Origin: a virus
Direction: 5' to 3' (one strand)
DNA length: 56,302 bases
UHGV virus genome: UHGV-0090450
Part shown: positions 1-56,302 of the stretch, one piece after another
Layout of the letters: every line of letters begins with the position of its first letter
Position numbering within the stretch: position 1 is the first letter of the stretch
Notes under the pieces: generated by a model
The model's input: only the letters and a program-made list of their open reading frames with translations
Databases searched by the model: none
What the model was told of the DNA's origin: nothing
Made by a program: the position numbers and the translations under genes

Positions 1-49
1 AGTGAGTGATATTGACGTTTTCAAGGTCCCCGACCTGAAATGTCCACTG

Positions 50-325
50 TCATTCTCCGGTTTCTTTTTGCCCCCATGTGTACCAGAGAGAACGCCAGCC
101 AATCAGCCAGCCTTCTCCACTAGCATCAAATAACAGAACACTTTCATTTGCTGGTGGCAGTTCGGCTGACACTGGTATTATTTTGTTTTCCAGTGCCGCA
201 CATTTAGCTTCAAGCGCGTTGAATTTACGTACCAGGTAATCAGCATTTGTTTCGTTCACTTTCAGATCTCGCGGTACACATTTCCCGCGAAGAAACCCTT
301 CCATTTCGAAAACATTCATGCGCAT
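50..325 (-). CDS. hypothetical phage protein (91 aa)
   Basis: ORF directly downstream of and overlapping the HD hydrolase gene; no recognisable motif. Confidence 0.45.
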   Translation of the reverse strand: MRMNVFEMEGFLRGKCVPRDLKVNETNADYLVRKFNALEAKCAALENKIIPVSAELPPANESVLLFDASGEGWLIGWRSLWYTWGQKETGE

Positions 326-852
326 TTGCGTAACTCCGATAACTCGTTAAAACGTTCCATAAACATCCCGTAGGCCTGGCCCGGTGCCAGTGGAATCACG
401 TTGAACATCTCTGTTGCCGGGATGCCTTCCAGTACAGGCCAGAAAGAGCCATCATCAAGCCCGAGATCGCGGCGTTCGGTTGCCAGCATAATGAGATCGG
501 CATATTTCACTGGCGTGCTCATAACAGGAGGTAACCCGTATTTCTCACGGATTACGGCGTCTATTTTTTCTTCCATCCGTTTATAGTCAGGAAGAAGTCG
601 TTTCAGTGGTGCGGGGATGTCTTGGCAATATGCTTCTGTTGCATCATGCATTAAAGCTTCAAAAGCAAATTCCTGCGGCACCAGCTGGCTGCAAAGCACC
701 GCATGTTGGGCGACACTGTAGAAGTGTGAAAGATGTCCTGCAAAGCGACAGATATTTGAAAGGGAAATCGCGATATCGTTAATAACGATGTCGTCTTTAT
801 TTATCCTGTCATAATAAAAATGCTTCCCGGAAAAAGTTTTAATAAATGACAT
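316..852 (-). CDS. HD-domain phosphohydrolase (YfbR-like 5'-deoxynucleotidase family)
   Basis: His/Asp-rich HD-type motifs (FAGHLSHFYSVAQHA, LMHDATEAY); ATG for MSFIKT at 852 preceded by GGAG, track ORF extends to 879 via a GTG. Confidence 0.7.
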   Translation of the reverse strand: MSFIKTFSGKHFYYDRINKDDIVINDIAISLSNICRFAGHLSHFYSVAQHAVLCSQLVPQEFAFEALMHDATEAYCQDIPAPLKRLLPDYKRMEEKIDAVIREKYGLPPVMSTPVKYADLIMLATERRDLGLDDGSFWPVLEGIPATEMFNVIPLAPGQAYGMFMERFNELSELRKCA

Positions 853-1396
853 TTTGTTCTCCACGTATATGCGCTGCACCGCGCTGAATTCGGGTAAAAG
901 GAAGCCCTCACCGTCCGGCGATTATTGAGTCAATTACATTTCCATAAATGCCCCCGTAGGGGCGGTTAGTTTCTCCACAAAACAGAGAAGAACACCTGCG
1001 GTGGCAGCCGCCCGGATGGATTGGGTTATGAGCCCGTCGTCCGGTGATGCTCTTCTCTGTTTTGTAAAAAGGACGGTACCAGCCGGAAGCAAGGGTACAA
1101 GCTGGTACCGCCAGGACTACACACAGCATAAAGTTGTGGTGCCGGGCGCCTCCCGGTGCCTGGCGAAGGTTGCACACCAGGCGGGTGGGTATCCACAGAA
1201 GGTCGACTGTCAGCCTCAACCTTAACCCGCGTGCGCTGAGCCGCATTCACCACAACGCTAAGAATTCTCTCTGGTTGAAAATACTTAGCTGTTATGTGCC
1301 TGCTTTTAGCCACATCAGGCGAGGTGGACCTGGTTATTCCCCAACAACAAGGATTCGGTTAATCTGGTTATCCCCAACAACGCAAAAGGAAAAGAA

Positions 1397-1831
1397 ATGT
1401 CCGGTAATATCTATACGCTGTACAAATCCCACTGTGAAAATGTTGGAAAGTATCGGGGCATTGAAATCAGTGGGGTAGTGTCATCAGTCGAAATAAGCAA
1501 AGTTGAATCAAGGGCAACATTACTTACTCTTTTGGACCTCGTCTTACATGAGCACCGGAAGAAATTCGGCACTCCCTATAATCAGTTGAATGGGAAAAAG
1601 GCTCTGGTTCACCTTATTCTGATGAAGCATCACTGGATGCCAAAACAGATTAATGAGATGAAATTTGATGAACTTCTTCTTTCAATTCAGGATGAACTCA
1701 CACTTGATAAAATAAGCGTAACCGCCCAGAAATTTTTAGATTATCGAGACTGGAGATCACAAATTCATCACTTTGATGATTTTGACGAAAATGAATGGGA
1801 TCCTAATTTGTCTGCACAATATCTAAAGTAA
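1397..1831 (+). CDS. hypothetical protein (144 aa), immunity-region cargo
   Basis: Clean ORF preceded by AAAGGAAAAGAA and by two direct repeats GGTTAT(T)CCCCAACAAC; no recognised domain. Confidence 0.5.
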   Translation: MSGNIYTLYKSHCENVGKYRGIEISGVVSSVEISKVESRATLLTLLDLVLHEHRKKFGTPYNQLNGKKALVHLILMKHHWMPKQINEMKFDELLLSIQDELTLDKISVTAQKFLDYRDWRSQIHHFDDFDENEWDPNLSAQYLK

Positions 1832-2009
1832 CATCCTGTGATAAAACCGTGATTTCCTGATCCAGTTTTTTTAAGGAGTCTATTGTTTCCTGTCGATAAG
1901 ACAGCACTTCACGAAGCTGGTTTATAGCTGCCAGCTTCTTTGTCATCCACTCATAAATTTCCTCATCTGTGTAGCCAGGCGCGACGATTTTGGGTTCTGT
2001 TTTGTGCAT
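1803..2009 (-). CDS. hypothetical small protein (about 68 aa), first ORF leftward of the cI/OL region
   Basis: ATG (MHKTEP) preceded by GAGGAG; track ORF starts at an upstream TTG (2024). Confidence 0.4.
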   Translation of the reverse strand: MHKTEPKIVAPGYTDEEIYEWMTKKLAAINQLREVLSYRQETIDSLKKLDQEITVLSQDVTLDIVQTN

Positions 2010-2065
2010 TTCACATCTCCTCAAGTTATCAGTTACTTGTTGATGGGGACCAGATTGTTAAAGAG

Positions 2066-2092
2066 CTAAGCGTCCTGTAGGGCGCTTTTTTG
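2066..2092 (+). terminator. hairpin AGCGTCC-TGT-AGGGCGCT followed by TTTTTTGTTG
   Basis: GC stem plus T-run seen directly. Confidence 0.35.
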
Positions 2093-2257
2093 TTGCTAAC
2101 GAATCATCCTGGACTTCATATGCCCCAGGCGGCTACTTCGTGGGCGTCCTGCCTGTTCGTTTTTGACATTTACTGACTGCTTACGACACATGCACCGTGT
2201 TGCAACCAGATTTTGTTGTAATCCTGTAGTTGGTCTGGAACAAAAGATAAAATTAAA

Positions 2258-2293
2258 TTGCGAAATATGCAAGTGATGTTTGCGAAATATGCA
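2258..2293. promoter_or_regulatory. putative OL operators (two copies of TTGCGAAATATGCAA)
   Basis: Two 15-bp copies 21 bp apart, same TTGCG-N5-xGCAA pattern as the cI/cro intergenic sites. Confidence 0.5.
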
Positions 2294-2302
2294 AATTTAT
2301 AG

Positions 2303-2330
2303 GTAATAAAAAGCCACCTTTCGGTGGCCG
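2303..2330 (-). terminator. rho-independent terminator immediately downstream of cI
   Basis: Minus-strand reading gives GCCACC-GAAA-GGTGGC followed by TTTTTATT, right after the cI stop. Confidence 0.5.
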
Positions 2331-2348
2331 ATGGATGGGATATTGAGG

Positions 2349-3041
2349 TTAATTATGTCTCTTAAGGGTTTGCGACTGACTGATTAAGACCTTTCCAAAG
2401 ACCATGAATCGGTGTTCGTTTTCGCTAGTAATTCCCCATTCACGGTAAATCTGGTTATCAGAAATCACCAGCAGTTTGTCAGGAATCATTTGAAGTCTTT
2501 TAACGTATATTTTGTCATCAAAACCAAAGACATATATACCATCACCATCAAACTGATTGATGCTGACATCAACGAAGATGAGATCTCCTGGCTCAATGGT
2601 TGGACACATACTGTCCCCACGAACGTTGATAACTTTGATGTGATTGGCTGGTCGTCCGCCGAACATTGATACAGCATTATCAGTTCTGTATTCGATGGCA
2701 TGAATCACATCAATGACATCACCGCCCTGGATAAGGCCATTTCCCGCACTGGCACTGATATCCAGCATTTCAATACGGAACACATCCTTCACCTGCGCAA
2801 CATCCTCATTATTACTGTTTTTATATACAGTATTACTTTTGTGGGCAGAGGTAAAGAGATCAGCAATATCAACACCTAAGCTCTTGGCAATATTACTCAG
2901 TGTTTGTTCGGTAAATTGTTTTTGCTTACCCGTTTCTAAGCGCGAGATGTTCGCCGCATCTACTCCTATTGCTTCAGCGAGATCGGCGATTTTCATGTTC
3001 TTCGCTTGGCGAAGTTGTCTGACTCGGTTTCCTATGTTCAT
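2349..3041 (-). CDS. cI: CI-like repressor (HTH_XRE N-terminus + S24 LexA-like peptidase C-terminus)
   Basis: N-terminal HTH (IADLAEAIGVDAANISRLETGK), C-terminal GDSMCPTI and KR motifs typical of autocleaving repressors; divergent from cro. Confidence 0.9.
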   Translation of the reverse strand: MNIGNRVRQLRQAKNMKIADLAEAIGVDAANISRLETGKQKQFTEQTLSNIAKSLGVDIADLFTSAHKSNTVYKNSNNEDVAQVKDVFRIEMLDISASAGNGLIQGGDVIDVIHAIEYRTDNAVSMFGGRPANHIKVINVRGDSMCPTIEPGDLIFVDVSINQFDGDGIYVFGFDDKIYVKRLQMIPDKLLVISDNQIYREWGITSENEHRFMVFGKVLISQSQTLKRHN

Positions 3042-3138
3042 GCGTTTATTACATTTCTTTATTGCGTGATAAGCAAATCAACTTGCGCAAAATAATTGCG
3101 TGAAATAACATGCATAACGCGCAATATTTGGAGGACAT
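3042..3138. promoter_or_regulatory. OR operator/divergent promoter region between cI and cro
   Basis: Repeated TTGCGTGATAAGCAA, TTGCGCAAAATAA, TTGCGTGAAATAA, ACGCGCAATA half-site motifs in a 97-bp intergenic region. Confidence 0.7.
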
Positions 3139-3399
3139 ATGCAATCACCATTACGAAATGTGCGTAAGGCGCATGGTTTCACTTTGCAGCATGTTGCTGC
3201 GGGTGTTCAAGTCAATCCAGCGACGTTGAGTCGTATTGAGAGGCTGGAGCAGATTCCATCTATCGAGCTTGCAGAACGTTTAGCCAATTTTTTTAAGGGT
3301 GAAGTCAGCGAAATGCAGATTCTTTATCCGGCACGTTTTCAATCTAGCCAAAACCAGAATGGGTTTAAACCACAGGAACAGGAGGTGAACCGTGGGTAA
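3139..3399 (+). CDS. cro: Cro-like HTH regulator
   Basis: Small HTH_XRE protein (TLQHVAAGVQVNPATLSRIER) divergent from cI, RBS GGAGGA. Confidence 0.8.
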   Translation: MQSPLRNVRKAHGFTLQHVAAGVQVNPATLSRIERLEQIPSIELAERLANFFKGEVSEMQILYPARFQSSQNQNGFKPQEQEVNRG

Positions 3400-3949
3400 G
3401 CATCACTGGAAAGTAGAAAAACAGCCTGAGTGGTACGTGAAAGCTGTCAGAAAAACTATCGCAGCGTTGCCGGGGGGGTACGCTGAAGCTGCTGACTGGC
3501 TGGATGTAACAGAGAACGCATTATTTAACCGCCTTCGTGCCGATGGCGATCAGATTTTCCCGCTGGGATGGGCAATGATTTTGCAACGTGCTGGTGGAAC
3601 TCACTTCATTGCTGACGCTGTGGCGCAGTCTGCAAATGGCGTCTTTGTGTCTCTTCCTGACGTCGAGGATGTGGACAACGCCGATATTAACCAGCGTCTG
3701 CTGGAAGTCATTGAACAGATCGGCAGTTATTCAAAACAGATTCGTTCAGCAATCGAAGACGGTGTAGTGGAACCGCATGAGAAGACAGCAATTAACGACG
3801 AGCTGTATCTCTCAATTTCGAAGCTGCAGGAGCATGCAGCACTTGTCTACAAAATTTTTTGCATTTCAGAAAGTAATGACGCCCGCGAGTGTGCAGCTCC
3901 GGGCGTCGTGGCGTCGATTGCTTCTGGTTGTGGAGAAACTAACGCATGA
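3392..3949 (+). CDS. hypothetical early regulatory protein (position of cII/YdaT-like genes)
   Basis: GTG start after AGGAGG; position after cro; family not recognised with certainty. Confidence 0.45.
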
Positions 3950-4304
3950 ACAGTTTAACAACACACTACCGTCGCTCGCAACTGATTGCGCTTCCTGTAC
4001 CGGGTGGAAAAGCGAAGGTGGAATATTGCTATGCAGTGAATGTACCAGGTGACAGGGAAATTGTAACCCACAGCTTTGCAGAGTGGGCTGTGGGTGATTT
4101 CAACCGGCAGAAGGAGACAGTCCTTTGCGACAAGTTAACCGCTGGTTCAAAGATCACTACGGAGTGCCCGTCAGAGTCATTCGTTGGGAGCCGGAAACAC
4201 AACGGGTTATCTACCTCCGCGAAGGTTATGAGCATGAATGCTTCAGTCCGCTCGAACAGTTTCGTCGTAAATTCAGGGAAATAGAGGTCGGTCATGAGCA
4301 CTAA
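3946..4304 (+). pseudogene. hypothetical protein, apparently frameshifted (N-terminal part in frame of 3946, protein-like C-terminal part in -1 frame ending 4304)
   Basis: Frame of 3946 ORF becomes Ser-rich noise after about residue 60 while the overlapping frame from 4098 to 4304 reads [44 protein letters not shown] with no ATG. Confidence 0.35.
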
Positions 4305-5220
4305 ATTAACCGGCTATGTATGGGATGGTTGCGCTGCATCAGGCATGAAGTTATCCAGCGTGGCAATTATGGCCCGCCTGGCTGATTTCAGTAATGACGA
4401 AGGTGTGTGCTGGCCATCAATTGAAACCATTGCCCGTCAGATTGGCGCGGGGATGAGTACCGTCAGAACGGCTATCGCACGGCTGGAAGCAGAAGGCTGG
4501 TTAACGCGTAAGGCGCGTCGCCAGGGTAACCGCAATGCGTCGAATGTTTATCAGCTTAACGTTGCGAAGCTTCAGGCAGCGGCATTTTCTCAACTGTCAG
4601 ATTCTGACCCGTCAAAATCTGACGCATCAAAATCTGATGCGTCGAAATCTGGCAAAAAAGCGGGTTTTCACCCGTCAGAATCTGGCGGGGATCCGTCAGT
4701 AAAATCAAAACATGATCCGTCAGATAAAAAACCTTCTCGTCCGGACGCTTCGCAACCGGACACGCAGACGGCTGAACAGGATTTTTTAACTCGCCATCCT
4801 GATGCGGTTGTATTCAGCCCTAAAAAGCGCCAGTGGGGAACGCAGGATGATTTGACCTGCGCACAGTGGCTCTGGAAAAAAATCATCGCCCTGTACGAGC
4901 AGGCCGCCGAATGTGACGGCGAGGTGGTTCGTCCCAAAGAACCGAACTGGACAGCCTGGGCAAACGAAATTCGCCTGATGTGTGTGCAGGATGGTCGTAA
5001 TCATAAACAAATCTGCGAGATGTACAGCCGCGTCAGTCGCGATCCGTTCTGGTGCCGTAACGTGCTCAGCCCGTCGAAGCTGCGGGAAAAATGGGATGAG
5101 CTTTCCCTGCGCTTATCGCCGTCCGTCAGCACGTACACCGAAAAACGCGAAGACCCGTACTTCAAATCCAGTTACGACAACGTGGACTACAGCCAGATCC
5201 CGGCAGGATTCAGGGGGTGA
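4294..5220 (+). CDS. replication initiator (lambda O-like: N-terminal winged-helix, repeat-rich linker, C-terminal domain)
   Basis: N-terminal HTH (VRTAIARLEAEGWL), DPSKSDASKSDASKSG repeats encoded by DNA iterons, position after cro/cII-like genes. Confidence 0.7.
   Translation: MSTKLTGYVWDGCAASGMKLSSVAIMARLADFSNDEGVCWPSIETIARQIGAGMSTVRTAIARLEAEGWLTRKARRQGNRNASNVYQLNVAKLQAAAFSQLSDSDPSKSDASKSDASKSGKKAGFHPSESGGDPSVKSKHDPSDKKPSRPDASQPDTQTAEQDFLTRHPDAVVFSPKKRQWGTQDDLTCAQWLWKKIIALYEQAAECDGEVVRPKEPNWTAWANEIRLMCVQDGRNHKQICEMYSRVSRDPFWCRNVLSPSKLREKWDELSLRLSPSVSTYTEKREDPYFKSSYDNVDYSQIPAGFRG
4596..4745. repeat. iterons inside the O-like gene (probable phage origin)
   Basis: At least 6 copies of CCGTCA(A/G)AATCTG(A/G)-like units in direct orientation, as in lambda ori within O. 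Confidence 0.6.
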
Positions 5221-5711
5221 TCATGAGTCTGTTAAATGACGTTCAGAAATTCATTGAAGCCCATCCTGGGTGTACTTCCGGAGACATTGCGGATGCTTTT
5301 GCAGGTTACTCACGGCAGCGCGTTCTGCAGTCTGCAAGCAAGTTACGTCAGAGTGGGCGTGTGGCTCACCGTTGTGAAGGAGATACACGCAGACATTTCC
5401 CGCGCCTGACTGAGAGAGCGCAGGAGCCGGAACCACAACCAGTTCGTGAAACCAGACCTGTGCGCAATTTCTATGTCGGCACTAACGATCCCCGGGTGAT
5501 TTTGTGCCTGACCCGCCAGGCTGAAGAACTGGAGTCAAGGGGCTTATACCGTCGTGCTGCAACCGTGTGGATGGCGGCATTCCGTGAAAGCCACTCCCAG
5601 CCAGAACGAAACAATTTTCTGGCGCGTCGTGAGCAGTGCTTACAGAAAAGCAGCAAGCGCGCTGCATCGGGTGAAGAGTGGTATCTGTCAGGGAATTACG
5701 TGGGGGCGTAA
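5217..5711 (+). CDS. PerC-family transcriptional regulator-like protein
   Basis: Motif ELESRGLYRRAATVWMAAFRE matches the PerC signature; translationally coupled to neighbours. Confidence 0.55.
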   Translation: MIMSLLNDVQKFIEAHPGCTSGDIADAFAGYSRQRVLQSASKLRQSGRVAHRCEGDTRRHFPRLTERAQEPEPQPVRETRPVRNFYVGTNDPRVILCLTRQAEELESRGLYRRAATVWMAAFRESHSQPERNNFLARREQCLQKSSKRAASGEEWYLSGNYVGA

Positions 5712-6037
5712 TGACGACGTTAACTCAATGCCAGCAGCAGGTGCTGGATATGCTGATTTCTTATCAGAAAGAGCGTGGCTTTCCGCCAACCAATCAGGAG
5801 GTGGCAACCATGCTGGGATACCGTTCGGTGAATGCAGCGGTGGAGCATCTTCGCGCACTGGAGAAAAAAGGCCTCATCACGATAAAGCGTGGCGTGGCAC
5901 GGGGGATAACGCTTCATACCGCTGTGAAGGACGACGACAGCGAGGCGGTCGGGATTATCCGCGCACTGCTTGCCGGTGAGGAAAACGCCAGGCTGCGTGC
6001 AGCCCACTGGTTACATGAGAGGGGCCTGAAAGTATGA
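5711..6037 (+). CDS. LexA DNA-binding-domain-only protein (no S24 peptidase domain)
   Basis: LTQCQQQVLDMLISYQKERGFPPTNQEVATMLGYRSVNAAVEHLRALEKKGLITIKRGVARGITL aligns closely with the LexA N-terminal domain as recalled; ATG at 5711 overlaps upstream stop (TAATG); track ORF begins at 5678. Confidence 0.7.
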   Translation: MTTLTQCQQQVLDMLISYQKERGFPPTNQEVATMLGYRSVNAAVEHLRALEKKGLITIKRGVARGITLHTAVKDDDSEAVGIIRALLAGEENARLRAAHWLHERGLKV

Positions 6038-6423
6038 AGCTGATTCTGCCTTTTCCGCCCAGCGTGAACACGTACTGGCGACACCCCAACAAAGGGGCGT
6101 TTGCTGGTAAGAGCCTGATAAGCGCGGCGGGGCGCAAATTCCAGAGCGCGGCGTGTGCAGCAATAGTTGAGCAGTTACGTCGTCTGCCAAAACCAACGTC
6201 GGCACCTGCTTCAGTGGAGATCGTGTTGTTTCCACCGGATAACCGGATCCGCGATCTGGACAACTATAACAAGGCGCTGTTTGACGCCCTGACCCACGCG
6301 GGTGTGTGGGAGGACGACAGTCAGGTGAAAAGAATGCTGGTGGAGTGGGGGCCGGTTATCCCGGAAGGGAAGGTCGAGATCACTATCAGTAAGTACGAGA
6401 AAACGGCGGGTGCAGCCGCCTGA
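6034..6423 (+). CDS. rusA: RusA Holliday-junction resolvase
   Basis: Size and motifs (DLDNYNKALFDALTHAGVWEDDSQV) typical of RusA; nin-region position. Confidence 0.85.
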   Translation: MKLILPFPPSVNTYWRHPNKGAFAGKSLISAAGRKFQSAACAAIVEQLRRLPKPTSAPASVEIVLFPPDNRIRDLDNYNKALFDALTHAGVWEDDSQVKRMLVEWGPVIPEGKVEITISKYEKTAGAAA

Positions 6424-6442
6424 TTAAGAGGAGAAACGAAGT

Positions 6443-7240
6443 ATGAATAATCTGATGGTCATTGATGGTATTGAAGTTCGTCGTGATGCTTATGGGCGTT
6501 ACAGCCTGAACGATCTGCACAGGGCTGCCGGTTCTCAGGATAAGCATAAGCCTGCATTTTGGCTCCGCAATGAGCAAACCGAACGTTTAATAAGCGAGTT
6601 GCAGATTTGCAACTCGGTCAATATAGAGCCAGTTAACGTTAGTCGTGGCGGAAATAACCAGGGGACGTATGTCTGCAAAGAACTGGTGTATGCCTATGCA
6701 ATGTGGATCAGCCCGTCATTCCATCTGAAGGTGATCCGTACTTTCGATATGGTAACCAGCGCACCGGAAAAATTATCCGGGCAGGCTGCTGACAAGATGC
6801 AGGCTGGTGTGATTCTGCTGGACTTTATGCGTCGGGAGTTAAACCTGTCTAACTCATCTGTGCTTGGTGCCTGTCAGAAACTCCAGGAGGCTGTTGGCTT
6901 ACCGAATCTGGCACCGCGCTATGCCATTGATGCTCCTGCTGATGCACTCGATGGCTCAAGCCGCCCTACGCTATCATTGAGTGCACTGCTGAAGCAGTAT
7001 GGTATCCGCCTTACGGCTAATCAGGCATATCACCAGATGGTGAAGCTGGGGATCGTCGAACAGCGCGAACGATACAGCCGTACCGCGATTAACAACATCA
7101 AAAAATTCTGGTCGCTAACAGCGAAAGGCTGCATGTTCGGCAAGAACATCACCAGTCCCGCAAATCCGCGCGAGACGCAGCCGCACTTTTTCGAATCCCG
7201 ATTCCCTGAGCTATTAAAGCTGCTCGCTACCGTTCATTGA
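6443..7240 (+). CDS. KilA-N domain protein
   Basis: N-terminal KilA-N-like segment (IDGIEVRRDAYGRYSLNDLHRAAG...KPAFWLRNEQT). Confidence 0.65.
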   Translation: MNNLMVIDGIEVRRDAYGRYSLNDLHRAAGSQDKHKPAFWLRNEQTERLISELQICNSVNIEPVNVSRGGNNQGTYVCKELVYAYAMWISPSFHLKVIRTFDMVTSAPEKLSGQAADKMQAGVILLDFMRRELNLSNSSVLGACQKLQEAVGLPNLAPRYAIDAPADALDGSSRPTLSLSALLKQYGIRLTANQAYHQMVKLGIVEQRERYSRTAINNIKKFWSLTAKGCMFGKNITSPANPRETQPHFFESRFPELLKLLATVH

Positions 7241-7241
7241 G

Positions 7242-8237
7242 GTGACCGTGAGAGCACTACTGACCCCTGAAATTGCCCCGCGTATGGGGATCGTATTGTT
7301 CAGACCAGGTTCAGAGCTGATGCCCTTGTTTATGCAGGGGCGTGTCCTGCTGGAGCCTGAGCCGGAACGTTATTCATCTTTCGCCAGTGGTGCCGTTCCG
7401 GCGGCATCACAACCGCTGGCGGATGATCCTGCCGTTCGGGCCGTGTTCCGCAATGAGGCAGTGATTCGTCGTGCTGGTGGAGTGGAATGTCTTGAAAGCT
7501 GGTTACTTCGTGAAAAAGGCTGCCAGTGGCCTCATTCCGACTGGCACAGCGAGAACATGACCACAATGCGACACGCGCCGGGCGCAATCCGTCTGTGCTG
7601 GCACTGCGATAACCAGCTGCGCGATCAGTTCACGGAACGGCTGGAATCAATGGCAACGGATAACTGTGCCCGCTGGGTGTTGTCTGTTGTGCGTCGGGAT
7701 CTCGGTTTTGATGATAGTCACGCTGTGACAATGCCGGAACTGTGCTGGTGGCTGATTCGTAATGACCTGGCGGGTGCCTTACCGGAAAGTGCAGCCCGTA
7801 AGGCACTGAGATTACCGAAGCCTGTTGTGCCGTCTGTCACCCGGGAAAGTGACCTTGTGCCTTCGGTTCCTGCCACCAGCATCATCCAGGATAAGGCAAA
7901 AAAGGTGCTGGCGCTGAAAGTGGATCCGGAGTCGCCGGAGTCTTTTATGTTACGCCCAAAACGTCGCCGCTGGGTTAATGAAAAGTACACGCGCTGGGTT
8001 AAGACACAGCCGTGTGCATGTTGTGGTAAGCCTGCTGATGATCCCCACCACCTGATAGGCCACGGTCAGGGGGGAATGGGTACAAAAGCGCATGACCTCT
8101 TTGTGTTGCCTTTGTGCAGAAAGCATCACGACGAGCTGCATGCGGATACCGTGGCATTTGAAGAGAAGTATGGCTCCCAGCTGGAGCTGATATTTCGTTT
8201 TATCGATCGTGCGCTGGCAATTGGCGTGCTGGCCTGA
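7242..8237 (+). CDS. DUF968-like nin-region protein with C-terminal Cys/His cluster
   Basis: C-terminal CACCGKPADDPHHLIGHG...PLCRKHHDELH. Confidence 0.55.
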   Translation: MTVRALLTPEIAPRMGIVLFRPGSELMPLFMQGRVLLEPEPERYSSFASGAVPAASQPLADDPAVRAVFRNEAVIRRAGGVECLESWLLREKGCQWPHSDWHSENMTTMRHAPGAIRLCWHCDNQLRDQFTERLESMATDNCARWVLSVVRRDLGFDDSHAVTMPELCWWLIRNDLAGALPESAARKALRLPKPVVPSVTRESDLVPSVPATSIIQDKAKKVLALKVDPESPESFMLRPKRRRWVNEKYTRWVKTQPCACCGKPADDPHHLIGHGQGGMGTKAHDLFVLPLCRKHHDELHADTVAFEEKYGSQLELIFRFIDRALAIGVLA

Positions 8238-8239
8238 TT

Positions 8240-8608
8240 TTGCGGAGAAAGTTGATGCGTGATATGTATGAAGTTTTGGACCGCTGGGGGGCATGGGCTG
8301 CTGCAGAAAACAGTGGTGTGGACTGGCAACCGGTAGCTGCTGGCTTCAAGCGGCTTTTACCTCATGGCAGAAAGTCCCGGATTCAGTGCGATGATGATGA
8401 GGGCATCATAATAGACGGTTGTGTCGCTAGGTTGCGTAAATACAAGCCGGCAGAGTATGAGCTGATAATTGCTCACTTTGTTGTTGGCATTTCGCTCCGT
8501 ACAATTGCAAAGAAGCGGAAATGTTCAGACGGAACAGTACGAAAAGATATGCAAACAGCTATGGGGTTTATTGATGGCTGTTTGTCATTTTTTTATTTAA
8601 TACAATGA
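8240..8608 (+). CDS. late-gene antiterminator Q (small Q family)
   Basis: VLDRWGAWAA N-terminus and overall pattern of small Q antiterminators; located after nin-like genes and upstream of lysis module. Confidence 0.7.
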   Translation: MRRKLMRDMYEVLDRWGAWAAAENSGVDWQPVAAGFKRLLPHGRKSRIQCDDDEGIIIDGCVARLRKYKPAEYELIIAHFVVGISLRTIAKKRKCSDGTVRKDMQTAMGFIDGCLSFFYLIQ

Positions 8609-8687
8609 GTTAAGTGCTATGTAAAATCATTCTACTTTCCCAACTTTTATGTGTATATAATACCAGGGTAAAGTAACGGAGAATCTT

Positions 8688-9728
8688 GTGAACATTCAAG
8701 CAGTAGACATTTTTTGTGGCGCAGGGGGCTTAACTTTTGGGCTAAAAAAAGCCGGGATTGAAGTTTCTCATGGCATTGATATTGATGAGTCCTGCCGTTT
8801 CGCTATTGAGAGCAATAATCCCTTAACGAAGTTCATTAACCAGTCAGTTACTGAACTGCAATCCAGCGATGTGTCTGCTATGTTCAAGGAAGGAAATATT
8901 AGATTACTTGCAGGCTGTGCCCCTTGCCAACCGTTTTCCAAGTATCGTAATCCAAATAGCAGAAAAGATGATACAAAGTGGCGTCTTTTATCTGAGTTTC
9001 AGAGGATTGTAAGTGATGTCATGCCAGAGCTTGTGACTATGGAAAATGTTCCTCAACTTAGAAATCATAAGGTTTTTGAAGAGTTTGTTAGTGTATTAAA
9101 GACTCTTGGGTATCATCTGTGGTACGACGTTGTAAAATGTTCCGAGTATGGCTTGCCTCAAAATAGACGTAGATTAATTCTAATTGGGTCCATATTGGGG
9201 CCAATCAGCCTTGATCAAAAAAAAGTAAGCCGTAAAGTTACAGTAAAGGATGCTATTGGTCAGTTGCCAAAAATAGGTGCAGGGGAGAAACTCGAAAGTG
9301 ATCCATTGCATCGTTCGCCTAAATTAAGGGATATTAACCTTAAACGAATCTTGCACTCTTTACCAGGTGGTACGTGGGATGATTGGCCTGAAGAAATTAG
9401 AGCGGATTGCCATAAAAAGCATTCAGGTGCTACCTATAAAAGTGTTTATGGACGGATGGTTTGGGACGATACTAGTCCTACAATAACTACCCAATGTTAT
9501 GGATATGGTAATGGGCGATTCGGACATCCTGAGCAAAATAGAGCAATAACTTTGCGTGAAGCTGCTATTTTACAATCTTTTCCTATGGATTATAAATTTA
9601 TTGGAAAAAATACGCCTTTTTCATTCCAAAAGTTAGGAACGATGATTGGTAATGCTGTTCCCCCTATAATTGGCCAAGTAATAGGGAGAACATTTGTTAG
9701 GCATGTTGAGGGGATAAATATCCGTTAG
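8688..9728 (+). CDS. DNA (cytosine-5) methyltransferase
   Basis: Motif I FCGAGG, motif IV GCAPCQPFS, ENV, QNRRR, C-terminal GNAV; GTG start; AT-rich relative to phage backbone. Confidence 0.9.
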   Translation: MNIQAVDIFCGAGGLTFGLKKAGIEVSHGIDIDESCRFAIESNNPLTKFINQSVTELQSSDVSAMFKEGNIRLLAGCAPCQPFSKYRNPNSRKDDTKWRLLSEFQRIVSDVMPELVTMENVPQLRNHKVFEEFVSVLKTLGYHLWYDVVKCSEYGLPQNRRRLILIGSILGPISLDQKKVSRKVTVKDAIGQLPKIGAGEKLESDPLHRSPKLRDINLKRILHSLPGGTWDDWPEEIRADCHKKHSGATYKSVYGRMVWDDTSPTITTQCYGYGNGRFGHPEQNRAITLREAAILQSFPMDYKFIGKNTPFSFQKLGTMIGNAVPPIIGQVIGRTFVRHVEGINIR

Positions 9729-10386
9729 AGATAATATAATCTTCAGTTGAGTTTATTAATAAACGAAGATATAGATCAACTCTCTCTGCTCTAGACTTAA
9801 CTTCTTCTAAGGGGTCAATTTGCCCCTTTTTAGAGAAGCTAGTACTTCCATGCGCGAGTTCGTTTCTGATATCCTTAAGCAAGTCTAAGTCAATACCATT
9901 TCTACATTCAGGTGAGTTTGCGATAGTTATTCCGTAAGCCTGCGTTATTTTGTGTAATACAGGCTTGCAAACATTACCATTGAATTCTTTACGAATATTC
10001 AATGAGGCTGAAATTATTCTTTTGGAAATGTCAGTGCCTATCTTTTTATAAAGGGATTGCCCTGTTTCATTATCTGAAACAATTCTATGTAATATATTTA
10101 CTTGAAGCTTCTCCCTGAGTGATGCGTAATTCACATCATTATCTTGTAAATGATCATAAATTGACTCGATGCAACCTCTGGCAGTATTTTCAACTTGATT
10201 ATATAGCATCATATGAACGGATGATTTTAAAATATTTACCCTTAGGATATTAGATTCTATTTCATCTTGATGCGCTTGCGGATCTAACTGCTGAGTATGA
10301 ATCTCTATAGATGATGCAAGAGAAAGCAGTTCCATAATGTCTCTTGCTCTTTCTTCATATTCATCTCGTAAATCAATTAGACTCAT
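9697..10386 (-). CDS. HEPN-motif protein (R-x4-H: RNELAHG), putative nuclease partner of DUF262 protein
   Basis: Rx4-6H motif near C-terminus; start 2 nt after DUF262 stop; 3' end overlaps the methyltransferase 3' end by 32 bp. Confidence 0.55.
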   Translation of the reverse strand: MSLIDLRDEYEERARDIMELLSLASSIEIHTQQLDPQAHQDEIESNILRVNILKSSVHMMLYNQVENTARGCIESIYDHLQDNDVNYASLREKLQVNILHRIVSDNETGQSLYKKIGTDISKRIISASLNIRKEFNGNVCKPVLHKITQAYGITIANSPECRNGIDLDLLKDIRNELAHGSTSFSKKGQIDPLEEVKSRAERVDLYLRLLINSTEDYIISNGYLSPQHA

Positions 10387-10388
10387 TT

Positions 10389-11549
10389 TTAAATCCCTAA
10401 CAACTTATTTTTAACGTAAAATATTCTGTTTTTTAGCTGGCTGGTATTGTTTGCACTATCAGCAGTAACAAGTGTTTCAAATTCCTCTTCAAATAGCCAT
10501 TCACCTACAGGTACGGCTGGACTCTGGAGTTGTGGGTTAGTTTTTAATGCAAGTGCAGTTCCCACGGCAATGGCTTCGTATCTGGCTCGTGGGGTGGTTT
10601 TACTTGTTGCGGTCTTTTTAAAGCCAATAGGGAAATGGGCAGCAACAAAAGCAAGCATCATTTCAAAATCATGTTTAAAATTATCAACATCTTGTTGAGT
10701 AGTCACAGCTGCTGCTTGTTCATTTAAATAATTATCAATAAAGGGACGGACAAATCCCTTATAGTTTTCTAAATCATTTAAATATGCAAAAAATCTCAAA
10801 ACTAACTCACGATGATCGCCATTCGACCGTTTCCGGTCTGATAATGGAGCTAGTTGGGAAAAAAGTGAGTTTGTTGAGCATGGGGTCACAACATCTTTAT
10901 AGAACATTGAGGTAGCAGCATCTGAGCCATGCCTCACTTCCATCGCTTCTAATCTTTTAACACCTGAGTTGATCCTTTCAAATAAATCTCTTCTATGTTG
11001 TTCCTCAACATCACCTTTCAACTCAATAAATCTTAGTGAAGCTCTTAAAAATCTTCTTTGGCGGCTAGCTAAAAGATCTGAAAATTTGAAACCTTCTAAA
11101 CTTTTAAGCTCTTTCAAATCCTTTAACTCAAATTGATCGTTCCAAAAATAATAAATAGAGCGTATCCGTTGTGAACCATCAATGATTTCTACCCTACCAT
11201 CTAATTCAGGGTCTTCATTAAATACATCAGCAATGTAAAGGTAAGGTATTGGAAAGTCTAATAGAATACTTTCTATAAAGCGAGAGGCTGTTTTTGTATC
11301 CCACTTGTAATCACGTTGATAATCTGGAATAAAAAGCTCGTTTTTGTCATTTTCAATATTATCACCATACTTTTGAATAATGACTTCAACGGTCCACTCA
11401 CGTACATTGTATCCAATGTTTCTCTGAGCGAGTCTGATTTCATTGTCAGCGGAAGCGGTTAAAGCTGCAATTTCAGCCTTTTTTCTGTTCTTAGCGTGTT
11501 CATCTTGTATCTGAGCAAGCTCTTCTTTGAGTTCTTTGAGTGTAGTCAT
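10389..11549 (-). CDS. DUF262 (ParB-like/GmrS-like) domain protein
   Basis: IPDYQRDYKW and DGSQR motifs diagnostic of DUF262; no DUF1524/HNH domain in the same polypeptide. Confidence 0.8.
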   Translation of the reverse strand: MTTLKELKEELAQIQDEHAKNRKKAEIAALTASADNEIRLAQRNIGYNVREWTVEVIIQKYGDNIENDKNELFIPDYQRDYKWDTKTASRFIESILLDFPIPYLYIADVFNEDPELDGRVEIIDGSQRIRSIYYFWNDQFELKDLKELKSLEGFKFSDLLASRQRRFLRASLRFIELKGDVEEQHRRDLFERINSGVKRLEAMEVRHGSDAATSMFYKDVVTPCSTNSLFSQLAPLSDRKRSNGDHRELVLRFFAYLNDLENYKGFVRPFIDNYLNEQAAAVTTQQDVDNFKHDFEMMLAFVAAHFPIGFKKTATSKTTPRARYEAIAVGTALALKTNPQLQSPAVPVGEWLFEEEFETLVTADSANNTSQLKNRIFYVKNKLLGI

Positions 11550-11565
11550 GTTTTCGTTCCTTTAA

Positions 11566-11594
11566 TTGAAAGTTGATTGTAAGAAAACTATAAC
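11566..11594 (+). promoter_or_regulatory. sigma70-like promoter (TTGAAA-17-TATAAC), candidate late promoter PR'
   Basis: Hexamers and 17-bp spacer seen directly; followed about 60 nt later by a terminator hairpin, upstream of the holin gene. Confidence 0.3.
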
Positions 11595-11649
11595 GCGTAC
11601 GCAAAAACTATCGTAATCTGTTAAGAGTGGTTACTTCGCCACACAGCTT

Positions 11650-11680
11650 AAACCCGCCATCGAGCGGGTTTTGTCGTTTC
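11650..11680 (+). terminator. rho-independent terminator (AAACCCGC-CATCGA-GCGGGTTT + T-rich), tR'-like
   Basis: Perfect 8-bp GC-rich stem plus TTTTGTCGTTT. Confidence 0.5.
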
Positions 11681-11823
11681 TGGGGCTGGGGATTCGTTGG
11701 TCTAGGCCTATTCCGCAGTTATCCATTGTTTCGGCTTCTTTGACGTTTCCGCTTCTGATTTGCGGTACATGATGTTCCCTCAATTTGCACCTGCTGTTTC
11801 AGCGAGGTGAGAGATAACTACAA

Positions 11824-12150
11824 ATGCCTCATAACCCAAATACCTGGCTGGAGTTGGTCCAGAGCTGGTGGCGTGGAGACACACCACTGGGCGCAGTGAT
11901 TATGTCGATTGTTATGGCTGGATTGCGCATTGCCTATTTTGGCGGTGGTGGTGGGTGGAAGCGAAAAACGCTCGAGATTTTGCTCTGTGGTGCTCTGACG
12001 CTGACTTTTGCATCCGCTCTTGAGTATGTCGGATGGCCTAAATCTCTTTCTGTTGCCATTGGTGGCGGTGTTGGGCTGATTGGTGTCGATGCAATTCGTG
12101 GGGCTGCAATGAGAGTGATCGGTAACAAGTTTGGTGGCTCTAAGGAGTAA
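11824..12150 (+). CDS. S: holin (lambda S-like class I)
   Basis: Hydrophobic segments, charged C-terminus, directly upstream of endolysin. Confidence 0.8.
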   Translation: MPHNPNTWLELVQSWWRGDTPLGAVIMSIVMAGLRIAYFGGGGGWKRKTLEILLCGALTLTFASALEYVGWPKSLSVAIGGGVGLIGVDAIRGAAMRVIGNKFGGSKE

Positions 12151-12153
12151 TTT

Positions 12154-12630
12154 ATGCAGATACTAAATTCCCAGCGTAAAGCTTTCCTCGATATGGTTGC
12201 CTGGTCAGAAGGAACGGATAACGGGAGACAACCGACACGTAACCACGGTTATGATGTTATTGTTGGTGGCGAACTGTTCACTGATTACTCCGATCACCCT
12301 CGCAAACTTGTCACGCTGAACTCAAAACTCAAATCAACAGCCGCCGGACGTTACCAGCTTCTTTCCCGTTGGTGGGATGCCTACCGTAAGCAGCTTGGTC
12401 TGAAAGACTTCTCTCCCAAAAGCCAGGACACTGTTGCATTGCAGCAGATTAAGGAGCGTGGCGCTTTACCGATGATTGATCGCGGCGATATTCGTCAGGC
12501 TATCGACCGTTGCAGCAATATCTGGGCGTCGTTACCCGGTGCAGGTTACGGTCAGTATGAACATAAAATCGGTGACCTGATTGCCCGGTTTAAAGAGGTT
12601 GGTGGGGTGGTAAATGAAGTTGAGCTATAA
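12154..12630 (+). CDS. R: endolysin, lytic transglycosylase (lambda R-like)
   Basis: NQRKAFLDM.AWSEGTDNGRQ.TRNHGYDVIVGGELFTDYSDHPRKLVTLN.KLKST.AGRYQLLSRWWDAYRKQLGLKDFSPKSQD matches lambda R as recalled. Confidence 0.95.
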   Translation: MQILNSQRKAFLDMVAWSEGTDNGRQPTRNHGYDVIVGGELFTDYSDHPRKLVTLNSKLKSTAAGRYQLLSRWWDAYRKQLGLKDFSPKSQDTVALQQIKERGALPMIDRGDIRQAIDRCSNIWASLPGAGYGQYEHKIGDLIARFKEVGGVVNEVEL

Positions 12631-12994
12631 GCTGGTTATCGCTACATTCTTCTTTACTGTCATCGGTTCTTTCATCTGGTCTGCCAACCACTACTACAGC
12701 AAATATCAGCACGAAAAGAAACGTGCTGATGAGGCTGTACAAAATGCTGAATCTGCAACAGCAATTACCCGTAACGTCCTGCAATCACTGCAAATCGTCA
12801 ATACAGTTATAGAGGCTAACCAGCATGCAAAACAGCAGATCGCACTGGAGTCACAGAGAACCCAGGCAGATATCAAAGTGGCTATTGCAGATGATGACTG
12901 TGCTTCACGTCCTGTGCCTGTTGTCGCTGCTGACCGGTTGCGAAAGTTCGCGGACGGTTTACGTGAACGCTCCGGTTACACCACTACCAACTAG
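12614..12994 (+). CDS. Rz: i-spanin (Rz-like)
   Basis: N-terminal TM helix then coiled-coil-like sequence; overlaps endolysin end. Confidence 0.8.
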   Translation: MKLSYKLVIATFFFTVIGSFIWSANHYYSKYQHEKKRADEAVQNAESATAITRNVLQSLQIVNTVIEANQHAKQQIALESQRTQADIKVAIADDDCASRPVPVVAADRLRKFADGLRERSGYTTTN

Positions 12995-13157
12995 TCTGAC
13001 TGCTGAAACACCTGTACCGAACATACCAAATCCGCTGACGTATGGAGCGAGTCTGGATTTGAATATTAATCTTCTTTCTGCTGTTAAACAGTGCAACTTA
13101 GATAAACTAAGTATCAGAAAACTAGAGGAAAAAAGAAGAAATAGTTTAACTAATTAA
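12891..13157 (+). CDS. Rz1: o-spanin lipoprotein (Rz1-like), overlapping Rz in another frame
   Basis: Lipobox LLSLLTGC, Pro-rich mature part; track ORF starts upstream at 12825. Confidence 0.7.
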   Translation: MMTVLHVLCLLSLLTGCESSRTVYVNAPVTPLPTSLTAETPVPNIPNPLTYGASLDLNINLLSAVKQCNLDKLSIRKLEEKRRNSLTN

Positions 13158-13234
13158 AAAGACTGTAATATTTTACATATCTATATTTTGCCATATATGC
13201 ATAATGGTTAATCATTAAACAAGAGAGGCTTTAT

Positions 13235-13483
13235 ATGGCATATGCAAAGTTAGTTTTTACTATTCTTGGTCGTGATGACAATAAATACGAAGTTTACGCA
13301 CAGGGGGAACATGCAGAGCCGGAACGTGTGATTCACTATAAATTGGTTGAAATAGTTGGTGCAGATGGCAGTAATACAACTCCGATTTATGAATGGAAAG
13401 TTATAAATCCAAATATGACATTTCCGGAATCAGTTGAATATCGAATTGCATCGAATTTGATTTGGTATCTTAGTAGACTTTAA
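13235..13483 (+). CDS. hypothetical small protein in AT-rich moron
   Basis: RBS AGAGAGG, AT-rich promoter-like upstream region, terminator hairpin downstream. Confidence 0.5.
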   Translation: MAYAKLVFTILGRDDNKYEVYAQGEHAEPERVIHYKLVEIVGADGSNTTPIYEWKVINPNMTFPESVEYRIASNLIWYLSRL

Positions 13484-13508
13484 ATGTTTAGCTATCAAAG
13501 AAATATAT

Positions 13509-13538
13509 AAGCCATCGATGAATCATCGATGGCTTTTT
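13509..13538 (+). terminator. rho-independent terminator (AAGCCATCGATG-AATC-ATCGATGGCTT + TTT)
   Basis: Perfect inverted repeat followed by T-run. Confidence 0.55.
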
Positions 13539-13550
13539 AATTGGAGATTT

Positions 13551-13901
13551 ATGCCCCCACGAACCCCAAAAGCCTGCCGTGTTCGCGGCTGCCGCTCTAC
13601 AACCACGGACCCTTCAGGCTATTGCGAAAGCCACAAAAGCGAAGGTTGGAAGCAATACAAGCCAGGACAATCCCGTCATCAGCGCGGTTATGGTTCGAAA
13701 TGGGATGCTATCCGTGAACGTGTGCTGAAGCGTGACAAAGGCCTGTGTCAGTTATGTCTGCGTGCTGGTGTGGTGCGTGAGGCGAAAACCGTTGACCACA
13801 TCATCCCTAAAGCGCATGGCGGCACAGATGCCGACAGTAATCTGCAGAGCCTGTGCTGGCCGTGTCATAAGGCGAAGACGGCCCGTGAACGGCTGAAGTG
13901 A
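13551..13901 (+). CDS. HNH endonuclease (terminase-associated)
   Basis: Cys-rich N-terminus, DHIIPKAHGGTD...N...LCWPCH; ATG at 13551 with GGAG RBS; track ORF begins at 13518. Confidence 0.85.
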   Translation: MPPRTPKACRVRGCRSTTTDPSGYCESHKSEGWKQYKPGQSRHQRGYGSKWDAIRERVLKRDKGLCQLCLRAGVVREAKTVDHIIPKAHGGTDADSNLQSLCWPCHKAKTARERLK

Positions 13902-14017
13902 GAACCAGTTCCCACTGCCAGAGGGGAGGGGCGGGTCAAATCCCTGTGACCTGACGTCTTCCGGACTGCCCGCCCCATCGTTTTTTTATACCCGCGAAAA
14001 ATGAAATTTAACCAGGA
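13902..14017. other. possible cos/packaging region (inverted repeat GGGGCGGG...CCCGCCCC)
   Basis: GC-rich inverted repeat between HNH and TerS genes. Confidence 0.3.
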
Positions 14018-14521
14018 GTGCCGCATATGGCTGGAACGACGGGGCGTTCCGGGCGTCGCCCCAAGCCAACGGCGCGCAAGGCGCTGGCCGGAAATCCCGG
14101 CAAGCGAGCCCTGAACAAAGATGAACCTGTTTTTACGCCCATCAAAGGTGTTGAGCCACCGGAGTGGTTCGCTGAAGAAGATCTCCCTCTCGCTACGATC
14201 ATGTGGCAACTGACAACTAAAGAACTCTGCGGTCAGGGCCTGCTGTGCGTGACTGACCTTGCGGTGCTTGAGCGGTGGTGCGTGGCCTACGAGTTCTGGC
14301 GACGTGCCGTGAAAAATATTGCCAGACAGGGCAACACCATCACCGGTGCAATGGGCGGTATGGTCAAAAATCCGGAGCTGACTGCCAAAAAAGAACAGGA
14401 GTCCGAGATGAGCAGTACGGGGGCAATGCTCGGACTCGACCCCAGCAGCCGCCAGCGTCTGATTGGCCTGGCGGGGAAGAAGAAAGCCACTAACCCGTTT
14501 CTGAAAATCATCGAATCATGA
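14018..14521 (+). CDS. terminase small subunit (P27 family)
   Basis: Basic N-terminus, position upstream of large terminase, family-typical sequence. Confidence 0.85.
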
Positions 14522-16251
14522 GCCGGAAATCTTACCCCAACGTAAATGCTGCAAATCAGTATGCCCGGGATGTCGTGCGCGGAAAGATTGTTGCCTGCCA
14601 GTTTGTGATTCAGGCCTGCCAGCGCCATCTTGATGACCTGATGGCGGAAAAAAGTAAGTCGTTTCGTTACCGCTTCGACAAGGACCTGGCTGAACGGGCC
14701 GCGAAATTTATTCAGCTGTTGCCGCACACCAAGGGGGAGTGGGCATTCAAACGGATGCCCATCACGCTGGAGCCGTGGCAGCTATTTGTGATCTGCTGTG
14801 CGTTTGGCTGGGTCAATAAAGGCACCCGGTTGCGCCGCTTCCGGGAGGTGTACACCGAAATCCCCCGTAAGAACGGCAAATCAGCAATCTCTGCCGGTGT
14901 TGCCCTGTATTGTTTTGCCTGTGATAACGAGTTTGGCGCGGAAGTGTATTCCGGTGCCACGACAGAGAAACAGGCGTGGGAAGTCTTTCGCCCGGCACGA
15001 CTGATGTGTAAACGCACACCCATGCTGACGGAAGCGTTCGGGATTGAGGTTAACGCCTCAAACATGAACCGTCCGGAGGATGGCGCGCGGTTTGAACCGC
15101 TGATCGGCAACCCAGGTGATGGTTCATCACCCCACTGTGCCGTGGTTGATGAATATCACGAGCATGCCACCGATGCGCTTTATACCACAATGCTTACCGG
15201 GATGGGGGCGCGACGTCAGCCACTGATGTGGGCCATTACTACTGCCGGGTACAACATTGAGGGGCCGTGCTACGACAAACGGCGGGAAGTTATCGAGATG
15301 CTCAACGGTTCGGTACCCAACGATGAACTGTTCGGGATCATCTATACCGTTGACGAAGGTGACGACTGGACCAACCCACAGGTGCTGGAAAAAGCCAACC
15401 CGAATATCGGGGTGTCGGTTTACCGTGAGTTTTTGTTAAGTCAGCAACAGCGTGCGAAAAATAACGCCCGTCTGGCAAACGTCTTTAAAACAAAACACCT
15501 CAATATCTGGGTGTCGGCGCGTTCGGCGTATTTCAACCTGGTGAGCTGGCAGAGCTGCGAGGATAAATCACTGACCCTTGAGCAGTTCGAGGGGCAGCCG
15601 TGCATTCTGGCCTTTGACCTGGCCCGTAAGCTGGATATGAACAGCATGGCGCGACTTTATACCCGCGAGATTGACGGTAAAACGCATTACTACAGTGTGG
15701 CCCCGCGTTTCTGGGTACCGTATGACACGGTGTACAGCGTCGAGAAAAATGAAGATCGCCGGACAGCCGAACGCTTTCAGAAATGGGTGGAAATGGGCGT
15801 CCTGACCGTTACCGATGGTGCAGAGGTGGATTATCGCTACATCCTCGAAGAGGCCAAAGCGGCGAACAAAATCAGCCCGGTCAGCGAGTCACCCATCGAC
15901 CCCTTCGGGGCGACCGGGCTGTCACATGACCTTGCTGATGAAGACCTGAATCCCATCACCATCATTCAGAACTACACCAACATGTCCGACCCGATGAAAG
16001 AGCTGGAAGCGGCAATTGAATCGGGGCGCTTTCATCATGATGGCAATCCCATCATGACCTGGTGTATCGGCAACGTGGTCGGCAAAACCATTCCGGGTAA
16101 CGATGATGTGGTGAAGCCCGTTAAAGAGCAGGCGGAAAACAAAATCGATGGTGCAGTTGCGCTGATTATGGCGGTTGGCAGAGCCATGCTGTATGAGAAA
16201 GAAGACACGCTGTCCGACCACATTGAGTCCTACGGGATCCGCTCGCTTTAA
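14518..16251 (+). CDS. terminase large subunit
   Basis: 577 aa; ATPase and nuclease regions (acidic patch VVDEYHEH); overlaps TerS stop. Confidence 0.95.
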
Positions 16252-16262
16252 CTGAGGTAATT

Positions 16263-16445
16263 ATGATCATGCTGATTCTCGCGCCTCTGGTGGGCGTGCT
16301 GGGGGTGCTTTTGCTGGCGTATGGTGCCTGGCTGATTTATCCCCCGGCGGGGTTTGTTGTTGCCGGGGCGTTGTGCCTGTTCTGGTCGTGGCTGGTGGCG
16401 CGATATCTCGACCGTACACAGTCGTCTGTCGGCGGAGGTAAATAG
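16263..16445 (+). CDS. small hydrophobic protein (60 aa)
   Basis: Two predicted TM segments; between terminase and portal. Confidence 0.4.
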
Positions 16446-17686
16446 TGTTCTTTTCGGGATTATTTCAACGAAAAAGTGACGCACCGGTGACCACGCCAGC
16501 AGAGCTGGCGGATGCTATCGGGTTGTCCTACGACACCTATACCGGAAAGCAGATCAGCAGCCAGCGGGCCATGCGACTGACGGCGGTTTTTTCCTGTGTC
16601 AGGGTGCTGGCGGAGTCGGTCGGGATGTTGCCCTGCAACCTGTATCACCTGAACGGCAGCCTGAAGCAGAGAGCCACTGGCGAACGTCTGCATAAGCTGA
16701 TCTCCACGCATCCCAATGGCTATATGACGCCGCAGGAGTTCTGGGAGCTGGTGGTCACCTGTCTGTGCCTGCGGGGAAACTTTTACGCCTACAAAGTGAA
16801 AGCATTTGGCGAAGTGGCTGAACTGCTGCCCGTCGATCCCGGCTGTGTGGTACCGAAGCTTAACAGTAGCTGGGAGCCGGTCTATCAGGTCACATTCCCG
16901 GATGGCTCCACGGATGTACTGAGCCAGGAAGATATCTGGCATGTGCGCACGCTGACGCTGGACGGACTGGTGGGGCTGAATCCCATCGCCTATGCCCGCG
17001 AGGCAATATCGCTGGCGGCAGCGACCGAAGAGCACGGGGCCAGACTGTTCAGCAATGGCGCGGTGACGTCGGGTGTGTTGCGTACAGAGCAGACGCTGTC
17101 AGATCAGGCTTATGAGCGCCTGAAGAAAGATTTTGAGGAGCGTCACACCGGGCTTGGCAATGCTCACCGCCCGATGATCCTTGAGATGGGGCTGGACTGG
17201 AAGTCGATGGCGCTGAACGCCGAGGACAGCCAGTTCCTGGAAACCCGCAAGTTTCAGCTTGAAGAAATCTGTCGTCTGTTCCGGGTGCCATTGCACATGG
17301 CGCAGAACACCGATCGCGCCACCTTCAACAATATCGAAGAGCTGGGGCTGGGATTTATCAACTATTCACTGGTGCCGTATCTGACCCGCATTGAGCAGCG
17401 GATCAACACCGGACTGGTACGAAAAAGTAAGCAGGGCGTTTATTACGCCAAATTTAACGCCGGGGCCTTACTGCGCGGGGATATGAAGTCCCGTTTTGAA
17501 GCCTACGCTACCGGGATCAATTGGGGAATTTACTCTCCCAATGACTGCCGCGACCTGGAAGATATGAATCCGCGTCCCGGTGGTGATGTCTATCTCACAC
17601 CGATGAACATGACCACGAAACCCTCCGATGGCAGTAAAGCCGGTAAGCAGAAGGATAACACCAATGCAGACGAAACAACGTCTTGA
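16445..17686 (+). CDS. portal protein (HK97 family)
   Basis: Size and position after TerL. Confidence 0.9.
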   Translation: MFFSGLFQRKSDAPVTTPAELADAIGLSYDTYTGKQISSQRAMRLTAVFSCVRVLAESVGMLPCNLYHLNGSLKQRATGERLHKLISTHPNGYMTPQEFWELVVTCLCLRGNFYAYKVKAFGEVAELLPVDPGCVVPKLNSSWEPVYQVTFPDGSTDVLSQEDIWHVRTLTLDGLVGLNPIAYAREAISLAAATEEHGARLFSNGAVTSGVLRTEQTLSDQAYERLKKDFEERHTGLGNAHRPMILEMGLDWKSMALNAEDSQFLETRKFQLEEICRLFRVPLHMAQNTDRATFNNIEELGLGFINYSLVPYLTRIEQRINTGLVRKSKQGVYYAKFNAGALLRGDMKSRFEAYATGINWGIYSPNDCRDLEDMNPRPGGDVYLTPMNMTTKPSDGSKAGKQKDNTNADETTS

Positions 17687-18314
17687 TGTACCGCTGAGTC
17701 TGAAATCTGTCAGTGACTCCGGTGAGTTTGAAGGGTATGGCTCCGTCTTTGGTGTAAAGGACAGCCACGATGATGTGGTGATGTCAGGGGCATTTGCCGC
17801 TTCCCTGCGGGCGTGGAGTGACAGAAAAGCGTTACCTGCGCTGCTCTGGCAGCACCGCATGGATGAACCCATCGGTGTTTACACCGAAATGAAGGAAGAC
17901 GATGTCGGGCTTTACGTCAGGGGACGGTTGCTTATTGATGATGATCCCCTCGCAAAACGCGCACATGCACACATGAAGGCCGGTTCGTTAACCGGCCTTT
18001 CTATTGGGTACGTCCTGAAAGACTGGGAATACGACCGGACGAAAGAAGCCTTTCTGCTGAAAGAAATCGACCTCTGGGAAGTCAGTCTGGTGACGTTCCC
18101 GTCTAACGACGAGGCGCGGATCAGCGACGTCAAGAACGCGCTGGCCCGCGGGGAAATCCCCGAACAGAAAAAAATCGAAAGAGTCCTGCGTGATGTCGGA
18201 CTCTCCCGTACCCAGGCCAAAGCATTCATGGCCGGGGGCTATGGCGCACTGTCCCTGCGCGACGCTGAGGATGTGAGCTCTGCACTGAATGCACTGAAAA
18301 ATCTGAACTTCTAA
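17628..18314 (+). CDS. prohead protease (HK97 family, S78)
   Basis: Position between portal and capsid; alternative start at 17664 (MQTKQRL). Confidence 0.85.
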   Translation: MAVKPVSRRITPMQTKQRLDVPLSLKSVSDSGEFEGYGSVFGVKDSHDDVVMSGAFAASLRAWSDRKALPALLWQHRMDEPIGVYTEMKEDDVGLYVRGRLLIDDDPLAKRAHAHMKAGSLTGLSIGYVLKDWEYDRTKEAFLLKEIDLWEVSLVTFPSNDEARISDVKNALARGEIPEQKKIERVLRDVGLSRTQAKAFMAGGYGALSLRDAEDVSSALNALKNLNF

Positions 18315-18328
18315 TCAGGAGAAATACG

Positions 18329-19534
18329 ATGGCGGTAGATATTAAAGATGTCGAACAGGTCGCGCAGGAGCTGCAGCAGAAGTTTGACGACTTCAAAGCA
18401 AAGAACGACAAGCGCGTGGATGCGATTGAGCAGGAAAAAGGCAAGCTTGCCGGGCAGGTGGAAACCCTGAACGGGAAACTCAGCGAGCTGGAAAACCTCA
18501 AAAGCGATCTTGAAAAAGAGCTGCTTGAGCTGAAACGTCCGGCAGGTGGTGCGCAAAATAAACTGGCCACCGAGCATAAAGAAGCGTTTGTGGGCTTCCT
18601 GCGTAAAGGCCGTGAAGATGGTCTGCGCGATCTGGAGCGCAAGGCATTACAGGTGGGCACCGATGAAGACGGCGGCTATGCCGTGCCGGAAGCACTGGAT
18701 CGCAACATTCTCACCCTGCTGAAAGATGAAGTGGTGATGCGCCAGGAAGCCACGGTGATCACCGTTGGTGGTTCCGACTACAAAAAACTGGTGAATCTGG
18801 GCGGCACGGCTTCCGGATGGGTTGGCGAGACTGACGCGCGCTCCCAGACTGCCACCTCAAAACTGGGCCTGATTGAACCTTTCATGGGGGAAATCTACGG
18901 TAACCCGCAGGCCACCCAGAAAATGCTGGATGATGCCTTTTTCAACGTGGAAGCATGGATCAACAGCGAGCTGGCAACCGAATTTGCCGAACAGGAAGAA
19001 ATTGCCTTTACCACCGGCGATGGTACCAAGAAGCCGAAAGGGTTCCTGGCGTATGAATCCACGGATGAAACCGATAAGGTCCGGGCGTTCGGCAAACTTC
19101 AGCATATTGTATCCGGCGACGCGACGGCGGTGACCGCAGACGCCATTATCAAACTGATTTACACGCTTCGTAAGGCACACCGCACCGGCGCGAAATTCAT
19201 GATGAACAACAATAGCCTGTTTGCCATCCGTCTGCTGAAAGACAGCGAGGGTAACTATCTGTGGCGTCCGGGGCTGGAGCTGGGGCAGCCGTCCTCTCTG
19301 GCGGGTTACGGTATCGCTGAAAACGAACAGATGCCCGATATCGCCGCTGATGCGAAAGCCATTGCATTTGGTAACTTCAAACGGGGTTACACCATCGTTG
19401 ACCGTATCGGCACCCGCATTCTGCGTGACCCGTACACCAATAAACCGTTTGTCGGTTTTTATACCACCAAACGCACCGGCGGCATGCTGGTCGATTCGCA
19501 GGCCATCAAACTGCTGAAGATTGCAGTGGCGTAA
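18329..19534 (+). CDS. major capsid protein (HK97 fold, with N-terminal delta/scaffold-like coiled coil)
   Basis: 401 aa, coiled-coil N-terminus, RBS AGGAGA. Confidence 0.9.
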   Translation: MAVDIKDVEQVAQELQQKFDDFKAKNDKRVDAIEQEKGKLAGQVETLNGKLSELENLKSDLEKELLELKRPAGGAQNKLATEHKEAFVGFLRKGREDGLRDLERKALQVGTDEDGGYAVPEALDRNILTLLKDEVVMRQEATVITVGGSDYKKLVNLGGTASGWVGETDARSQTATSKLGLIEPFMGEIYGNPQATQKMLDDAFFNVEAWINSELATEFAEQEEIAFTTGDGTKKPKGFLAYESTDETDKVRAFGKLQHIVSGDATAVTADAIIKLIYTLRKAHRTGAKFMMNNNSLFAIRLLKDSEGNYLWRPGLELGQPSSLAGYGIAENEQMPDIAADAKAIAFGNFKRGYTIVDRIGTRILRDPYTNKPFVGFYTTKRTGGMLVDSQAIKLLKIAVA

Positions 19535-19582
19535 TCACTCAGGGGCGCGGAACCGCGCCCCTGTTCTGACGGGTGAAGAATC

Positions 19583-19783
19583 ATGATCCTGAAACAAGAT
19601 CTGAAATGGTCACCGGACGGTATGCGTGTTGAGGTCATTCGGGCCGGTGAGTATGACGACGGGGCGCTTCCTGCCCGGGTGCAGGAGATTGCACTTCAGG
19701 CCGGGTTAGCAGAGCGCGGAACCAGTGCAAAAAGCAGTAAAGCGACAAAAGAGAAAAAAGCCACGACCAGTAAAGAGGGCTGA
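19583..19783 (+). CDS. hypothetical small head-module protein
   Basis: ORF in conserved position after capsid gene. Confidence 0.4.
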   Translation: MILKQDLKWSPDGMRVEVIRAGEYDDGALPARVQEIALQAGLAERGTSAKSSKATKEKKATTSKEG

Positions 19784-19785
19784 GT

Positions 19786-20109
19786 ATGCTTCTGACAATG
19801 GAAGAGATTAAAGCCCAACTCCGGCTGGATGAGGATTTCGATGCTGATGACCGCCATCTGCAACTGCTGGCCTGTGCGGCACAAAAGCGGACGGAAACGT
19901 ATCTGAACCGGAAGCTCTATGCACCGGATGAAACCATTCCGGACAGCGATCCGGACGGGCTGCACCTGCCGGATGATATTCGTCTGGGGATGCTGATGCT
20001 TATCAGCCATTTTTACGAAAACCGCTCGTCGGTTACGGAAGTGGAGAAACTCGACATGCCGCAGAGTTTTGGCTGGCTTGTCGGCCCGTACAGGTACTTT
20101 CCGCAATGA
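19786..20109 (+). CDS. head-tail connector (gp6-like)
   Basis: Size and position. Confidence 0.7.
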   Translation: MLLTMEEIKAQLRLDEDFDADDRHLQLLACAAQKRTETYLNRKLYAPDETIPDSDPDGLHLPDDIRLGMLMLISHFYENRSSVTEVEKLDMPQSFGWLVGPYRYFPQ

Positions 20110-20516
20110 AAATTCGTCAGGCGCAGACCAGCGCAACCTACATTCTGCCGGACCCCGGTGAACTGAATAAACGCGTCCTGATCCGCCAGCGGGTGGATAT
20201 GCCCGCGGATAACTTTGGCGTGGAGCCTCAATACCCGGTTACGTTCCGGACATGGGCGAAGGTTATCCAGACCAGTGCCACCACCTGGCAGGAAACCGCG
20301 CAGACCGGGGACGCCATCACCCATTACATCACCATTCGTTACCGCCGGGGGATCACTGCTGATTATGAGGTGGTCTGTGATGACAGTGTGTACCGGGTGA
20401 AACGTCAGCGTGATCTGAACGGGGCGCGGCGCTTTCTGCTGCTGGAGTGTACGGAGCTGGGCGAATGTAGGCAGAGTCACGGAGGCAGCAATGGCGACTC
20501 CCTTTTTTCACGTTGA
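20106..20516 (+). CDS. head-tail adaptor / head closure protein
   Basis: Position, translational coupling. Confidence 0.65.
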   Translation: MKIRQAQTSATYILPDPGELNKRVLIRQRVDMPADNFGVEPQYPVTFRTWAKVIQTSATTWQETAQTGDAITHYITIRYRRGITADYEVVCDDSVYRVKRQRDLNGARRFLLLECTELGECRQSHGGSNGDSLFSR

Positions 20517-20997
20517 TGTTCAGCAGCCCGCCGAGATGCGCTTTAACCGCGCCCGTGTCCGGCGGGCGTTTGTCACGATTGGGCAGCGTCATATGCGTGA
20601 TGCCCGTCGGCTGGTGATGCGCCGTGCGCGGTCGGCACCGGGTGAAAACCCCGGTTATCAGACCGGACGCCTGGCTCGTTCGATTGGTTATATGGTGCCG
20701 AGAGCCAGTAAAAAGCGAGCCGGTTTTATGACACGCATTGCCCCTAACCAGCGCAACGGGAAGGGGAACCGGATGATCTCTGGTGACTTCTATCCGGCGT
20801 TTCTGTTTTTTGGTGTCCGGGGAGGAGCAAAACGTCGTCGTAGTCATCATCGTGGTGCATCCGGTGGCAGCGGCTGGCGACTGGCTCCACGTAATAACTT
20901 CATGGTGGAAACGCTTGAAAAGAACCGCAGCTGGACACGCTATTTTCTGGCGCGGGAATTGCGTAAATCACTGAAGCCGGAGCGACGACACAGATGA
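20491..20997 (+). CDS. HK97 gp10-like neck/tail-completion protein
   Basis: Position and sequence character. Confidence 0.65.
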   Translation: MATPFFHVDVQQPAEMRFNRARVRRAFVTIGQRHMRDARRLVMRRARSAPGENPGYQTGRLARSIGYMVPRASKKRAGFMTRIAPNQRNGKGNRMISGDFYPAFLFFGVRGGAKRRRSHHRGASGGSGWRLAPRNNFMVETLEKNRSWTRYFLARELRKSLKPERRHR

Positions 20998-21554
20998 AAC
21001 TGACGCCTGTTATTGCTGCACTGCGTGCCCGTTGTCCGTATTTTGAAAACCGGGTTGCAGGCGCGGCCCAGTTCAAAAATCTGCCGGAGGTCGGAAAGCT
21101 GAAACTCCCGGCGGCATATGTTGTACCGGGTGATGATTCTCCGGGAGAAAACAAAAGCCAGACCGACTACTGGCAGGAGCTGAAAGAGGGTTTCTCCGTG
21201 GTTGTCATACTGAGTAACGGGCGTGATGAGCGCGGTCAGTTTGCCTCGTATGATGTGGTGGACGATGTCCGGCAGATGCTCTTTAAGGCTCTGCTGGGCT
21301 GGAACCCGGAGGCGTGCGGTAACCCGATTACCTATGACGGCGGCACGCTGCTGGATCTGAATCGTCATGAGCTGATTTATCAGTTCGATTTTTCGGTCAT
21401 CAGCGAGCTGACTGAAGACGATACCCGCCAGCAGGATGATCTGAACAGTCTGGATGAACTGCAAACGCTGGCGATTGATGTTGATTATCTCGAGCCCGGT
21501 AACGGGCCTGACGGCGATATCGAACATCACACCGAAATAACCCTTCCTTCCTGA
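20994..21554 (+). CDS. neck/tail terminator-like protein
   Basis: Position before sheath module. Confidence 0.55.
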   Translation: MKLTPVIAALRARCPYFENRVAGAAQFKNLPEVGKLKLPAAYVVPGDDSPGENKSQTDYWQELKEGFSVVVILSNGRDERGQFASYDVVDDVRQMLFKALLGWNPEACGNPITYDGGTLLDLNRHELIYQFDFSVISELTEDDTRQQDDLNSLDELQTLAIDVDYLEPGNGPDGDIEHHTEITLPS

Positions 21555-21562
21555 GGATCCTC

Positions 21563-21733
21563 ATGTTTGTCAAACCTGTTAAAGGGCGGTCAGTGCCTGA
21601 CCCTGCCCGCGGCGACCTTTTGCCCGCCGAAGGGCGAAATGTTGACGAGAACAACTACTGGCTGCGCCGTGAAGCAGCGGGTGATATCCGGCGCGTGAAT
21701 AAAAAGGTGAACACCGATGACGATAAGCTTTAA
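21563..21733 (+). CDS. small protein (56 aa, MFVKP..., Mu gp38/DUF2635-like) not in ORF track
   Basis: ATG at 21563, open to TAA at 21731-21733, overlaps sheath start. Confidence 0.5.
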   Translation: MFVKPVKGRSVPDPARGDLLPAEGRNVDENNYWLRREAAGDIRRVNKKVNTDDDKL

Positions 21734-23213
21734 CACCATTCCGTCGAATACGCTGGTTCCGTTGTTTTATGCGGAAATGGATAACCAGGCGGCGAATACT
21801 GCACAGGACAGCGGAGCATCGCTGCTGATTGGTCATGCCAATAACGGTGCAGAGATTGTTGCCAACAGTCTGGTACTGATGCCGTCGGCAGACTATGCAC
21901 GCCAGATTTGTGGTGCGGGAAGTCAGCTGGCGCGTATGGTCGAGGCTTATCGCCAGACCGACCCGTTTGGCGAGCTGTATGTGATTGCCGTTCCGGAAGC
22001 CACAGGAGCGGCGGCAACGGTTACGCTGACGGTGACCGGGGCGGCAACCGAAACCGGCACGGTGAATGTTTATGTGGGACGTACCCGCGTGCAGGCACCG
22101 GTGACCAACGGCGATAACGTCGCGACGATTGCCAGCAGTATCAAAGATGCCATTAATGCCGTTCCGGCCCTGCCGTTTACGGCCTCATCTTCGGCAGGCG
22201 TGGTCATGCTGACCGCGCGTCATAAGGGGCTTTGCGGGAATGAAATTCCTGTCAGCCTCAATTACTACGGCTTCGGTGGGGGCGAAGTGCTGCCAGCAGG
22301 CGTACAGATTGCCGTGGCGACGGGGACCACCGGAACGGGCGCTCCGGTTCTCACCGGCGCGGTAGCTGCAATGGCGGATGAGCCGTTTGATTATATCGGT
22401 CTGCCGTTCAACGACACGGCCTCCCTTAACACGCTGGTGACCGAGATGAACGATACCAGCGGTCGCTGGAGCTATGCGCGTCAGCTGTATGGCCATGTGT
22501 ATACGGCAAAGATCGGCACGCTGTCAGAACTGGTGACCGCAGGTGACCAGTTTAACCAGCAGCACATTACCCTGGCGGGGTACGAAAAAGACACCCAGAC
22601 GCCTGCCGATGAGCTGGCGGCAAGCCGTACCGCCCGCGCAGCGGTGTTTATCCGCAACGATCCGGCACGTCCCACGCAGACCGGTGAGCTGGTGGGTATG
22701 CTGCCTGCGCCGAAGGGGAAACGGTTCACGATGACCGAACAACAGACCCTGCTGTCTCATGGCGTGGCAACGGCGTATGTCGAAAGCGGGGTACTGCGCA
22801 TTCAGCGTGATGTCACCACGTACAGGAAAAACGCTTACGGGGTTGCGGATAACAGCTACCTCGACAGCGAGACGCTGCATACCAGTGCGTATGTACTGCG
22901 CAAACTGAAATCCGTCATTACCAGTAAGTACGGGCGTCACAAGCTTGCCAGCGACGGTACCCGCTTTGGTCCCGGTCAGGCGATTGTCACCCCGGCGGTG
23001 ATCAAAGGGGAACTGCTGGCAACCTACCGTCAGCTTGAGCGTGCGGGGATCGTGGAAAACTACGAACTGTTTAAGCAGTACCTGGTTGTGGAGCGTGATG
23101 CCAGCGATTCGAACCGCCTGAACACGCTGTTCCCGCCTGACTATGTTAACCAGTTGCGTGTCTTTGCCGTGGTTAACCAGTTCCGTCTTCAGTATTCAGA
23201 GGAGTCTGCATAA
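21717..23213 (+). CDS. tail sheath protein (Mu L-like)
   Basis: 498 aa, followed by tube gene. Confidence 0.9.
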   Translation: MTISFNTIPSNTLVPLFYAEMDNQAANTAQDSGASLLIGHANNGAEIVANSLVLMPSADYARQICGAGSQLARMVEAYRQTDPFGELYVIAVPEATGAAATVTLTVTGAATETGTVNVYVGRTRVQAPVTNGDNVATIASSIKDAINAVPALPFTASSSAGVVMLTARHKGLCGNEIPVSLNYYGFGGGEVLPAGVQIAVATGTTGTGAPVLTGAVAAMADEPFDYIGLPFNDTASLNTLVTEMNDTSGRWSYARQLYGHVYTAKIGTLSELVTAGDQFNQQHITLAGYEKDTQTPADELAASRTARAAVFIRNDPARPTQTGELVGMLPAPKGKRFTMTEQQTLLSHGVATAYVESGVLRIQRDVTTYRKNAYGVADNSYLDSETLHTSAYVLRKLKSVITSKYGRHKLASDGTRFGPGQAIVTPAVIKGELLATYRQLERAGIVENYELFKQYLVVERDASDSNRLNTLFPPDYVNQLRVFAVVNQFRLQYSEESA

Positions 23214-23569
23214 TGGCCCGTATCGGGGGAACCTGTTATTTCAAAATTGACGGTCAGCAGCTATCGCTGACCGGCGGCATTGAGGTGCCCATGAACAGGA
23301 CGGTCAATGATGACATCATCGGCCTGGACGGTTCAGTGGACCGCAAGGAAACTCACCGTGCGCCTTATGTCAAAGGGACCTTCAAGGTGCCGAAGAATTT
23401 TCCGGTGAGCAAAATCACCTCGTCTGATGAGATGACCATCACTGCCGAGCTGGCGAACGGTCAGGTCTATGTACTGTCGTCCGCCTGGCTGCACGGCGAA
23501 GCGAACCATAATGCCGAAGAAGGCACGGTTGATCTTGAGTTCCACGGTGAAGAAGGGGATTACCAGTAA
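23213..23569 (+). CDS. tail tube protein (Mu M-like)
   Basis: 118 aa directly after sheath. Confidence 0.85.
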   Translation: MARIGGTCYFKIDGQQLSLTGGIEVPMNRTVNDDIIGLDGSVDRKETHRAPYVKGTFKVPKNFPVSKITSSDEMTITAELANGQVYVLSSAWLHGEANHNAEEGTVDLEFHGEEGDYQ

Positions 23570-23838
23570 TGAAAGAGCTTGAGTTAAAGAAACCGATTAT
23601 CGCTCATGGCGAGACACTCTCCGTACTGGAGTTTGATGAACCCACCGGGAAGGATGTCCGCGAGCTGGGGTATCCCTACCAGATGAATCAGGATGAGTCC
23701 GTCAGACTTCTGGCGCATGTGGTGTCGAAATACATTGTGCGGCTGGCGAAAGTGCCGCAAAGCTCTGTCGACCAGATGTCTCCGGCAGACCTGAATGCAG
23801 CGGCGTGGCTTGTGGCTGGTTTTTTCCTCCAGGCCTGA
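23569..23838 (+). CDS. tail assembly chaperone (short form)
   Basis: Small ORF between tube and tape measure. Confidence 0.7.
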   Translation: MKELELKKPIIAHGETLSVLEFDEPTGKDVRELGYPYQMNQDESVRLLAHVVSKYIVRLAKVPQSSVDQMSPADLNAAAWLVAGFFLQA

Positions 23839-23987
23839 CGGCTGAATACCTCACTGATCGCTTCTTTGACTGCGCCAGCTACTGGCGCATTAATCCCTTC
23901 GAATTGCTGAATATGCCGATCAGTGAAATTCCCTTGCTGGTCAGTCAGGCAAACAGGATAGAGCAGGAGAAACGCACACATGGCTGA
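23569..23987 (+). other. putative -1 programmed frameshift fusion product of the tail chaperone
   Basis: Slippery heptamer T-TTT-TTC at about 23821-23827; -1 frame (track ORF 23805-23987) stays open to the tape-measure start. Confidence 0.5.
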
Positions 23988-25812
23988 ATTTGAGCTTAAG
24001 GCGTTGATCACCGGTGTCGACAGGCTTTCTCCCGCGCTGTCGAAAATGCAAAAGAAAATCCGGGGATTTAAACGCCAGGCGGAAGAAGCGTCACAGGGTG
24101 GGCTGGCGCTTGGTGGCGGACTGGCAGCGGGTCTGACGCTTTCCCTGAAATCTTATGCCGATCAGGAAAACGCCGCCACCGGGCTGAAAGTCGCCATGAT
24201 GGATGCGAACGGCGAGGTTGGAAAGAGCTTTCAGGACATCAATAAACTGGCTATTGGCCTGGGTAACCAGCTACCCGGTACAACGGCTGATTTCCAGAAC
24301 ATGATGCAGATGCTGGTGCGTCAGGGGATCCCGGCAGAAAACATTCTTGGTGGTGTGGGTAAAGCGACAGCTTATCTTGCGGTACAACTGAAAAAAACAC
24401 CGGAAGCGGCTGCTGAGTTTGCTGCAAAGATGCAGGATGCTACCGGAACGGCCTCAGAAGACATGATGGGGCTGTTCGACACAATTCAGAAGGCGTTTTA
24501 TCTGGGCGTTGACGACACCAACATGTTGTCATTCTTCACTAAAACCAGCTCTGTTCTGAAGATGGTGAACAAGGACGGTCTTCAGGCTGCACAGAGTCTT
24601 GCCCCCATCAGCGTCATGATGGATCAGATGGGGATGAACGGGGAGTCGGCAGGTAATGCCCTGCGAAAAGTTATCCAGTCCGGATTAAGCGTTAAGAAAA
24701 TCAGGGACGTCAATAAAATCATGGCCCGCCAGAAACTCGGGGTACAGCTCGATTTTACTGATGGCAAAGGGAGTTTTGGCGGTCTTGATAACATGTTTAA
24801 GCAACTGGCAAAGCTGCGAAAACTTACCGACGTTAAGCGAACAGGTGTACTTAAGGCAATATTTGGTGATGATGCCGAAACCCTTCAGGTGGTCAATGCG
24901 CTGATCGATAAAGGAAAGGATGGCTACGATCAGATCCAGCAGAAGATGAATAAACAGGCCAGCCTGAATAAACGTGTTCAGGCTCAGCTTGGTACGCTGT
25001 CCAACCTGTGGGAGGCAATGACGGGGACCGCAACTAACGGCCTTGCGGCTATTGGCGGCGCATTTTCTGGTGACGCTAAGAACATCACGCAGTGGCTGGG
25101 GGAGTTGGGGGAGAAATTCACGAAGTTTGCGGATGAAAATCCCCGGGTTATTCGCGGCGTCGTCGGGCTTGCTGCCGGTCTTGCGATTCTGAAACTGGGA
25201 TTGATGGGCGTTGGCGGTGCCATCAGTATTGTCAGCAGGATCATGTCGATGACGCCGATTGGCATGATTGCGACGGCGATAGCCCTGGCTGCGGGATTAA
25301 TTATCACTAACTGGGATGTTGTCGGACCTTATTTTAAGAAACTCTGGGAAACCATTGGTCCTTATTTTGAGGCTGGCTGGGAACTCCTTAAGAAAGTTTT
25401 TGCCTGGTCGCCGCTGGGGATGGTGATCAATAACTGGGGGCCGGTTGTTAAGTGGTTTCAGGATATGTGGGACAAGCTGAAGCCAATTATTGAGTGGTTT
25501 ACCGACAGTTCCGGTGACACGGTCGATGCCATTAACTCTGCGCAGTGGGGCGCGGGTGCTTATGATGCTTATGGGACGGGAATACCGGCGCGGGGATACA
25601 CACCTTATCCGGCGGTGGATCTGGCTCAGTCAAACAACGCCTCCGATGCCACAGCCCCGAATCCCTTCATGATTAACAAAGCTTCTGCGCCAAAAGTTGA
25701 TGGTGAGATCAAGGTCTCTTTTGTGAATTCGCCTCCGGGTATGCGGGTTATGGAAACACGTTCTAGTGACATTGATATTAATCACGATGTTGGGTACACC
25801 AGATTTAGGTAA
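23980..25812 (+). CDS. tail tape measure protein
   Basis: 610 aa, Ala/Gly-rich, hydrophobic central region. Confidence 0.9.
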   Translation: MAEFELKALITGVDRLSPALSKMQKKIRGFKRQAEEASQGGLALGGGLAAGLTLSLKSYADQENAATGLKVAMMDANGEVGKSFQDINKLAIGLGNQLPGTTADFQNMMQMLVRQGIPAENILGGVGKATAYLAVQLKKTPEAAAEFAAKMQDATGTASEDMMGLFDTIQKAFYLGVDDTNMLSFFTKTSSVLKMVNKDGLQAAQSLAPISVMMDQMGMNGESAGNALRKVIQSGLSVKKIRDVNKIMARQKLGVQLDFTDGKGSFGGLDNMFKQLAKLRKLTDVKRTGVLKAIFGDDAETLQVVNALIDKGKDGYDQIQQKMNKQASLNKRVQAQLGTLSNLWEAMTGTATNGLAAIGGAFSGDAKNITQWLGELGEKFTKFADENPRVIRGVVGLAAGLAILKLGLMGVGGAISIVSRIMSMTPIGMIATAIALAAGLIITNWDVVGPYFKKLWETIGPYFEAGWELLKKVFAWSPLGMVINNWGPVVKWFQDMWDKLKPIIEWFTDSSGDTVDAINSAQWGAGAYDAYGTGIPARGYTPYPAVDLAQSNNASDATAPNPFMINKASAPKVDGEIKVSFVNSPPGMRVMETRSSDIDINHDVGYTRFR

Positions 25813-25819
25813 AGACGAA

Positions 25820-25840
25820 CAGGGAGGGCCGCCCCTCCCT
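25820..25840. terminator. bidirectional hairpin CAGGGAGGG-CCG-CCCCTCCCTG between convergent genes
   Basis: Perfect 9-bp GC stem between TMP stop and the minus-strand moron stop. Confidence 0.5.
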
Positions 25841-25844
25841 GAAC

Positions 25845-26291
25845 TTACTGTGCGAACACGCAATTTCGGCCTGATGGGGAGCCGACAATTCTGGACATTT
25901 TTTCGCAAATAACAGTTACCTGTTCTCCTTTTTTAAGAGCAGCAGCTGTTGATTTTTCAGAGTCTTGCATCTCCATTCTTGCTGGCATGAATTCATTTTC
26001 AGTTCTGAATTTAATAATTATAGAGTCAGTAAAGTCCTTATCAATGGATTGTACGATACCTCTAACGGCGATTAATTTACCTTTTAACTGTTCATCGGTA
26101 GCGACTTCATTTTCTTCATACTCTTTAAACAGCTGTCGAGCAGTAGTGTTGTAGATTTCTTTTTGCGGTGCCGCAGCTTCCGTATCGGATGAGTATGAAG
26201 AATTAGAGCCTTTATCGTTATTGCCTGCAAAATATCCAATAATCACCAACCCGATGAAAATATATAAAATCCATTTTAATAATTTCTTCAT
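25845..26291 (-). CDS. membrane-anchored OB-fold protein (tRNA_anti-like family character), antisense moron
   Basis: N-terminal TM anchor, segment LFKEYEENEVATDEQLKGKLIAVRGIVQSIDKD; AT-rich. Confidence 0.6.
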   Translation of the reverse strand: MKKLLKWILYIFIGLVIIGYFAGNNDKGSNSSYSSDTEAAAPQKEIYNTTARQLFKEYEENEVATDEQLKGKLIAVRGIVQSIDKDFTDSIIIKFRTENEFMPARMEMQDSEKSTAAALKKGEQVTVICEKMSRIVGSPSGRNCVFAQ

Positions 26292-26401
26292 GTTATCACC
26301 TTAATGCTAATAATTTATATAGTTACAAATGGTAATGGCTACCACTACAAATTATGGCATTACCAGTAAATATTACTACTGATAATAAATATGGGACTTA
26401 T

Positions 26402-27730
26402 ATGACGTGGAAAGACAGACTTCAGGATGCGTCATTTCGCGGCGTGCCGTTTAAGGTTGAAGAAGAAAGTGCGGGAACCGGTCGTCGTGTGGAAACACAT
26501 GAATACCCGAACCGCGACAAACCCTATACCGAAGACCTGGGGAAAATCACTTTCCGCCCGTCCATCACGGCTTATGTGGTGGGAGATGACTGCTTTGACC
26601 AGCGTGATCTCCTGATTGAAGCGCTGAATAAACCAGGTCCCGGCACGCTTGTCCACCCGACATACGGTGAGGTGAAAGTCTGTGTTGACGGGGAAGTCCG
26701 GGTCAGCACATCGAAGAGTGAAGGGCGTATTGTCCGCTTTGACCTGAAGTTTGTCGAAGCGGGAGAACTCTCTTACCCCACATCAGGCGTGGCGACGGCG
26801 CAGACGCTGATGTCATCCTGTTCTGCACTGGATGACTGCATCAGTGACAGCTTCAGCGGTTTCAGTATCGATGGCGTGGCGGATTTTGTGCAGAACGACG
26901 TTATCGGTAATGCCAGCACAATGCTTGGGTATGTTTCTGATGCGATGAAAGTGGTGGATTCTGCTGTATCGGATGCCGCCAGGCTGTTGCAGGGGGATAT
27001 CTCGGTACTTCTGCCGCCGCCATCGTCAGGAAAAAATTTCGTTGAGCAGGTGCAGAAAATGTGGCGTACCGGTAAACGCCTTTATGGTAACGCCAGCGAC
27101 CTGGTCACCATGATCAAAATGCTTTCTGGTGTCAGCCTCGGCAGCGATTTGCAACCGCGCGGCGTCTGGAAAACGGACAGTAAAACCACCGCCACAGCGA
27201 CGCAGCAGCGTAACGTGGTTGCCAGCACTCTTCGTACGACTGCAATCAGCGAAGCAGCGTATGCCGTCACACGATTGCCTGCGCCAACAACTCCCGCGGT
27301 GATGCAGAATGCCGCAGTGGGGCAGTCAACAACACCCGCGCAGAGCACCGGCTGGCCTTCCGTCACGCATCCGGCACTGAACAATGCACCTGCGGTGAAA
27401 AACACGGTTGACCTGCCAACGTGGGAAGAACTGACCGACATTCGCGACACACTGAATACGGCAATTGATAAGGAGTTGTCCCGTACAACCAGTGATGCGC
27501 TGTTTCTGGCGCTGCGCCGGGTGAAAGCAGATCTGAATGCGGATATCAACACGCGCCTTGAACAGTCTGCGCGGATCATTCAGCGCACGCCGGATGAGGT
27601 TTTACCCGCGCTGGTGCTGGCGGCGACCTGGTTTGATAACGCGGCGCGTGACGTGGACCTTATCCGGCGTAATGCTATTACGCATCCCGGCTTTGTGCCG
27701 GTGATCCCTCTGAAGGTGCCAGTGCAATGA
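26402..27730 (+). CDS. DNA circulation protein (Mu N-like)
   Basis: MTWKDRLQDASFRGVPF N-terminus; ATG at 26402 preferred over track start 26354. Confidence 0.8.
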   Translation: MTWKDRLQDASFRGVPFKVEEESAGTGRRVETHEYPNRDKPYTEDLGKITFRPSITAYVVGDDCFDQRDLLIEALNKPGPGTLVHPTYGEVKVCVDGEVRVSTSKSEGRIVRFDLKFVEAGELSYPTSGVATAQTLMSSCSALDDCISDSFSGFSIDGVADFVQNDVIGNASTMLGYVSDAMKVVDSAVSDAARLLQGDISVLLPPPSSGKNFVEQVQKMWRTGKRLYGNASDLVTMIKMLSGVSLGSDLQPRGVWKTDSKTTATATQQRNVVASTLRTTAISEAAYAVTRLPAPTTPAVMQNAAVGQSTTPAQSTGWPSVTHPALNNAPAVKNTVDLPTWEELTDIRDTLNTAIDKELSRTTSDALFLALRRVKADLNADINTRLEQSARIIQRTPDEVLPALVLAATWFDNAARDVDLIRRNAITHPGFVPVIPLKVPVQ

Positions 27731-28806
27731 ACGACAATGTCACGCTACGGGTAAATGGCCGGGAGTGGAATGGCTGGACATCGGTGCGCATCGGTGCCGG
27801 TATTGAACGGCTGGCACGGGATTTCAGTATGGAGATCACCCGCCAGTGGCCGGGAGATGAGGGTATCACCACGCTTCAGCCGCGTATTAAAAACGGTTCA
27901 AAAGTGGAAGTTCTGATTGGTGATGAGCTGGTGATCACCGGCTGGGTGGAGGCGACGCCCGTTCGTTACGATGCCCGTTCGGTCAGCACCGGTATTGCCG
28001 GACGCAGTCTGACCGCTGACCTGATTGACTGTGCAGCCGAACCGACACAGTTTAACGGACGATCGCTGGTACAGATTGCGCAGGCGCTTGCTGCGCCTTT
28101 CGGCATTGAGGTGGTGAACAACGGTGCGCCGTCGGGTGTTATTCCGGATGTCCAGCCTGATCACGGCGAAACGGTGATCGAGGTGATCAACAAAATACTC
28201 GGTCAGCAGCAGGCACTGGCTTACGACGACCCGCACGGCAGGCTGGTGATTGGCGGTATTGGCTCAACGCGGGCACATACCGCGCTGGTACTTGGGGAAA
28301 ACATCCTTTCCTGTGATACGGAGAAGAGTATCCGGGAGCGGTTTTCAGTTTACCAGGTGGCGGGGCAGCGTGCCGGAAATGACGATGATTTCGGTGAGGC
28401 CACCACCACCGCGCTGCGGGCCCGCACAGAAGACGCATTTATTGCCCGTTACCGTCCGATGTATATCAGGCAGACAGGGCAGGCTACGGGGGCAGGCTGT
28501 ATTGCCCGTGCGGACTTTGAAGCCCGGCAACGGGCGGCGCGGACGGATGAAACCACCTATGTGGTGCAGGGCTGGCGACAGGGTAACGGTACGCTGTGGC
28601 AGCCCAACCAGCGGGTGATTGTCTTCGATCCGGTCTGTGGTTTCGACAATACCGAACTGCTTGTCTCGGAAGTCACGTTTACTCAGGACCAGAACGGCAC
28701 CCTGACGGAAATCCGTGTCGGCCCACCTGATGCTTATCTGCCTGAACCCGAAGCCCCCGGCGCGCGGAAAAAGAAAAAAGCCAGAGTACAGGAGGACCCG
28801 TTCTGA
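27727..28806 (+). CDS. baseplate hub protein (Mu P / gp44-like)
   Basis: Position and size. Confidence 0.75.
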   Translation: MNDNVTLRVNGREWNGWTSVRIGAGIERLARDFSMEITRQWPGDEGITTLQPRIKNGSKVEVLIGDELVITGWVEATPVRYDARSVSTGIAGRSLTADLIDCAAEPTQFNGRSLVQIAQALAAPFGIEVVNNGAPSGVIPDVQPDHGETVIEVINKILGQQQALAYDDPHGRLVIGGIGSTRAHTALVLGENILSCDTEKSIRERFSVYQVAGQRAGNDDDFGEATTTALRARTEDAFIARYRPMYIRQTGQATGAGCIARADFEARQRAARTDETTYVVQGWRQGNGTLWQPNQRVIVFDPVCGFDNTELLVSEVTFTQDQNGTLTEIRVGPPDAYLPEPEAPGARKKKKARVQEDPF

Positions 28807-29354
28807 TGAGGACGATTGAAGCCATGCAGCGACAACTCCTCGGCCTGATTGGGCGGGCCGTGGTGAAAAGCATCAGTGCCGCCACGAAATGTCAGACCGT
28901 GGATGTGTCCCTGATTGCCGGTGAACCCAAAGCCGGGGTTGAACATCTTGAACCCTACGGTTTTACCGCAAGGGCAAACAGCGGTGCGGAAGCGGTGGTG
29001 TTGTTTCCGGATGGCGATCGTTCTCATGCGGTGGTTGTTACGGTGTCGGACCGGCGCTACCGCCTGAAAGGGCTGCAGACGGGTGAGGTGGCTGTCTATG
29101 ACGATCAGGGGCAGTCCGTGACGCTGACCCGGGAGGGGATCGTGGTGGACGGTGCAGGTAAAACGATCACGTTTCGCAATGCACCTGAAGCACGTTTTGA
29201 AATGGACCTTGAAGTGACCGGACAGGTGAAAGACCTGTGCGACTCCGGCGGCACCACCATGTCAGCGATGCGGCTTGCCTATAACGGGCATCGTCACAGA
29301 GAGAACGGTCAGGGCAGTAACACCGACAAACCTGATAAAGCGATGGAGGCATGA
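28806..29354 (+). CDS. baseplate spike / assembly protein V (Mu gp45-like)
   Basis: Position and sequence character. Confidence 0.75.
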   Translation: MRTIEAMQRQLLGLIGRAVVKSISAATKCQTVDVSLIAGEPKAGVEHLEPYGFTARANSGAEAVVLFPDGDRSHAVVVTVSDRRYRLKGLQTGEVAVYDDQGQSVTLTREGIVVDGAGKTITFRNAPEARFEMDLEVTGQVKDLCDSGGTTMSAMRLAYNGHRHRENGQGSNTDKPDKAMEA

Positions 29355-29779
29355 TGGAACTGTGGCTGACGGTGAACGGTAAACGCACCTGCGCCAGCGC
29401 ACCGCTGGATCCGCTGACCCGCGCCGTGGTGATTTCCCTGTTTACCTGGCGGCGGGCGGAGCCTGATGACAATGCCGACGTCCCGATGGGATGGTGGGGG
29501 GATACCTGGCCTACGGTACAGAATGACCGTTACGGCTCCCGACTGTGGCTGCTTCAGCGCAGCAAACTGACCAATCAACTGGTGCAGACGGTAAGGGGGT
29601 ATATCCGCGAATGCCTGCAATGGATGATTGATGACGGCGTGGTGTCCCGCATTGATCTGGATATCCGCCGCACCGGGATTAATGAACTGGGTAACAGTAT
29701 CACTCTCTGGCGTCGTGACGGACCGGTAATGATTTCTTTTGATGATCTGTGGAGTGCGATAACGCATGGCGGACAGTGA
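29351..29779 (+). CDS. baseplate protein (Mu gp46-like)
   Basis: Position. Confidence 0.7.
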   Translation: MMELWLTVNGKRTCASAPLDPLTRAVVISLFTWRRAEPDDNADVPMGWWGDTWPTVQNDRYGSRLWLLQRSKLTNQLVQTVRGYIRECLQWMIDDGVVSRIDLDIRRTGINELGNSITLWRRDGPVMISFDDLWSAITHGGQ

Positions 29780-30824
29780 ATTTCAGCGCCCGACGCTGGC
29801 AGAAAATATCAGTATGCTCCGTAACGATTTATTCGCCAGGCTGGACGTCAGCGACACGCTCCGGCGCATGGATGAAGACGTGCGGGCAAAGGTGTATGCG
29901 GCGGCGCTGCATACGGTTTACGGGTACATCGATTATCTGGCAATGAACATGCTGCCTGACCTGTGCGATGAGTTCTGGCTGGCGCGACATGCTGCGATGA
30001 AACGGTGTCCGCGCAAGGGAGCCACGGTTGCCAGCGGGTATATGCGCTGGGAAGGTGTCAGCGATGGCCTGAAGGTGACTGCCGGGAGTGTTATTCAGCG
30101 CGATGACCTGGTGCAGTACACGACAACTGACGATGCAATCAGCTCCGGTGGTGTCCTGCGCGTGCCGATCGCCTGCTCAAGTGCAGGTGCGGTCGGTAAC
30201 GCTGACGACGGTACGACATTAATCCTGGTCACGCCGGTGAATGGTCTGCCGTCTTCCGGTGTGGCTGACACCCTGACAGGCGGATTTGATACTGAAGAGC
30301 TGGAAACTTGGCGCGCCCGCGTCATTGAGCGGTATTACTGGACGCCGCAGGGCGGGGCTGACGGGGACTATGTCGTCTGGGCTAAAGAAGTGCCTGGCAT
30401 TACCCGCGCATGGACATACCGACACTGGATGGGAACGGGGACTGTTGGTGTGATGATTGCCAGCAGTGACCTGATTAATCCCATTCCGGAAGAATCAACG
30501 GAAACGGCGGCAAGACAACATATCGGGCCACTGGCCCCGGTGGCAGGCTCTGATTTGTATGTGTTCAGGCCGGTGGCACATACGGTGGATTTTCATATCC
30601 GTGTGACGCCGGACACACCGGAAATACGGGCTGCCATCACCGCGGAGTTGCGTTCGTTCCTGCTGCGTGATGGTTATCCGCAGGGAGAACTGAAGGTGTC
30701 ACGTATTAGTGAAGCGATTTCCGGTGCGAACGGGGAATACAGCCATCAGTTGCTTGCACCGGCGGACAATATCACCATTGCGAAAAATGAACTGGCGGTT
30801 CTGGGGGCGATTTCATGGACGTGA
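29766..30824 (+). CDS. baseplate J-like protein (Mu gp47-like)
   Basis: 352 aa, position. Confidence 0.8.
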
Positions 30825-31399
30825 CAAACGATGATTACATCCGTCTGTTGTCAGCACTGTTGCCGCCCGGTCCGGCGTGGTCAGCCAGCGATCCGGCGAT
30901 TGCCGGTGCGGCACCGTCATTAACCCGCGTTCATCAGCGTGCGGATGCCCTGATGCGGGAGCTGGATCCGCGCACCACCACCGAACTGATAAATCGCTGG
31001 GAGCGTCTGTGCGGCCTGCCGGATGAATGTATTCCCGCAGGGACACAGACCCTTCGCCAGCGTCAGCAACGACTGGATGCGAAGGTTAACCTGGCGGGCG
31101 GCATCAATGAGGATTTTTACCTTGCACAGCTTGCTGCCCTGGGCAGACCAGACGCTACCATCACGCGATACGACAAAAGCACGTTCACCTGCTCATCTGC
31201 CTGTACTGACGCGGTGAATGCGCCGGAATGGCGGTATTACTGGCGGGTCAACATGCCAGCCGCCACCAACACCACCTGGATGACATGTGGCGATCCCTGT
31301 GATTCCGCACTGCGTATCTGGGGGGACACCGTTGTCGAGTGCGTGCTTAACAAACTCTGCCCGTCGCATACCTACGTAATTTTTAAATATCCGGAGTAA
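30815..31399 (+). CDS. tail protein (Mu gp48 / DUF2313-like)
   Basis: Position. Confidence 0.7.
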
Positions 31400-31402
31400 T
31401 TC

Positions 31403-32329
31403 ATGCATCGTATAGACACGAAAACCGCGCAGAAGGATAAGTTCGGCGCGGGTAAGAACGGTTTTACCCGTGGTAACCCCCAGACCGGCACACCTGCCAC
31501 CGATCTGGATGATGACTACTTTGACATGTTGCAGGAGGAACTTTGCAGTGTTGTGGAGGCATCCGGTGCCAGTCTGGAGAAGGGGCGGCACGATCAGTTG
31601 CTTACCGCACTTCGCGCGCTGCTGTTAAGCCGCAAGAATCCGTTTGGCGATATCAAATCGGACGGCACGGTGAAAACGGCTCTCGAAAACCTTGGTTTGG
31701 GAGATACAAGCGGATACGTGGGACGCTGGGTGAATACCCGGGTTTTCACGTCATCAGGTACGTACACCCCGACGCCAGGAACAAAACGGATCAGGGTCAC
31801 AATAACGGGCGGCGGTGGCGGAGGGGGCGGCTGCAAGGCTATATCCAATAATGAAACGTTTTTCGGTGCTGGCGGTGGGGCCGGTGGAACAATAATTTCA
31901 ATAATGACCCCGACACAGAATAGTTATCCAGTCACTATCGGCGCAGGTGGGGCCGGTGGTGTTAGTGCGACGTACGGCATCAATGGCGGTAATAGCTTAT
32001 TCGCATCGTTAATTGCTCCTGGTGGCGCAGGCGGCGGAAAGTCAGGAGTCACAAACACAAACGGTGGTAACGGAGGTGTGCCGAGTACTGGCGGTATCAA
32101 CATCATTGGTGGAAATGGAGGCGACGGTCAGTCCGGAAATATCGGCGTCAGCGGTGAAGGCGGAACATCGTACTGGGGGGGCGGTGGACGCGCAGGCGCT
32201 GGCGGTGGTGTTAGTGGTAAGGCATATGGTTCAGGTGGCGGTGGCGCATACGATGCCGGCTATAGCGGAACCAGTATGACAGGCGGGAAAGGTGCTGCTG
32301 GGATTTGTATTATCGAGGAGTTTGCATAA
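31403..32329 (+). CDS. tail fibre protein with Gly-rich C-terminal domain
   Basis: Conserved fibre N-terminus, long GGxGG repeats. Confidence 0.8.
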
Positions 32330-32745
32330 TGAATGCGTCATATGCAGTTATTGAAAATGGGATGGTTGTGAATGTCATTGTCTGGGATGGCGAGGCTGAA
32401 TTCACAGTGCCGGATAATCAGCAGCTCATTGATATTTCTGATATCAGTGAGCATCCCGGAATCGGCTGGGGGTATTCAGACGGGGTATTTACTGCGCCGC
32501 TCCCTCCGGAACGTTCTCATGATGAACTGGTAGCTGACGCTGAACAGAAAAAACAGTCGCTGATAGACGCAGCAATGGCCAATATCAGCGTGATTCAGTT
32601 AAAGCTGCAGGCCGGGCGCAAACTGACGCAAGAAGAAACTACCAGACTTAACGTTGTGCTGGATTATATCGAGGCTGTGACGGCAACAGATACCAGCATT
32701 GCACCGGATATTGAGTGGCCGGATGAACCGTGCTTCGCTGAATAA
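32329..32745 (+). CDS. tail fibre assembly protein
   Basis: Start overlaps fibre stop (TAATG); track ORF begins at 32305. Confidence 0.7.
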   Translation: MNASYAVIENGMVVNVIVWDGEAEFTVPDNQQLIDISDISEHPGIGWGYSDGVFTAPLPPERSHDELVADAEQKKQSLIDAAMANISVIQLKLQAGRKLTQEETTRLNVVLDYIEAVTATDTSIAPDIEWPDEPCFAE

Positions 32746-32809
32746 AATCTGTTGAGGAGAAGCGGTTTAATTGTAACTCAATTCTTTTTGTGTAATAAAA
32801 GTAGGATAA

Positions 32810-32858
32810 AACTGTGACACATAAAGCCTCGCAATGGTTTGCAAGGCTTTGAACGCTT
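32810..32858. repeat. about 50-bp hairpin-containing repeat, copy 1
   Basis: ACAAAACTG(T/A)GACACATAA(A/G)GCCTCGCAATGG(T/C)TTGCAAGGCTTT; second copy at 40043-40090, direct orientation, about 90 percent identical. Confidence 0.65.
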
Positions 32859-33005
32859 CTATATTGAGGATGTGACGCGGTTTCGTTTATTTCCATTCTA
32901 TATATTGATGTCGATTTTTATGAATATAGAGCATACGGATAAACTGCAGTGTGATTAGAGTCAAAGTAATAGTTGTTGACTCTAATCATTGCAAAGTGAC
33001 TTTAC

Positions 33006-34073
33006 TTAATGAAATTTATCTCGGATGAATTGTTGCGATGGCTTTTCAATGAATATATATGACATATAGCTAATTGCCATTAATGTAAGCATGAATAAAA
33101 TGAATACCTTGGGGCTGTAAAAAAGATCGCGTCCATAGCCAATCTTGTCAGCTAAATAAACAACAATGATTTGCAAAGGAAAATGTAAAAGATAAGATGA
33201 ATAACTGATATCACCCAACCATTCAATTTTCTTCCCAAAATCGTTTCGTATTGCGCTAATTGATACAAGGAAAAAGATTATGGAGGTAAATCCGAATAAG
33301 ATAATTGAGAATATATCTGCTACTTGCAGGGTAAAGATAACTCCCCATGAGATCAATAGAAAAACACAAGCAAAAATAAAAAATAATTTTGCGCTAATAT
33401 TTTTTATGACCGCAATCGTAATTTTATAGGTCAGACCACCAATAAAGAAAGAGAATGCGCCGATCATTATGGGATTGTTAATTTTGAAAAAGTAGTACGA
33501 CAATGCAACTATTAAAATTGATATGAATGTTGTTTTTGATGTGAACTTGCATAATATAAAAAATATCATGTACATAAGTACTTCAATCGACACGGACCAT
33601 GTCGGGGCGTTGAAGGACCAACCTCGCTCAAATCCCCATGATTGAATCATCAATAAATTCAGAATGGCATGGTAAATGTCATTCATAGGATAAACAAAAA
33701 AATAATTATGACTTTTAAAGAAAATAATTTGTAATATTGCCACGACAGCAAATGTAAATATATAAAGTGGATATAATCTACTGACACGGTTAACTATAAA
33801 AGTTTTTGCTGAGGTTTTATTGCTGTGTATATTGTCAGCGTATAGATAAAAAAATATGAATCCAGAAATCATAAAAAACAATTCGACAGCATATAAACCG
33901 TAATGATAAAAAACGGAAAAAAATTCATAAAAAGGTTGGCGGTTTATGATTATGTCAGATGCAGCATTCTTTTTCATAAAAAAATGTTGCCAATGCCATA
34001 ACACAACGGAAAGTGCGGCAAATCCTCTCAGAACATCCAGGGTATATATTCTCTTCCCAAAAAAATTCGTCAC
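33006..34073 (-). CDS. acyltransferase family 3 integral membrane protein (O-antigen acetyltransferase-like)
   Basis: About 10 predicted TM helices; N-terminus LDVLRGFAALSVVLWHWQHFF; very AT-rich. Confidence 0.85.
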   Translation of the reverse strand: MTNFFGKRIYTLDVLRGFAALSVVLWHWQHFFMKKNAASDIIINRQPFYEFFSVFYHYGLYAVELFFMISGFIFFYLYADNIHSNKTSAKTFIVNRVSRLYPLYIFTFAVVAILQIIFFKSHNYFFVYPMNDIYHAILNLLMIQSWGFERGWSFNAPTWSVSIEVLMYMIFFILCKFTSKTTFISILIVALSYYFFKINNPIMIGAFSFFIGGLTYKITIAVIKNISAKLFFIFACVFLLISWGVIFTLQVADIFSIILFGFTSIIFFLVSISAIRNDFGKKIEWLGDISYSSYLLHFPLQIIVVYLADKIGYGRDLFYSPKVFILFMLTLMAISYMSYIFIEKPSQQFIRDKFH

Positions 34074-34623
34074 AACGAACCTCTTTTAATAAAGTCAAGT
34101 GATAATGAAAGATAAATATTGTAAACGAAAAAACACTGGACTGGAACATATATCTCTGCTTGTAATTTACCCAAGATAATTTTACTAACGCAGTCATAAT
34201 TCGTTCATGTATACCAGATGAAAGTACATGTTCTATGAAATAGGGTTTTGCCTGGAGTTTGAAGGTTTTTAACGATTATACCTGTTTAATCGACTCCCCA
34301 TGTTTTTTGACATTATCCACCGCACACGATACTGGATGCCAGGTAAACTGATTTGCTGGCATAAAGTCACTGAGAATTTTTTACCAACAATATCTTGCCA
34401 CATCTTTTCCCGCACAGTTTCGGCAATAGAATCAGCGGGCAGCGGTCATCAATATTCACCAGACATTGATCTGCCGCACTATCTGACCGGTGTCCTGCTG
34501 AGAATACTAATTTCTTTTTTTGCAAGTGCTGTCCAATCATGATTGGGGGGGGCCGGCGGAGTTGAAACCGCAGGTACGTTGTATGCAATAACGTGCTGCG
34601 GTTTAATCTTATCAATTGAATAC

Positions 34624-35493
<870 letters not shown>

Positions 35494-36032
35494 CTAACCC
35501 TTTGAATTTACATAGCGCAAAAAGATACCTTTCCTCATAATGTGAGCTAATTTTATGTTTCGTTTGATGATCGGATCGGTCTCGAAACCCGTAGCCACGT
35601 CGTATGCAAGAACGTGCTACGACTGGCTGGTGAACTTCCGATAGTGCGTGTATTGAATGATTTCCAACTGTTATCGATTTTGCGTATTTTTTGCATGAGA
35701 GGATTTTTACCTCCTCCCACCGATCCTCCATGGCTTTACGCCAGTGTCTCTGGTCTGCTATGTGCCAGAAGCGGAAGTTCCCACTATTATGCTCTGCATC
35801 GATACCGGGAAGGTACTTAAGTCCCCCGGTATTCACTGATATTATCCTCCAGCTACCGCAATGCCGCCCAATCTGGTATGGCTTAGCTAGCCAAGTAACT
35901 GCTGGCAGAAAGGCCTCTTCAAGCATACCATCCGGATTTACCGATGAGATTTCCCATCCAGCACGGAAATGATACTTTCTACTGACCCCAGATTTTTACT
36001 AAGACAATAAAGATACTGGATTCAATGAGGGG

Positions 36033-38597
36033 TTATTTCATAAGAGTGCGCCTTGTTTTGATCTGATCACGCCATTCTTTTAACGTGCTTATATCCGCTC
36101 GCAGCTCCTTATACTCTGGTATAGAAGCTGGCATTTCCGTCGACTGGCTGTGCTCATAACAGCTGTATTTAGTCATGAGGCTTTCAATCAATTTACAGTC
36201 TTCTGCAGTTATATCCTGTACATACGGAAGCCTTCCGTCAGTCTGGATTCCTCTTCTATGACGTATAACTACCCCGTTAAATAAATCCTCCTCGACAGAG
36301 CGCTCAATGAGTTTACGAAAATCACTGCAAACGCCCTGAGCTAGCCCACGGAAAGCTATTGCGCCATGTTCTTGTCCAGATTTGTAGGCTGAATCCAGCC
36401 TAGTCAGGAGAATGTTATTCGCTGATTTGGTATTCGCGTTCCAGACCTCCTGATCGGCAGGATGACCGGCAGCTCCATCAAATGATTCAATACATATCGA
36501 TTTATGGTGCTGCTTTTTCCATGGGTCTCCCTCTTTTCTTGCCAAATCTTCAATTACCCCGTAAAGGGAAAGTCTGTGCGTTAAAATAATCACCTGACGC
36601 GATTTAGCGAGTTCAACGAGGCGTTTAGCAACTTGCCACTCAAATTCGTGGTCCAGAGATGAAATAGGGTCATCAAAAATGAAGGGAGCAGATCCCGGCC
36701 GATCAGTGACATCGGCTAAAAATGCAGCCAGTGAGATAATCCTACGTTCTCCTTCACTCAGAACATTGTGCAACTTGTCCCGTTGCGCTCCTTTTAGCTG
36801 TAGCTGATGCAAAACTTTCGCATTTTCTGTCCTTATTTTCACAAGCTCAACCTGCAAGCCAGGAGCACCAAGAACTTTCAGCTCACGGTTGAATCTGGCG
36901 GCATAGGCTTCAGTGACAACTTTCTGAGTAATATCAGCAGATTTAGTTGATAATGCACGGGAAGCGGCAAGTGATATCCATTCATCAAATTCACTTCTTT
37001 TTTTTAAGCGTTCAACTTCGGCTCTGATAGCCTCGGCTTGACCAGATAACCACCGTCGAGCTTCGGCTTCGTTTTTATTCTGCAAAGCTTTGGCCCTGTC
37101 AAATCCTGCTGCATCTCTCTGAAACTGGTCGGCTTCTCCCTGAAGCCGGTCGCGGTAAGTACGTAAATTCGTGATAGCTTCGGTCAAATCAGCCAAAGGA
37201 ACTGCTGTCTGGGTAGCTTCATGCTCGGTGAGCGCCTGACGACTGAGGGATGCGGAACTCCATATTCCCGTTAGGTATTTATTCCATTCTTCCTGAATCG
37301 CAGCGCTTGCACAAAGGGTAGCAATTTCGGCCATTGAGGGAGGAATAGTTATCGAGCCGATTGCCTGAGCATACAGACACTCAGCTGTGGCAGCATCGCT
37401 CTCAAGACGTGATTGCACGAAAGCCTCAAGATTGTTCAGACGCTGCTGAGCTTCTGCGGATAGAGCCTGATTGCATAAAACACAACAGGCCTCATCTGTT
37501 GCCGGAAAAGCCTTGTCTGGATAGGGCGTCCTTGAATAGTCGCGAGCAGCTTCCCACATGGCACGCCATACAGGTGAGCCAATGCCCTCCAGTGAGTCAT
37601 CTTTTATTCGTTCACTATCAAGCGCAATTCTGCGCTTGCTGATGCTATCAGCACGTAACGCCCGAAGACAGTCGATATTTGACTGGCTAAAAGTCTTTGC
37701 CGTCTGCTCAAGTTGAGTGATGATCTGATTAACAGATGTTTGAACCGCAAGCTTGTTGCGGGCGTTCTCAGCCGGATCTTTAACGTTCAGACGTTCATTC
37801 AAGGCACTAAGCGCTTGCTCATCCGCCTCAGACCAGTTTGTCATCACTGCGATATTTTCGGTAGTTGCTGTACTTAGTGCACTATAGGTAGTGGCAATAT
37901 GACAACGCTGATAAACAGCAGGTAGTTCGGGAAGTTTGCTGACTAGCTGAGACTGTTCATCCCTTAGCTTATCGCGTACCAGTTTCAGGTACTGGGCCAG
38001 TTTTTCAAAAAGCCCCACCACACTCGGTATATAGGTAGCGGCACTCTCTTGGGTGAGATAATGCAGAGATTCATCCGTATCGAAGATATCAATGCCTTTC
38101 AGGGCATCGATCGGAGGGCTGTCAGCTGACCAGTCCGCTTCAGCATTGCTTTCATTCGCTTTCCATTTAATGTGGCAACTTCGCTCAGGTGGTAAGGGAT
38201 TAAAGACATTAGAGTTAAGCTGAGCTGCTCTAGGTTTTCCGGACATACGTTTGAGCACACGCGTATAGCTGGATTTACCGGACCCGTTATGGCCGTAAAT
38301 AACAGTCAGATTCCCTGAACCGAAATCGAGCGGTAAACGTGGAGCAAGGTTCTCAATACCCTTTACAGCTTCGATCCGACTTAACCTGAGTGTTCCAGAT
38401 CCCTGCTCTGCAGATGCTAGGCCTAGGAAAGTATGGTGTGTCGTTTTTGTTCGTCCATGGGGGGTCTTGAGTAAAGCAATAACCTGCTGAAGGTCATTAT
38501 CTGTCAGGTCATCCTGTTGAATGAGTCTTTCCGCTAGTTCCTGAAACCAGTCCTGCTGCTTTAACAGCCAGGCTATGATATCGGCCTTTACATCCAT
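36033..38597 (-). CDS. RloC-like ABC/SMC-type ATPase with coiled-coil insertion and CxxC zinc hook (AAA_13-like)
   Basis: Walker A VIYGHNGSGKSS, signature LSEGERRIISLAAFLA, Walker B FIFDDPISSLD, H-loop ILTHR, CVLC within the roughly 500-aa insertion; RBS AGGAGGG. Confidence 0.7.
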   Translation of the reverse strand: MDVKADIIAWLLKQQDWFQELAERLIQQDDLTDNDLQQVIALLKTPHGRTKTTHHTFLGLASAEQGSGTLRLSRIEAVKGIENLAPRLPLDFGSGNLTVIYGHNGSGKSSYTRVLKRMSGKPRAAQLNSNVFNPLPPERSCHIKWKANESNAEADWSADSPPIDALKGIDIFDTDESLHYLTQESAATYIPSVVGLFEKLAQYLKLVRDKLRDEQSQLVSKLPELPAVYQRCHIATTYSALSTATTENIAVMTNWSEADEQALSALNERLNVKDPAENARNKLAVQTSVNQIITQLEQTAKTFSQSNIDCLRALRADSISKRRIALDSERIKDDSLEGIGSPVWRAMWEAARDYSRTPYPDKAFPATDEACCVLCNQALSAEAQQRLNNLEAFVQSRLESDAATAECLYAQAIGSITIPPSMAEIATLCASAAIQEEWNKYLTGIWSSASLSRQALTEHEATQTAVPLADLTEAITNLRTYRDRLQGEADQFQRDAAGFDRAKALQNKNEAEARRWLSGQAEAIRAEVERLKKRSEFDEWISLAASRALSTKSADITQKVVTEAYAARFNRELKVLGAPGLQVELVKIRTENAKVLHQLQLKGAQRDKLHNVLSEGERRIISLAAFLADVTDRPGSAPFIFDDPISSLDHEFEWQVAKRLVELAKSRQVIILTHRLSLYGVIEDLARKEGDPWKKQHHKSICIESFDGAAGHPADQEVWNANTKSANNILLTRLDSAYKSGQEHGAIAFRGLAQGVCSDFRKLIERSVEEDLFNGVVIRHRRGIQTDGRLPYVQDITAEDCKLIESLMTKYSCYEHSQSTEMPASIPEYKELRADISTLKEWRDQIKTRRTLMK

Positions 38598-39120
38598 TAC
38601 TGCCCTCCTTCATTCATGACGATAAAGGAAGCGAAACTGAATGCGCCTCCCAGCACATTGCTACCACGCCCTAGTGTGTGGCGTTAAGAATCATCTGATA
38701 GTGCATCAGCCACTTGAGATGAGCAACACTTGATCAACAAAAATTGGCAATAGTGTATCCGTAATCCACAGTAAAATGCTCACGCTCCAGTAGATCCCGA
38801 AATGAAGTCTGCTCACTAAACGTCTGCGGGGACTTCGCTACAGGTTTGCAGACGAGGCATAAGTATCTTAACTTTTGGCGACTGGGCAGTGATATATAAA
38901 GGTGAGATTAAAATTATCCGAATGATTTCATCGCTATGATATTAGCCTTGATCAGTATCATAAAACCTAAGCCGTCCGCTGCTCGATCACAGTAACCGTG
39001 TTATTCATGGCCTGTCTGCAACCAAGCTTTCTTAGATCAGTGTGTGTTGAACAATGGGGGAACAGGTCATCATAAAGGCACTTAGGGATTTAAATTCCGA
39101 AAGTGCCTCTTATTAATTTT

Positions 39121-39657
39121 TTACTTAACAAGTTTAATTGTTATGCCTGAGTTAGGGCCAGGAGGAACGCCTAATGCTGTATCTACACCTGGGTTATTAC
39201 GTAAATCATCAAGAATTTCTTCCGGTCGGAACTTTTTCCCGATAACAGCTTGAGATTCAGGGCGTGGATTTTCTGAGTGTCTTGCTCGGTAAGCTTCAAC
39301 AAATTCAATTCCTTCTGCTATTGCTCGCGAGCTCAAGCCTCGGGCAAATAAACGATTGAATTCTCCTTCAGCTAAAGTTCGAGCGGCTGTGTGAGGAACT
39401 TTAGCCTGAATTATCTCAGTGCTATTAGGCTTTCTTCTAGGATAATGGGTGGCCAGTAATCCTCTATTTAGGATTTCTTGCTCAAGCCATGCATCATCAT
39501 GTTGAGATGCTTCTTCTAACAAAGAAGGCCACACAGTCTTACCTTGAGCAGTAAGAAAATTGCTTAAATAAAAACTGTTATTTTCTTTATCAAATTCAAT
39601 TTCTTTAAGCATAAATTTTTTGGTTGAATCATCCAAATCAATATAATTTAAAGACAT
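39121..39657 (-). CDS. hypothetical protein (178 aa)
   Basis: ATG at 39657 (MSLNYIDLDD) preceded by GAGGG; track ORF starts at 39711; palindromic operator-like sequence upstream. Confidence 0.5.
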   Translation of the reverse strand: MSLNYIDLDDSTKKFMLKEIEFDKENNSFYLSNFLTAQGKTVWPSLLEEASQHDDAWLEQEILNRGLLATHYPRRKPNSTEIIQAKVPHTAARTLAEGEFNRLFARGLSSRAIAEGIEFVEAYRARHSENPRPESQAVIGKKFRPEEILDDLRNNPGVDTALGVPPGPNSGITIKLVK

Positions 39658-40042
39658 AAAACCCTCTGCTATATGTAGAAAGAAAACTCCAACCGCACTA
39701 TTAAATTGCAAACCATCTTAAGCAATCATATCTTTTGATGCAAAAGGAAAATTTACCTTTTGCAAAAAGGTTTTTCTTATACCATGAAGTCAGCCCTAGT
39801 ATGGTAACGCACTCACTTGGGCCCTATTGATTAAGACAGCGATAGGTAAGTCATATTTTTATAAGTTATAAGAGCAACTGCGAACTTCCGCTCTTCGCTC
39901 ATAACAGACATAAACTTCAGTTATGGCATAAAGGTATGCATGCTGGGTGGGGAAAGTATGAAGGAAAAGAAGACTGCTGCGCCGTTTGTCGTCACGTTTA
40001 TCTTCATTGGCTATGCAAGTCGTAATACAAGGTGGGACAAAA

Positions 40043-40090
40043 CTGAGACACATAAGGCCTCGCAATGGCTTGCAAGGCTTTACATGTTTT
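40043..40090. repeat. about 50-bp hairpin-containing repeat, copy 2
   Basis: Matches 32810-32858. Confidence 0.65.
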
Positions 40091-40157
40091 GATGTGGTGG
40101 GACGTGTGAGCGCAGTATTGATGGGGTAATACTTTGAATTAGAAGCGGATTCTTATA

Positions 40158-40203
40158 ATTCGTAATGCGAAGGTCGTAGGTTCGACTCCTATTATCGGCA
40201 CCA
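40158..40203 (+). other. 3' fragment of tRNA-Thr (anticodon loop to CCA), att core
   Basis: ATTCGTAATGCGAAGGTCGTAGGTTCGACTCCTATTATCGGCACCA matches the 3' 46 nt of E. coli tRNA-Thr(CGU) as recalled; no matching 5' acceptor strand upstream. Confidence 0.7.
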
Positions 40204-40369
40204 TTCTAATGTCTCCCCAAGTCTACTCAAGTATTTAAAAACCTCTTATAATCCGCATGTTAGCGCCCCTTTTAGTCTTTTGACGTCTACTTAAGTACTC
40301 CAAAATCTACAGTCAATTGGGGGTACTTTTGGGGGTATTTGCTGTTCGGTTTAGTGGAGGTACCCCCAA
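40204..40369. promoter_or_regulatory. putative integrase arm-type sites between att core and int
   Basis: Direct repeats GTCTACT(C/T)AAGTA(T/C)T and GGGGGTA(C/T)TT. Confidence 0.4.
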
Positions 40370-41584
40370 GTGAAACTCAATGCCCGTCAAATAGACACTG
40401 CCAAGCCAAAAGAGAAGGCTTACAAGCTGGCTGATGGTGGTGGTCTGTATCTCTTGGTAAAACCTAGTGGAGGAAAATATTGGCGCTTCAAGTATCGTGT
40501 AGCTGGTAAAGAGAAGCTGTTAGCACTAGGTGTGTATCCTGAAGTTACCTTGGCTGATGCTCGTGCAAAACGTGAAGAAGCTAAAAGGGGTATCGCTGGG
40601 GGTATCGATCCGATGGAAGCGAAACGAGAGGAAAAGATTGCCCGGGAAACGCAGTTAAACAACACCTTCAAAGATATTGCCCTTGAGTGGCACAGCAGCA
40701 AATTAAAAAAATGGTCTGCTGGTTATGCTTCAGACATCCTCGAAGCCTTCAACAAAGATGTGTTCCCTTACATTGGCAAAAAACCAATCGCCGAAATCAA
40801 ACCACTTGAACTGCTGAATGTGCTGCGGCGCATCGAGGGGCGCGGTGCTACCGAAAAAGCCAAAAAAGTGAGGCAGCGATGTGGGGAAGTTTTCCGCTAT
40901 GCAATTGTCACTGGACGTGCTGAGTATAACCCTGCACCGGATCTCACCAGCGCGATGCAAGGTCATGAATCTAATCATTATCCTTTCCTCACAGCCAAAG
41001 AATTACCTGATTTTTTCAAGGCATTGTCCAGTTACTCAGGAAGTGCATTGGTTGTTATGGCGGCTCGTTTACTGATTATCACCGGTTTGCGGACTGGCGA
41101 ACTGCGCGGTGCATTATGGGATGAAATCGATCTCAACAAGGCTATCTGGGAGATACCTGCTTCACGGATGAAAATGCGTCGCCCTCATGTAGTGCCTTTG
41201 TCTGAGCAGGCTCTTTCGCTTATTGGGCAGATTAAAGAACTAACTGGCAATTATCCGCTTATGTTTCCCGGCCGTAATGATCCAAGGAAAACAATGAGCG
41301 AGGCTAGCATAAACCAAGTATTTAAACGCATCGGCTATAACGGAAAGGTTACTGGTCATGGCTTCCGGCACACTATGAGCACCATTTTGCATGAGCAGGG
41401 CTATAACACCGCGTGGATAGAGACACAGCTTGCGCACGTCGATAAAAACTCAATTCGTGGCACATACAACCATGCGCAATATCTGGATGGGCGGCGGGAA
41501 ATGCTTCAGTGGTACGCTGATTATATGGATTCGCTCGAGCATGGCGGAAATGTGGTGCATGGTGAGTTCGGAAAATGCGGGTGA
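40370..41584 (+). CDS. int: tyrosine integrase (P4 type, N-terminal arm-binding domain)
   Basis: N-terminus KLADGGGLYLLVKPSGGKYWRFKYR, C-terminal catalytic region (HGFRHT, LAH...RGTYNH); GTG start after GGAGG; adjacent to tRNA fragment. Confidence 0.9.
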   Translation: MKLNARQIDTAKPKEKAYKLADGGGLYLLVKPSGGKYWRFKYRVAGKEKLLALGVYPEVTLADARAKREEAKRGIAGGIDPMEAKREEKIARETQLNNTFKDIALEWHSSKLKKWSAGYASDILEAFNKDVFPYIGKKPIAEIKPLELLNVLRRIEGRGATEKAKKVRQRCGEVFRYAIVTGRAEYNPAPDLTSAMQGHESNHYPFLTAKELPDFFKALSSYSGSALVVMAARLLIITGLRTGELRGALWDEIDLNKAIWEIPASRMKMRRPHVVPLSEQALSLIGQIKELTGNYPLMFPGRNDPRKTMSEASINQVFKRIGYNGKVTGHGFRHTMSTILHEQGYNTAWIETQLAHVDKNSIRGTYNHAQYLDGRREMLQWYADYMDSLEHGGNVVHGEFGKCG

Positions 41585-41706
41585 CTGGTTGAGTATACAG
41601 TAGTAGACTTTGAGCGACGAAAGAAAAGGCTGTGTCTAGGGTCGCTCCCGAAAATCCGTACACCTCGACGGACTGGTACAGCCACTACAGTAGAGGACGC
41701 TGAGGT

Positions 41707-42510
41707 GTGCGTATGATTGATATTCATGCCGAATTAAACGAATACAAAAAAGATTTTATTTCTTTACGTGAATTTCTTGAGGTCGTGCTTAAGGTCGCTG
41801 GTGATGATTATGATGTTTCAGATGTCATAACTTGGATACTCAGGAGAATAAGCGGAGAACATATCCGCCTGTACACAGTAAATGAATTTAAGCTGTTGGA
41901 ATCTTTTTGTAACCCGTATCGGGATGAATTTGATAATGATGTTCTTTATAGAAATCTGAATGCGGTTCGGAAACGTGGTTGTTTACCTGGTGAGAGGGAT
42001 GAAAATGGTTTTCTGGTGTCCGGTTATTGGGAAGATCCCGAATTTGAGAACATTGGATTTATAAGGGGTGAAATTTTCGCAATTTTTCCCGATGTCCTTG
42101 ACGCGTTAACGAAGCTGGAAGGCGCTAACTCTTCTGAAAATGACGAGGCACAAGGACGCGATATTGAAAAGAAAGAGTTGCGTACAGAGGATGATTTATT
42201 ATCCCAAATCGCAATGCTGGAAAAAGAAAACGCAGAGTTAAGGGCAAGGATAGAGCAGTTAGAGCAAGAGCGCCCGATACACTTATATAAATACTGGGAT
42301 AAAGACCCATTAGCTAAGGCTATTGAGATTAGAAACAGAGAGTGGGCCAATTACGATCCAGAAAATGATTTTGCCACCAGGGGAAATCAAGAAGCGATAA
42401 CCAGGGAGCTTAAGCAGTGGGGGGCAAGTAATGCACTTGCAACGCTCATAGAGAGGACTGCCTGCCCTATTAACCGAGACAACAGCCAAAAGAACGCAAA
42501 GCCGGATTAA
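41707..42510 (+). CDS. hypothetical protein (267 aa) with C-terminal coiled coil
   Basis: AT-rich ORF between int and alpA; no recognised domain. Confidence 0.5.
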   Translation: MRMIDIHAELNEYKKDFISLREFLEVVLKVAGDDYDVSDVITWILRRISGEHIRLYTVNEFKLLESFCNPYRDEFDNDVLYRNLNAVRKRGCLPGERDENGFLVSGYWEDPEFENIGFIRGEIFAIFPDVLDALTKLEGANSSENDEAQGRDIEKKELRTEDDLLSQIAMLEKENAELRARIEQLEQERPIHLYKYWDKDPLAKAIEIRNREWANYDPENDFATRGNQEAITRELKQWGASNALATLIERTACPINRDNSQKNAKPD

Positions 42511-42519
42511 CGCACCATA

Positions 42520-42675
42520 CCGCATACCCTGAGGGTGATTTACTGTTACCCTGAGGGTATTTTTTTATCTTCCCCGTCAATTTTACCATCACCCTTAGGG
42601 TAGATTTCCTCCCGATTACCATCACCCTTAGGGTAGATTTCCTTCCGGTAACCATTAGGCCTGAGGGTATGAAAA
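42520..42675. repeat. five copies of ACCCT(G/T)AGGGT-containing repeat upstream of alpA
   Basis: Includes two identical 26-bp units ACCATCACCCTTAGGGTAGATTTCCT. Confidence 0.65.
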
Positions 42676-42737
42676 TATTCGTTATTTCTGTGCCATGATT
42701 ACCTCGTCAAATTGAGTAGACGTTATGAGGTAAATAT

Positions 42738-42935
42738 ATGTCAAATACGCTTATTCGTTTAACAGAAGTTCAGCGTAGAACTGGATATAGCAAGGCATGG
42801 ATTTATCGCCTTATGGGGCAAGGTAAATTTCCTGCATCAGTTAAAATTGGCTCGCGAGCTATTGCTTTCGTTGAGAGTGAAATTGACGAGTGGATTAATC
42901 AGCGTATTGCGGAATCACGCGGAACAGCTACCTGA
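42738..42935 (+). CDS. alpA: AlpA-family transcriptional regulator / excisionase-like
   Basis: 65 aa, LTEVQRRTGYSKAWIYRLMGQGKFP HTH. Confidence 0.85.
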   Translation: MSNTLIRLTEVQRRTGYSKAWIYRLMGQGKFPASVKIGSRAIAFVESEIDEWINQRIAESRGTAT

Positions 42936-43012
42936 TTAAATGGCTACGGGGCTATTGCCCCCAGCTATCCACCAGCAAATAAAAGTAACTTAATTCGATA
43001 GCAGGAGTTTTT

Positions 43013-43420
43013 ATGAAATTTCCAAAAACGCCCGTACAGGGGCGGGGCTTCGTTCGGCCTGAAAACCAGAATCTGCAAAATTTCGGCGAAATTATCCCGA
43101 TTATTTCCGGCGTTATTGGCGGGAGTGAAACCACTATTGTTAGCGCCAGAGCGTTATATAAGGCGTTAGGTGTAGGGCGCGTTTTCCGTTCGTGGATCAA
43201 GGGGCGCATTGAAGAATACGGGTTCACGGAAGGCGTGGATTATGAGGTTGTTGAATATTTGAGCCGACCCGATCCGGTGAGCGCAAAATCTCGCCAGCAA
43301 ACCGCTCTTGAGTACATCATCACAGTGAACATGGCGAAAGAACTGGCGATGGTCGAACGTACCGAACAGGGCCGCGCCGTTCGCCAGTACTTTATCAAAT
43401 GCGAGGAGGAGCTACATTAA
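43013..43420 (+). CDS. antirepressor-like protein (ORF6N/AntA-type domain)
   Basis: FRSWIKGRIEEYGFTEGVDY and ITVNMAKELAMVERTEQGRAVRQYFIKCEE match ORF6N/AntA pattern. Confidence 0.65.
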   Translation: MKFPKTPVQGRGFVRPENQNLQNFGEIIPIISGVIGGSETTIVSARALYKALGVGRVFRSWIKGRIEEYGFTEGVDYEVVEYLSRPDPVSAKSRQQTALEYIITVNMAKELAMVERTEQGRAVRQYFIKCEEELH

Positions 43421-43424
43421 GCCA

Positions 43425-43742
43425 ATGTGTGCCGCGCTGGAGGCGTACCGGGCTGAACTGGGTAAAAACACACTCCAGCACCACTACACCACGGAAGCGA
43501 ACATGCTGGCGCGTATCGTGCTGGGTGGCATGACTGCAAAACAGTGGGCACTGGCGAACGGCATTACAGGCGAACCACGCGACCACATGAGCACGTTGCA
43601 GCTTGAGCACCTTTCTTACCTTGAGCAGAGCAATATCACGCTGATTGAGTTAGGCCAGGACTACCACCAGCGGAAGGCTGAATTAATTCGTCTTTCGCAG
43701 CGTTGGTTAGCCCGTCGCATGGAGGAAAACAGCCATGTGTAA
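43425..43742 (+). CDS. hypothetical protein (105 aa)
   Basis: ORF immediately downstream of antirepressor-like gene. Confidence 0.4.
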   Translation: MCAALEAYRAELGKNTLQHHYTTEANMLARIVLGGMTAKQWALANGITGEPRDHMSTLQLEHLSYLEQSNITLIELGQDYHQRKAELIRLSQRWLARRMEENSHV

Positions 43743-44414
43743 CGCTCTGACCGTTACAAAAAGAGAAAGCGCCCCGTTGCCGGAGCGCCTTTGTGAACGA
43801 ATAGCCTACTGCGCCATATTGCTTACTGTCTACGAGGCAGATTATAGCGTTGTGGTCGCACAGAGTGAAGGCGCTGATCACCGTTACTACAGCACGCCAG
43901 AAATGCAGAATATTTTGCTGCAAAATGTCGTTGGTCACACTGTCCGGAAAGCAAAAAATTTTGCTGGTGGCGCGACTGATGCGATTTTGTCAGGTCGCCA
44001 GGTGCTGATCAATCTGATGTCTAATTTCGTTCTGGATAAAACAAAGGCGACCGCAGAGGGCCACCAGTGGGAAAGCTACACACTTGAACACATCGCCAAC
44101 AATGCCAGATTTGCGGCTGGTGGGCAATGTGATCAGTGTGCTGGCTTGCTGGTGGGCTATTCCTGCTCTTTAACATTGCCATGCCGCGATGTTTTCCAGG
44201 TATGCGACCCCATTTTTGTGCGCCTGTACTCTTTAAGGAATTTCTCAAGGATAAACGCACAGGGCGCGAATCTGTCTGACTCATATTCGTACGCTATCTT
44301 TCTGCGCTGTCTTTTCCGTGCCGGTGATGGTGTATTGGTCGATTCTTTGTTGGTCATTCTGTGTACCTGTAAAGCAATGCGCCGGAGTTCCTCACACCAC
44401 GGCGATGATAGTTA

Positions 44415-44720
44415 TTATTCTGATTCTTTGGCCTTGCGGCGCTGGAGTTCTTCACGTGCGACGGTGACGAGCTGCCCGATCTCCTCGACAGCTTTGACTC
44501 CGATTTTTTCTACCTGCGCCAGTGCATTGAGCGAAGAAACCAGGGGATTTTCTCCGCTTCCTTCTGCCTGGCGGCGGGCGATCTCACCACGCATGGCGGT
44601 TACTATGAATCCGGCGTTGCTTTCGCCGTCCAGTTTTACGGATTCCATGCCTTCAAAAGCATCATGTGGGATACGAATTGAAATCTGTTTTGATTTGTCG
44701 TTGATAGTGTTTTTTGCCAT
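44415..44720 (-). CDS. hypothetical small protein (about 101 aa), possible regulator
   Basis: ATG (MAKNTIND) preceded by AGGAGA; track ORF extends to 44759. Confidence 0.45.
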   Translation of the reverse strand: MAKNTINDKSKQISIRIPHDAFEGMESVKLDGESNAGFIVTAMRGEIARRQAEGSGENPLVSSLNALAQVEKIGVKAVEEIGQLVTVAREELQRRKAKESE

Positions 44721-44907
44721 GTGCATTCTCCTAAACAAAAGATGTGATTCAGTATACACAAAAAAGAATCACAAAAAATACTTGACCTGTGATTCAGTTA
44801 AATTTAATTTAAATCACACCTCAGTAAGAGGATATAAACGACAACGCCCCGAACTGTTTGCGGCAGTAGCGGGGCGTCTAACCAAACCGTTAAATGAGGT
44901 AACGATT

Positions 44908-45273
44908 ATGGCTGGGGCACAGCATACCCAAACTCACCCTAAATTTATATACACCTTCCTGGCGGTGCACCGTGATTGCATGGCTGACGGTAAAAACACT
45001 GTTCATGTAGCCGCCGATACGCTGGTTGATGCCTGCGAGATGCTCAATGACATGGGCTATATCTCGGCAACATGGAAAGGGCGCGAAGAAAACACGTTGT
45101 TTATTCAGAAATGCGAAAACAATTTTATCTGGCGTTTTATCGCCCTGAGTACGGCACAACCGCGCGTGATTCACATCGAGGCCACCAGCGAACAGGAAGC
45201 ACGCCAGCAATCTCCTGATGGCTGCGTGATGGTATTCGCTGCCCGTATTCGCCAGGAGGTGGAGCATGTGTAA
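44908..45273 (+). CDS. hypothetical protein (about 121 aa)
   Basis: ATG at 44908 (MAGAQHTQTHPKF) preceded by GAGGT; protein-like composition unlike the upstream part of track ORF 43735-45273. Confidence 0.45.
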   Translation: MAGAQHTQTHPKFIYTFLAVHRDCMADGKNTVHVAADTLVDACEMLNDMGYISATWKGREENTLFIQKCENNFIWRFIALSTAQPRVIHIEATSEQEARQQSPDGCVMVFAARIRQEVEHV

Positions 45274-45490
45274 TGCAACATGGCCTGATGCAGCGGTAGA
45301 CGCTATCAAAACGCTGATGGATTCACTTATTGAGATTTCTGCTATCGCTGGTGTGGCGCATAAACACGCAGCCAGAGAATCAGAATGCATCTCCCATTAT
45401 TTAGCATTTGTGCAGCTGAAAGCCGATCAGGCACTGGATAAGGCCGGAAAAATTATCATGGCTGATGTACAGGAGGTGCACCATGCATAA
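45266..45490 (+). CDS. hypothetical small protein
   Basis: Tightly packed co-directional ORF upstream of primase. Confidence 0.4.
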   Translation: MCNATWPDAAVDAIKTLMDSLIEISAIAGVAHKHAARESECISHYLAFVQLKADQALDKAGKIIMADVQEVHHA

Positions 45491-45848
45491 CCTGTCAATT
45501 TCTGACCTTAACAGCATTCAGTTTGACGAGATATTTTCCGGGCAGCTACTGGTCAACGTGGAGAATGGACGCGTGGTAAGTAATTATCACCTGCCGGATG
45601 GTGCAATTGCCGGAAGCGTTGAAGCATTGCTGGAACTGGCGGAACGTGCGCGACTGATTAAGCCGTCAACGTGCCATCACGATGATGATCTGCATTTTAC
45701 CGGGTGTATGGTGAGTCACTACGAAAACGGCGTTGAAGTATCCTGCGAACGTCTGCGTGATGATTGCTGTTTCGGCACACTGCCGGAATTTATCGAATTG
45801 CTGACCAGTTGCGGTTATCAGGTCATTCAGGGGGGTAAACATGCGTGA
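45465..45848 (+). CDS. hypothetical small protein
   Basis: Tightly packed co-directional ORF; alternative start at 45483. Confidence 0.4.
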   Translation: MYRRCTMHNLSISDLNSIQFDEIFSGQLLVNVENGRVVSNYHLPDGAIAGSVEALLELAERARLIKPSTCHHDDDLHFTGCMVSHYENGVEVSCERLRDDCCFGTLPEFIELLTSCGYQVIQGGKHA

Positions 45849-46074
45849 TGATCGTTTTAATTCCCTGAAACAGGAGTTTGATGGCGCACCGGAAGATACA
45901 TCGGGCGCATTGTTGAGCATTGCTGACATGATGAAAGCTGCATATTTTCTTATCAATACCAGTGGCTACAAGTCAGAGGGTGAAATGATTCTTAGTATTG
46001 CGTCGGACTATGCTGAATATGTGGCAGAGACGCGTTACAGAAGAAAATCTCTGGAGGATGTAAGCCATGCATAA
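45841..46074 (+). CDS. hypothetical small protein
   Basis: Tightly packed co-directional ORF. Confidence 0.4.
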   Translation: MRDDRFNSLKQEFDGAPEDTSGALLSIADMMKAAYFLINTSGYKSEGEMILSIASDYAEYVAETRYRRKSLEDVSHA

Positions 46075-46267
46075 TCATGAAGCGCATGTACCCGTAGTGC
46101 TTAATGTGCCAGATGATTTCACCGGACGCGTGCTGGTTTACCTTGATAAAGAAAAAGTGAAATCACAATGCCGACTGAAAAGTAATGAGATTGTGGGTTC
46201 TCCTGAATTTTTTTCTGAACTCTGTATTCGTGCAGAAATAAAACCGGAACTGCTGACAGGAAAATAA
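46067..46267 (+). CDS. hypothetical small protein
   Basis: Tightly packed co-directional ORF. Confidence 0.4.
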   Translation: MHNHEAHVPVVLNVPDDFTGRVLVYLDKEKVKSQCRLKSNEIVGSPEFFSELCIRAEIKPELLTGK

Positions 46268-46271
46268 AACC

Positions 46272-46562
46272 ATGAAAAGGAAAAATTCTGGCTTTACTGC
46301 CAGCGGTCTCTCTCGGCCTGAAATCAGACACGGAGATATTTACCGCGACACCAGACGTGGGGGACGAGTGGTTATTCGTCACGTTACGCCAGGCAATATC
46401 ACCTACCGCCGTGAGGCTTACGAATATGACTGCGTAATGCCGCGCCGTCAGTTTGAGCGTGATTTTATTCTGGTGGAAAACAAACAACAGGCAGTGGCGA
46501 GACGTGCAGCCACGAATATTAAAAAAATCCGGGCAATGTTGGTTGCGGGAGGTAAGAAGTGA
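46272..46562 (+). CDS. hypothetical small basic protein
   Basis: ORF overlapping primase start. Confidence 0.45.
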   Translation: MKRKNSGFTASGLSRPEIRHGDIYRDTRRGGRVVIRHVTPGNITYRREAYEYDCVMPRRQFERDFILVENKQQAVARRAATNIKKIRAMLVAGGKK

Positions 46563-48364
46563 AAAACGCACCGAATTTAAAATATCAGCCGAAGGATAAA
46601 TTCACCGAGGTAATCATTTTTGCCGGGACGGATGCTTACGCCCATGCTCAACACTGGATTGAAAGCGAAGGACGAAAACACGGCGATAACGTGCCTCCTG
46701 TTTACCTGGGGCCAAAGCAACTGGCAGACCTGGCGAATATCCGCATTGTCGACGATGAACGCCGCTTTGCGCGTGTCTATCTCGCGGGGGAGATAGAGCC
46801 AATCCAGATCAATGCTATTGCTGAAAAGCTGGCGCTGGCTGGTGTACAGGACGCGAAATTATACAAAGGTATCACCGACCGGGAGCCGGAAAACTGGCGC
46901 GACTACCTGCAACGGATCCGCGAACAGGCAGAGAGTGGGGAAGTTTCAGCGATGAAATTAGCCACAAAAAATATTGACCTATCCAGGCCAGCACTAAATC
47001 AGATGGGAGCCAGCCAGAGAGGGGAAGTGTTACTTGAATATTATGGAAGAGCACTGGCTATAAATGATGATTCTGATGTAGTTCACCATTACAACGGAAT
47101 TGTCTGGGTGCCTGTATCTGATAAGGAACTCCAGCGGTCTATGGCGAAGATTTTTATTGATGCTGGAATCAGTTATTCGCAAAACGCCATTAAATTTGCC
47201 GTAGACACAATGAAATTGAGCCTGCCTGTTATGGGCGGGGCAGACAGGAATCTTATTGGATTCAGTAACGGGGTATTTGATACCCGGACGGGAAATTTTC
47301 GGGAGCATAACAAAAATGACTGGTTGTTAAATGCCAGTGAATTACCGTTCAGCCCACCAGCAGAGGGGGAAACGCTGGCAACACATGCGCCGAATTTCTG
47401 GAAGTGGCTGCGTCGTTCGGTGGCAGATAATGATCGTAAAGCTGATCGCGTACTGGCGGCATTATTCATGGTGCTGGCGAACCGGTACGACTGGCAGTTA
47501 TTCCTTGAGGTAACAGGCCCAGGCGGAAGCGGTAAAAGTGTGATGGCTGAGATTTGTACCATGCTGGCGGGTAAGGCCAACACAGTATCGGCAAGCATGA
47601 AGGCTCTGGAAGACGCAAGGGAACGCGCGTTAGTAGTTGGCTTTTCGCTGATTATCATGCCGGATATGACTCGCTACGCTGGCGATGGTGCAGGAATTAA
47701 GGCAATTACTGGCGGCGACAAGGTGGCAATTGATCCGAAACATAAAGCCCCCTACTCCACACGTATTCCGGCAGTAGTGCTTGCGGTAAACAATAACGCC
47801 ATGTCATTCAGTGACCGAAGCGGGGGGATCTCGCGTCGTAGGGTGATATTTAATTTCTCTGAGGTCGTACCGGAGAACGAACGCGATCCCATGCTGGCGG
47901 AAAAGATAGAAGGCGAACTGGCGGTAGTGATTCGCCATTTGCTAACACGATTTACCGACCAGGACGAAGCTAAAAGACTACTTTATGAGCAGCAAAAATC
48001 AGAAGAAGCGCTGTTGATAAAGCGCGAAGGTGATTCACTGGTGGACTTTTGCGGCTATCTGATGTCGTTGGTTAAATGTGAAGGAATGATGGTGGGCAAT
48101 GCGGAAATAGTGCCATTTAGCCCGAGGCGATACCTGTATCATGCTTATTTAGCCTATATGTCAGCGCATGGCCTGGGAAAACCAGTATCACTGACACGCT
48201 TTGGTACTGATATGCCAGGAGCTATGGCGGAATACGGAAAGGAGTATAAGCGGGCTAAATGCACTAAAGGCCCGGATAAAGGGCGAGTGATAACAAATGT
48301 TCTGTTAGATGATGATGCTGATGGCTGGTTGCCAGCAGCTACAGGGATTAACGACAGAACATAA
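46559..48364 (+). CDS. primase / replication protein (P4 alpha-like)
   Basis: 601 aa; Walker A-like GPGGSGKS in C-terminal half; followed by iteron origin. Confidence 0.85.
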   Translation: MKNAPNLKYQPKDKFTEVIIFAGTDAYAHAQHWIESEGRKHGDNVPPVYLGPKQLADLANIRIVDDERRFARVYLAGEIEPIQINAIAEKLALAGVQDAKLYKGITDREPENWRDYLQRIREQAESGEVSAMKLATKNIDLSRPALNQMGASQRGEVLLEYYGRALAINDDSDVVHHYNGIVWVPVSDKELQRSMAKIFIDAGISYSQNAIKFAVDTMKLSLPVMGGADRNLIGFSNGVFDTRTGNFREHNKNDWLLNASELPFSPPAEGETLATHAPNFWKWLRRSVADNDRKADRVLAALFMVLANRYDWQLFLEVTGPGGSGKSVMAEICTMLAGKANTVSASMKALEDARERALVVGFSLIIMPDMTRYAGDGAGIKAITGGDKVAIDPKHKAPYSTRIPAVVLAVNNNAMSFSDRSGGISRRRVIFNFSEVVPENERDPMLAEKIEGELAVVIRHLLTRFTDQDEAKRLLYEQQKSEEALLIKREGDSLVDFCGYLMSLVKCEGMMVGNAEIVPFSPRRYLYHAYLAYMSAHGLGKPVSLTRFGTDMPGAMAEYGKEYKRAKCTKGPDKGRVITNVLLDDDADGWLPAATGINDRT

Positions 48365-48384
48365 TACGAAATTTATAAGCTGAA

Positions 48385-48730
48385 ACGTAAAGGTAGACGG
48401 TTGGTAGACAGATTCACTTAACCCTCTACCAACCATCTACCAATTAATATTTTGAATTATAAAGATATTTTCAATGTGGTAGAGAGGTAGACAGTTATTT
48501 CTATATTCCTAAACCACGGGGGGTATATAAAAAACAGATAGTTAAGGGGGCATTTTTTAAATTTCTCTTTTAACTGTCTACACTGTCTACCATTTAGTAA
48601 AAATCATTAATTATCAATGTATTAATGCGGTAGACCGTTGGTAGACAGTTTGCAGATTGTTTTTTTGTTATGTGTTAATAACATTAAATAAATCAATCAA
48701 TTATATCGGTAGACAGTTGGTAGACAGTTG
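48385..48730. repeat. iteron array GGTAGAC-N-GTTGGTAGACAG (6 copies, both orientations) with AT-rich spacers; probable satellite origin
   Basis: Copies near 48390, 48420 (inverted), 48475, 48575 (inverted), 48626, 48706. Confidence 0.7.
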
Positions 48731-48735
48731 TAACG

Positions 48736-49278
48736 ATGGGGCAAAGCATGACTAAGCTGACCATTAACAGAAAACCAAAAGGTATTTACGGCACGCCGCA
48801 GAAAACGACGCAGGCGGCACAGGAGCAGGATAAAACCACATCGGCGCATAAAGTGATGCCCGGTAACCAGAAAGCGCAGCAGAAGCCTACAGGGGCGACA
48901 CCGTGGCGGCATATGACCAAACGCCAGCGCAAAAACCGCAGGCGCGTTAACCGCCTCACTGAGTTGTGGCCTGACTTATTCAGCCGGGAAGCACTGAAGC
49001 CGCTTAAGGTGGGGATATTCGACGACCTGATGCAGGATCTCGCCGTCAGGGGGCTGGCATTCGGGCCAGGGGCATTGCGTGCGACGCTGGCATCTTATGC
49101 GCAGTGTCCGCGCTATTACCGCGCCTTAATGGCTGGTGGGGTACGCTACGACCTGAAAGGCCAGCCGTGCGGCGAGGTGACACCACAGGAACAACAGGAC
49201 GCAGAAACGCGGCTGGTGGCGCTGAATGAGAAGCGCAAACGCCAGCGCCGGGCAGCAAAGGAGACAATAGGCGCATGA
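48736..49278 (+). CDS. FinO/ProQ-like RNA-binding protein
   Basis: LKPLKVGIFDDL and CPRYYRALMAGGVRYDLKGQPCGEVT match the FinO/ProQ domain pattern as recalled. Confidence 0.6.
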   Translation: MGQSMTKLTINRKPKGIYGTPQKTTQAAQEQDKTTSAHKVMPGNQKAQQKPTGATPWRHMTKRQRKNRRRVNRLTELWPDLFSREALKPLKVGIFDDLMQDLAVRGLAFGPGALRATLASYAQCPRYYRALMAGGVRYDLKGQPCGEVTPQEQQDAETRLVALNEKRKRQRRAAKETIGA

Positions 49279-49562
49279 TTCACGACAGCAAAGCGGAAGC
49301 ACTGGAAGCGCGTGGTCTGTACCGGAGAGCGGCGGCGCGGTGGGCTGAGGTCATCATGCTGGCGAATGATGACAAGGCACGGGAACAGGCGGCAAAACGT
49401 CGCGCGGAATGTATCCACAAGGCAGCACGCCCACCAGCAAGGCAGGATAATTTCGGGGAGATGCGCGAAACCATCAGCCGGGCACATGCCGGGATGGGAT
49501 TACATCAGCCCAATGGTGAGGCATTCAGGAAATACCAAAAAAAGAACAATTGTAGTCAGTAA
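49275..49562 (+). CDS. PerC-family regulator-like protein
   Basis: LEARGLYRRAAARW motif; paralogous to 5217-5711. Confidence 0.55.
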   Translation: MIHDSKAEALEARGLYRRAAARWAEVIMLANDDKAREQAAKRRAECIHKAARPPARQDNFGEMRETISRAHAGMGLHQPNGEAFRKYQKKNNCSQ

Positions 49563-49696
49563 CAGAGGATGGGATTCTCTTGGTTTTTTGTTGATGCTTT
49601 CTGAGGAAATCTACTACGTTGCTGAGCAGATGAATATTCAATTGCATCTGGGTTCCTGATAAGATTAATCTGAATATTTTCATTTGGAATAGGGAT

Positions 49697-50839
49697 ATGA
49701 ATAAAACTTTAATTGCAACATTAGTCGGTATAGTAATGTTAACCGGATGTGGGCCAGAAGAGTTAACTCCAGAACAGAAACAGGAAGTAGCTGCTCTTAA
49801 AGCTGAACTGTCGCAAACGGAAGGTGAAATATCAGCAGCTAAGGAAGTTGACCAGCAGTTTTCTGGTGGGTTGATAAAAAATCTGACAACAGCAAGACTG
49901 GAAATATTAGGAACTAATAAAGCGCTTTTGGAACAGCGTATTAATGCTATTGAATCAGGTGCCAAAATTGATGTTGTTGTATCTGGAGTAAAACCTGATC
50001 CTGAGCTTGCGGCTTCAATTAAAACTGAAATTGACAGCTTAGATGCAAAAATCAACGAAGCCAAAGCTGATGCTCGTCAGTATAGTGGTGGTCTGATAAA
50101 GGTACTAAAATTATCTACTGTTGCCACTGAAGAGCAGACCATGGCAATGTTGCAGCAAAAGTACCTCACAGCCAAGTATGGCCTCGCTGAAGTTAAGCTG
50201 GCATCAGTACAAGCTAATGACGCAAAAAACAGTACTGAAACGGAAGTAACAGCCAAAAATTCCCAAGAGCAACTTCCTTTACTCCCGCCAGCGGATGGTC
50301 CGTTTGGCTTAGAAGCCGGTCTTACACAGAAAAACATCGAAGATATGATCGGTGCTAAGCTCAAGCCACTACCAGACAGTGTGAATCTGTATACTTCTGA
50401 TAAATTACCGAAGCAAAACGCAGATTTTGAAATGTATGGTTTGCTGATCTCCCCGAAAGCTGGTTTATGTCAAATACGGGCTTTAGGAAAAAATATTGAT
50501 ACTGATAGCTATGGATTGGCTCTTAAATCCAAGTTTGAAGAATTGAGTAATTCTTTAAGTTCTCTGTATGGAAAGGCTGATACTACAGACTTTTTGCTGG
50601 CTGGTTCAATTTGGAAAGATCCTCAGGACTGGATGAGGGGGCTAAACAAAAAAGAACGCTTCTTATCTGCCACATGGAAGGGAACAAAAGAAATACCATT
50701 AAAAAACAATATTGATACTATATCTATTGAGGCCAGAGCGAACAATTCCACTCAGGGATATGTCTATCTGCAGTACTCATTTACAAATGACGAAATTTGT
50801 CAGGCAGAAATTGAAGGGGCGAAAAAAAGTTCCCTTTAA
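49697..50839 (+). CDS. lipoprotein with internal duplication (380 aa)
   Basis: Signal/lipobox LTGC; repeated QFSGGLIKNL / QYSGGLIKVL segments. Confidence 0.6.
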   Translation: MNKTLIATLVGIVMLTGCGPEELTPEQKQEVAALKAELSQTEGEISAAKEVDQQFSGGLIKNLTTARLEILGTNKALLEQRINAIESGAKIDVVVSGVKPDPELAASIKTEIDSLDAKINEAKADARQYSGGLIKVLKLSTVATEEQTMAMLQQKYLTAKYGLAEVKLASVQANDAKNSTETEVTAKNSQEQLPLLPPADGPFGLEAGLTQKNIEDMIGAKLKPLPDSVNLYTSDKLPKQNADFEMYGLLISPKAGLCQIRALGKNIDTDSYGLALKSKFEELSNSLSSLYGKADTTDFLLAGSIWKDPQDWMRGLNKKERFLSATWKGTKEIPLKNNIDTISIEARANNSTQGYVYLQYSFTNDEICQAEIEGAKKSSL

Positions 50840-50850
50840 ACAATCCGTGC

Positions 50851-50880
50851 AAAGCCCCTTAGTAAGGGGCTTTTATATAT
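50851..50880 (+). terminator. rho-independent terminator (AAAGCCCCTT-AGTA-AGGGGCTTT + T/A-rich)
   Basis: Perfect stem after lipoprotein stop. Confidence 0.55.
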
Positions 50881-50903
50881 TAATGTTCAACGTGGGGGAT
50901 TAG

Positions 50904-51227
50904 ATGAAAGATAATCTAGCAAAACTAATTGAAAATACTTTAAAAGATATTCTATTAGCTAATGCTGCTCTAACATTCATTTTTGCAATACCAATGGCTA
51001 TTATCAGTAGGCATGGGATGGGCATCACAATCTGGTTTATAACTGTGCTCATTGCACCTGCTCTGTGTGCAGTAGGTGCATGGCTTGTATCTCGAACATC
51101 CGGCCATGCTGAGGAGTTCTTTCATCGTCGGTGGGCTAAGCGAATTTATGTTTTTTATACTCTTGCGGCTGCCGAGTTTTTGCTTGTGTACTCAATCGCG
51201 CAAATAATGAAAAATCTGATGAAATAA
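50904..51227 (+). CDS. small membrane protein (about 3 TM segments)
   Basis: Hydrophobic ORF. Confidence 0.5.
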   Translation: MKDNLAKLIENTLKDILLANAALTFIFAIPMAIISRHGMGITIWFITVLIAPALCAVGAWLVSRTSGHAEEFFHRRWAKRIYVFYTLAAAEFLLVYSIAQIMKNLMK

Positions 51228-51505
51228 TTAACAAGTTATTATCATGGAGCTTGTGGCTGTTAACCTGCAGTGAGGCGACAATCGTGTATTTATAAAAACT
51301 TCCCCTTTTCACTCCCCGCTGCTTCTTCTGCTATTGCCTTTATGTTTGCATGCACCAACATCTGCCATACCTTTGCAGAAAAATCAGAGCATTCAGTGCC
51401 GAAGGTTGGTTTATTGATGCTTTTCGTTTCATTTATTGCAATTGTCTCTGGTATCATTTCAATTTGTGCAATAATTGCAATTATTGTCATTCAGAAGGGA
51501 TCATC

Positions 51506-51673
51506 ATGAAAAATCACGGAGTAAAGCCAGTTTTACTTTCCCGGAGGCAGATCGAAGCCCTGCAACGCATCCAGGACGAAGAGCGTCAGAAATCTGTGCT
51601 TGGTGTGGCACCGTCGATTCATGTTATCGCTCGGCAACTGATGGATAAGGCACTTAAAGAGGTGAGACTGTGA
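51506..51673 (+). CDS. hypothetical small protein (55 aa)
   Basis: ATG MKNHGVKP inside track ORF 51350-51673; stop overlaps next start. Confidence 0.35.
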   Translation: MKNHGVKPVLLSRRQIEALQRIQDEERQKSVLGVAPSIHVIARQLMDKALKEVRL

Positions 51674-51942
51674 AATTAAATATCAGAGTGGATAAACGCC
51701 AGCTATGGCAGAAAAAAGAGAACAGCGAGGCATTCAGGGCGTTGCTGGTGGAAAATCTTCAGCATCGGTTCAGTGGAGAGTTGCCTGATGCTCTAGGGAA
51801 GAAACTGGAATCCCTGACGGTGGAAATTGGCGATTATGGCTTTGTTGATGTTGAAAGCACGACTGCCAACACAGAAATCGTAAAACAGGTCGTCAATGGT
51901 GTAATGAAAACCACGCTTAGCCAGCCATCCTGGCGCAACTGA
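51670..51942 (+). CDS. hypothetical protein (90 aa)
   Basis: Coupled to upstream small ORF, followed by hairpin. Confidence 0.45.
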   Translation: MKLNIRVDKRQLWQKKENSEAFRALLVENLQHRFSGELPDALGKKLESLTVEIGDYGFVDVESTTANTEIVKQVVNGVMKTTLSQPSWRN

Positions 51943-51948
51943 ATCAGT

Positions 51949-51975
51949 AAGGGGCGGTTATTGCCCCTTTCCTCC
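51949..51975 (+). terminator. hairpin AAGGGGC-GGTTATT-GCCCCTT
   Basis: Inverted repeat after stop; weak T-tract. Confidence 0.4.
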
Positions 51976-52023
51976 ATACCCACAACGCATTCCCTTTCCG
52001 CATGAAATTATTTTTTATCGTAT

Positions 52024-52569
52024 ATGCATGAGGTGAGCTACATGTTGATGAGTAAAGCCGAATACGCCAAATACAAAGGCGTAAGCCGCCAGACAGTTTA
52101 CGACTGGCTCGAGAAAGGCGAAGTGGTCATGTCCGGTAAAAAAATTGATGTGGAAGCGACAGAGCAGCGGAACAGCCCACCAGCACAGGGGAAAGACACC
52201 ATTTCTGAAATGTGGCCAGAAAGAACGCTGGAAATGACATGGGGCGAGTTCTGGAAAGCAGTTAAGGCCAGAGACGGTAAAATTCCTGCGCCAGTAACGG
52301 ACGAGGGCATACAGCAGCGTGTGCTGTATGCAGCCGGGGAATTAGGCTGGGAAGTGCACTTTCTTGATGATGGTGCTATCTGCCTTGAGGATGATGAAGG
52401 GCAGCATTACTTTGAAAAATACAATTTGCGAGGTAATGCCAGGCTGGCAATTCGTATGCTGCGTTGCGAACTCTGCTATGTTGCAGGTGATTATCCCGAT
52501 GAACCGGAATCATGGAGTGAAGCCGGGTTAAACGCCCTGGCTGAGTGGGAAAAATCAGACCATCAATGA
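52024..52569 (+). CDS. HTH-domain protein (181 aa)
   Basis: N-terminal SKAEYAKYKGVSRQTVYDWLEKG helix-turn-helix-like segment. Confidence 0.5.
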   Translation: MHEVSYMLMSKAEYAKYKGVSRQTVYDWLEKGEVVMSGKKIDVEATEQRNSPPAQGKDTISEMWPERTLEMTWGEFWKAVKARDGKIPAPVTDEGIQQRVLYAAGELGWEVHFLDDGAICLEDDEGQHYFEKYNLRGNARLAIRMLRCELCYVAGDYPDEPESWSEAGLNALAEWEKSDHQ

Positions 52570-52860
52570 CATCAAAAAGTGTCAAGTTGAGCAGCTTGCC
52601 AGCTTGCCACTTTACACTCTGAACGCGAAAAAGTGTCAACCTCGCTGTAAGCCCCGCAATTACTGGGTTTGTGCCAGATTTACCACGTCAAAAAGCCGAA
52701 AAAACCGCGAAAAATGTCAAGTTGCCATGCTTAGAAATGCTAAGGTTTTTCGCGAAAAAGTGTCAAGTGTGTCAACCTGCGATATTAAGATTTATTAAGG
52801 TCTTAAGCCGGAAAGTGTCAACCAGCCCCCTAAGATTTCCTAAGGTGTGATTGGACGTGC
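52570..52860. repeat. repeat cluster: about 5 copies of GAAAAAGTGTCAA(G/C) plus 2 copies of TAAGATTTxxTAAGGT
   Basis: Seen directly downstream of HTH gene. Confidence 0.6.
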
Positions 52861-52942
52861 TGTAACCTTCTTGTCGCAATGTGGATGAATGACTATAGTG
52901 CTGGTAGCTTTGACAGCAGAATCAGATTACTGAAGGAAATGT

Positions 52943-53527
52943 GTGATGAGTTTTTTTAGTCTTTATGGGAAAGAACTATTTTCTTTTTTTATAACGATTT
53001 TAACATGGATACTGAATAACAGATTTAAAAGCAAGGCAAAGTTATCCTATGGTTATCAGCATGGATTTACTTTTCTTCTCAATGAACCCTTACGGAATGC
53101 CAATGGTGAGGTAATATCTAATTCACAGTTGGTGTATACACGATCTATTATTCTTGTTAATGAAGGGCGAGAAAGTGCTACTAATATCTCATTGGTTTTT
53201 AACTATAAGCCAATGCATATTAATTTTTGGCCTGTCCACCATTTTGAAGAAAATATTGAACAGGATGGTCGCTATATTATCAAGTTTGAAAGCCTTGCAC
53301 CTGGTGAGTCTATTCAATGTGAAATATTATCAATAAATAGAGAAGTTCCAAGTATTCTATCGATAAGATCTAAAGAGTGTGTGGCTGAGCCAGTGAATAT
53401 CGTGATGCAAAAATCGATTAGTAATATTGCCCTACGTTGCTATCAATTATTAATACTTCTTGGAACTGGCACATTAACATATTTAATTATCGTTATTCTG
53501 CAATGGTTAGTCACTAAAACGGGATAA
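52943..53527 (+). CDS. membrane protein (N- and C-terminal TM segments), AT-rich cargo
   Basis: Hydrophobic termini; no known domain. Confidence 0.5.
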   Translation: MMSFFSLYGKELFSFFITILTWILNNRFKSKAKLSYGYQHGFTFLLNEPLRNANGEVISNSQLVYTRSIILVNEGRESATNISLVFNYKPMHINFWPVHHFEENIEQDGRYIIKFESLAPGESIQCEILSINREVPSILSIRSKECVAEPVNIVMQKSISNIALRCYQLLILLGTGTLTYLIIVILQWLVTKTG

Positions 53528-53549
53528 TCCATTGTATTGAACTTATTAA

Positions 53550-53759
53550 TTGGATATGAGTGCTGATAGGAAACCTATGACCATCACCGAAGCCGATATG
53601 CTGGAGATGATCCGCAGCATTGCCGGAATCAAACAACCAGCAAGCAAAATTAACAGGTGTTCAGCGCCTGTTTCCGTTGTGCTGCAACAGGAACGCCACC
53701 AGCGGCGGGAAAACGAAAAGGCGTACCAATGGACGAAGCCAAACAAGTTACGGCGTTAA
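53550..53759 (+). CDS. hypothetical small protein
   Basis: ORF only. Confidence 0.3.
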   Translation: MDMSADRKPMTITEADMLEMIRSIAGIKQPASKINRCSAPVSVVLQQERHQRRENEKAYQWTKPNKLRR

Positions 53760-53793
53760 TTAGGGATGCGGGCTGGGATAGCCCGCATTTTGC

Positions 53794-54051
53794 TCACAGC
53801 TTGTTATAAATTTTTCCAGCGAAGTCATGAACCGCCTGAGGAATATCCGACGGCGTACCTAGCATTGTTGGCGCATCGGAAACAAAGAACATGATCGCTT
53901 CTTTGATTTCTTCGAAAGATGGGGTAGGGGTAATGCGCTTGAGATTTGAAACAGCCCGTCGGAACTCCGCCGTATCCATTGGATGCCTGCTAAACCACGT
54001 TGGACTAGAAGCCCAACATTTTACTGCTTCTTTCACCTTAGTGTTCATCAT
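53794..54051 (-). CDS. hypothetical small protein (85 aa)
   Basis: Only minus-strand ORF in this stretch, divergent from 54654 gene. Confidence 0.4.
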   Translation of the reverse strand: MMNTKVKEAVKCWASSPTWFSRHPMDTAEFRRAVSNLKRITPTPSFEEIKEAIMFFVSDAPTMLGTPSDIPQAVHDFAGKIYNKL

Positions 54052-54653
54052 TTTTCCTTTTGCTTATTACCATACAAAGCATGTGGAAAGAGAAGATTAA
54101 CATGGAAAATATGGGGTTGGTGAGCAAATGGTACTGGTAGCCCGTCGACATCTATCAGCATGATGATGTGAGGCCGTATCAGTGGCGGAAACCGAACAGG
54201 CTGCGACGGTGAGCGGGGCGTTATAGTAAGCCAACAGCCAAGCCAAACATTAAGCCTAAGGGTAGGGCTTTTTTGTGGCTGGTGGCGTAATGCCAACATT
54301 GTTACATGATGTTTTGAGGTATTATCTGCATGTTCGTGGTGAGGAACCACCAGAACTGATGAGCTTTTGTTTATGCATGTACTGCATGAAAACTGTCCTA
54401 TAAAGTGGGGGGTAGGTGTGCTGAGGAGAACATTGTGAGCTACGCCAAATTAAATTGTGTCGGGGGTGAACAAGTTTCTTGATAGGTGTCAGTAGGCACC
54501 TATAGTTATAGGCTTCTTCAATTTTGTGTGCACAATATTTTGTATTGATTGGGGATAGGGTTGCACGCAAAATTAAAAAATGTATATTTATTAACGTGTA
54601 TTTGATAATTTTTAAATAAAATATTTCTCTATGTTTATCATAAAAGGTTTTTT

Positions 54654-56252
54654 ATGAGCGTGGCAATAAAAACAATGACACCAGTGTCATATTCTATAAA
54701 AGTTGATGCGATTAAGAAAAGATTGTCATATTTTAGTGATGTTTCTTTTTTGAGAAATTTTTATGAACACTTCCAAAAAGTAAGGGATGTCGAGGTGGGT
54801 ATTGTTTCCAATTTCCCTTGGTGTTGCTATCTGGCAATGAAATGGAAGTTTTGCATGAAGGAAAAAAAGCCTGCAAAAGAAATGAGTAAAAATGATTTTG
54901 TTGATATTATCAACTTAATCTATAACTTGCAACTAGAAGCATCTAATTTAATCGTTGATGATAAAGTTATGCTAAGCCTTAGACGAATGGTGATAAATCA
55001 GTTGCTTTATCAATCAACTGATAAATTTAATGCCAATTCATTAACAAGACAGTATATTTGGTATTGCTTGAATGATGAATCATATTATAAAGATAAGTTT
55101 TTAGAATGTACTGGTTTACATTTGGAAAACTATTACAAAATGGCATGTTATTTTACCGCTATTTCATGTATTAATCCTGATATAGAATCAGAGGTTATTC
55201 CATTTAAACACTTGATAATAAACTTGGTTCCGATATTTGGTCCGGAACAAGTGAAAAGATTTTTGGAATTAACATGCTTAAAAATTGATGGTGTGAGAGA
55301 TTTTATTGCCCCATATAAATTGGATAAAAACATTACCGCTGAGTATTATGAAGATACACCATTCCTCAGTAAACCAATGTTTTTAGATGGCGATGGTGTA
55401 GTGATATTATGCAAAAGAATCATGAAGTCAGGGTTTGTCAACCTAGTTCCAGAATTGTTCAAGCAGGTCTATAAGGAATCTTATAAAGAAAAATTTGGTA
55501 AGACGATGGAACTTTATATTTCTCGCTTTCTTGATAAGTACAATTATAACTTTAAGACTGAAAGGGAGGTTAAGAGGATTTATAGTGATAATGCAATAAA
55601 AAATTGCAAGTCCGTAGATTTTGTTATTTCAGAGGGAGATTCAATAGTTTATATTGACTCGAAGGCAATAGAGCCTGCAAAGTTCGTTAAAACATCTAAT
55701 AATGCTCAGTTGCTAAAGGAAAGGTTGAATAAGAGTTTTATTAAAGGGATTTATCAAGGTCAGGAATGTGCTTTTAACTTAAATAAAATAGAGATGAGAA
55801 AACCATCTTCGAAAGATTCAATGTTAATTGTGGTGCATCGGGATCATCATATATCAAATGCAATGGTTGTGCAGGATTTTATTAACCCTGATTTATCAAC
55901 TGAGTTATCTGAAAAATATCATAGTATCCCCATTAATCTAAAAAGAATTTACTATATAACAATTGATGAGTTCGAATTATTACTTATGATGTGTAAACAG
56001 AAAGAACTATCTATTAATGAGTTTATTGATATGTGTGTGGAAAAAGATTCATTCCCTCATACTCAGAAGTCTAATCTAAGCATGCACATATATGAATTTG
56101 CACCAGAGGGTATTGATGATGATCAATTGATTGTAAAAGGAAGAGACTTACTGATTGATGATGTTATTGAAAATATGAAAGAGAGTGCATCAAAATGGTC
56201 TGGGAAAGTTGATATGTATCTTAAAATAAAAGATTATATTTTTAATTGGTAA
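54654..56252 (+). CDS. large AT-rich orphan protein (532 aa), possible PD-(D/E)xK-like motif
   Basis: Long clean ORF at about 30 percent GC; segment SVDFVISEGDSIVYIDSKAIE fits D...(D/E)xK pattern. Confidence 0.6.
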   Translation: MSVAIKTMTPVSYSIKVDAIKKRLSYFSDVSFLRNFYEHFQKVRDVEVGIVSNFPWCCYLAMKWKFCMKEKKPAKEMSKNDFVDIINLIYNLQLEASNLIVDDKVMLSLRRMVINQLLYQSTDKFNANSLTRQYIWYCLNDESYYKDKFLECTGLHLENYYKMACYFTAISCINPDIESEVIPFKHLIINLVPIFGPEQVKRFLELTCLKIDGVRDFIAPYKLDKNITAEYYEDTPFLSKPMFLDGDGVVILCKRIMKSGFVNLVPELFKQVYKESYKEKFGKTMELYISRFLDKYNYNFKTEREVKRIYSDNAIKNCKSVDFVISEGDSIVYIDSKAIEPAKFVKTSNNAQLLKERLNKSFIKGIYQGQECAFNLNKIEMRKPSSKDSMLIVVHRDHHISNAMVVQDFINPDLSTELSEKYHSIPINLKRIYYITIDEFELLLMMCKQKELSINEFIDMCVEKDSFPHTQKSNLSMHIYEFAPEGIDDDQLIVKGRDLLIDDVIENMKESASKWSGKVDMYLKIKDYIFNW

Positions 56253-56256
56253 TTAA

Positions 56257-56284
56257 GCAAGGGTGTTATTATCAACACCCTTGC
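56257..56284 (+). terminator. hairpin GCAAGGGTGTT-ATTATC-AACACCCTTGC after the 532-aa gene
   Basis: Perfect 11-bp stem; no strong T-run. Confidence 0.4.
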
Positions 56285-56302
56285 TCATAGTCTTACAATA
56301 TT

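Follow-up and report, generated by a model that had tools for sequence, protein, structure and literature searches.

The early-left operon and the intergenic gap

The window, by which we mean the whole stretch of 56,302 nucleotides analysed here (virus genome UHGV-0090450), begins inside the early-left operon of an N-less lambdoid prophage of the SfIV/SfV/ST64B/e14 type. The presence of cI-like and cro-like genes and of operator-like repeats agrees with the initial annotation, which had placed the region of interest within the immunity region, and we infer that pL reads leftward from approximately position 2237. The genes and control elements of this part of the window are as follows:

3392-3949: ymfL-like gene.
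3139-3399, plus strand: cro-like gene.
3041-2349, minus strand: cI-like repressor, HK022-cI-like.
2258-2293: two operator-like repeats TTGCGAAATATGCAA, which adjoin a minus-strand TTGCAT-17-TATCTT.
2160-2096, minus strand: module D, a highly conserved structured element of the pL leader, upstream of the RNA on the same transcript.
2024-1803, minus strand: 73-aa ORF within the leftward operon.
1397-1831, plus strand: 144-aa ECs1072-family phage-associated protein (NCBIfam NF033230, 157.8 bits; phrog_5286).
1290-1396, plus strand: module C, the portable leader/promoter region of the divergent cargo gene.
851/879-316, minus strand: yfdR, encoding an HD 5'-deoxynucleotidase, with the start at 851 according to PGAP and at 879 in the longest ORF.

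Read leftward, the leader element at 2160-2096 is followed by the 73-aa ORF, the antisense strand of the 144-aa gene, the RNA region that is the subject of this work and, finally, yfdR. The gap between yfdR and the start of the 144-aa ORF at 1397 spans approximately 545 bp, and the G+C content reaches 0.57-0.60 at 1001-1300, compared with 0.35-0.47 in the flanks. Inspection of the sequence recovers all of the inverted and direct repeats that had initially been described for this gap, each at the place assigned to it:

977-1001 / 1041-1065: inverted repeat I1, with 25-nt arms that are 84% complementary.
977-991 / 1051-1065: perfect 15-mers ACAAAACAGAGAAGA / TCTTCTCTGTTTTGT of I1.
1074-1083 / 1101-1110: inverted repeat I3, CGGTACCAGC / GCTGGTACCG, 10/10 complementary.
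1332-1348 and 1366-1381: direct repeats GGTTAT(T)CCCCAACAAC.
1338-1348 and 1371-1381: exact 11-mer TCCCCAACAAC within the direct repeats.

The region is also structured beyond chance, as had been proposed, with a minimum free energy of -164.2 kcal/mol for the minus strand (z = -6.8, with 0 of 100 shuffles as good) and of -151.1 kcal/mol for the plus strand (z = -4.6 relative to shuffles). Its architecture is that of a mosaic with sharp junctions, since the RNA core, the hairpin that follows it (hairpin A) and module C are each found without the others in other phages.

The minus-strand RNA core and its relatives

A covariance-model search, which the initial annotation had named as a check, yields one clear match in a permissive Rfam scan, namely to the full STnc100 model (RF02076, model positions 1-206) at 1063-1286 on the minus strand, with 41.4 bits and an E-value of 3.7e-7. 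This lies below the STnc100 gathering score of 47 bits, and the match is absent from the listing at the gathering threshold. The same sub-threshold match occurs at the syntenic place in SfIV, ST64B, phage 118970_sal3 (hereafter sal3) and Cronobacter phiES15, and the copies at loci L206, L059 and L017 also score below the gathering threshold. Within the match, the conserved core is composed of the following elements:

1133-1256, minus strand: pseudoknotted five-helix core of the STnc100/PasD superfamily, based on the RF02076 match, covariation, a pseudoknot test and the minimum free energy fold.
1256-1248 / 1141-1133, minus strand: P1, GUUGUGGUG / CACCACAAC.
Within the core: junction J, AAU.
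Within the core: P2, GCGGC-UCAGC-GC(A)CGC.
Within the core: P3, GGG/CCC.
Within the core: P4, GCCUGG/CCAGGC, the loop of which (CAACCUU) pairs with AAGGUUG to form the pseudoknot.
Within the core: P5, CCGGG-AGGCG-CCCGG.

The helices P1-P5 that are conserved in the family are all formed in the window, where the GGUGAAU sequence, the UCAGC loop and CACCGGGAGGCGCCCGGCACCAC are present and where, as in STnc100, an unpaired linker leads into a 3' Rho-independent terminator. The single-sequence minimum free energy structure of the window reproduces P1, P2, P4 and P5, and RNAalifold independently predicts P1, P2, P3 and P5. In the family fold, which we derived from 72 representatives, P1 (GUGGUG/CACCAC) is followed by the junction AAU, by P2, with five pairs, a one-nucleotide bulge and a UNNGC pentaloop, and by P3, with three pairs. 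After P3 come a strand 'a' and a variable hairpin; the loop of P4 holds the strand a', which pairs with 'a' to generate the pseudoknot, and P5 (CCGGG-AGGCR-CCCGG) stacks directly on P1. The stacked P1 and P5 gave us the impression of a tRNA-like 'minihelix', a likeness that we record as an impression only; ARAGORN finds no tRNA or tmRNA genes in the window.

With a covariance model built here (R1), 131 matches were aligned and 127 distinct enterobacterial copies counted. In this alignment, which as a covariance-model alignment is fitted to the structure, 98.4% of the helix cells of the 127 copies are paired, compared with 84.3% in shuffles and 37-58% in slid controls; double changes are observed in 17 of the 23 pairs, and no shuffle attains the observed value on any measure. 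P3 and P4 were also checked sequence by sequence, independently of the model, and a per-sequence test of the pseudoknot gives 5.96 for cognate and 4.48 for non-cognate strands, with none of 2000 permutations as high. Compensatory changes are also evident in individual comparisons: the P2 pairs that distinguish the window (GCGGC/GC(A)CGC) from the canonical form (CCCCC/GG(A)GGG) have all changed in a compensatory way, with the UNNGC loop retained, and between the pseudoknots of the window (AAGGUUG/CAACCUU) and of phiES15 (AAGGCUG/CAGCCUU) both strands have changed so as to keep the pairing. Across the family, by comparison, the nucleotides of the junctions and loops of the core are nearly invariant.

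The core matches strand-specific covariance models on the minus strand only. The RNA is encoded on this strand, in the direction of pL and opposite to the 144-aa gene, an orientation for which the initial annotation had given no strand. R1 assigns 75.5 bits to the window, which belonged to the R1 training set. It also detects PasD1 of EPEC at 26 bits and finds the slot occupied by weaker relatives in mEp460, in an Stx2a phage and in a Klebsiella phage. A scan of one genome per species for the invariant P5/P1 string CACCGGGAGGCNCCCGGCACCA returned 111 loci, nearly all from Enterobacterales, among which the canonical copies pass the Rfam gathering threshold at 58-102 bits, whereas the window clade and PasD1 do not. 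We consider it highly probable that the gap encodes a minus-strand structured RNA homologous to STnc100/PasD and, as far as its sequence can tell, the window copy is a genuine but divergent member of this family that is currently unannotated.

Since the family is already known (Rfam RF02076; PasD), the RNA is not an element of a new kind. The novelty appears to lie in a clade that scores below the Rfam threshold, resides in the pL operon, lacks a promoter and is flanked by additional hairpins, and the family-level pseudoknot and the leader-type copies may be new as well. Features of the family that may be undescribed are the pseudoknot, the bulged P2, the invariance of the loops, tandem copies arrayed ahead of lysis genes and copies of the leader type. 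DNA matching the region is present in 2784 of 5426 complete E. coli genomes (about half), where it carries no annotation or is called a pseudogene or spurious ORFs. Identification as an STnc100/PasD-type RNA corrects these annotations, and a family of prophage sRNAs that has been implicated in the regulatory networks of EPEC/EHEC thereby reaches into the early-left operon of SfIV/SfV/ST64B-like phages.

The annotations in question raise the alternative that the region is a decayed protein-coding gene with incidental hairpins. PGAP calls a 'frameshifted hypothetical protein' pseudogene at 934-1253 on the minus strand, the plus-strand ORF at 1001-1225 matches phrog_3651 with an E-value of 3e-49, and ORFs are annotated over the region in SfIV, sal3, F1055 and cdtI-type phages. 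However, comparison of the window with ST64B or sal3 shows no preference of the substitutions for any codon phase (20/20/18 and 24/23/19), the indels in these comparisons measure 1, 1, 1 and 20 nt, and the changes are compensatory for the RNA helices. The ORFs of the gap (74-114 aa, on both strands) have no match in Pfam or NCBIfam, and the 112-aa minus-strand ORF, to which the PGAP pseudogene corresponds, shares 97% identity with the N-terminal extension of SfIV_34, itself an over-long call of the 120-aa Sb37/YfdP gene that is annotated correctly in mEp460. The PGAP pseudogene is an artefact of an over-extended ORF. In the case of phrog_3651, any ORF called over a conserved RNA gene will cluster into a 'family', and this one is a family of annotated hypothetical ORFs laid on conserved DNA. 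The decayed-gene reading is largely refuted, and we regard it as extremely improbable; the structured RNA that had been preferred initially is favoured by the covariation, by substitutions without codon periodicity, by indels that break the reading frame and by homology to an sRNA family that has been validated.

Less of the initial proposal survives with respect to the 144-aa gene: the RNA-protein module that it had been suggested to form with the RNA is not supported. Neither Pfam nor PADLOC returns a match for the 144-aa protein, nor PADLOC for the 73-aa protein. A linkage was first suggested by a Superficieibacter prophage (L035), where a 36%-identical homologue is divergent from an adjacent canonical STnc100 array. 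Among the homologue loci the linkage is inconsistent: an ECs1072-family gene stands beside an STnc100-type RNA only in the lineage of the window and E. albertii and in L035, and no RNA adjoins the gene in L205, in L207 or at any of ten loci of five further homologues. When the 144-aa protein was searched by tblastn over all loci, a neighbouring homologue was found only in L035, and when the contigs of eight ECs1072 homologues were scanned with R1, the RNA was adjacent only in the window/E. albertii lineage. One other strong R1 match (L213) lies approximately 1 kb from an ECs1072-family gene, a scan of viral contigs recovers identical copies only, and some 110 loci carry the RNA without the gene. 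Conserved for the ECs1072-family gene are its antisense position inside an antiterminated operon (pL, or from Q to the holin gene) and a small convergent ORF that overlaps its 3' end.

The direct repeats at 1332-1381, initially counted as part of the same RNA element, belong to the plus-strand leader of the ECs1072-family gene and are separate from the RNA. This leader, module C, consists of a conserved core GUGCCUGCUUUUAGCCACAUCAGGCGAGGUGG, the two GGUUAU(U)CCCCAACAAC repeats, ACAAGGAU and a Shine-Dalgarno sequence AAGGAAAAG, and its left edge coincides with the 5' arm of hairpin P0 (see below). Module C precedes ECs1072 homologues in E. albertii (L206), in a metagenomic contig (L207) and, in part, in a third prophage (L205), sieB in the Hafnia phage Pocitis76, a 189-aa gene in vB_EcoM-606R2 and unrelated plus-strand genes in F1055 and Kp4866-6. 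The variety of the cargo argues that module C is a portable leader/promoter for genes that face the pL operon in the exclusion slot, and its occurrence ahead of sieB-like cargo in other phages agrees with the initial view that this slot holds exclusion-type genes.

Flanking elements, and proposed transcription and mode of action

The core is embedded in additional elements on the same strand, which in the direction of transcription from pL are:

1251-1296, minus strand: hairpin P0, CAUAACAGCUAAGUAUUUUC / GAGAAUUCUUAGCGUUGUG, 19-20 bp, directly 5' of the core (z = -4.9).
1114-1132, minus strand: single-stranded stretch UUUAUGCUGUGUGUAGUCC that links core and terminator, the candidate seed.
1066-1113, minus strand: Rho-independent terminator, (UGG)CGGUACCAGC / GCUGGUACCG(UCC), with a 17-nt loop, followed by UUUUU at 1070-1066.
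977-1065, minus strand: hairpin A, with a 25-bp lower stem (the ACAAAACAGAGAAGA repeat of the initial annotation), a small three-way junction and an invariant apical sequence.
948-966, minus strand: small GC hairpin GCCCCUACGGGGGC and deletion junction.

P0 overlaps the first six nucleotides of the 5' strand of P1 and can thus compete with P1. Equivalent stems are present in phiES15 and sal3, and P0-like stems of other sequence are found in these two phages, two Buttiauxella prophages, Pantoea latae (L040), L101 and mEp460; across L004, L007, L059, L060, L101, L040 and L009 the arms vary in sequence yet stay complementary. The presence of P0 on the 5' side of the core implies that the transcript begins further upstream.

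Hairpin A comprises 34 predicted pairs, five of which show compensatory changes, with mismatches that are G.U on the minus strand, and is followed directly by the conserved GUGGAGAAAC. It is kept in mEp460, Stx2a phages, F1055, Kp4866-6 and phiNP independently of the RNA core. The 5'UTR of sb37/yfdP in relatives consists of hairpin A and GUGGAGAAAC. Hairpin A is a candidate RNase III site or stabilizer of the mRNA 5' end. In the window, positions 300-963 match the yfdR-proximal DNA of SfIV and positions 952-2164 match the DNA upstream of sb37, so that sb37/yfdP and sb36/yfdQ are missing here; the two flanking matches overlap by 12 bp (952-963). K-12 was considered as a model and set aside, as its CPS-53 prophage has yfdPQR but lacks the RNA.

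The modular exchange of these elements with sharp junctions could also reflect a role of the repeats as DNA, for example as operators or as sites of recombination or module exchange, or else a functional RNA on the plus strand. P0 is indeed a palindrome between two divergent units, with arms that co-evolve within each phage, and a gene begins shortly after the direct repeats. We nevertheless judge such roles very unlikely, given the restriction of the covariance-model matches of the core to the minus strand, where all of the wobbles of hairpin A and most of those of P0 read as G.U and where alone a U-run follows the hairpin; in addition, a pseudoknot and a bulged helix are features of RNA and not of sites in DNA.

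Downstream of the core, the sequence UUGCUGUGUG(U/A)AGUC is kept in the window, SfIV, ST64B, sal3 and phiES15, even beside unrelated terminator sequence, and L092 likewise carries UUGCUGUGU ahead of its terminator. The same position, between core and terminator, is occupied by the seed UGUGAG of PasD (PMC8550237). The terminator stem of the window (1113-1101 / 1083-1071) corresponds to the GGTACCAGC/GCTGGTACC repeat that had been noted initially, and at the equivalent site ST64B/sal3 and phiES15 bear unrelated hairpins, each followed by a U-run. A search of the window for seed targets, using the complement CTACACACAGCA with up to two mismatches, gave five matches compared with 3.75 expected, the sole exact match being the RNA gene itself.

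Strong sigma-70 promoters accompany 21 of 104 canonical copies and terminators 69 of 104, and canonical copies are autonomous promoter-RNA-terminator units, some of which stand in tandem, three to five together, directly ahead of lysis genes. In the 16 variant-clade copies no promoter scoring at least 9/12 was found, the best candidate of the window being CAGCTA-16-GAGAAT with 6/12, and a promoter scan of 850-2400 returned none for the RNA. A fixed nnnAAT hexamer 8-10 nt before P1 was rejected as an own promoter, since it lacks the -11A and is better read as the 3' arm of P0. We note that UGCUCUUU upstream of P1 in some relatives resembles boxA, a resemblance that the covariation of P0 also explains. 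The synteny pL, module D, core and sb37 holds across genera, from E. coli to Buttiauxella and Pantoea.

Expression of relatives has been documented in several settings. The STnc100 copies of EDL933 are expressed in EHEC lysogens, with one verified by Northern blot (PMC5331693), PasD1/2 are Hfq-dependent with a RIL-seq seed between core and terminator (PMC8550237), and in the ST64B pL leader both STnc1310 and the downstream ORF STMMW_20251 rise with prophage induction (PMC7067206). STnc1310 maps, in our analysis, to the terminated 3' end of the ST64B pL leader, 70 nt upstream of the core. Salmonella dRNA-seq annotations for ST64B place STnc1310 just upstream and no sRNA over the core, which argues against abundant expression in lysogens.

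Since members of the clade carry no promoter of their own, sit in the pL operon and have P0 upstream, the RNA is probably made from pL transcripts, and by analogy with PasD it is probably a Hfq-dependent sRNA, for which the conserved unpaired stretch and the U-tail of the terminator are indirect evidence. In the mechanism that we propose, the RNA (1066-1296, minus strand) would be transcribed from pL upon infection or induction, antisense through the 144-aa gene; its 5' end would be made by cleavage at P0, possibly by RNase III, and its 3' end set by termination at 1066, releasing an RNA of roughly 190-200 nt. The released RNA would then base-pair with target mRNAs via UGCUGUGUGUAGUC together with Hfq, with the folded core serving as a scaffold that stabilizes it or binds protein. 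In concert with hairpin A, the terminator at 1066 may also gate transcription into yfdR...int in a tL1-like manner, such that only polymerase resistant to the terminator, having perhaps been modified at 2096-2160, would transcribe these genes. Module D is accordingly a candidate for this step: as a processive-antitermination or leader RNA it would enable pL transcripts to run past the terminator. The RNA and the pL-leader element together offer a testable picture of termination and read-through at the early-left start in N-less lambdoid phages.

We give this mechanism in its entirety, that is, a trans-acting sRNA driven by pL, trimmed at P0 and terminated at 1066, somewhat better than an even chance. 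Among the observations that weigh against it are that no seed target is found in the window beyond chance and that 9 of the 16 variant-clade members have no terminator and place the core 20-65 nt before a Shine-Dalgarno sequence and start codon. The second points to the core as a cis-acting leader of the early-left operon, whether riboswitch-like, protein-binding or concerned with processing and stability, in which the folding of the core (P1) or of P0 would decide the fate of the downstream genes (sb37/yfdP in relatives, yfdR here), with the terminated 'sRNA' as a by-product. Leader-type copies, in which the ribosome binding site and start codon follow the core at this distance with no intervening terminator, are seen at L017, L018, L023, L042, L059 and L060. 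The conservation across genera of the order pL, module D, core and sb37, the absence of an own promoter from every variant-clade member and the covarying overlap of P0 with the P1 5' strand would likewise suit a leader, as would the pseudoknot and near-invariant junction and loop nucleotides, which resemble those of ligand- or protein-binding RNAs.

Against a cis-acting leader, the terminator is parted from P1 by an unpaired linker, as in sRNAs, and the canonical relatives are stand-alone genes that run from promoter to terminator, some of them in tandem, with PasD acting in trans. Complementarity between the 5' arm of the terminator and the core is also absent family-wide (79 copies, mean z = -0.07, with 1 of 79 below -2). 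A terminating riboswitch or attenuator was rejected, as the duplex energies of the terminator 5' arms with the 3' half of the core equal those of shuffles in the 79 copies, and competition between P0 and P1 in the variant clade leaves the terminator untouched. On balance, we regard a cis-acting leader, the main rival, as an unlikely though not negligible explanation. A more specific and, in our view, rather improbable version holds that the core is itself functional, an RNA domain to which a conserved factor of the host or the phage binds (a small ligand, a protein, RNA polymerase or the ribosome), and that in the pL-operon clade it gates the early-left genes in cis via P0 and P1. If so, STnc100-type 'sRNAs' would be stand-alone copies of an unrecognized class of phage regulatory RNA domain. 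We retain the pL-derived, PasD-like sRNA as the preferred reading.

Comparison with known systems

The closest known counterpart of the window RNA is STnc100 (RF02076), with which it shares P1, P2 (bulged and with a UNNGC loop), P4, P5 (with an AGGCR loop) and a 3' terminator hairpin, as well as the invariant strings GGUGAAU and CACCGGGAGGCNCCCGGCACCA and the location in lambdoid prophages inside an antiterminated operon. The two are nevertheless distinct. The window scores 41.4 bits against the threshold of 47, and the sequences of P2, P3 and P4 are replaced by compensatory ones. Whereas canonical STnc100 is often preceded by TTGAC-N17-TAnnnT ending 6-8 nt before P1, the window RNA is without its own promoter, and it is located in the pL operon upstream of the yfdP/sb37 site, not in the canonical setting, where the RNA follows Q, stx or tRNA genes and precedes lysis genes. 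In addition, the window RNA has the extra upstream hairpin P0 and the downstream hairpin A.

PasD1 and PasD2 of EPEC E2348/69, which are Hfq-dependent and have been validated by RIL-seq and Northern blot (PMC8550237), are remote members of the same superfamily, a link between PasD and STnc100 having been proposed in a bioRxiv preprint (10.64898/2026.05.13.724894). They share with the window RNA a structured 5' domain followed by an unpaired seed and then a terminator, and the seed motifs are similar (UGUGAG in PasD, UGUGUAG in the window). PasD differs in having no BLAST-level similarity to the window RNA, in its location between Q and the holin gene, in its expression in lysogens and in a reduced P2 loop.

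The setting also recalls lambda tL1/nutL and HK022 put, in that the first kilobase of the pL transcript contains a terminator to be passed and a structured leader (module D) upstream. The RNA lies approximately 1 kb from pL, unlike put, which directly follows an early promoter, and the efficient-looking terminator of its own that follows the RNA argues that it is not itself a put-like antiterminator. Homology of module D to put was rejected, a blastn-short comparison with HK022 20-33 kb giving chance matches only, and R1 likewise gave no match at E <= 1 over HK022 20-33 kb (L122, L123), indicating that no copy of the core is present there.

Phage P22 provides an antisense arrangement in sas and sieB, which is also mentioned in PMC7067206. 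The structured core of the window RNA, unlike that arrangement, is not complementary to the 144-aa gene, but as in P22 a transcript in the pL direction runs antisense to a lysogen-type gene of the exclusion slot and to its leader, and in a Hafnia phage it is sieB itself that module C precedes.

The ECs1072-family gene, its partner and its leader

The 144-aa gene of the ECs1072 family lies opposite to the pL operon and is accompanied by a small convergent ORF:

Window 1397-1831 (+), ECs1072-family gene, with small ORF 1803-2024 (-); compared in loci L208-L217

In most lineages examined, a small convergent ORF of 66-96 aa overlaps the 3' end of the ECs1072-family gene, the window's copy being phrog_1744. 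The pair is found antisense inside an antiterminated operon every time, which is the pL operon in the window, while in prophages of Klebsiella, Citrobacter, Salmonella and Atlantibacter it is located between Q and the holin gene. The two genes form a possible module.

Within the leader of the 144-aa gene (window 1345-1396, +), ACAAGGAU resembles the CsrA-binding consensus. The second GGA of this leader falls within the Shine-Dalgarno sequence, and the first is held in a hairpin loop in the homologue from locus L205. Together, these features of the sequence suggest that CsrA may control the 144-aa gene.

STnc100 arrays and two further elements

Canonical STnc100, a prophage sRNA family, also occurs in tandem arrays:

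L035 6323-7018, canonical STnc100 tandem array; further arrays in L050, L102, L034 and L104

Each array comprises 3-5 promoter-RNA-terminator units directly upstream of holin/endolysin genes, with unit starts spaced by 220-580 nt; in L035, and across most of L102, the spacing is about 250 nt. The L102 array additionally carries an isrI-type RNA between STnc100 units and has a tRNA gene close by.

Two further elements were noted, one in the window and one in a near-identical genome (L002):

Window 41629-41696 (+), int-alpA RNA (RF02996), 45.5 bits, above the gathering score
L002 1-942 (E. coli FDAARGOS_1373), DarT ssDNA ADP-ribosyltransferase gene and NADAR antitoxin gene

The int-alpA RNA is the sole Rfam family to reach its threshold in the window. 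The DarT/NADAR pair, a DarTG-type defence system, adjoins the attachment-site side of the prophage, just past the integrase.

The pL leader

Window 2096-2160 (-), pL-leader RNA element GCGAACAGGCAGGACGCCCACGAAGUAGCCGCCNGGGGCAUAUGAAGNCCNGGAUGAUUCG, ~65 nt
L003 (ST64B) 2955-2882 (-), STnc1310, a published Salmonella ncRNA, mapped to the 3' end of the pL leader

In ST64B, STnc1310 sits at an intrinsic terminator that precedes the STnc100-like core by 70 nt, such that two terminators are present between pL and the first early-left gene. Upstream of P1, the closing helix of the core, UGCUCUUU(C) or UGCUCUC is observed at a distance of 4-6 nt in L032, L101, L059 and sal3, and resembles the boxA (NusB/NusE) consensus; however, the likeness may be coincidental, since the same sequence doubles as the 3' arm of hairpin P0.

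The element at 2096-2160 is nearly invariant in phages of E. coli, Shigella, Salmonella, Klebsiella, Citrobacter, Yersinia and Pectobacterium, and this near-invariance reaches prophages of Buttiauxella and Pantoea. In most relatives, it begins 10-15 nt downstream of the pL start. The fold consists of a closing helix and two hairpins, with a stem that covaries in one hairpin, and the element is absent from Rfam. We regard it as a candidate for an antiterminator that works independently of N, or for a leader RNA. Its position and layout are like those of HK022 putL, whereas the sequence is unlike.

Follow-up and report, generated by a model that had tools for sequence, protein, structure and literature searches.

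Whether two PerC-family genes carried by neighbouring mobile elements work together, or came to lie close to each other by insertion at the same site, is the question raised by a viral genome sequence of 56,302 nucleotides (UHGV-0090450), the whole of which is referred to here as the window. Two open reading frames (ORFs) on its plus strand, at 5217–5711 and 49275–49562, encode proteins of 164 and 95 amino acids, respectively, and lie exactly where a first reading of the letters, made without database searches, had placed them. That reading had seen in them a PerC-like regulator of a prophage and a paralogue in the adjacent satellite, which would suggest regulatory cross-talk or the activation of host genes. 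The interpretation put forward here, which can be held with good confidence, is that these are two independent and already catalogued PerC-family genes on two different mobile elements, inserted in tandem at the tRNA gene thrW, with a mode of action as proposed below. PerC-family proteins have an influence on loci for virulence, biofilm and motility in pathogenic strains of E. coli, and the role of yfdN, the very widespread first of the two genes, is a modest question. As a discovery the finding is ordinary, and its useful outcomes are negative or clarifying ones, namely that the pair is a by-product, that YfdN is modelled as a two-domain protein and that the ProQ/FinO–PerC cassette of the island is mobile.

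The PerC core of the two proteins

Translated in six frames, the window contains the motif GLYRRAA or E-x-RGLYRRAA at two sites only, 5532–5561 and 49305–49334, each within one of the two ORFs, which bears out the claim that both carry E-x-RGLYRRAA-x-W. The broader PerC motif, AE-LE-x-G-(L/F)-Y-R-R-A-A-x-W followed downstream by R-R-x-x-C, is present in both proteins and forms invariant columns in both family alignments. The residues that are invariant in the short PerC proteins are E8, E11, G14, Y16, R17, R18, A19, R22 and C46, to which a second alignment adds L10 and A20, and those of the YfdN family are P17, L105, R113, A114, R138 and C141. The search against the Pfam PerC profile (PF06069), which the sequence-only reading had named as the check on its family assignment, gave scores above the curated gathering threshold of 22.6 bits for both proteins. 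The 95-residue protein scores 109.1 bits (E=1.3e-31) and aligns to positions 1–89 of the 90 in the model, and the 164-residue protein scores 36.3 bits (E=6.7e-9), with residues 100–151 aligned to model positions 5–56. The PHROG 'transcriptional activator' families phrog_1324 and phrog_994 were also matched, and a sequence search of PDB chains with both proteins gave no match at E≤10. As judged from these profiles, both proteins are PerC-family regulators, each of which is already annotated and widespread.

A direct BLASTP comparison aligns the two proteins at 38% identity over 47 amino acids (E=2e-9), and a profile–profile comparison of the YfdN and short-PerC families with HHalign gives a probability of 98.9% (E=3.3e-17) over 67 columns. 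By these alignments the two are true but distant homologues, with a homology that is confined to the PerC core of about 50–65 amino acids. The single-domain format of about 90 amino acids, in which the full model is matched, is found in the 95-residue protein and not in YfdN, with its partial match and its predicted extra N-terminal winged helix.

The 495-nucleotide ORF at 5217–5711 matches, at 100% nucleotide identity, loci annotated in RefSeq as 'yfdN: PerC family transcriptional regulator', and its product shares 98% amino acid identity with a 'CPS-53 (KpLE1) prophage protein' and 95% with orf40 of phage SfV, of which it is an orthologue. Of 5426 complete E. coli genomes, 2674 carry related copies of yfdN, and tblastn retrieved homologues of YfdN from 57 records of phages, among them SfV (orf40), SfIV, mEp460 and Stx2c phages. 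The gene has already been termed 'the K12 unique PerC homologue' (PMC5931665), and its appearances in the literature are incidental hits in screens only (PMC2853380, PMC5320621). Its functional start is probably the ATG at 5223 rather than the codon at 5217, since an AGGGGG Shine-Dalgarno sequence lies 5 nucleotides upstream and the homologues begin with MSL.

The AlphaFold model of YfdN (mean pLDDT 77) is made up of a winged helix-turn-helix (wHTH), a linker and a three-helix PerC core. The predicted winged helix, with the order H-H-H-beta-beta, spans residues 2–62 (nucleotides 5220–5402), with helices at 2–15, 21–27 and 33–46 and strands at 49–54 and 57–62, and its pLDDT of about 80–86 comes from a model built on a shallow multiple sequence alignment. 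Residues 63–91 form a disordered linker in the model, and the PerC core occupies residues 92–145 (nucleotides 5490–5651), with helices at 92–107, 111–124 and 128–145 at a pLDDT of 90–95. Foldseek superimposes the N-terminal domain on BlaI, SmtB/ArsR, MarR and PerR/Fur with an rmsd of 1.5–2.5 Å over about 60 amino acids, at weak E values of 2.5e-3 to 0.1; weak profile matches to phrog_1687 (MarR) and BilQ were also obtained, and Pfam gave no HTH match for the N-terminus. Among 1.84 billion cluster representatives, 101 matched YfdN, about 25 of them as full-length homologues with both domains, down to 25% identity. The architecture is modular, since PHROGs contains families of the whole protein as well as families of the N-terminal and of the C-terminal domain on its own. 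As modelled, YfdN is a protein of distinct two-domain architecture and not a plain PerC, and, given that it matches only the first 56 of the 90 model positions, it may also be unlike PerC in its behaviour.

The 95-residue protein has a counterpart of 100% identity in RefSeq, annotated as 'PerC family transcriptional regulator'. Its model contains helices at residues 5–13, 16–29 and 33–51 (pLDDT about 90), which match the three of the YfdN core, and then a weaker fourth helix. When this model was compared with the PDB using Foldseek, nothing was found below E=2.8, with scattered TPR-like helical hairpins as the only hits. With regard to its profile match, it is a canonical short PerC/Pch protein.

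Operon context and possible modes of action

In the left element, yfdN is part of a translationally coupled run of genes for an O-like replication initiator, YfdN, a LexA DNA-binding-domain protein, the RusA resolvase, KilA-N and DUF968 proteins and the Q antiterminator. The stop codon of the initiator gene (4294–5220; phrog_391 'replication initiation O-like', 449 bits; Pfam HTH_36) overlaps the start of yfdN (GTGA), that of yfdN overlaps the start of the LexA-domain gene (5711–6037; Pfam LexA_DNA_bind, 68 bits; RefSeq annotation) in an ATGA, and the RusA gene (6034–6423; Pfam RusA, 56 bits) is the next of this early operon. The initiator, yfdN, LexA-domain and RusA genes, like the features of the island given with coordinates below, lie on the plus strand. 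Promoter scans around yfdN and the island PerC gene gave promoter-like counts not above those of shuffled sequence, and of the terminator-like sites around the two genes, most (8 of 11 in one scan, 2 of 2 in the other) lie on the other strand. This outcome fits genes located inside longer operons, without adding positive information.

By analogy with characterised relatives, both are most likely small helical proteins that modulate complexes of nucleoid proteins or activators and are expressed together with the early operons of their elements. The phage yfdN would be expressed when the early operon is switched on by SOS or induction, and the island PerC upon the AlpA-driven induction of the island. 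Each protein would then modulate transcription, either through the remodelling of H-NS-containing silencing complexes or through ANR-like anti-activation, and the targets could comprise the AT-rich DNA of the element itself as well as host loci gained by horizontal transfer (LEE, csgD/curli, flagella). The predicted winged helix of YfdN presumably confers a sequence-specific DNA targeting that is absent from the short PerC proteins. Among the precedents, Pch activates LEE1 only by relief of the silencing exerted by H-NS, StpA, Hha and YdgT, with a reduced binding of H-NS both in vivo and in vitro (PMC4764244). PchE raises flagellar expression (PMC7369912), and the group 2 and group 3 Pch proteins do not activate ler (PMC5931665, PMC6265319).

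A different possibility is that one or both proteins are ANR-type (Aar-like) anti-activators or repressors, which bind AraC-family activators and H-NS, rather than activators of the PerC type. This would agree with the behaviour of EcCIMP1_025, the PerC of a phage-inducible chromosomal island (PICI), which gave ANR matches, a similarity noted by its authors, and silences LEE1 in C. rodentium (PMC11773190), and with the repression of csgD and curli upon PchE overexpression (PMC6265319). The NCBIfam profile ANR_neg_reg (NF033650) does match the YfdN core (E=9.7e-5), but at 22.1 bits against a curated cut-off of 32, which leaves YfdN below the family threshold, and the 95-residue protein has no match at E≤0.01. 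Both proteins exceed the PerC threshold instead, and an ANR-type action of one or both seems rather unlikely. Returning to the modulation of nucleoid-protein or activator complexes, the direction of regulation by YfdN or by the 95-residue PerC is not predictable, since PerC and PchABC activate LEE1 and PchE and EcCIMP1_025 repress it or have no effect. The 'host gene activation' of the first reading is plausible by analogy only; the closest characterised relatives of the island PerC do not activate LEE.

A bolder idea, to which little probability can be given, is that YfdN-type proteins act as phage-encoded targeted anti-silencers, in which the winged helix would bring the PerC core to specific phage or host DNA sites and displace H-NS, while the PICI PerC would compete or cooperate on the same complexes when both are induced. 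Since their cores are homologous, YfdN and the PICI PerC could meet on the same H-NS complexes, and, if the idea were true, it would imply a real, if non-specific, cross-talk between helper, satellite and host.

It is very improbable that YfdN is mainly an accessory of the replication module, placed in the slot of lambda P or a DnaC-type loader, and a transcription regulator by name only. In all phages and prophages examined, the gene comes immediately after the O-like gene and overlaps it, its homologue adjoins the replication gene in the 57 tblastn records wherever neighbours are annotated, and no separate helicase-loader gene is evident from O to RusA. However, DnaD-like helicase-loader PHROGs are among the matches of the O-like protein itself, and the YfdN core is homologous to regulators. 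Moreover, YfdN is not tied to one initiator, as seen in two relatives in which the flanking genes are 85–92% identical and YfdN just 46% or 66%: the YfdN of 46% identity lies beside an initiator at 72%, and that of 66% beside an initiator at 27%. With these identities, a co-variation of YfdN and initiator like that of lambda O and P was rejected.

The prophage, the island and the thrW site

The left element has 95–97% nucleotide identity to SfV and vB_EcoM-689R6 across 56–77% of the first 25 kb, and on this similarity it is an SfV-like prophage. At 40158–40203 lies a copy of the 3' 46 nucleotides of the tRNA-Thr gene thrW, recognised by alignment with the intact thrW of strains 537-20 and MP1. 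It is unique in the window and serves both as the right attachment (att) site of the prophage and as the left att site of the island, whose genes follow in the order integrase, AlpA, a frameshifted AntA antirepressor, an Icd-like remnant, DUF4222, primase, ProQ/FinO and PerC. The tyrosine integrase of the P4/CP4-57 type (40370–41584; NCBIfam PRK09692, 308 bits) is 97% identical to that of EcCIMP1, the AlpA-family regulator (42738–42935) scores 69 bits against Pfam Phage_AlpA, and the P4-family primase/helicase (46559–48364) scores 96 bits against TIGR01613 (primase_Cterm) and 525 bits against phrog_864 (DNA primase). With an integrase, an AlpA and a primase in one direction at a tRNA att site, the island has a gene set characteristic of Gram-negative PICIs; from its gene content it appears PICI-like, and its status as a satellite is plausible. 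The terms 'prophage' and 'adjacent satellite' had been fair descriptions of an SfV-like prophage and of an int–AlpA–primase island that starts at the thrW att copy.

The P4-like parts of the island are the integrase, AlpA, the Icd-like remnant and the alpha-type primase only, and no Pfam or PHROG match to Psu, Sid or Delta, the capsid-size and transactivation genes of P4, was found among the island ORFs scanned. Similarly, the ORFs scanned at 49697–56302, 3' of the primase, gave no Pfam, PHROG or PADLOC match, and no packaging or capsid-redirection module was recognised there; in this the island agrees with the class called 'Type C' in the work on EcCIMP1 (PMC11773190). The island runs on beyond the end of the window, and a search of strain 537-20, whose island is identical, found no right-hand att copy of the kind that EcCIMP1 possesses.

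The gene for a ProQ/FinO-domain RNA-binding protein (48736–49278, or from 48748 with the RefSeq start; Pfam ProQ, 82.6 bits; RefSeq annotation of the identical island) follows the P4-family primase, and its stop codon overlaps the start of the island PerC gene (ATGA). Further downstream lies a conserved gene for a protein of 380 amino acids (49697–50839), recognised by synteny and without a Pfam, PHROG or PADLOC match, whose N-terminus resembles a lipoprotein signal (VMLTGC, a lipobox read from the translation). This gene is found downstream of ProQ–PerC in nine places, and in another place a 401-amino-acid gene is present instead. The exact 95-residue PerC was looked up in 10 distinct places in public assemblies, four of them at thrW and six at another chromosomal site, and the islands at the latter carry another integrase (409 amino acids) and a DUF927 primase. 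Since the exact PerC is found in islands that differ in integrase, primase and site, the ProQ/FinO–PerC cassette is a module exchanged among PICI-like islands with different integrases and primases.

The adjacency of YfdN and the island PerC is a by-product of the tandem insertion of phage and island at thrW, because both elements share this att site. Strain 537-20 has the identical island immediately beside thrW, without the phage, and the homology to the window begins exactly at the att core in 10 of the best 12 island matches. None of the complete genomes searched has this phage arm joined to this island; only one of them matches 80% or more of the junction query, and it carries a different, EcCIMP1-like island there. 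An SfV-like phage arm was found upstream of the exact island PerC in 0 of the 10 places mentioned above. The lineage of each gene occurs without the other, and free phages, SfV and mEp460 among them, also carry yfdN. Furthermore, the co-residence of yfdN with anything is to be expected about half of the time, because it is present in about half of the complete E. coli genomes.

What stands of the original proposal is that PerC regulators are shared between a phage and a satellite-like island; that they make up a meaningful regulator pair does not agree with their 38% identity over 47 amino acids, their differing architectures and the ten places without adjacency. Cross-talk between helper and satellite is unsupported, the homology being confined to the core, the lineages independent and the adjacency explained by thrW. 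A circuit in which the phage protein switches on the island, or in which both proteins act in a coordinated way on shared targets, must be deemed most improbable: the elements are physically adjacent, the homologous cores could compete for one host partner and PICIs depend on helper-phage signals, with an excisionase cross-talk described for EcCIMP1, yet the two proteins are this dissimilar, chance co-residence is expected, the exact island PerC has been seen alone at thrW and at a different chromosomal site, and EcCIMP1, the published analogue, has its helper present in only 2 of 21 strains (PMC11773190).

Comparison with known systems

PerC homologues in lambdoid and SfV-like phages and in PICIs have already been published, and both genes of the window are already named in RefSeq. 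The PerC1–3 groups were reportedly defined by Porter et al. in 2005. The 164-residue protein is the same gene as K-12 YfdN (CPS-53/KpLE1) and SfV orf40, located at the same position after the replication gene. In SfV a dam gene lies downstream of orf40, whereas here the LexA-domain gene is downstream of yfdN, and nothing else of substance differs. The ANR (Aar) family resembles these regulators in that its members are small, helical and directed at H-NS and activators, and its profile shows a weak similarity to the YfdN core; however, the score lies below the family threshold and the 95-residue protein lacks an ANR match.

EPEC PerC, encoded on the pMAR2/EAF plasmid and the founder of PF06069, aligns with the 95-residue protein over its full length (43% identity, 87 amino acids, E=1e-25), and the two have in common an AE-LE-(K/R)G-(L/F)YRRAA-RW motif and a later RR..C motif. 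YfdN aligns with EPEC PerC over 46 amino acids only, at 37% identity. The genetic settings differ, as EPEC PerC belongs to the perABC operon together with the AraC-type PerA, and the gene for the 95-residue PerC follows a ProQ/FinO gene within a chromosomal island. The PchABC proteins (group 1) are represented by a 104-residue protein with 44% identity to the 95-residue PerC, but their genes are found after the lysis cassette of lambdoid phages and not in the early operon.

The island PerC is closer to O157 PchE (group 3; 51% identity), which occupies the same slot in OI-51/Sp7 (EcCIEDL933), the island described by Tree et al. (PMC3378721). The slot common to both islands is int–AlpA–Icd–DUF4222–primase–small nucleic-acid-binding protein–PerC, with an SSB gene in OI-51 at the position of ProQ/FinO, and OI-51 has its own capsid/terminase module, which is lacking here. 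With regard to EcCIMP1, an experimentally verified PICI (PMC11773190), the primases are unrelated, a DUF2824/ejection-protein module is present only in EcCIMP1 and ProQ/FinO only in the island described here. Despite these differences, EcCIMP1 occupies the same thrW site next to proA with the nearly identical integrase noted above, and both islands share the organisation int–AlpA–AntA–DUF4222–primase followed further on by PerC, EcCIMP1_025 being 48% identical to the 95-residue protein.

The ProQ/FinO-PerC cassette

The ProQ/FinO-PerC pair (48736-49562), in which the gene of a FinO-domain RNA chaperone is coupled to perC, and the genes that come after it form a conserved cassette, which is found both in the window and at ten distinct places (L012-L021) that encode the exact island PerC protein. 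The slot directly 3' of perC is occupied in the window by a 380-aa ORF (49697-50839, + strand), and a gene of this size fills it in nine of the ten places examined, with one of 401 aa at L012. This gene is followed in the cassette by one of about 107 aa (100 aa at L012) and one of 90 aa, both present at all ten places, while a 55-aa gene is found in nine of them and is absent from L013. Searches of the 380-aa ORF against Pfam, PHROG and PADLOC returned no match; as read from the translation, its N-terminus (MNKTLIATLVGIVMLTGC) resembles a lipoprotein-type signal with a lipobox.

With regard to the islands that carry the cassette at these ten places, they encode two different integrases, of 404 and 409 aa, and two different primases, one of the P4/D5_N type and the other with a DUF927 domain. 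They also occupy two chromosomal sites, namely thrW and a locus flanked by LysR/peptidase-M20 and smr/GGDEF/CorA genes.

YfdN and the prophage right arm

YfdN, the PerC-like protein of the prophage (5217-5711, + strand), is only 46% or 66% identical to its relatives in two related prophages (L007:4001-4486 and L010:4001-4522), whereas the genes that flank yfdN in these prophages (CP76/YmfL, RusA and DUF968) are 85-92% identical. YfdN thus changes far more rapidly than its neighbours, by evolution or recombination, and such a rate would fit a specificity determinant. Furthermore, the PerC core of YfdN (5490-5651) matches the NCBIfam model of ANR, the AraC negative regulator family that includes Aar, with an E-value of 9.7e-5 and a score of 22.1 bits, below the model cut-off of 32 bits. 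The same link to ANR has been seen independently for the PerC of one PICI (PMC11773190), and the PerC and ANR proteins may belong to one superfamily.

In the right arm of this SfV-like prophage, the stretch from the tail-fibre genes to the att copy (33006-39711, - strand) is a cargo and defence islet. It encodes an Acyl_transf_3 acyltransferase (33006-34073), a PD-T4-3 GIY-YIG defence protein (34624-35448; PADLOC, 464 bits), an AAA_13 ATPase that is a PDC-S06 candidate defence protein (36033-38597; PADLOC, 1059 bits) and a 196-aa product with no assigned function (39121-39711), all on the - strand. In other genomes, SIR2 or IS elements are found at the islet position.

Other island ORFs and the right end

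The AntA/AntB antirepressor of the island lies in two pieces (43013-43420 and 43425-43742), and a frameshift is annotated for it in the identical island of strain 537-20. Matches of the 512-aa ORF (43735-45273) to Icd-like/repressor PHROGs are confined to its last ~50 aa, and the opposite strand carries a YlcI/YnfO-family gene (44415-44720), so that this ORF is unlikely to be a genuine gene. A 532-aa ORF with a weak Pfam TPD-motif match (54654-56252, + strand) is uninterrupted in the window, which ends at 56302, and in one other genome (L016); its counterpart in the otherwise near-identical island of 537-20 is annotated as two CDSs of 123 and 329 aa.

The identical island of 537-20 terminates at a truncated perR (LysR) gene adjoining paoD, and a search over 19 kb downstream in that island did not turn up a further copy of the thrW att core. 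EcCIMP1, a verified PICI at thrW, has a recognisable right att copy. The right end of the present island may have decayed or become anchored.

Follow-up and report, generated by a model that had tools for sequence, protein, structure and literature searches.

In 2013, Anantharaman et al. (PMC3710099, Table 1) predicted an operon in which genes for a MAE_28990-family HEPN protein and a ParB-like (DUF262) protein accompany a DNA methylase gene; the prediction is one table line without experiments, census or phage context, and we found no published experiments on such a Dcm–DUF262–HEPN triad in the literature. The DUF262–HEPN pair is known from PD-T4-2 of E. coli ECOR65, a DUF262 protein without DUF1524 next to a HEPN protein (RiboL-PSP/MAE_28990-like) that acts against T4 natively and in K-12 (Vassallo et al. 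2022, PMC9519451). In Menshen (NsnABC; Millman 2022; PMC12065111), the DUF262 protein NsnA (ParB-DUF262 with a helical ParBDB-like C-terminal domain) is accompanied by the ABC ATPase NsnB and the effector NsnC; Menshen systems often lie near unrelated methylases, and for DUF262 proteins linked to a methylase, non-modified DNA has been suggested as the target (PMC12065111). The DUF262 proteins GmrSD, BrxU and SspE respond to modification that is present, not absent, GmrSD and BrxU being modification-dependent without a cognate methyltransferase (PMC10952713). SspE works alongside a cognate DNA-modification module, and all three use a DUF1524 His-Me nuclease. Finally, EcoprrI-PrrC couples methylation-based self/non-self discrimination to a HEPN RNase through an ATPase-HEPN fusion on a complete Type I enzyme, and Type II restriction-modification (R-M) systems combining a Dcm with a GHKL/paraMORC3 nuclease have been described (Iyer et al. 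2008, PMC2292703).

We analysed a window of 56,302 nucleotides (UHGV virus genome UHGV-0090450), an E. coli prophage in which genes for a Dcm, a DUF262 protein and a HEPN protein lie on an AT-rich insert flanked by the Q antiterminator and holin genes (Table 1). The GC content of positions 8609–11823 is 0.377, versus 0.531 at 4000–8608 and 0.550 in the structural region; of all 3215-bp stretches in the 56-kb window, 1.6% are equally AT-rich, and every one of these lies here or at 52–56 kb. The foreign DNA proper is confined to ∼8630–11575, which refines these limits: the final ∼250 bp (∼11590–11823) are conserved phage backbone, namely a regulatory block and the holin leader, and not cargo. 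The DUF262–HEPN operon (11549–9697, minus strand; 1.85 kb) runs toward dcm, with 2 nt separating the end of the DUF262 gene from the start of the HEPN gene on the same strand. ORFs, Pfam matches and GC content thus agree on the anatomy given in an earlier note on this DNA, an AT-rich island with a Dcm converging on a DUF262/HEPN pair and a 32-bp overlap. The Q protein on the left flank weakly resembles the Q21 structure 6p18 (E=0.0023), and the same gene is annotated as Q by RefSeq in a prophage that is 99.4% identical.

Table 1. Features of the island and its flanks, in positions of the window
Feature	Position	Strand	Basis and remarks
Q antiterminator (Q21/Q933W family)	8240–8608	+	PF06530 E=5.4e-46; left flank, not cargo
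Island left end, upstream of the Dcm GTG start	8631–8687	+	TATAAT 8656–8661, GGAG 8679–8682
C5 cytosine DNA methyltransferase, Dcm-type, 346 aa	8688–9728	+	PF00145 E=2.7e-54, TIGR00675
Convergent 3′–3′ coding overlap of Dcm and HEPN, 32 bp	9697–9728		ORF coordinates
HEPN protein, 229 aa	9697–10386	-	PF18737 HEPN_MAE_28990 E=3.6e-17
DUF262 protein, 386 aa	10389–11549	-	PF03235 GmrSD_N E=5.9e-26
Candidate leftward DUF262–HEPN promoter	11576–11604	-	-35 TTGCGT 11604..11599, 17-nt spacer, -10 TACAAT 11581..11576
Conserved non-coding block with intrinsic terminator	11591–11680	+	Stem 11650–11671 and T-run; cross-phage conservation
Lambda-family holin, first gene of the lysis cassette	11824–12150	+	PF05106 E=5.7e-25; right flank, not cargo

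With the same three components, including a MAE_28990 HEPN with Rx4H, a ParB-like DUF262 protein and a linked methylase, the locus is an instance of the operon predicted in 2013. What is new relative to that prediction is that the methylase always comes from a single C5 clade whose target-recognition region is conserved, that this clade can also partner a GHKL restriction enzyme, and that the module occupies prophage slots. The two described DUF262 systems of similar make-up fit less well. PADLOC matched the DUF262 protein best to NsnA (E=4.8e-45; residues 14–315) and more weakly to PD-T4-2_A (5.8e-27), whereas PD-T4-2_B did not match the HEPN protein at E≤0.01, either here or in four relatives; we therefore did not file the locus as PD-T4-2, which moreover spans 1.54 kb and was cloned, on 1.8 kb, with no methyltransferase, whereas the pair described here has a strictly linked Dcm. 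Filing as Menshen was rejected because NsnB and NsnC are missing: the architecture of NsnA is shared, but the island contains no NsnB ABC/OLD-type ATPase, the gene downstream of DUF262 encoding the HEPN protein instead, and no NsnC inPIN-effector protein, so that HEPN and Dcm stand in for NsnB and NsnC.

An intact Dcm of the same clade lay immediately adjacent in 17 of the 19 DUF262–HEPN(MAE_28990) lineages that we reached via the DUF262 protein. These span Gamma-, Beta- and Alphaproteobacteria and Actinomycetota, and comprise two in E. coli, a Klebsiella prophage, a Klebsiella plasmid, Yersinia, Pseudomonas, Vibrio, Haemophilus, Actinobacillus, Pseudoalteromonas, a Moraxella phage, Polaromonas, Phaeobacter, Rhodococcus, Roseomonas, Rhizobium and one copy lying inside a Type I R-M operon. 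When we sampled starting from Dcm instead, three of five cases had the triad (Halomonadaceae, a Proteus P2-like prophage and the cyanobacterium Phormidium), which brings its range to five bacterial classes and three phyla. A word-indexed search with the HEPN protein reached 31 close relatives only, and distant ones were found by tblastn against phages and plasmids. In four lineages all three genes are co-directional with overlapping stop and start codons, followed by Vsr in one, and in most convergent triads the 3′ ends overlap or abut. Since the triad occurs in settings as diverse as the lambdoid Q slot, a P2 hotspot, a Tn7-like element, plasmids and the inside of a Type I R-M operon, the three genes move together as a unit. 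Among 5426 complete E. coli genomes, 107 (∼2%), including ST131-type strains, carried the whole island and none a partial one. A variant with 87% DNA identity resides in a different E. coli phage backbone, a contig collection lists the Klebsiella orthologue in 761 indexed blocks, and Yersinia, Moraxella and Proteus also have triad prophages. We conclude that Dcm, DUF262 and HEPN are conserved and inherited together as a unit; the catalytic motifs of all three proteins are intact and invariant. The possibility, raised in the earlier note, that the three genes never travel together in related phages is decisively contradicted by these lineages, and its suggestion that they form one self/non-self unit gains from their co-travel across classes and phyla; its description of the combination as unusual was overstated, given the counts in E. 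coli and Klebsiella.

The Dcm is the best conserved of the three proteins, with a mean pairwise identity of 0.55 (DUF262, 0.45; HEPN, 0.27). Across 10 orthologues there is no variation in its motifs I (FCGAGG), IV (PCQ), VI (ENV), VIII (QxRxR) and X (GNAVP), and the triad Dcms of all lineages fall into the same clade, at 47–61% identity. Their identity is 0.59–0.60 in the target-recognition region between motifs VIII and IX, compared with 0.51–0.53 in the catalytic core. That this region is conserved at least as well as the core implies one target common to the triads. The best solved relatives (DNMT1, the prophage Dcm 3g7u, M.HaeIII and M.HhaI) were matched via generic motifs only. We propose that the Dcm is the self-marking component of the module.

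The DUF262 protein, which has no sequence relative among solved structures, combines an N-terminal NTPase domain carrying DGSQR, a variant of the DGQQR-type motif of the GmrSD family, with a helical C-terminal half. The closest specific structural matches of its AF2 model were BrxU and SspE, and we found no nuclease fold anywhere in the model, including the C-terminal half; a Pfam search detected no DUF1524 in the island. We propose that this ParB/Srx-like NTPase is the DNA sensor. The HEPN protein has a HEPN-toxin-like fold, the only nuclease fold detected in the three-gene system, and carries the conserved Rx4–6H motif of the MAE_28990 family, suggesting that it may be the RNase effector; its two matches among solved structures (E 0.14 and 0.98) were at chance level and were disregarded. 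The effector would thus be a separate protein, unlike the DUF1524 domain of GmrSD, BrxU and SspE, and no recognisable DNase was found in the island. DUF262 and HEPN co-evolve tightly (Spearman 0.78), while the co-variation of Dcm and DUF262 is weak (Spearman 0.36).

A pointer to how the parts might work together came from two sister lineages in which the same Dcm clade, in the same convergent overlapping layout, is paired with a GHKL-ATPase/RE-fold protein in place of DUF262–HEPN. The GHKL-paired Dcms nest in the tree of triad Dcms, with 67–69% identity to them, and the partner (∼655 aa) matches the PADLOC Type II restriction-enzyme model REase_II PDLC03419 over its full length (E∼1e-92). The Dcm clade, layout and kind of prophage hotspot are those of the Dcm–GHKL R-M systems, which differ from the triad in using a single GHKL ATPase with an RE-fold/SduA_C-like nuclease rather than a DUF262 sensor and a HEPN. 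Since the same clade and layout occur with a restriction enzyme, the slot filled by DUF262–HEPN is a restriction slot. By analogy, the swap points to an R-M logic in which methylation would mark self, DUF262 would sense DNA and HEPN would be the effector. With respect to classical Type II systems, the C5 methyltransferase motifs are invariant and HEPN is the sole nuclease fold, and the GHKL pairing is an analogy, not membership.

We consider it about an even chance (probability ∼0.5) that the triad is an R-M-like mobile defence module, carried as prophage cargo, in which sensing of unmarked DNA leads to RNA cleavage by HEPN. The Dcm would have a promoter of its own, with read-through from Q probably adding to its expression, and would place 5-methylcytosine at one fixed motif on the DNA of lysogen and phage. 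DUF262, with its ParB-like NTPase and helical DNA-binding domain, would scan DNA and be triggered by incoming DNA without the mark, whereupon it would activate its translationally coupled partner. RNA cleavage by HEPN could then arrest the infected cell or block phage gene expression, and the lysogen population would be shielded from superinfecting phages. We infer the polarity of sensing, absence of the mark, by analogy with the GHKL pairing; the 'modification-sensing', Type IV-like activity of the earlier note probably has the wrong polarity, because the Dcm clade also partners a Type II-class enzyme. A broader proposal, methylation-gated RNA-targeting immunity with this Dcm clade as a portable self-label for either DUF262–HEPN or GHKL effectors, is tentative, with the odds somewhat against it.

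Several observations count against the module reading, among them the weak co-variation of Dcm and DUF262 mentioned above and the sensing of the presence of modification by characterised DUF262 proteins. In addition, E. coli/Salmonella IncF plasmids carry, together with IS elements, an intact DUF262–HEPN pair (DGSQR, RNKIAH) without a methyltransferase, and we found no Dcm remnant downstream of it, which speaks against strict dependence on Dcm. Because PD-T4-2 works alone and this IncF pair exists, DUF262–HEPN pairs are not inherently lethal without a linked methylase.

The best-surviving alternative, unlikely as we judge it, is a licensed defence resembling SspBCD-SspE, in which the m5C mark on host DNA would position or activate DUF262 against unmarked invader DNA or RNA and Dcm would be needed for defence, not to shield the host from the module's own effector. 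Indeed, phosphorothioate marks of the host itself stimulate NTPase and nicking by SspE (PMC10952713), SspE is among the structural matches of the DUF262 model, and licensing would explain viable methyltransferase-less pairs alongside strict methyltransferase linkage in the triad family. However, the Dcm clade also occurs in the same layout with a classical-type restriction enzyme, for which protective methylation is the simplest reading.

A PrrC-like back-up appears improbable. Here, DUF262 would be the DNA-cleaving subunit of a Dcm-based R-M system and HEPN a latent suicide RNase, kept inactive by the R-M complex and freed once a phage anti-restriction protein disables that complex. Such a model, with ParB treated as the DNase, was proposed for R-M-linked HEPN domains (PMC3710099), and the DUF262 domain gives a weak match to PDLC03418, a PADLOC Type II restriction-enzyme model (E 7e-4 here, to 2e-12 in relatives). 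In characterised DUF262 proteins, however, this domain is the NTPase/sensor and cleavage is performed by DUF1524, absent here (PMC10952713), and the AF2 model lacks a nuclease fold. The co-evolution and translational coupling of DUF262 and HEPN suit a sensor and its effector at least as well, and the locus also differs from EcoprrI-PrrC itself in having a DUF262 sensor with no separate DNase evident.

It is hardly probable that the genes are neighbours by chance and serve two separate functions, with an orphan or anti-restriction methyltransferase guarding the phage DNA and a PD-T4-2-like, Type IV-like abortive-infection pair sensing hypermodified phage DNA such as the glucosyl-hmC of T4: PD-T4-2 does block T4 without a methyltransferase, GmrSD and BrxU sense modified cytosines, the IncF pair is intact on its own and Menshen systems often neighbour unrelated methylases, but the same Dcm clade is adjacent in 17/19 lineages, and within one operon with overlapping codons in four, the island is all-or-nothing in the 107 E. 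coli genomes, co-location in defence islands alone does not yield gene-for-gene synteny at 33–45% protein identity, and the triad HEPNs are unmatched by PD-T4-2_B while their DUF262 proteins are nearer NsnA than PD-T4-2_A. This is the division of labour considered first in the earlier note, an anti-restriction methylase beside a separate exclusion nuclease, and the conserved three-gene linkage disfavours it.

Returning to the R-M-like module, a DUF262 sensor that reads a missing DNA mark and informs an RNase would, if true, be a hybrid of R-M and abortive infection, and one methyltransferase clade would serve as an exchangeable self-label for different effector modules. DUF262–HEPN systems such as PD-T4-2 are validated anti-phage defences, and a relative with a dedicated, highly conserved Dcm gives a genetic handle on the trigger. 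As a common module, it may affect the host range of therapeutic phages and add 5mC to host methylomes.

Two sets of sequences were set aside. HEPN variants of 192 aa (P0131, P0132 and P0136) at first resembled the effector-minus, methylase-plus decay of R-M systems. In their assemblies, however, every 4 kb contains 5–8 deletions of single bases in homopolymers, and these are scattered over Dcm, HEPN, DUF262 and the intergenic DNA; the variants are sequencing artefacts. In phage P2_4B2, a split Dcm beside an intact DUF262–HEPN pair results from a frameshift in a G8 run. Either sequencing error or phase variation might account for it, and this case was not used either way.

The Q-to-holin interval does act as a slot for accessory genes, as the earlier note held, since other phages carry different cassettes there. 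Phages of E. coli, Shigella, Klebsiella and Yersinia carry the block at 11591–11680 in near-invariant form downstream of four different cassettes. It occurs in 211 phage records, including phage 434, and is present in DLP12 of K-12, 110 bp upstream of essD; it matched no Rfam family. SfII has just 3 bp between the stop codon of Q and a reverse-strand cassette. The canonical order is Q, PR', SDPE, terminator, late genes (preprint 10.1101/651190), and the block may comprise the Q-dependent late promoter (candidate -10 TAATCT, 11614–11619), the pause region and tR'. Because the conserved terminator block is 3′ of the island, and given the 3-bp spacing in SfII, the island most likely lies upstream of the late promoter, between Q and the late promoter/terminator, and hence outside the late operon. 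A reading as a lambdoid late-operon moron (like stx, downstream of PR'-tR') therefore fits poorly: the terminator block lies downstream of the island, and two of its three genes are antisense to late transcription. The same block, together with the conserved TATAAT and GGAG that the Dcm gene itself carries, argues against the earlier view of the methyltransferase as late-operon cargo on the late strand.

The stretch containing these elements (8631–8687) is kept with the island in E. coli variant 2, Klebsiella and Yersinia, whereas the sequence farther left differs, and its TATAAT (8656–8661) may be the Dcm's own promoter. On the other side, the -35 of the leftward candidate is within the invariant block, and six phages whose cassettes differ have -10-like hexamers at the corresponding position, so that 11576–11604 is a putative promoter of DUF262–HEPN. 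A consensus promoter scan found 14 sites versus 11.0 ± 3.3 in shuffled sequence, that is no excess, and called neither candidate; both are proposed from cross-phage conservation alone. Located in the slot between Q and the late block, the module would therefore be expressed in the lysogen and not as a late gene, which defines a plug-in expression slot, from Q to the late promoter, in lambdoid phages of the Q21 family.

The island (8609–11823) encodes a C5 cytosine methyltransferase (Dcm), a HEPN protein and a DUF262 protein between the Q antiterminator and holin genes. The convergent Dcm and HEPN ORFs meet in a 32-bp overlap (9697–9728), and the HEPN start codon lies 2 nt from the DUF262 stop codon. 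GC content was 0.377 over 8609–11823, compared with 0.531 leftward and 0.550 in the structural genes, and windows equally AT-rich made up 1.6% of same-size windows across the 56-kb sequence. ORF coordinates, Pfam matches and GC content thus agree with an earlier note that described three ORFs in an AT-rich insert at the Q-to-holin site.

Features of the window and of related phages
Feature	Genome	Position	Strand	Match or remark
Q antiterminator	window	8240–8608		left flank; PF06530
Dcm, 346 aa	window	8688–9728	+	PF00145, E=2.7e-54
HEPN protein, MAE_28990 family, 229 aa	window	9697–10386	-	PF18737, E=3.6e-17
DUF262/GmrSD_N protein, 386 aa	window	10389–11549	-	PF03235, E=5.9e-26
Lambda-type holin	window	11824–12150		right flank; PF05106
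Acyltransferase	window	33006–34073	-	Acyl_transf_3
GIY-YIG protein	window	34624–35448	-	PD-T4-3 over full length, E=3.8e-140
157-aa ORF	window	35453–35926	-	no matches
AAA_13/SMC-like ATPase, 854 aa	window	36033–38597	-	PADLOC candidate PDC-S06, E=0, 1059 bits
P4-type tyrosine integrase	window	40370–41584	+	Arm-DNA-bind_3, Phage_int_M
Two-gene cassette in Q slot	SfII (L003)	1871–3485	-	PADLOC candidate system PDC-M53
Two-gene cassette in Q slot, 343 aa and 179 aa	Stx2a phage WGPS2 (L004)	3419–4982	-	unrelated, uncharacterised
HicAB	Klebsiella prophage (L011)	5007–5638		adjoins triad
Mom-family gene	Yersinia prophage (L014)	4873–5604		adjoins triad
Early-region cargo	Klebsiella prophages (L011; L012)	11742–13158; 11583–13070		one prophage: BsuBI/PstI-type R-M system; the other: reverse transcriptase (RVT_1) gene
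DUF262-like stretch	Escherichia phage Phi1 (NC_009821.1)	116547–117059

The interior of the island was present whole in 107 of 5,426 complete E. coli genomes and in part in none, all other matches being weak similarity to unrelated dcm genes. E. coli copies fell into two variants, one at about 99.5% DNA identity and one at about 87%; the more divergent variant keeps the three-gene layout and is carried by another lambdoid backbone. Using the DUF262 protein, we reached 19 lineages of the DUF262-HEPN(MAE_28990) pair outside and within E. coli, and in 17 an intact C5 methyltransferase directly adjoined the pair. Such triads occur in the same Q slot of Klebsiella and Yersinia prophages, in Pseudomonas, Vibrio, Haemophilus and Actinobacillus, in a Pseudoalteromonas Tn7-like element, inside a Type I R-M operon between its hsdS and hsdR genes, in Moraxella phage Mcat24, and on plasmids of Klebsiella, Polaromonas, Phaeobacter, Roseomonas, Rhizobium and Rhodococcus (Actinomycetota). 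The combination, which the earlier note had called unusual, is therefore not rare, and its suggestion that the three genes form one unit is borne out as conserved linkage. In Phaeobacter, Rhodococcus, Rhizobium and the cyanobacterium Phormidium the triad is co-directional with overlapping stop and start codons, and vsr follows it in Rhizobium. The adjoining methyltransferase always belonged to one orthologous clade (47–61% identity to the window enzyme), while in the same lineages identity fell to 33–45% for DUF262 and 23–31% for HEPN.

Two of the 19 lineages were exceptions. In the P2-like phage P2_4B2 (Peduovirus P24B2, L019), a frameshift in a G8 run (about 2361–2368, minus strand) at the conserved PGGTW motif interrupts Dcm beside an intact pair; either a sequencing error or phase variation could account for it and, if real, it could act as a phase-variable switch of the methyltransferase. 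In E. coli/Salmonella IncF plasmids, IS21/IS66 sequence comes after the intact pair, downstream of which no Dcm remnant was found.

The Dcm clade comprised 7,999 proteins at E≤1e-40, of which we sampled five members at about 55% identity. Three of these were triad members, from a Halomonadaceae chromosome, from a P2-like prophage hotspot of Proteus and from Phormidium. In the other two, one on a P2-like prophage of Pasteurella and one on a metagenomic contig, the 3′ end of Dcm again overlaps that of a convergent gene, here a single one encoding a ∼655-aa protein; this protein has an N-terminal GHKL ATPase and an SduA_C-like RE-fold domain, and along its entire length it matched a PADLOC model for Type II restriction enzymes (E∼1e-92). 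This partner is of the paraMORC3 type, which Iyer et al. placed in R-M systems containing Vsr and cytosine methylases (PMC2292703). In a neighbour-joining tree, the two GHKL-partnered Dcms nest inside the triad Dcms, and they are 67–69% identical to the Haemophilus, Actinobacillus and Moraxella triad enzymes. The motif VIII–IX region, where the target-recognition domain sits, was conserved across the clade at least as well as the catalytic core (0.59–0.60 versus 0.51–0.53; 0.68 for residues 205–285), which favours one target sequence common to the clade. Mean pairwise identity was 0.55 for Dcm, 0.45 for DUF262 and 0.27 for HEPN; DUF262 and HEPN covaried tightly (Spearman 0.78) and Dcm only loosely with the pair (0.36). 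Judged from these comparisons, the methyltransferase can be read as a slowly evolving, portable modification component, and DUF262-HEPN as a co-evolving sensor-effector couple that would fill the restriction slot.

The locus has all three features of an operon predicted in 2013, HEPN MAE_28990/ParB(DUF262)/DNA methylase (Anantharaman et al., PMC3710099), and the triad is not conceptually unprecedented; the literature searched, in which a single paper mentions MAE_28990, contained no experimental work on it. Identity with three known systems was rejected: for PD-T4-2, the HEPN protein lacked a PD-T4-2_B match and the DUF262 protein was closer to NsnA than to PD-T4-2_A in profile comparisons; for Menshen, NsnB and NsnC were absent; and for GmrSD-type enzymes, DUF1524 was absent. 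The locus is best filed as a prophage-slot member of a computationally predicted, uncharacterised R-M-like system related to PD-T4-2. It opens a clean way to test how DUF262-HEPN defences separate self from non-self.

The three genes form a conserved unit, their active sites are intact, and they suggest a methylation-gated RNase. We assign a probability of about 0.5 to a joint mechanism in which Dcm would mark self DNA, the DUF262 protein would hydrolyse NTP and sense DNA without the mark, and HEPN would cut RNA, so that infection is aborted or blocked. Convergent transcription over the 32-bp overlap may delay effector expression during prophage establishment; convergence cannot be essential, because co-directional triads exist. 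Three main observations count against the joint mechanism: the IncF pair is intact without a methyltransferase, PD-T4-2 is self-sufficient, and characterised DUF262 enzymes answer the presence, not the absence, of modification. Methylation might instead license the defence, as in SspE, which we consider unlikely. The 2013 proposal, in which DUF262 is itself a DNase and HEPN a PrrC-like back-up, appears improbable. Slightly less probable still, set against linkage in 17 of 19 lineages, are independent functions for Dcm and the pair.

Related phages share the flanks and carry other cargo at the island site, as a comparison proposed in the earlier note brought out, always on the reverse strand directly after Q (Table). 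In phage 434 and the K-12 cryptic prophage DLP12 this is the porin gene nmpC; in SfII, only 3 bp separate the Q stop codon from the cassette. The slot between Q and a conserved non-coding block behaves as a defence/accessory hotspot. At one early-region position, two otherwise similar triad-bearing Klebsiella prophages also differ in cargo (Table), suggesting a second defence hotspot in these phages.

The non-coding block (about 11591–11680) lies downstream of every cassette, hardly varies among phages of E. coli, Shigella, Klebsiella and Yersinia, and ends in a strong intrinsic terminator (11650–11671) followed by a T-run. It was found in 211 phage records, and DLP12 also carries it, 110 bp upstream of essD. 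Canonical Q cassettes run from the Q gene through PR′, a sigma-dependent pause element and a terminator to the late genes, and PF06530 represents the Q21/Q933W family (preprint 10.1101/651190). From this order, and because SfII leaves no room for a promoter between Q and cassette, we infer that the block serves as late promoter, pause element and tR′. This would put the island upstream of the late promoter and outside the late operon; the site after Q given in the earlier note stands, and membership of the late operon, which its words on the late strand might suggest, would not. A TAnnnT hexamer directly precedes GTTAAGAG in all seven phages compared, and its window version, TAATCT (11614–11619), is a candidate −10 of the late promoter. 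On the reverse strand, TTGCGT and TACAAT separated by 17 nt (11604 to 11576) form a candidate promoter for whichever cassette fills the slot. A consensus promoter scan called neither candidate, and Rfam gave no match for the block. At the left end, TATAAT (8656–8661) and GGAG move with the island in its copies from E. coli, Klebsiella and Yersinia, which makes a dedicated Dcm promoter probable.

The invariant part of the block (11591–11612) also contains an 8-bp perfect palindrome, GCGTACGC, at 11596–11603; its DLP12 counterpart (L042, 3695–3715) is ACGTACGT within TTTACGTACGTAAA, and −35-like hexamers facing both ways flank the palindrome. The palindrome could be an operator, or a core that divergent promoters share; it does not resemble the direct-repeat QBE described for Q21.

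The sole other stretch of the window as AT-rich as the island is 52000–56302 (GC about 0.34–0.43), whose ORFs of 181, 194 and 532 aa gave no significant Pfam or PADLOC match beyond a weak HTH_17. An AT-rich pocket at 13000–13500 (GC about 0.35) separates the spanin genes from the HNH endonuclease/terminase; its 82-aa ORF (13235–13483, plus strand) had no Pfam match, and the annotated prophage of E. coli RX24, a 99.4% identical relative, has a reverse-strand hypothetical gene around the equivalent position. The GIY-YIG and ATPase genes form a second defence cluster. The acyltransferase may be a conversion gene that modifies O-antigen, of the kind that Shigella phages carry, and the integrase suggests a prophage end and/or a second integrative element in the 32–41 kb region. 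Finally, Krischvirus/RB49-like T-even phages such as Phi1 contain a stretch 30% identical to DUF262 protein residues 7–191, spread over two small annotated hypothetical genes, which might be a phage-borne DUF262 fragment, e.g. a decoy or homing-related gene.

Follow-up and report, generated by a model that had tools for sequence, protein, structure and literature searches.

A DUF262-HEPN gene pair in an Escherichia coli prophage forms a three-gene cassette with a C5-cytosine methyltransferase, a further example of a known phage-defence module type

This locus raises the question of what a DUF262 gene and the HEPN gene directly behind it do together in a prophage, and whether the two make up a system on their own. 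A first-pass annotation of the window (the whole stretch of viral DNA that was analysed, 56,302 nt) described the pair as an uncharacterised two-gene operon, a candidate restriction-like or abortive infection system in which DUF262 would sense modified DNA and HEPN would replace the usual HNH nuclease. Both open reading frames proved real at the coordinates given below, on the minus strand and 2 nt apart, and the two genes do form a pair; the two-gene description was incomplete, however, as the E. coli prophage cassette includes a third gene that had been missed, a convergent C5-cytosine (m5C) methyltransferase gene, which is an invariant component in relatives. The features are listed by position.

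8609-8687, plus strand: upstream region of the methyltransferase gene, right after the Q antiterminator gene, with TATATAAT and a GGAG ribosome-binding site
8688-9728, plus strand: C5-cytosine DNA methyltransferase gene, 346 aa, GTG start
9697-9728, both strands: convergent overlap of the HEPN and methyltransferase 3' ends, 32 nt
9697-10386, minus strand: HEPN gene, MAE_28990 family, 229 aa, ATG start, predicted metal-independent RNase effector
9847-9867, minus strand: Rx4H catalytic motif RNELAHG, residues 174-180 (R174...H179)
10387-10388, minus strand: spacer from DUF262 stop to HEPN start, 2 nt (TAA-AA-ATG)
10389-11549, minus strand: DUF262 (ParB/GmrSD_N-type NTPase) gene, 386 aa, ATG start, predicted sensor/switch
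11166-11180, minus strand: DGSQR motif, D124-R128
11301-11330, minus strand: IPDYQRDYKW motif of the DUF262 domain, I74-W83
11550-11583, minus strand: leader of the DUF262 gene and right island edge, with an AAGGA ribosome-binding site

An AGGGA Shine-Dalgarno-like sequence lies upstream of the HEPN start at the DUF262/HEPN junction, and the junctions equivalent to the 2-nt spacer measure -4 to +6 nt in related loci. The 2-nt junction suggests translational coupling and, together with its equivalents, suggests a stoichiometric DUF262-HEPN complex. At the other end of the HEPN gene, the 32-nt overlap leaves no intergenic space for a terminator between it and the methyltransferase gene. The region at 8609-8687 is the methyltransferase's putative own promoter; a promoter scan found 14 promoter-like sites against 11.2 expected in shuffles, i.e. 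no enrichment, and therefore no promoter is claimed. A hairpin at 11650-11671 was assigned to the phage backbone.

The trio is a 37% GC island of ~3 kb in a 52% GC prophage and sits between gene Q and the lysis genes; the neighbours of the DUF262 gene are the HEPN, methylase, Q, holin and lysozyme genes. Phage-backbone similarity restarts at ~11584, matches to SfII, SfIV and Stx phages beginning at 11581-11584. The host element is an SfII/SfIV-like, thrW-integrated E. coli lambdoid prophage, and the cassette is a moron between Q and the lysis genes. By megablast, cultured-phage DNA matched the flanks only and not the cassette; it took a protein-level search to bring up phage-borne relatives.

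The 386-aa protein matched PF03235 (GmrSD_N) in Pfam (E=5.9e-26, 92 bits against a cut-off of 33, residues 66-206), and the best structural matches of its predicted fold were BrxU (7p9k) and SspE (6jiv). Across 25 DUF262 sequences with identities down to 53%, P75, D76, Y77, Q78, R79, K82 and W83 of the first motif and the whole of DGSQR were invariant. The DUF262 identity, first recognised from these motifs, is borne out by profile and predicted fold. DGQQR is the nucleotide-binding/hydrolysis motif of GmrSD-type DUF262 domains (PMC10952713; 10.1101/2024.01.29.577857), of which DGSQR is the form in the present family. The Pfam search detected neither DUF1524/HNH nor any other nuclease domain in the protein, as the first-pass annotation had held. 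Among PADLOC models the top match was NsnA (E=4.8e-45, residues 14-315), followed by PD-T4-2_A (PDLC04027; E=5.8e-27, residues 72-346, profile positions 52-322 of 363), with a weak match to a Type II REase model (PDLC03418, E=7e-4). The protein begins with a helical extension, and its C-terminal domain, also helical, is of the NsnA 'ParBDB' type. In GmrSD, BrxU and SspE the DUF262 domain is an NTPase that senses DNA modification and has a nuclease under its control (PMC10952713; PMC12065111), those of GmrSD and BrxU responding to modified cytosines, and the Dazbog DUF262 is linked to methylated DNA (PMC10952713).

The 229-aa protein matched PF18737 (HEPN_MAE_28990) over its full length (E=3.6e-17, 63.7 bits against a cut-off of 26.8) and, as a second Pfam match, PF18735 (HEPN_RiboL-PSP; E=5.4e-8). 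R174, L177 and H179 were invariant in 21 HEPN sequences with identities down to 24%. Profile and predicted fold support the HEPN assignment. Structural likeness to the HEPN toxins 5yep, 7ae2 and 8xdj was seen at the fold level only. All active HEPN domains that have been characterised biochemically are RNases (PMC3710099), and because of this the target has probably switched from DNA to RNA: the idea of a replaced nuclease module holds as far as HNH is gone and a HEPN partner is there, but the replacement probably goes beyond a change of nuclease. Clustering at 50% leaves 1,906 representatives for the HEPN component alone, and HEPN alleles with frameshifts are in circulation in E. coli.

The 346-aa methyltransferase matched PF00145 (Pfam, E=2.7e-54), the PADLOC models MTase_II (1.2e-88) and DrmMII (7.7e-85), and TIGR00675 of the dcm superfamily (NCBIfam, 1.8e-34). 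Alignment to DNMT1 and M.HaeIII revealed the motifs FCGAGG (I), PCQ with catalytic Cys80 (IV), ENV (VI), QNRRR (VIII) and GNAVPP (X). A target sequence was not assigned from these two PDB relatives, similarity being confined to the catalytic core, nor from Dcm, as similarity to E. coli Dcm is negligible (NCBIfam PRK10458, E=0.001). A Dnmt2-like tRNA methylase shielding tRNAs from the HEPN RNase was also considered and rejected as unsupported, because the best matches are the bacterial Type II DNA methylase models MTase_II and DrmMII and because the methylase block of one related locus (L011) comes with a Vsr gene.

Co-occurrence of homologues, which had been named beforehand as a check on the pair, was examined in 63 loci (about 47 non-redundant) with a full-length DUF262 relative of at least 35% identity. 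Genome loci were scanned via the DUF262 alignment, a scan that with its strict peptide patterns yielded just 12 genome loci. The loci span Gamma- and Betaproteobacteria, Desulfobacterota and Actinomycetota and sit in prophages, a P2-like phage, a Tn7-like element, a plasmid and chromosomes. The HEPN gene lies directly downstream of the DUF262 gene in 63/63, which bears out the functional coupling proposed for the two. A PF00145 m5C methylase is likewise present in all 63, intact in 62, and immediately adjoins the pair in 62, the other (L011) having it 2 kb upstream in another operon. The one damaged copy is frameshifted beside an intact pair in a P2_4B2 phage record (L068); either this is a sequencing error or methylase loss is tolerated. 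Three gene orders were seen among 60 loci analysed: convergent (56), A>B>M (2) and M>A>B (2). In the convergent loci stop-to-stop overlaps ran from -11 to 65 nt with a median of 32 nt, 53/56 of them being 4 nt or longer. All three genes point the same way in L010, L012 and L019 and overlap by 4-14 nt, an arrangement implying that they would be co-expressed. The methylase was displaced three times (L010, L011, L015), always by another C5-cytosine methylase subfamily (24-32% identity), and the DUF262 protein stayed conserved. Chance hitch-hiking is ruled out as the cause of the association by the persistence of the methylase across loci, gene orders and displacement.

Within 5,426 complete E. 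coli genomes, separate queries for the pair and for the methylase each returned 107 genomes and 108 places, with the same 34/73 split between two alleles, an agreement of counts and not a genome-by-genome cross-check. At least 80% of the whole cassette was present in 107 genomes (~2%). Inserted by itself, the cassette is a ~2.9-kb unit whose GC content lies 7-18 points under that of the flanking DNA, and it occurs in three prophage types, beside a Tn7-like element, between core genes, flanked by IS elements and on a plasmid; in one locus (L009) the trio lies inside a Type I hsd locus. Lone insertion in unrelated contexts and low GC mark it as a horizontally mobile unit resembling an R-M module. 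Restriction enzymes usually diverge faster than their methylases. Here, the DUF262 C-terminal domain falls to 28-38% identity while the methylase target-recognition region holds at ~50-57%, which is not the simplest expectation for a shared fixed DNA specificity.

The trio adds one more example to a known type of phage-defence module that is mechanistically unsolved, and 'uncharacterised' is no longer an apt word for the pair. An association of MAE_28990-family HEPN, ParB (DUF262) and DNA methylase is given in Table 1 of Anantharaman, Makarova, Burroughs, Koonin & Aravind (2013, Biol Direct 8:15; PMC3710099), and the association in the window is identical: PF18737 covers the whole HEPN protein above the gathering score, with Rx4H intact, the ParB-superfamily neighbour is the PF03235 gene 2 nt upstream, and the methylase neighbour is the PF00145 gene that overlaps the HEPN 3' end, both recurring in 63/63 relatives. 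NCBI PGAP names all three genes and annotates the E. coli genes with the MAE_28990 family name. The 2013 description is one table row from comparative genomics, without experiment; the E. coli prophage site, the m5C-only linkage, the convergent overlaps and the gene divergence rates are quantified here and not in that row. No experiments on the three-gene form were found in the literature searched, subscription-only papers apart.

The pair type has been validated in PD-T4-2 of E. coli ECOR65, which acts against T4 both natively and when cloned (Vassallo et al. 2022, Nat Microbiol 7:1568; PMC9519451). This makes the defence role proposed for the pair plausible, the same two domains protecting E. 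coli from T4. PD-T4-2 is a two-gene DUF262 and HEPN system with the same gene order, PD-T4-2A is a PF03235 protein, and the best HHpred matches of PD-T4-2B are PF18735 and PF18737, both families of the 229-aa protein. It differs in that the cloned functional fragment holds two ORFs and no methylase, the invariant third gene here, and in size (1,540 bp for both ORFs vs 1,853 bp; a HEPN protein of ~165 aa vs 229 aa). The DUF262 component matches PD-T4-2_A, but the NsnA model scores higher, and neither the 229-aa protein nor any of 21 family members matched the PADLOC PD-T4-2_B model at E<=1, so that transfer of the PD-T4-2 phenotype goes by domain-level similarity only. Kinship was judged by PADLOC models and shared Pfam families and not by direct sequence comparison; the PD-T4-2 proteins (RCO39066.1 and an unannotated ORF on ECOR65 contig QOYX01000002) were not among the homologues listed in either search.

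Four other assignments were weighed. In Menshen (NsnABC; Millman et al. 2022), a ParB-DUF262 and ParBDB protein is the proposed phage DNA sensor driving an RNase effector (PMC12065111), and this architecture is common to the 386-aa protein; membership was rejected because the NsnB ABC-ATPase and NsnC inPIN-effector genes are missing beside the trio, which has HEPN and methylase instead, and no ATPase gene was seen in the related loci examined. GmrSD, BrxU and SspE, Type IV and phosphorothioate-sensing enzymes, share the DUF262 NTPase domain and its DGQQR-type motif but carry DUF1524/HNH, whereas the effector here is a separate HEPN protein; the lack of a DUF1524 His-Me/HNH domain and the obligate m5C methylase exclude the trio from the GmrSD-type Type IV systems, and the methylase linkage implies an opposite relation to modification. 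Type II R-M systems are resembled in that a methyltransferase with motifs I, IV, VI, VIII and X stands beside the pair and the ~2.9-kb unit moves together; as for an endonuclease, Pfam detected no DNase domain, and the one REase_II match is weak (7e-4). A HEPN-MNT toxin-antitoxin system was rejected, no MNT antitoxin gene being found in the window region or in related loci.

Built on the gene structure, domain identities, conserved motifs, strict three-way linkage and mobility observed, our main reading is that of a self-contained mobile three-gene defence cassette with R-M logic and an RNase output, to which we assign a probability of about 50%. A defence role is inferred by homology of domain architecture to PD-T4-2, and we infer further that methylation would protect, DUF262 would sense DNA and RNA would be the target. 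In such a scheme the methylase would mark host and prophage DNA at its own target cytosines, and the DUF262 protein would read the cytosine-modification state of DNA; on meeting unmarked DNA of an invading phage or plasmid, its NTP-dependent switch would license the HEPN partner, the activated HEPN dimer would cut RNA (tRNA, rRNA or mRNA), and translation would stop, the infection being aborted or the cell becoming dormant. R-M logic is preferred over modification-dependent restriction because the methylase linkage is obligate, and because co-expression in the three co-directional loci would be incompatible with a sensor attacking the methylase's product. A further reading, a hybrid immune logic that would amount to methylation-gated abortive infection, is put forward tentatively, at odds of somewhat better than one in three: C5-cytosine methylation would tell self from non-self on DNA, as in R-M, and the response would fall on RNA through a HEPN RNase that a ParB-type NTPase switch licenses.

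Several observations count against an R-M system with RNase output. Cloned PD-T4-2 functions with no methylase beside it, and no toxicity was reported, so a DUF262-HEPN pair is not intrinsically methylase-dependent, and the P2_4B2 record has its methylase frameshifted beside an intact pair. The divergence of the DUF262 C-terminal domain noted above counts on this side too, as does the failure of every HEPN family member examined to match PD-T4-2_B. Known DUF262 sensors also respond to the presence of a modification and, to our knowledge, none is triggered by its absence.

The alternative that survives best, although we consider it unlikely, is the two-pronged R-M system proposed by Anantharaman et al., in which the DUF262/ParB-like protein is a DNase on unmethylated DNA, the methylase is its cognate and HEPN is a separate suicidal RNase let loose only if restriction fails. 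Strict methylase linkage fits this equally well, the weak match of the DUF262 protein to the Type II REase model (PDLC03418) lies in its favour, and the L009 trio lies within a Type I hsd locus as prrC does within EcoprrI.

Rather less probable is a guard in the manner of PrrC, a latent methylase-DUF262-HEPN complex from which the HEPN RNase is unleashed when a phage counter-measure to methylation or R-M (a protein inhibitor, or S-adenosylmethionine depletion) disturbs the methylase. PrrC-EcoprrI-Stp is a precedent for a HEPN RNase kept silent by an R-M protein (PMC3710099): PrrC, an anticodon nuclease whose gene lies in a Type Ic R-M locus, is likewise a HEPN-superfamily RNase tied to DNA modification and controlled by an NTPase, and both the obligate methylase linkage and the insertion of the L009 trio in a Type I R-M locus agree with a guard. 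PrrC is, however, an ABC-ATPase-HEPN fusion that lacks DUF262 and needs a Type I complex, while the trio is tied to a Type II-style m5C methylase. Replacement of the methylase by distant subfamilies with DUF262 conserved sits poorly with a specific protein-protein latch and is more readily squared with a need for the enzymatic product, and in L011 the methylase is 2 kb off in another operon.

The reading of the first-pass annotation, a modification-dependent, Type IV-like pair with HEPN for HNH, is improbable; it would leave the neighbouring methylase as an unrelated phage anti-restriction or orphan gene. It would fit the cytosine-sensing of GmrSD and BrxU, the Dazbog link to methylated DNA, the frameshifted phage methylase, and PD-T4-2, which was selected on T4 with its glucosyl-hydroxymethylated DNA and needs no methylase. 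The methylase is nevertheless found in 63/63 loci, four phyla and three gene orders, pair and methylase counts are identical in E. coli, and a displaced methylase was only ever replaced by m5C methylases. Its polarity is the unlikely part: attack on methylated cytosine would be self-destructive beside an obligately co-inherited cytosine methylase, and with m5C as the trigger the versions whose overlapping genes are transcribed together (L010, L012, L019) would amount to suicide. Least probable is an addiction (post-segregational killing) module that stabilises its carrier elements, with phage defence incidental or absent: the cassette is always on or itself a mobile element with foreign GC content, its R-M-like architecture and convergent overlapping genes are typical of selfish R-M modules, and frameshifted HEPN alleles are consistent with a costly toxin. 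Addiction does not exclude defence, however, since classical R-M systems combine the two; the related PD-T4-2 strongly protects natively against T4, and the cassette's position, in moron slots of prophages and in the variable region of P2, matches known defence hotspots.

PADLOC 2.0 defence-finder models do not register the MAE_28990-type trio as a system, and MAE_28990-type DUF262 and HEPN pairs with a methylase should be called as one three-gene system. The HEPN family is large, extending over at least four bacterial phyla and many kinds of mobile element. If methylation-gated abortive infection is true, it would explain action against phages that tolerate DNA cleavage, with the corollary that methylase-less relatives such as PD-T4-2 would use a resident host methylase (e.g. 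Dcm) for self-marking. The strict C5-cytosine methylase requirement gives experiments an easy way into the coupling of DNA-modification status to an RNase by a ParB-type NTPase, and solving the DUF262-HEPN coupling would clarify the DUF262 sensors of GmrSD-, Menshen-, Dazbog- and PD-T4-2-type systems.

The DUF262 and HEPN genes were both found on the minus strand where the first-pass annotation had placed them, with the junction TAA-AA-ATG between them, and a C5-cytosine methylase gene converges on the pair.

8240-8608, Q antiterminator gene, left neighbour of the island
8688-9728, plus strand, C5-cytosine DNA methyltransferase, 346 aa (PF00145, E=2.7e-54)
9697-10386, minus strand, HEPN protein, 229 aa (ORF and Pfam PF18737)
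10389-11549, minus strand, DUF262 protein, 386 aa (ORF and Pfam PF03235)
11650-11671, plus strand, strong hairpin (AAACCCGC...GCGGGTTT) with a T-run after it, between cassette and holin gene

By Pfam, the 386-aa protein matched PF03235 (GmrSD_N/DUF262; E=5.9e-26, residues 66-206) and gave no match to DUF1524/HNH; the 229-aa protein matched PF18737 (HEPN_MAE_28990) along its full length (E=3.6e-17), with a secondary match to PF18735 (RiboL-PSP HEPN). Both domain identities and the lack of DUF1524/HNH, first proposed from recognised motifs, were thus borne out, and the motifs themselves were unchanged in relatives (PDYQR..KW and DGSQR in 25 of 25 aligned DUF262 proteins; HEPN R174, L177 and H179 in 21 aligned sequences with identity down to 24%). 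This HEPN family is large, with 1,906 representatives at a threshold of E<=1e-3 and 558 at the stricter E<=1e-30; the best 150 of the 1,906 all stand alone, at lengths of roughly 205-260 aa. A 192-aa HEPN allele (ending ...SFSKRGKLTP*) occurs in some E. coli genomes and arises from a frameshift in an A5G4 run (TCT AAA AAG GGG; window ~9823-9831, minus strand; HEPN proteins P0011, P0012 and P0016), in which the last core helix is lost and the Rx4H is retained. This frameshift is common to three sequence variants, which suggests that loss of effector function is either inherited or has recurred.

The methyltransferase has a full set of catalytic motifs, and its gene overlaps the pair by 32 nt over the HEPN stop codon. 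The trio forms a single ~2.9-kb island of 37% GC in a 52% GC prophage, which is SfII/SfIV-like and integrated at thrW-proA; to the right of the island the phage backbone restarts at ~11584, ahead of the holin gene. The hairpin at 11650-11671 lies within sequence common to SfII, SfIV and Stx phages and probably serves the phage backbone as its tR'-like late-operon terminator, which would place the insertion point of the cassette between Q and the late promoter/terminator region.

Other genes of the window were annotated as follows.

5678-6037, plus strand, LexA-like N-terminal DNA-binding domain only, 119 aa
7242-8237, plus strand, DUF968 protein with a C-terminal HNHc_6 match, just upstream of Q
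13518-13901, plus strand, small HNH endonuclease, directly upstream of the P27-family small terminase
33006-34073, minus strand, Acyl_transf_3 protein (E=7.5e-25)
34624-35448, minus strand, PD-T4-3 (GIY-YIG) homologue, full-length
35453-35926, minus strand, 157-aa ORF
36033-38597, minus strand, 854-aa AAA_13/SMC_N ATPase
40370-41584, plus strand, second tyrosine integrase
46559-48364, D5_N/DUF5906/Pox_D5 primase-helicase

The 119-aa gene, named 'LexA family transcriptional regulator' by PGAP in strain RX24, is located just upstream of RusA in the early-right operon of the prophage. HNH endonuclease and terminase are the usual packaging pairing. The Acyl_transf_3 gene lies at the prophage end in an island of 31% GC and resembles the serotype-conversion morons of O-antigen acetylase type that are typical of SfII/Sf6-like phages. 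Just past the prophage end is a second defence cluster, in which the PD-T4-3 homologue (PADLOC, E=3.8e-140) and the ATPase (PADLOC candidate PDC-S06, 1,059 bits) flank the 157-aa ORF, for which no match was found. The second integrase and the primase-helicase suggest an integrative element or P4-like satellite running from 40370 to the window end (~56302). Neither Pfam nor PADLOC gave a match for the large ORFs 43735-45273, 49697-50839 and 54654-56252, of which the last lies in DNA of about 31% GC.

Neighbourhoods were looked up for progressively more distant relatives, each of which shows the trio, and systematic scans were run with the DUF262 alignment as query; these returned 8 loci from GTDB genomes (including Actinomyces, Actinobacillus and Desulfobacterium) and 39 informative viral contigs from IMG/VR. 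Further loci came from a P2-like coliphage, Moraxella prophages and a Klebsiella plasmid. In all 63 related loci (about 47 non-redundant) DUF262 is directly followed by the HEPN gene and accompanied by a PF00145 methylase, intact in 62 and frameshift-split in one, phage P2_4B2. The functional coupling that had been proposed for the two genes was therefore right, and a two-gene scope is probably wrong. Loci matching the DUF262 N-domain only (L021-L024 and L066) were without both partners and provide a negative contrast. Gene order was convergent in 56 of 60 loci analysed, with a 3'-end overlap of at least 4 nt in 53 of the 56 (median 32 nt); the remainder read DUF262-HEPN-methylase (2) or methylase-DUF262-HEPN (2). 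In a set of 5,426 complete E. coli genomes, pair and methylase queries, run separately, each found 107 genomes and 108 places with an identical 34/73 split between two alleles, the whole-cassette query also found 107 genomes, and the second allele follows Q in another, Stx-phage-like prophage. The methylase belongs to the DUF262-HEPN system and the three-way linkage is obligate.

The trio is mobile as a unit. It was found in lambdoid prophages (Yersinia, Salmonella bongori), adjoining a Tn7-like transposon (Pseudoalteromonas), between core genes (Vibrio cholerae, Photobacterium, Pseudomonas putida), IS-flanked and co-directional (Xanthomonas), and with the methylase first and genes overlapping (Desulfobacteraceae MAG); some operon variants are compatible with co-expression of all three genes. 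At locus L009 (1971-11155) it interrupts a Type I R-M locus, with hsdM-hsdS on one side and hsdR on the other and an integrase alongside, a position resembling that of prrC, embedded in the EcoprrI locus. In Rhizobacter fulvus (L011, 680-5618) no orthologous methylase adjoins the pair; the neighbouring block holds a distant m5C methylase, unknown ORFs of 297 and 85 aa, and Vsr, and may be a conventional m5C R-M system onto which the pair docked. In Escherichia phage P2_4B2 (L068, LR595873, 1994-3041) the trio is at one end of the linear record, adjoining the replication-protein gene; DUF262 and HEPN are intact, but a frameshift near residue 228 breaks the methylase into ORFs of 234 and 136 aa, which reflects either an error in sequencing or a methylase loss that is tolerated.

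Identities to the window proteins at the far end of divergence plateaued at 50-58% for the methylase, target-recognition region included, and fell to 35-40% for whole DUF262 (N-domain 40-53%, C-domain 28-38%) and 18-26% for HEPN. The methylase was swapped for a different subfamily in three loci (24-32% identity), in each case for another C5-cytosine enzyme and never for an N6 or N4 enzyme, so the conserved element is cytosine-C5 methylation itself. This fits a DUF262 domain, whose characterised relatives are readers of cytosine or backbone modifications (PMC10952713).

HEPN RNases in R-M operons were proposed to drive cells into suicide or dormancy, PrrC-EcoprrI being the model case (Anantharaman et al. 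2013, PMC3710099). PD-T4-2 ('DUF262, HEPN'), isolated from ECOR65, was assigned by HHpred to PF03235 (PD-T4-2A) and PF18735/PF18737 (PD-T4-2B, about 165 aa); its cloned fragment was 1.8 kb without a methylase, and deletion of the native system restored T4 plaquing (Vassallo et al. 2022, PMC9519451). Against PADLOC models, the 386-aa protein matched PD-T4-2_A (5.8e-27) and Menshen NsnA (4.8e-45); PD-T4-2_B was matched by no member of this HEPN family examined, and NsnB and NsnC are absent here. PGAP names the E. coli proteins 'DUF262 domain-containing protein', 'MAE_28990/MAE_18760 family HEPN-like nuclease' and 'DNA cytosine methyltransferase', and no experimental study of the three-gene form turned up in a literature search.

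The best explanation, at a probability of about 0.5, is restriction-modification logic with an RNase output. The methylase would mark self DNA; the DUF262/ParBDB NTPase would read cytosine status and, on unmarked DNA, license its translationally coupled HEPN partner, whose RNA cleavage would bring about abortive infection or dormancy. Three caveats apply to this reading: PD-T4-2 needs no methylase of its own to function, the methylase of P2_4B2 carries a frameshift, and known DUF262 sensors respond when a mark is present rather than when it is missing. It is possible, if unlikely, that DUF262 itself acts as the DNase in a true R-M system and HEPN as the backup, as Anantharaman et al. read it. 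A PrrC-like guard complex is more doubtful, being weakened by the non-orthologous methylase displacements. The independent modification-dependent pair of the first-pass annotation is improbable and its polarity probably wrong, since an m5C-triggered sensor would be self-destructive if co-transcribed with an m5C methylase, as at three loci (L010, L012 and L019). A mainly addictive module is least credible of all.

The feature is real, and the locus very probably encodes a defence cassette. The cassette belongs to a gene association published in 2013, is related at the level of domain architecture to a system validated in 2022, and would not surprise a specialist by its existence. For the mechanism of the whole DUF262-HEPN class, the obligate m5C methylase gives experimenters a clean way in.

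Follow-up and report, generated by a model that had tools for sequence, protein, structure and literature searches.

The production of two tail assembly chaperones through frameshifting is a known, textbook instance of recoding. In the model described for phage lambda, G coats the tape measure protein, T serves to bring in the tube protein, it matters in which ratio the two products are made, and both G and GT are absent from virions (PMC5009743). In phage P2, the products E and E+E' are related by a -1 frameshift (Christie et al. 2002 and Xu et al. 2004, as cited in PMC3091744), and a -2 frameshift has been reported for gp41, the chaperone of phage Mu (PMC5009743, PMC2628397).

In this study we examined the tail chaperone gene in a 56,302-nucleotide stretch of viral DNA (UHGV virus genome UHGV-0090450), hereafter referred to as the window. 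The gene very probably encodes the tail chaperone of a prophage that resembles SfV and has a contractile tail of Mu type, and two products would be made from it via a -1 ribosomal slip at T_TTT_TTC. Among experimentally tested homologues, the E/E+E' pair of P2 is the closest, and constitutes the true counterpart of the chaperone pair of the window. The main value of these results lies in annotation, and they add nothing new in principle on recoding.

Genomic context of the chaperone gene

Judged by its sequence, the window is an SfV/SfII/SfI-like prophage of Escherichia coli, displaying 99-100% identity to SfV/SfII/SfI-like phages of Shigella and E. coli. The one E. coli chromosome examined, among several listed, matched the window at 100%, and the prophage segment is carried by about 1,090 of 5,426 complete E. 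coli genomes. The chaperone region comprises the following features:

21717-23213 (+): tail sheath gene, Mu gpL-like (PF04984, PF17482, phrog_165); a sheath is also annotated in SfV and in ON470584
23213-23569 (+): tail tube gene, Mu gpM-like (PF10618, E=2e-33; phrog_185)
23569-23838 (+): short chaperone product 'G', 89 aa, zero frame (PF10109, Phage_TAC_7)
23820-23826 (+): slippery heptamer T_TTT_TTC, of the form X_XXY_YYZ in the zero frame, within the codons GGT TTT TTC
23826-23987 (+): 'T' extension, an open frame of 53 codons plus TGA in the -1 frame (phrog_32181, E=7e-41)
23965-23969 (+): Shine-Dalgarno-like AGGAG of the tape-measure gene, 10 nt before its ATG and inside the end of T, in a purine-rich block conserved in the alignment
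23980-25812 (+): tape measure gene, 610 aa (PF10145, phrog_28, phrog_17727)

The chaperone gene lies between the tube and tape-measure genes, as in pairs of the lambda G/GT type, and its ATG overlaps the stop codon of the tube gene as TAATG. The flanking genes are homologues of Mu gp38, L, M, gp42, gp43 and gp44, the gp43-like and gp44-like baseplate genes being located downstream of the tape measure. On the plus strand, no promoter-like or terminator-like sites were found from the sheath start to the tape-measure start.

Anatomy of the two reading frames

As read from the sequence, the chaperone ORF extends from the ATG at 23569 to the TGA at 23836-23838 and codes for 89 aa, its final codons being GGT TTT TTC CTC CAG GCC TGA and its C-terminal peptide ...WLVAGFFLQA. 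After a -1 slip the first codon would be CCT at 23826, from which 53 codons remain open up to the TGA at 23985-23987; in its full extent the open -1 frame covers 23697-23987. The predicted G-T fusion (23569-23826 plus the extension) would therefore have 139 aa and contain the junction peptide ...WLVAGFFPPGLTAEYLTDR (longer form, VPQSSVDQMSPADLNAAAWLVAGFFPPGLTAEYLTDR). Its TGA overlaps the tape-measure ATG at 23980 by 8 nt (ATGGCTGA). These coordinates agree with the original prediction in the end of the short ORF at 23838 and in a -1 frame open to 23987 and adjoining the tape-measure start. The heptamer, which had been put at about 23821-23827, is present as predicted, one base further to the left.

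With 56.7 bits (cut-off 25), G was assigned to PF10109, 'Phage tail assembly chaperone proteins, E, or 41 or 14', a family to which P2 gpE and Mu gp41 also belong; residues 4-86 correspond to positions 2-78 of the 79 in the profile. PF10109 was the sole match in the window protein, from which the Gp41_Mu domain (PF23746) is absent. The T extension matches a PHROGs family of 'unknown function', phrog_32181, and therefore recurs as a protein in phage genomes. No match was obtained with NCBIfam models for G, GT or T, nor in a profile search against PDB sequences (best E about 0.9), and PF06528 (Phage_P2_GpE), to which P2 E+E' matches with 76 bits, did not match the 53-aa extension at E<=1.

A model for the slip and its efficiency

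We propose that most ribosomes would translate 23569-23838 and release the 89-aa G, and that a minority, with two tRNA-Phe on UUU_UUC (23821-23826), would slip back one base and re-pair with U_UUU_UU. Such a tandem -1 slip would keep full pairing except for a G:U wobble in the A site, and the slipped ribosomes would continue from the CCT at 23826 to the TGA ending at 23987, giving a fusion of 139 aa. If the pair works as lambda G/GT and P2 E/E+E' do, the G part common to both products would coat the tape measure protein and the T part would recruit the tube protein, so that a tail of the correct length is polymerised; on this analogy, neither G nor G-T would be expected to stay in the virion. 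We infer that the slip is ribosomal, that its efficiency is probably in the percent range, and that G and T divide their labour, the chaperone function being modelled here on that of lambda.

In E. coli reporters, UUUUUUC gave 0.12% frameshifting with no stimulator, rising to 0.89% when the IS911 stimulator was present and to 7.6% with that of IS3, the corresponding values being 0.33%, 0.45% and 10.2% for UUUUUUU, and 0.12%, 0.25% and 0.77% for UUUUUUG, the motif of P2; the class H_HH.U_UU.Y is among the most efficient motifs in this species (PMC4066793). In these reporters UUUUUUC shifts at least as well as the UUUUUUG of P2. The efficiency at the site in the window could be low, the bare motif yielding only 0.12% in the reporter; a low efficiency of the bare motif is equally true of the verified site of P2.

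Conservation of the slip site across relatives

We scanned 128 sequences, comprising the window and 127 related loci, of which nine came from annotated phages and E. coli, 38 from one-genome-per-species contigs and 80 from IMG/VR. The heptamer occurred at the same position in 119 of the 128, as T_TTT_TTC in 100 and as T_TTT_TTT in 19, and in all 119 it coincided with Gly-Phe-Phe codons close to where the PF10109 domain ends, and no stop interrupted the -1 frame before the tape-measure start. Conservation of the slippery site in relatives was one of the points on which the original prediction had staked itself, and T_TTT_TTY was thus found to be conserved. Five more distant loci outside the motif filter, identified by hand in uncultured proteobacteria, Edwardsiella, Derxia (with G+C-rich sequence here) and Methylococcales, also carry the site. 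The length of the T run is six in the window and seven in a second clade, and the fusion measures 138-140 aa in all clades despite only 28-41% protein identity between them. Within the clade of the window, 10 diverged sequences share the block GGTTTTTTCCT without a single change; the Gly codon, which supplies the first T, is always GGT, whereas all four Ala codons occur at the position before it.

The exceptions among the 128 sequences were three decayed copies from insect endosymbionts and one IMG/VR variant. The former (L042, L044 and L046, from Candidatus Pantoea bathycoeliae and an Arsenophonus endosymbiont) have G broken up by indels and stop codons, and in one of them the loss of 1 nt at the T run leaves T in the +1 frame; all three are presumably prophage pseudogenes. 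The variant L125 (IMGVR_UViG_2585427757_000001, about 1749-1760) reads GGG TTT TTT CTC instead of GGT TTT TTC CTC. Both changes are synonymous in G, and by shifting the T6 run one base they remove the canonical heptamer (G_TTT_TTT); this could reflect a sequencing error, a site of low efficiency or a hint of transcriptional slippage.

A separate irregularity was observed in L123 (IMGVR_UViG_2541047860_000003), in which the T frame, past ...INPFELLN, stays open through about 500 codons of unrelated sequence, which indicates a deletion or rearrangement (or a misassembly) removing the end of T and the tape-measure start.

Selection on the extension

Beyond the G stop, mean pairwise variability in 10 diverged sequences was 0.215, 0.130 and 0.409 at the first, second and third codon positions of the -1 frame, and in the same alignment G in its own frame gave 0.173, 0.101 and 0.534. 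Since variability in the region coding for T only is highest at the third positions of the -1 frame, as in G, the T extension is under purifying selection as a protein. The motif (F/Y)(D/N)xAx(Y/F)W(R/K)xNP...RI is moreover common to the T extensions of clades that are only 28-41% identical.

RNA structure and a downstream hairpin

No conserved stimulator adjoining the site was found: the 45 nt directly 3' of it folded with a mean z of +0.27 relative to shuffled sequences in 29 relatives, folding across the slip site was no better than in shuffles, and the consensus fold of 13 relatives displayed no covariation. Three candidates were discarded. The segment 23827-23926 folds at z=-3.4, but its stable part starts at least 24 nt downstream. 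An upstream Shine-Dalgarno-like stimulator is absent from the window, and such sequences (GGGAGG, AAGGTG) are accidental in a few relatives and in P2. RNAalifold proposed a long-range pairing of UUCCU at the slip site with the tape-measure Shine-Dalgarno sequence about 140 nt away, which was set aside because both sides are conserved for other reasons and do not covary.

Inside T, a further structure was detected:

23871-23889 (+): 8-bp G+C-rich hairpin, UGCGCCAG-cua-CUGGCGCA, 45 nt 3' of the heptamer

Folding of the 29 nt around it (23866-23894) gave -14 kcal/mol (z=-5.1), and the hairpin is kept, without covariation, in all 13 sequences of the clade of the window, where synonymous variation is lowered at its codons. 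No counterpart was apparent in those sequences of the SfIV/phiP27/ST64B clade that were read. In the window the nucleotides of the hairpin also encode the most conserved peptide of T (CASYWR). Stimulators are usually spaced 5-9 nt from the heptamer. At 45 nt downstream the hairpin is too far away, and hence is probably not a canonical stimulator. It might instead act as a distal RNA element that sets the G:GT ratio (e.g. by pausing a leading ribosome so that the trailing one queues on the heptamer) or that tunes translation of the tape measure, a role we hold to be improbable and which, if true, would represent an unusual geometry for a bacterial frameshift signal.

Alternative explanations

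Different scenarios might account for the same arrangement. The heptamer and the open -1 frame could derive from the coding constraint on Gly-Phe-Phe together with chance, so that only the 89-aa protein matters. In-frame heptamers of the form X_XXY_YYZ are indeed common, with 74 occurrences in the 16,390 codons of the proxy genes of the window, the Phe-Phe motif is itself conserved as protein, and a stimulator was not found. Against this, at least 50 open -1 codons follow only three of the 74 heptamers, a product longer than the zero-frame one would result in two, and by our own rough estimate the joint expectation of a heptamer in the last six codons with at least 53 open codons after it is about 0.001. 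GGT TTT TTY is fixed across clades, though TTC TTC and GGN would encode the same residues, and past the G stop the -1 frame evolves as a protein and always ends at the tape-measure start. As far as sequence comparison reaches, the comparative data settle that the heptamer and the open -1 frame are not a product of chance, and we give the absence of recoding very little credence. It is no more credible that T is a separate small gene whose translation begins at a GTG of the -1 frame (23805), with no fusion being made, even though T is annotated as a 60-aa hypothetical protein in Escherichia phage vB_EcoM-689R6 (ON470584) and forms a PHROGs family of its own. That GTG is a by-product of a zero-frame Trp codon (GCG TGG), is not preceded by a Shine-Dalgarno sequence, and its position reads CTG in six of the 10 close relatives aligned. 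From the upstream stop to 15 codons past the heptamer, the T frame lacks any ATG, GTG or TTG in 21 of 29 distinct relatives, and no Shine-Dalgarno sequence for a T start was found in any of the 29. In several relatives the upstream stop of the T frame leaves only 15-21 nt of open sequence ahead of the heptamer, and in the clade of the window the first base of the G stop lies 10 nt beyond the heptamer's end. The nearness of both stops therefore places the switch of frame within about 30 nt around the heptamer, and independent initiation of T is, on the sequences compared, not viable.

The remaining scenario retains the fusion and changes the step at which the frame is altered: RNA polymerase would add one U on the T6 run, bringing G and T into one frame with no ribosomal shift. 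The site does contain a homopolymer, of six T in the window and seven in the second clade, and U7 is under-represented in each of the three frames of E. coli genes, a shortage for which transcriptional slippage has been held partly responsible (PMC4066793). The variant L125, in addition, keeps the T6 run but not the ribosomal phase. Every run that was read, however, consists of six or seven T, with none of at least eight among the loci examined, and runs of six to seven T slip poorly in E. coli RNA polymerase, which counts against this explanation. Of the 120 intact loci matching the T-motif pattern, furthermore, 119 keep the run in X_XXY_YYZ phase, and the homologous site of P2 is annotated and cited as translational (PMC3091744). 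We accordingly regard transcriptional slippage as unlikely, though less so than the two preceding scenarios, and a ribosomal -1 slip as the preferred reading. The proposal of a two-product chaperone made by -1 frameshifting is thus supported by gene position, membership in PF10109, a conserved in-phase heptamer, an extension under selection and the lack of a conserved start.

Comparison with P2, lambda and Mu

The N-terminal part of P2 gpE falls in PF10109, as in the window, and the slip codons of P2, GGT TTT TTG, occupy the same positions of the profile as GGT TTT TTC does here. The -1 shift at T_TTT_TTG is annotated in the P2 record (PMC3091744). The products are of similar size (91 and 142 aa in P2, 89 and 139 aa in the window), both systems show an 8-nt overlap between fusion stop and tape-measure ATG, and an adjacent stimulatory RNA structure is lacking in both, as reported for P2 (PMC3091744) and as found in the window. 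The two systems differ in the last base of the heptamer, which is G in P2, C in the window and T in sister clades, so that the A-site tRNA is Leu in P2 and Phe here. They also differ in the extension, which in the window has no PF06528 match and aligns weakly to E' (hhalign E=0.003, probability 11%), and in the surrounding tail genes, which are Mu-like in the window rather than P2-like.

The likeness to lambda gpG/gpGT is one of arrangement: the gene occupies the same position, between the major tail protein and tape-measure genes, and the two products share an N-terminus, with a -1 extension ending at the tape-measure gene. In contrast, no sequence similarity was detectable, the heptamer of lambda is a different one (G_GGA_AAG), and its tail is non-contractile.

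Mu gp41 matches PF10109 weakly (E=2.5e-5; 24.7 bits, just under the cut-off of 25). It differs from the window protein in its length (144-145 aa), in carrying PF23746 and in having no in-frame X_XXY_YYZ heptamer, and its extension lies in the +1/-2 frame, which in the window closes at 23845, after 16 codons. The placement of the chaperone in a Mu-like tail module, as originally proposed, therefore stands for the module, with its homologues of Mu gp38-44, but not for the recoding, which is P2-like where a -2 shift is reported for Mu. The direction and site of the frameshift would thus follow the chaperone lineage (P2 gpE-like, -1 at T_TTT_TTN) and not the Mu-like module.

Annotation of the predicted fusion in SfV-like phages

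An annotated fusion was not found in the SfV-like group. Every record examined lacks it, giving only the 89-aa protein or presenting the extension as a separate hypothetical gene; PGAP names only the 89-aa product, as 'phage tail assembly protein', and in the SfV record the chaperone is orf13, 'unknown'. The named database matches among the best 120 of 151 are all short, nearly all of 89 aa, e.g. 'phage tail assembly protein'. Three seeming in-frame, full-length fusions (P0001-P0003) were rejected as indel-ridden singletons from short contigs, probably resulting from assembly noise. Among the papers searched, none describing this frameshift in SfV-like phages was found. As a consequence, an essential tail protein is probably missing from the annotated proteomes of SfV, SfII, SfI and related phages, and from those of about 1,090 E. 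coli genomes.

Other genes in the window

Between the tape-measure and Mu gp43-like genes, an ORF of 148 aa on the opposite strand (25845-26291, minus strand) encodes a protein that is hydrophobic at its N-terminus and contains a tRNA_anti-like OB-fold domain (PF12869, E=3e-19). The ORF is directly followed by a terminator-like hairpin (25841-25820) and has the look of a moron that inserted into the tail operon.

A second in-frame heptamer close to a stop codon was observed in an 86-aa ORF with no family match (34367-34627, minus strand), in which A_AAA_AAT near 34376-34382 lies two codons before the stop and is followed by 35 open -1 codons; its occurrence is probably due to chance in A+T-rich DNA. 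Two further genes on the minus strand appear to be anti-phage defence cargo adjoining the prophage, namely a GIY-YIG protein matching the PADLOC defence gene PD-T4-3 (34624-35448, E=4e-140) and an 854-aa SMC/AAA_13 ATPase with a full-length match to the candidate defence system PDC-S06 (36033-38597, 1059 bits). Finally, a membrane acyltransferase of the Acyl_transf_3 family (PF01757; 33006-34073, minus strand), encoded in an A+T-rich stretch with three in-frame T7 runs, may be an O-antigen acetyltransferase of the serotype-converting kind.
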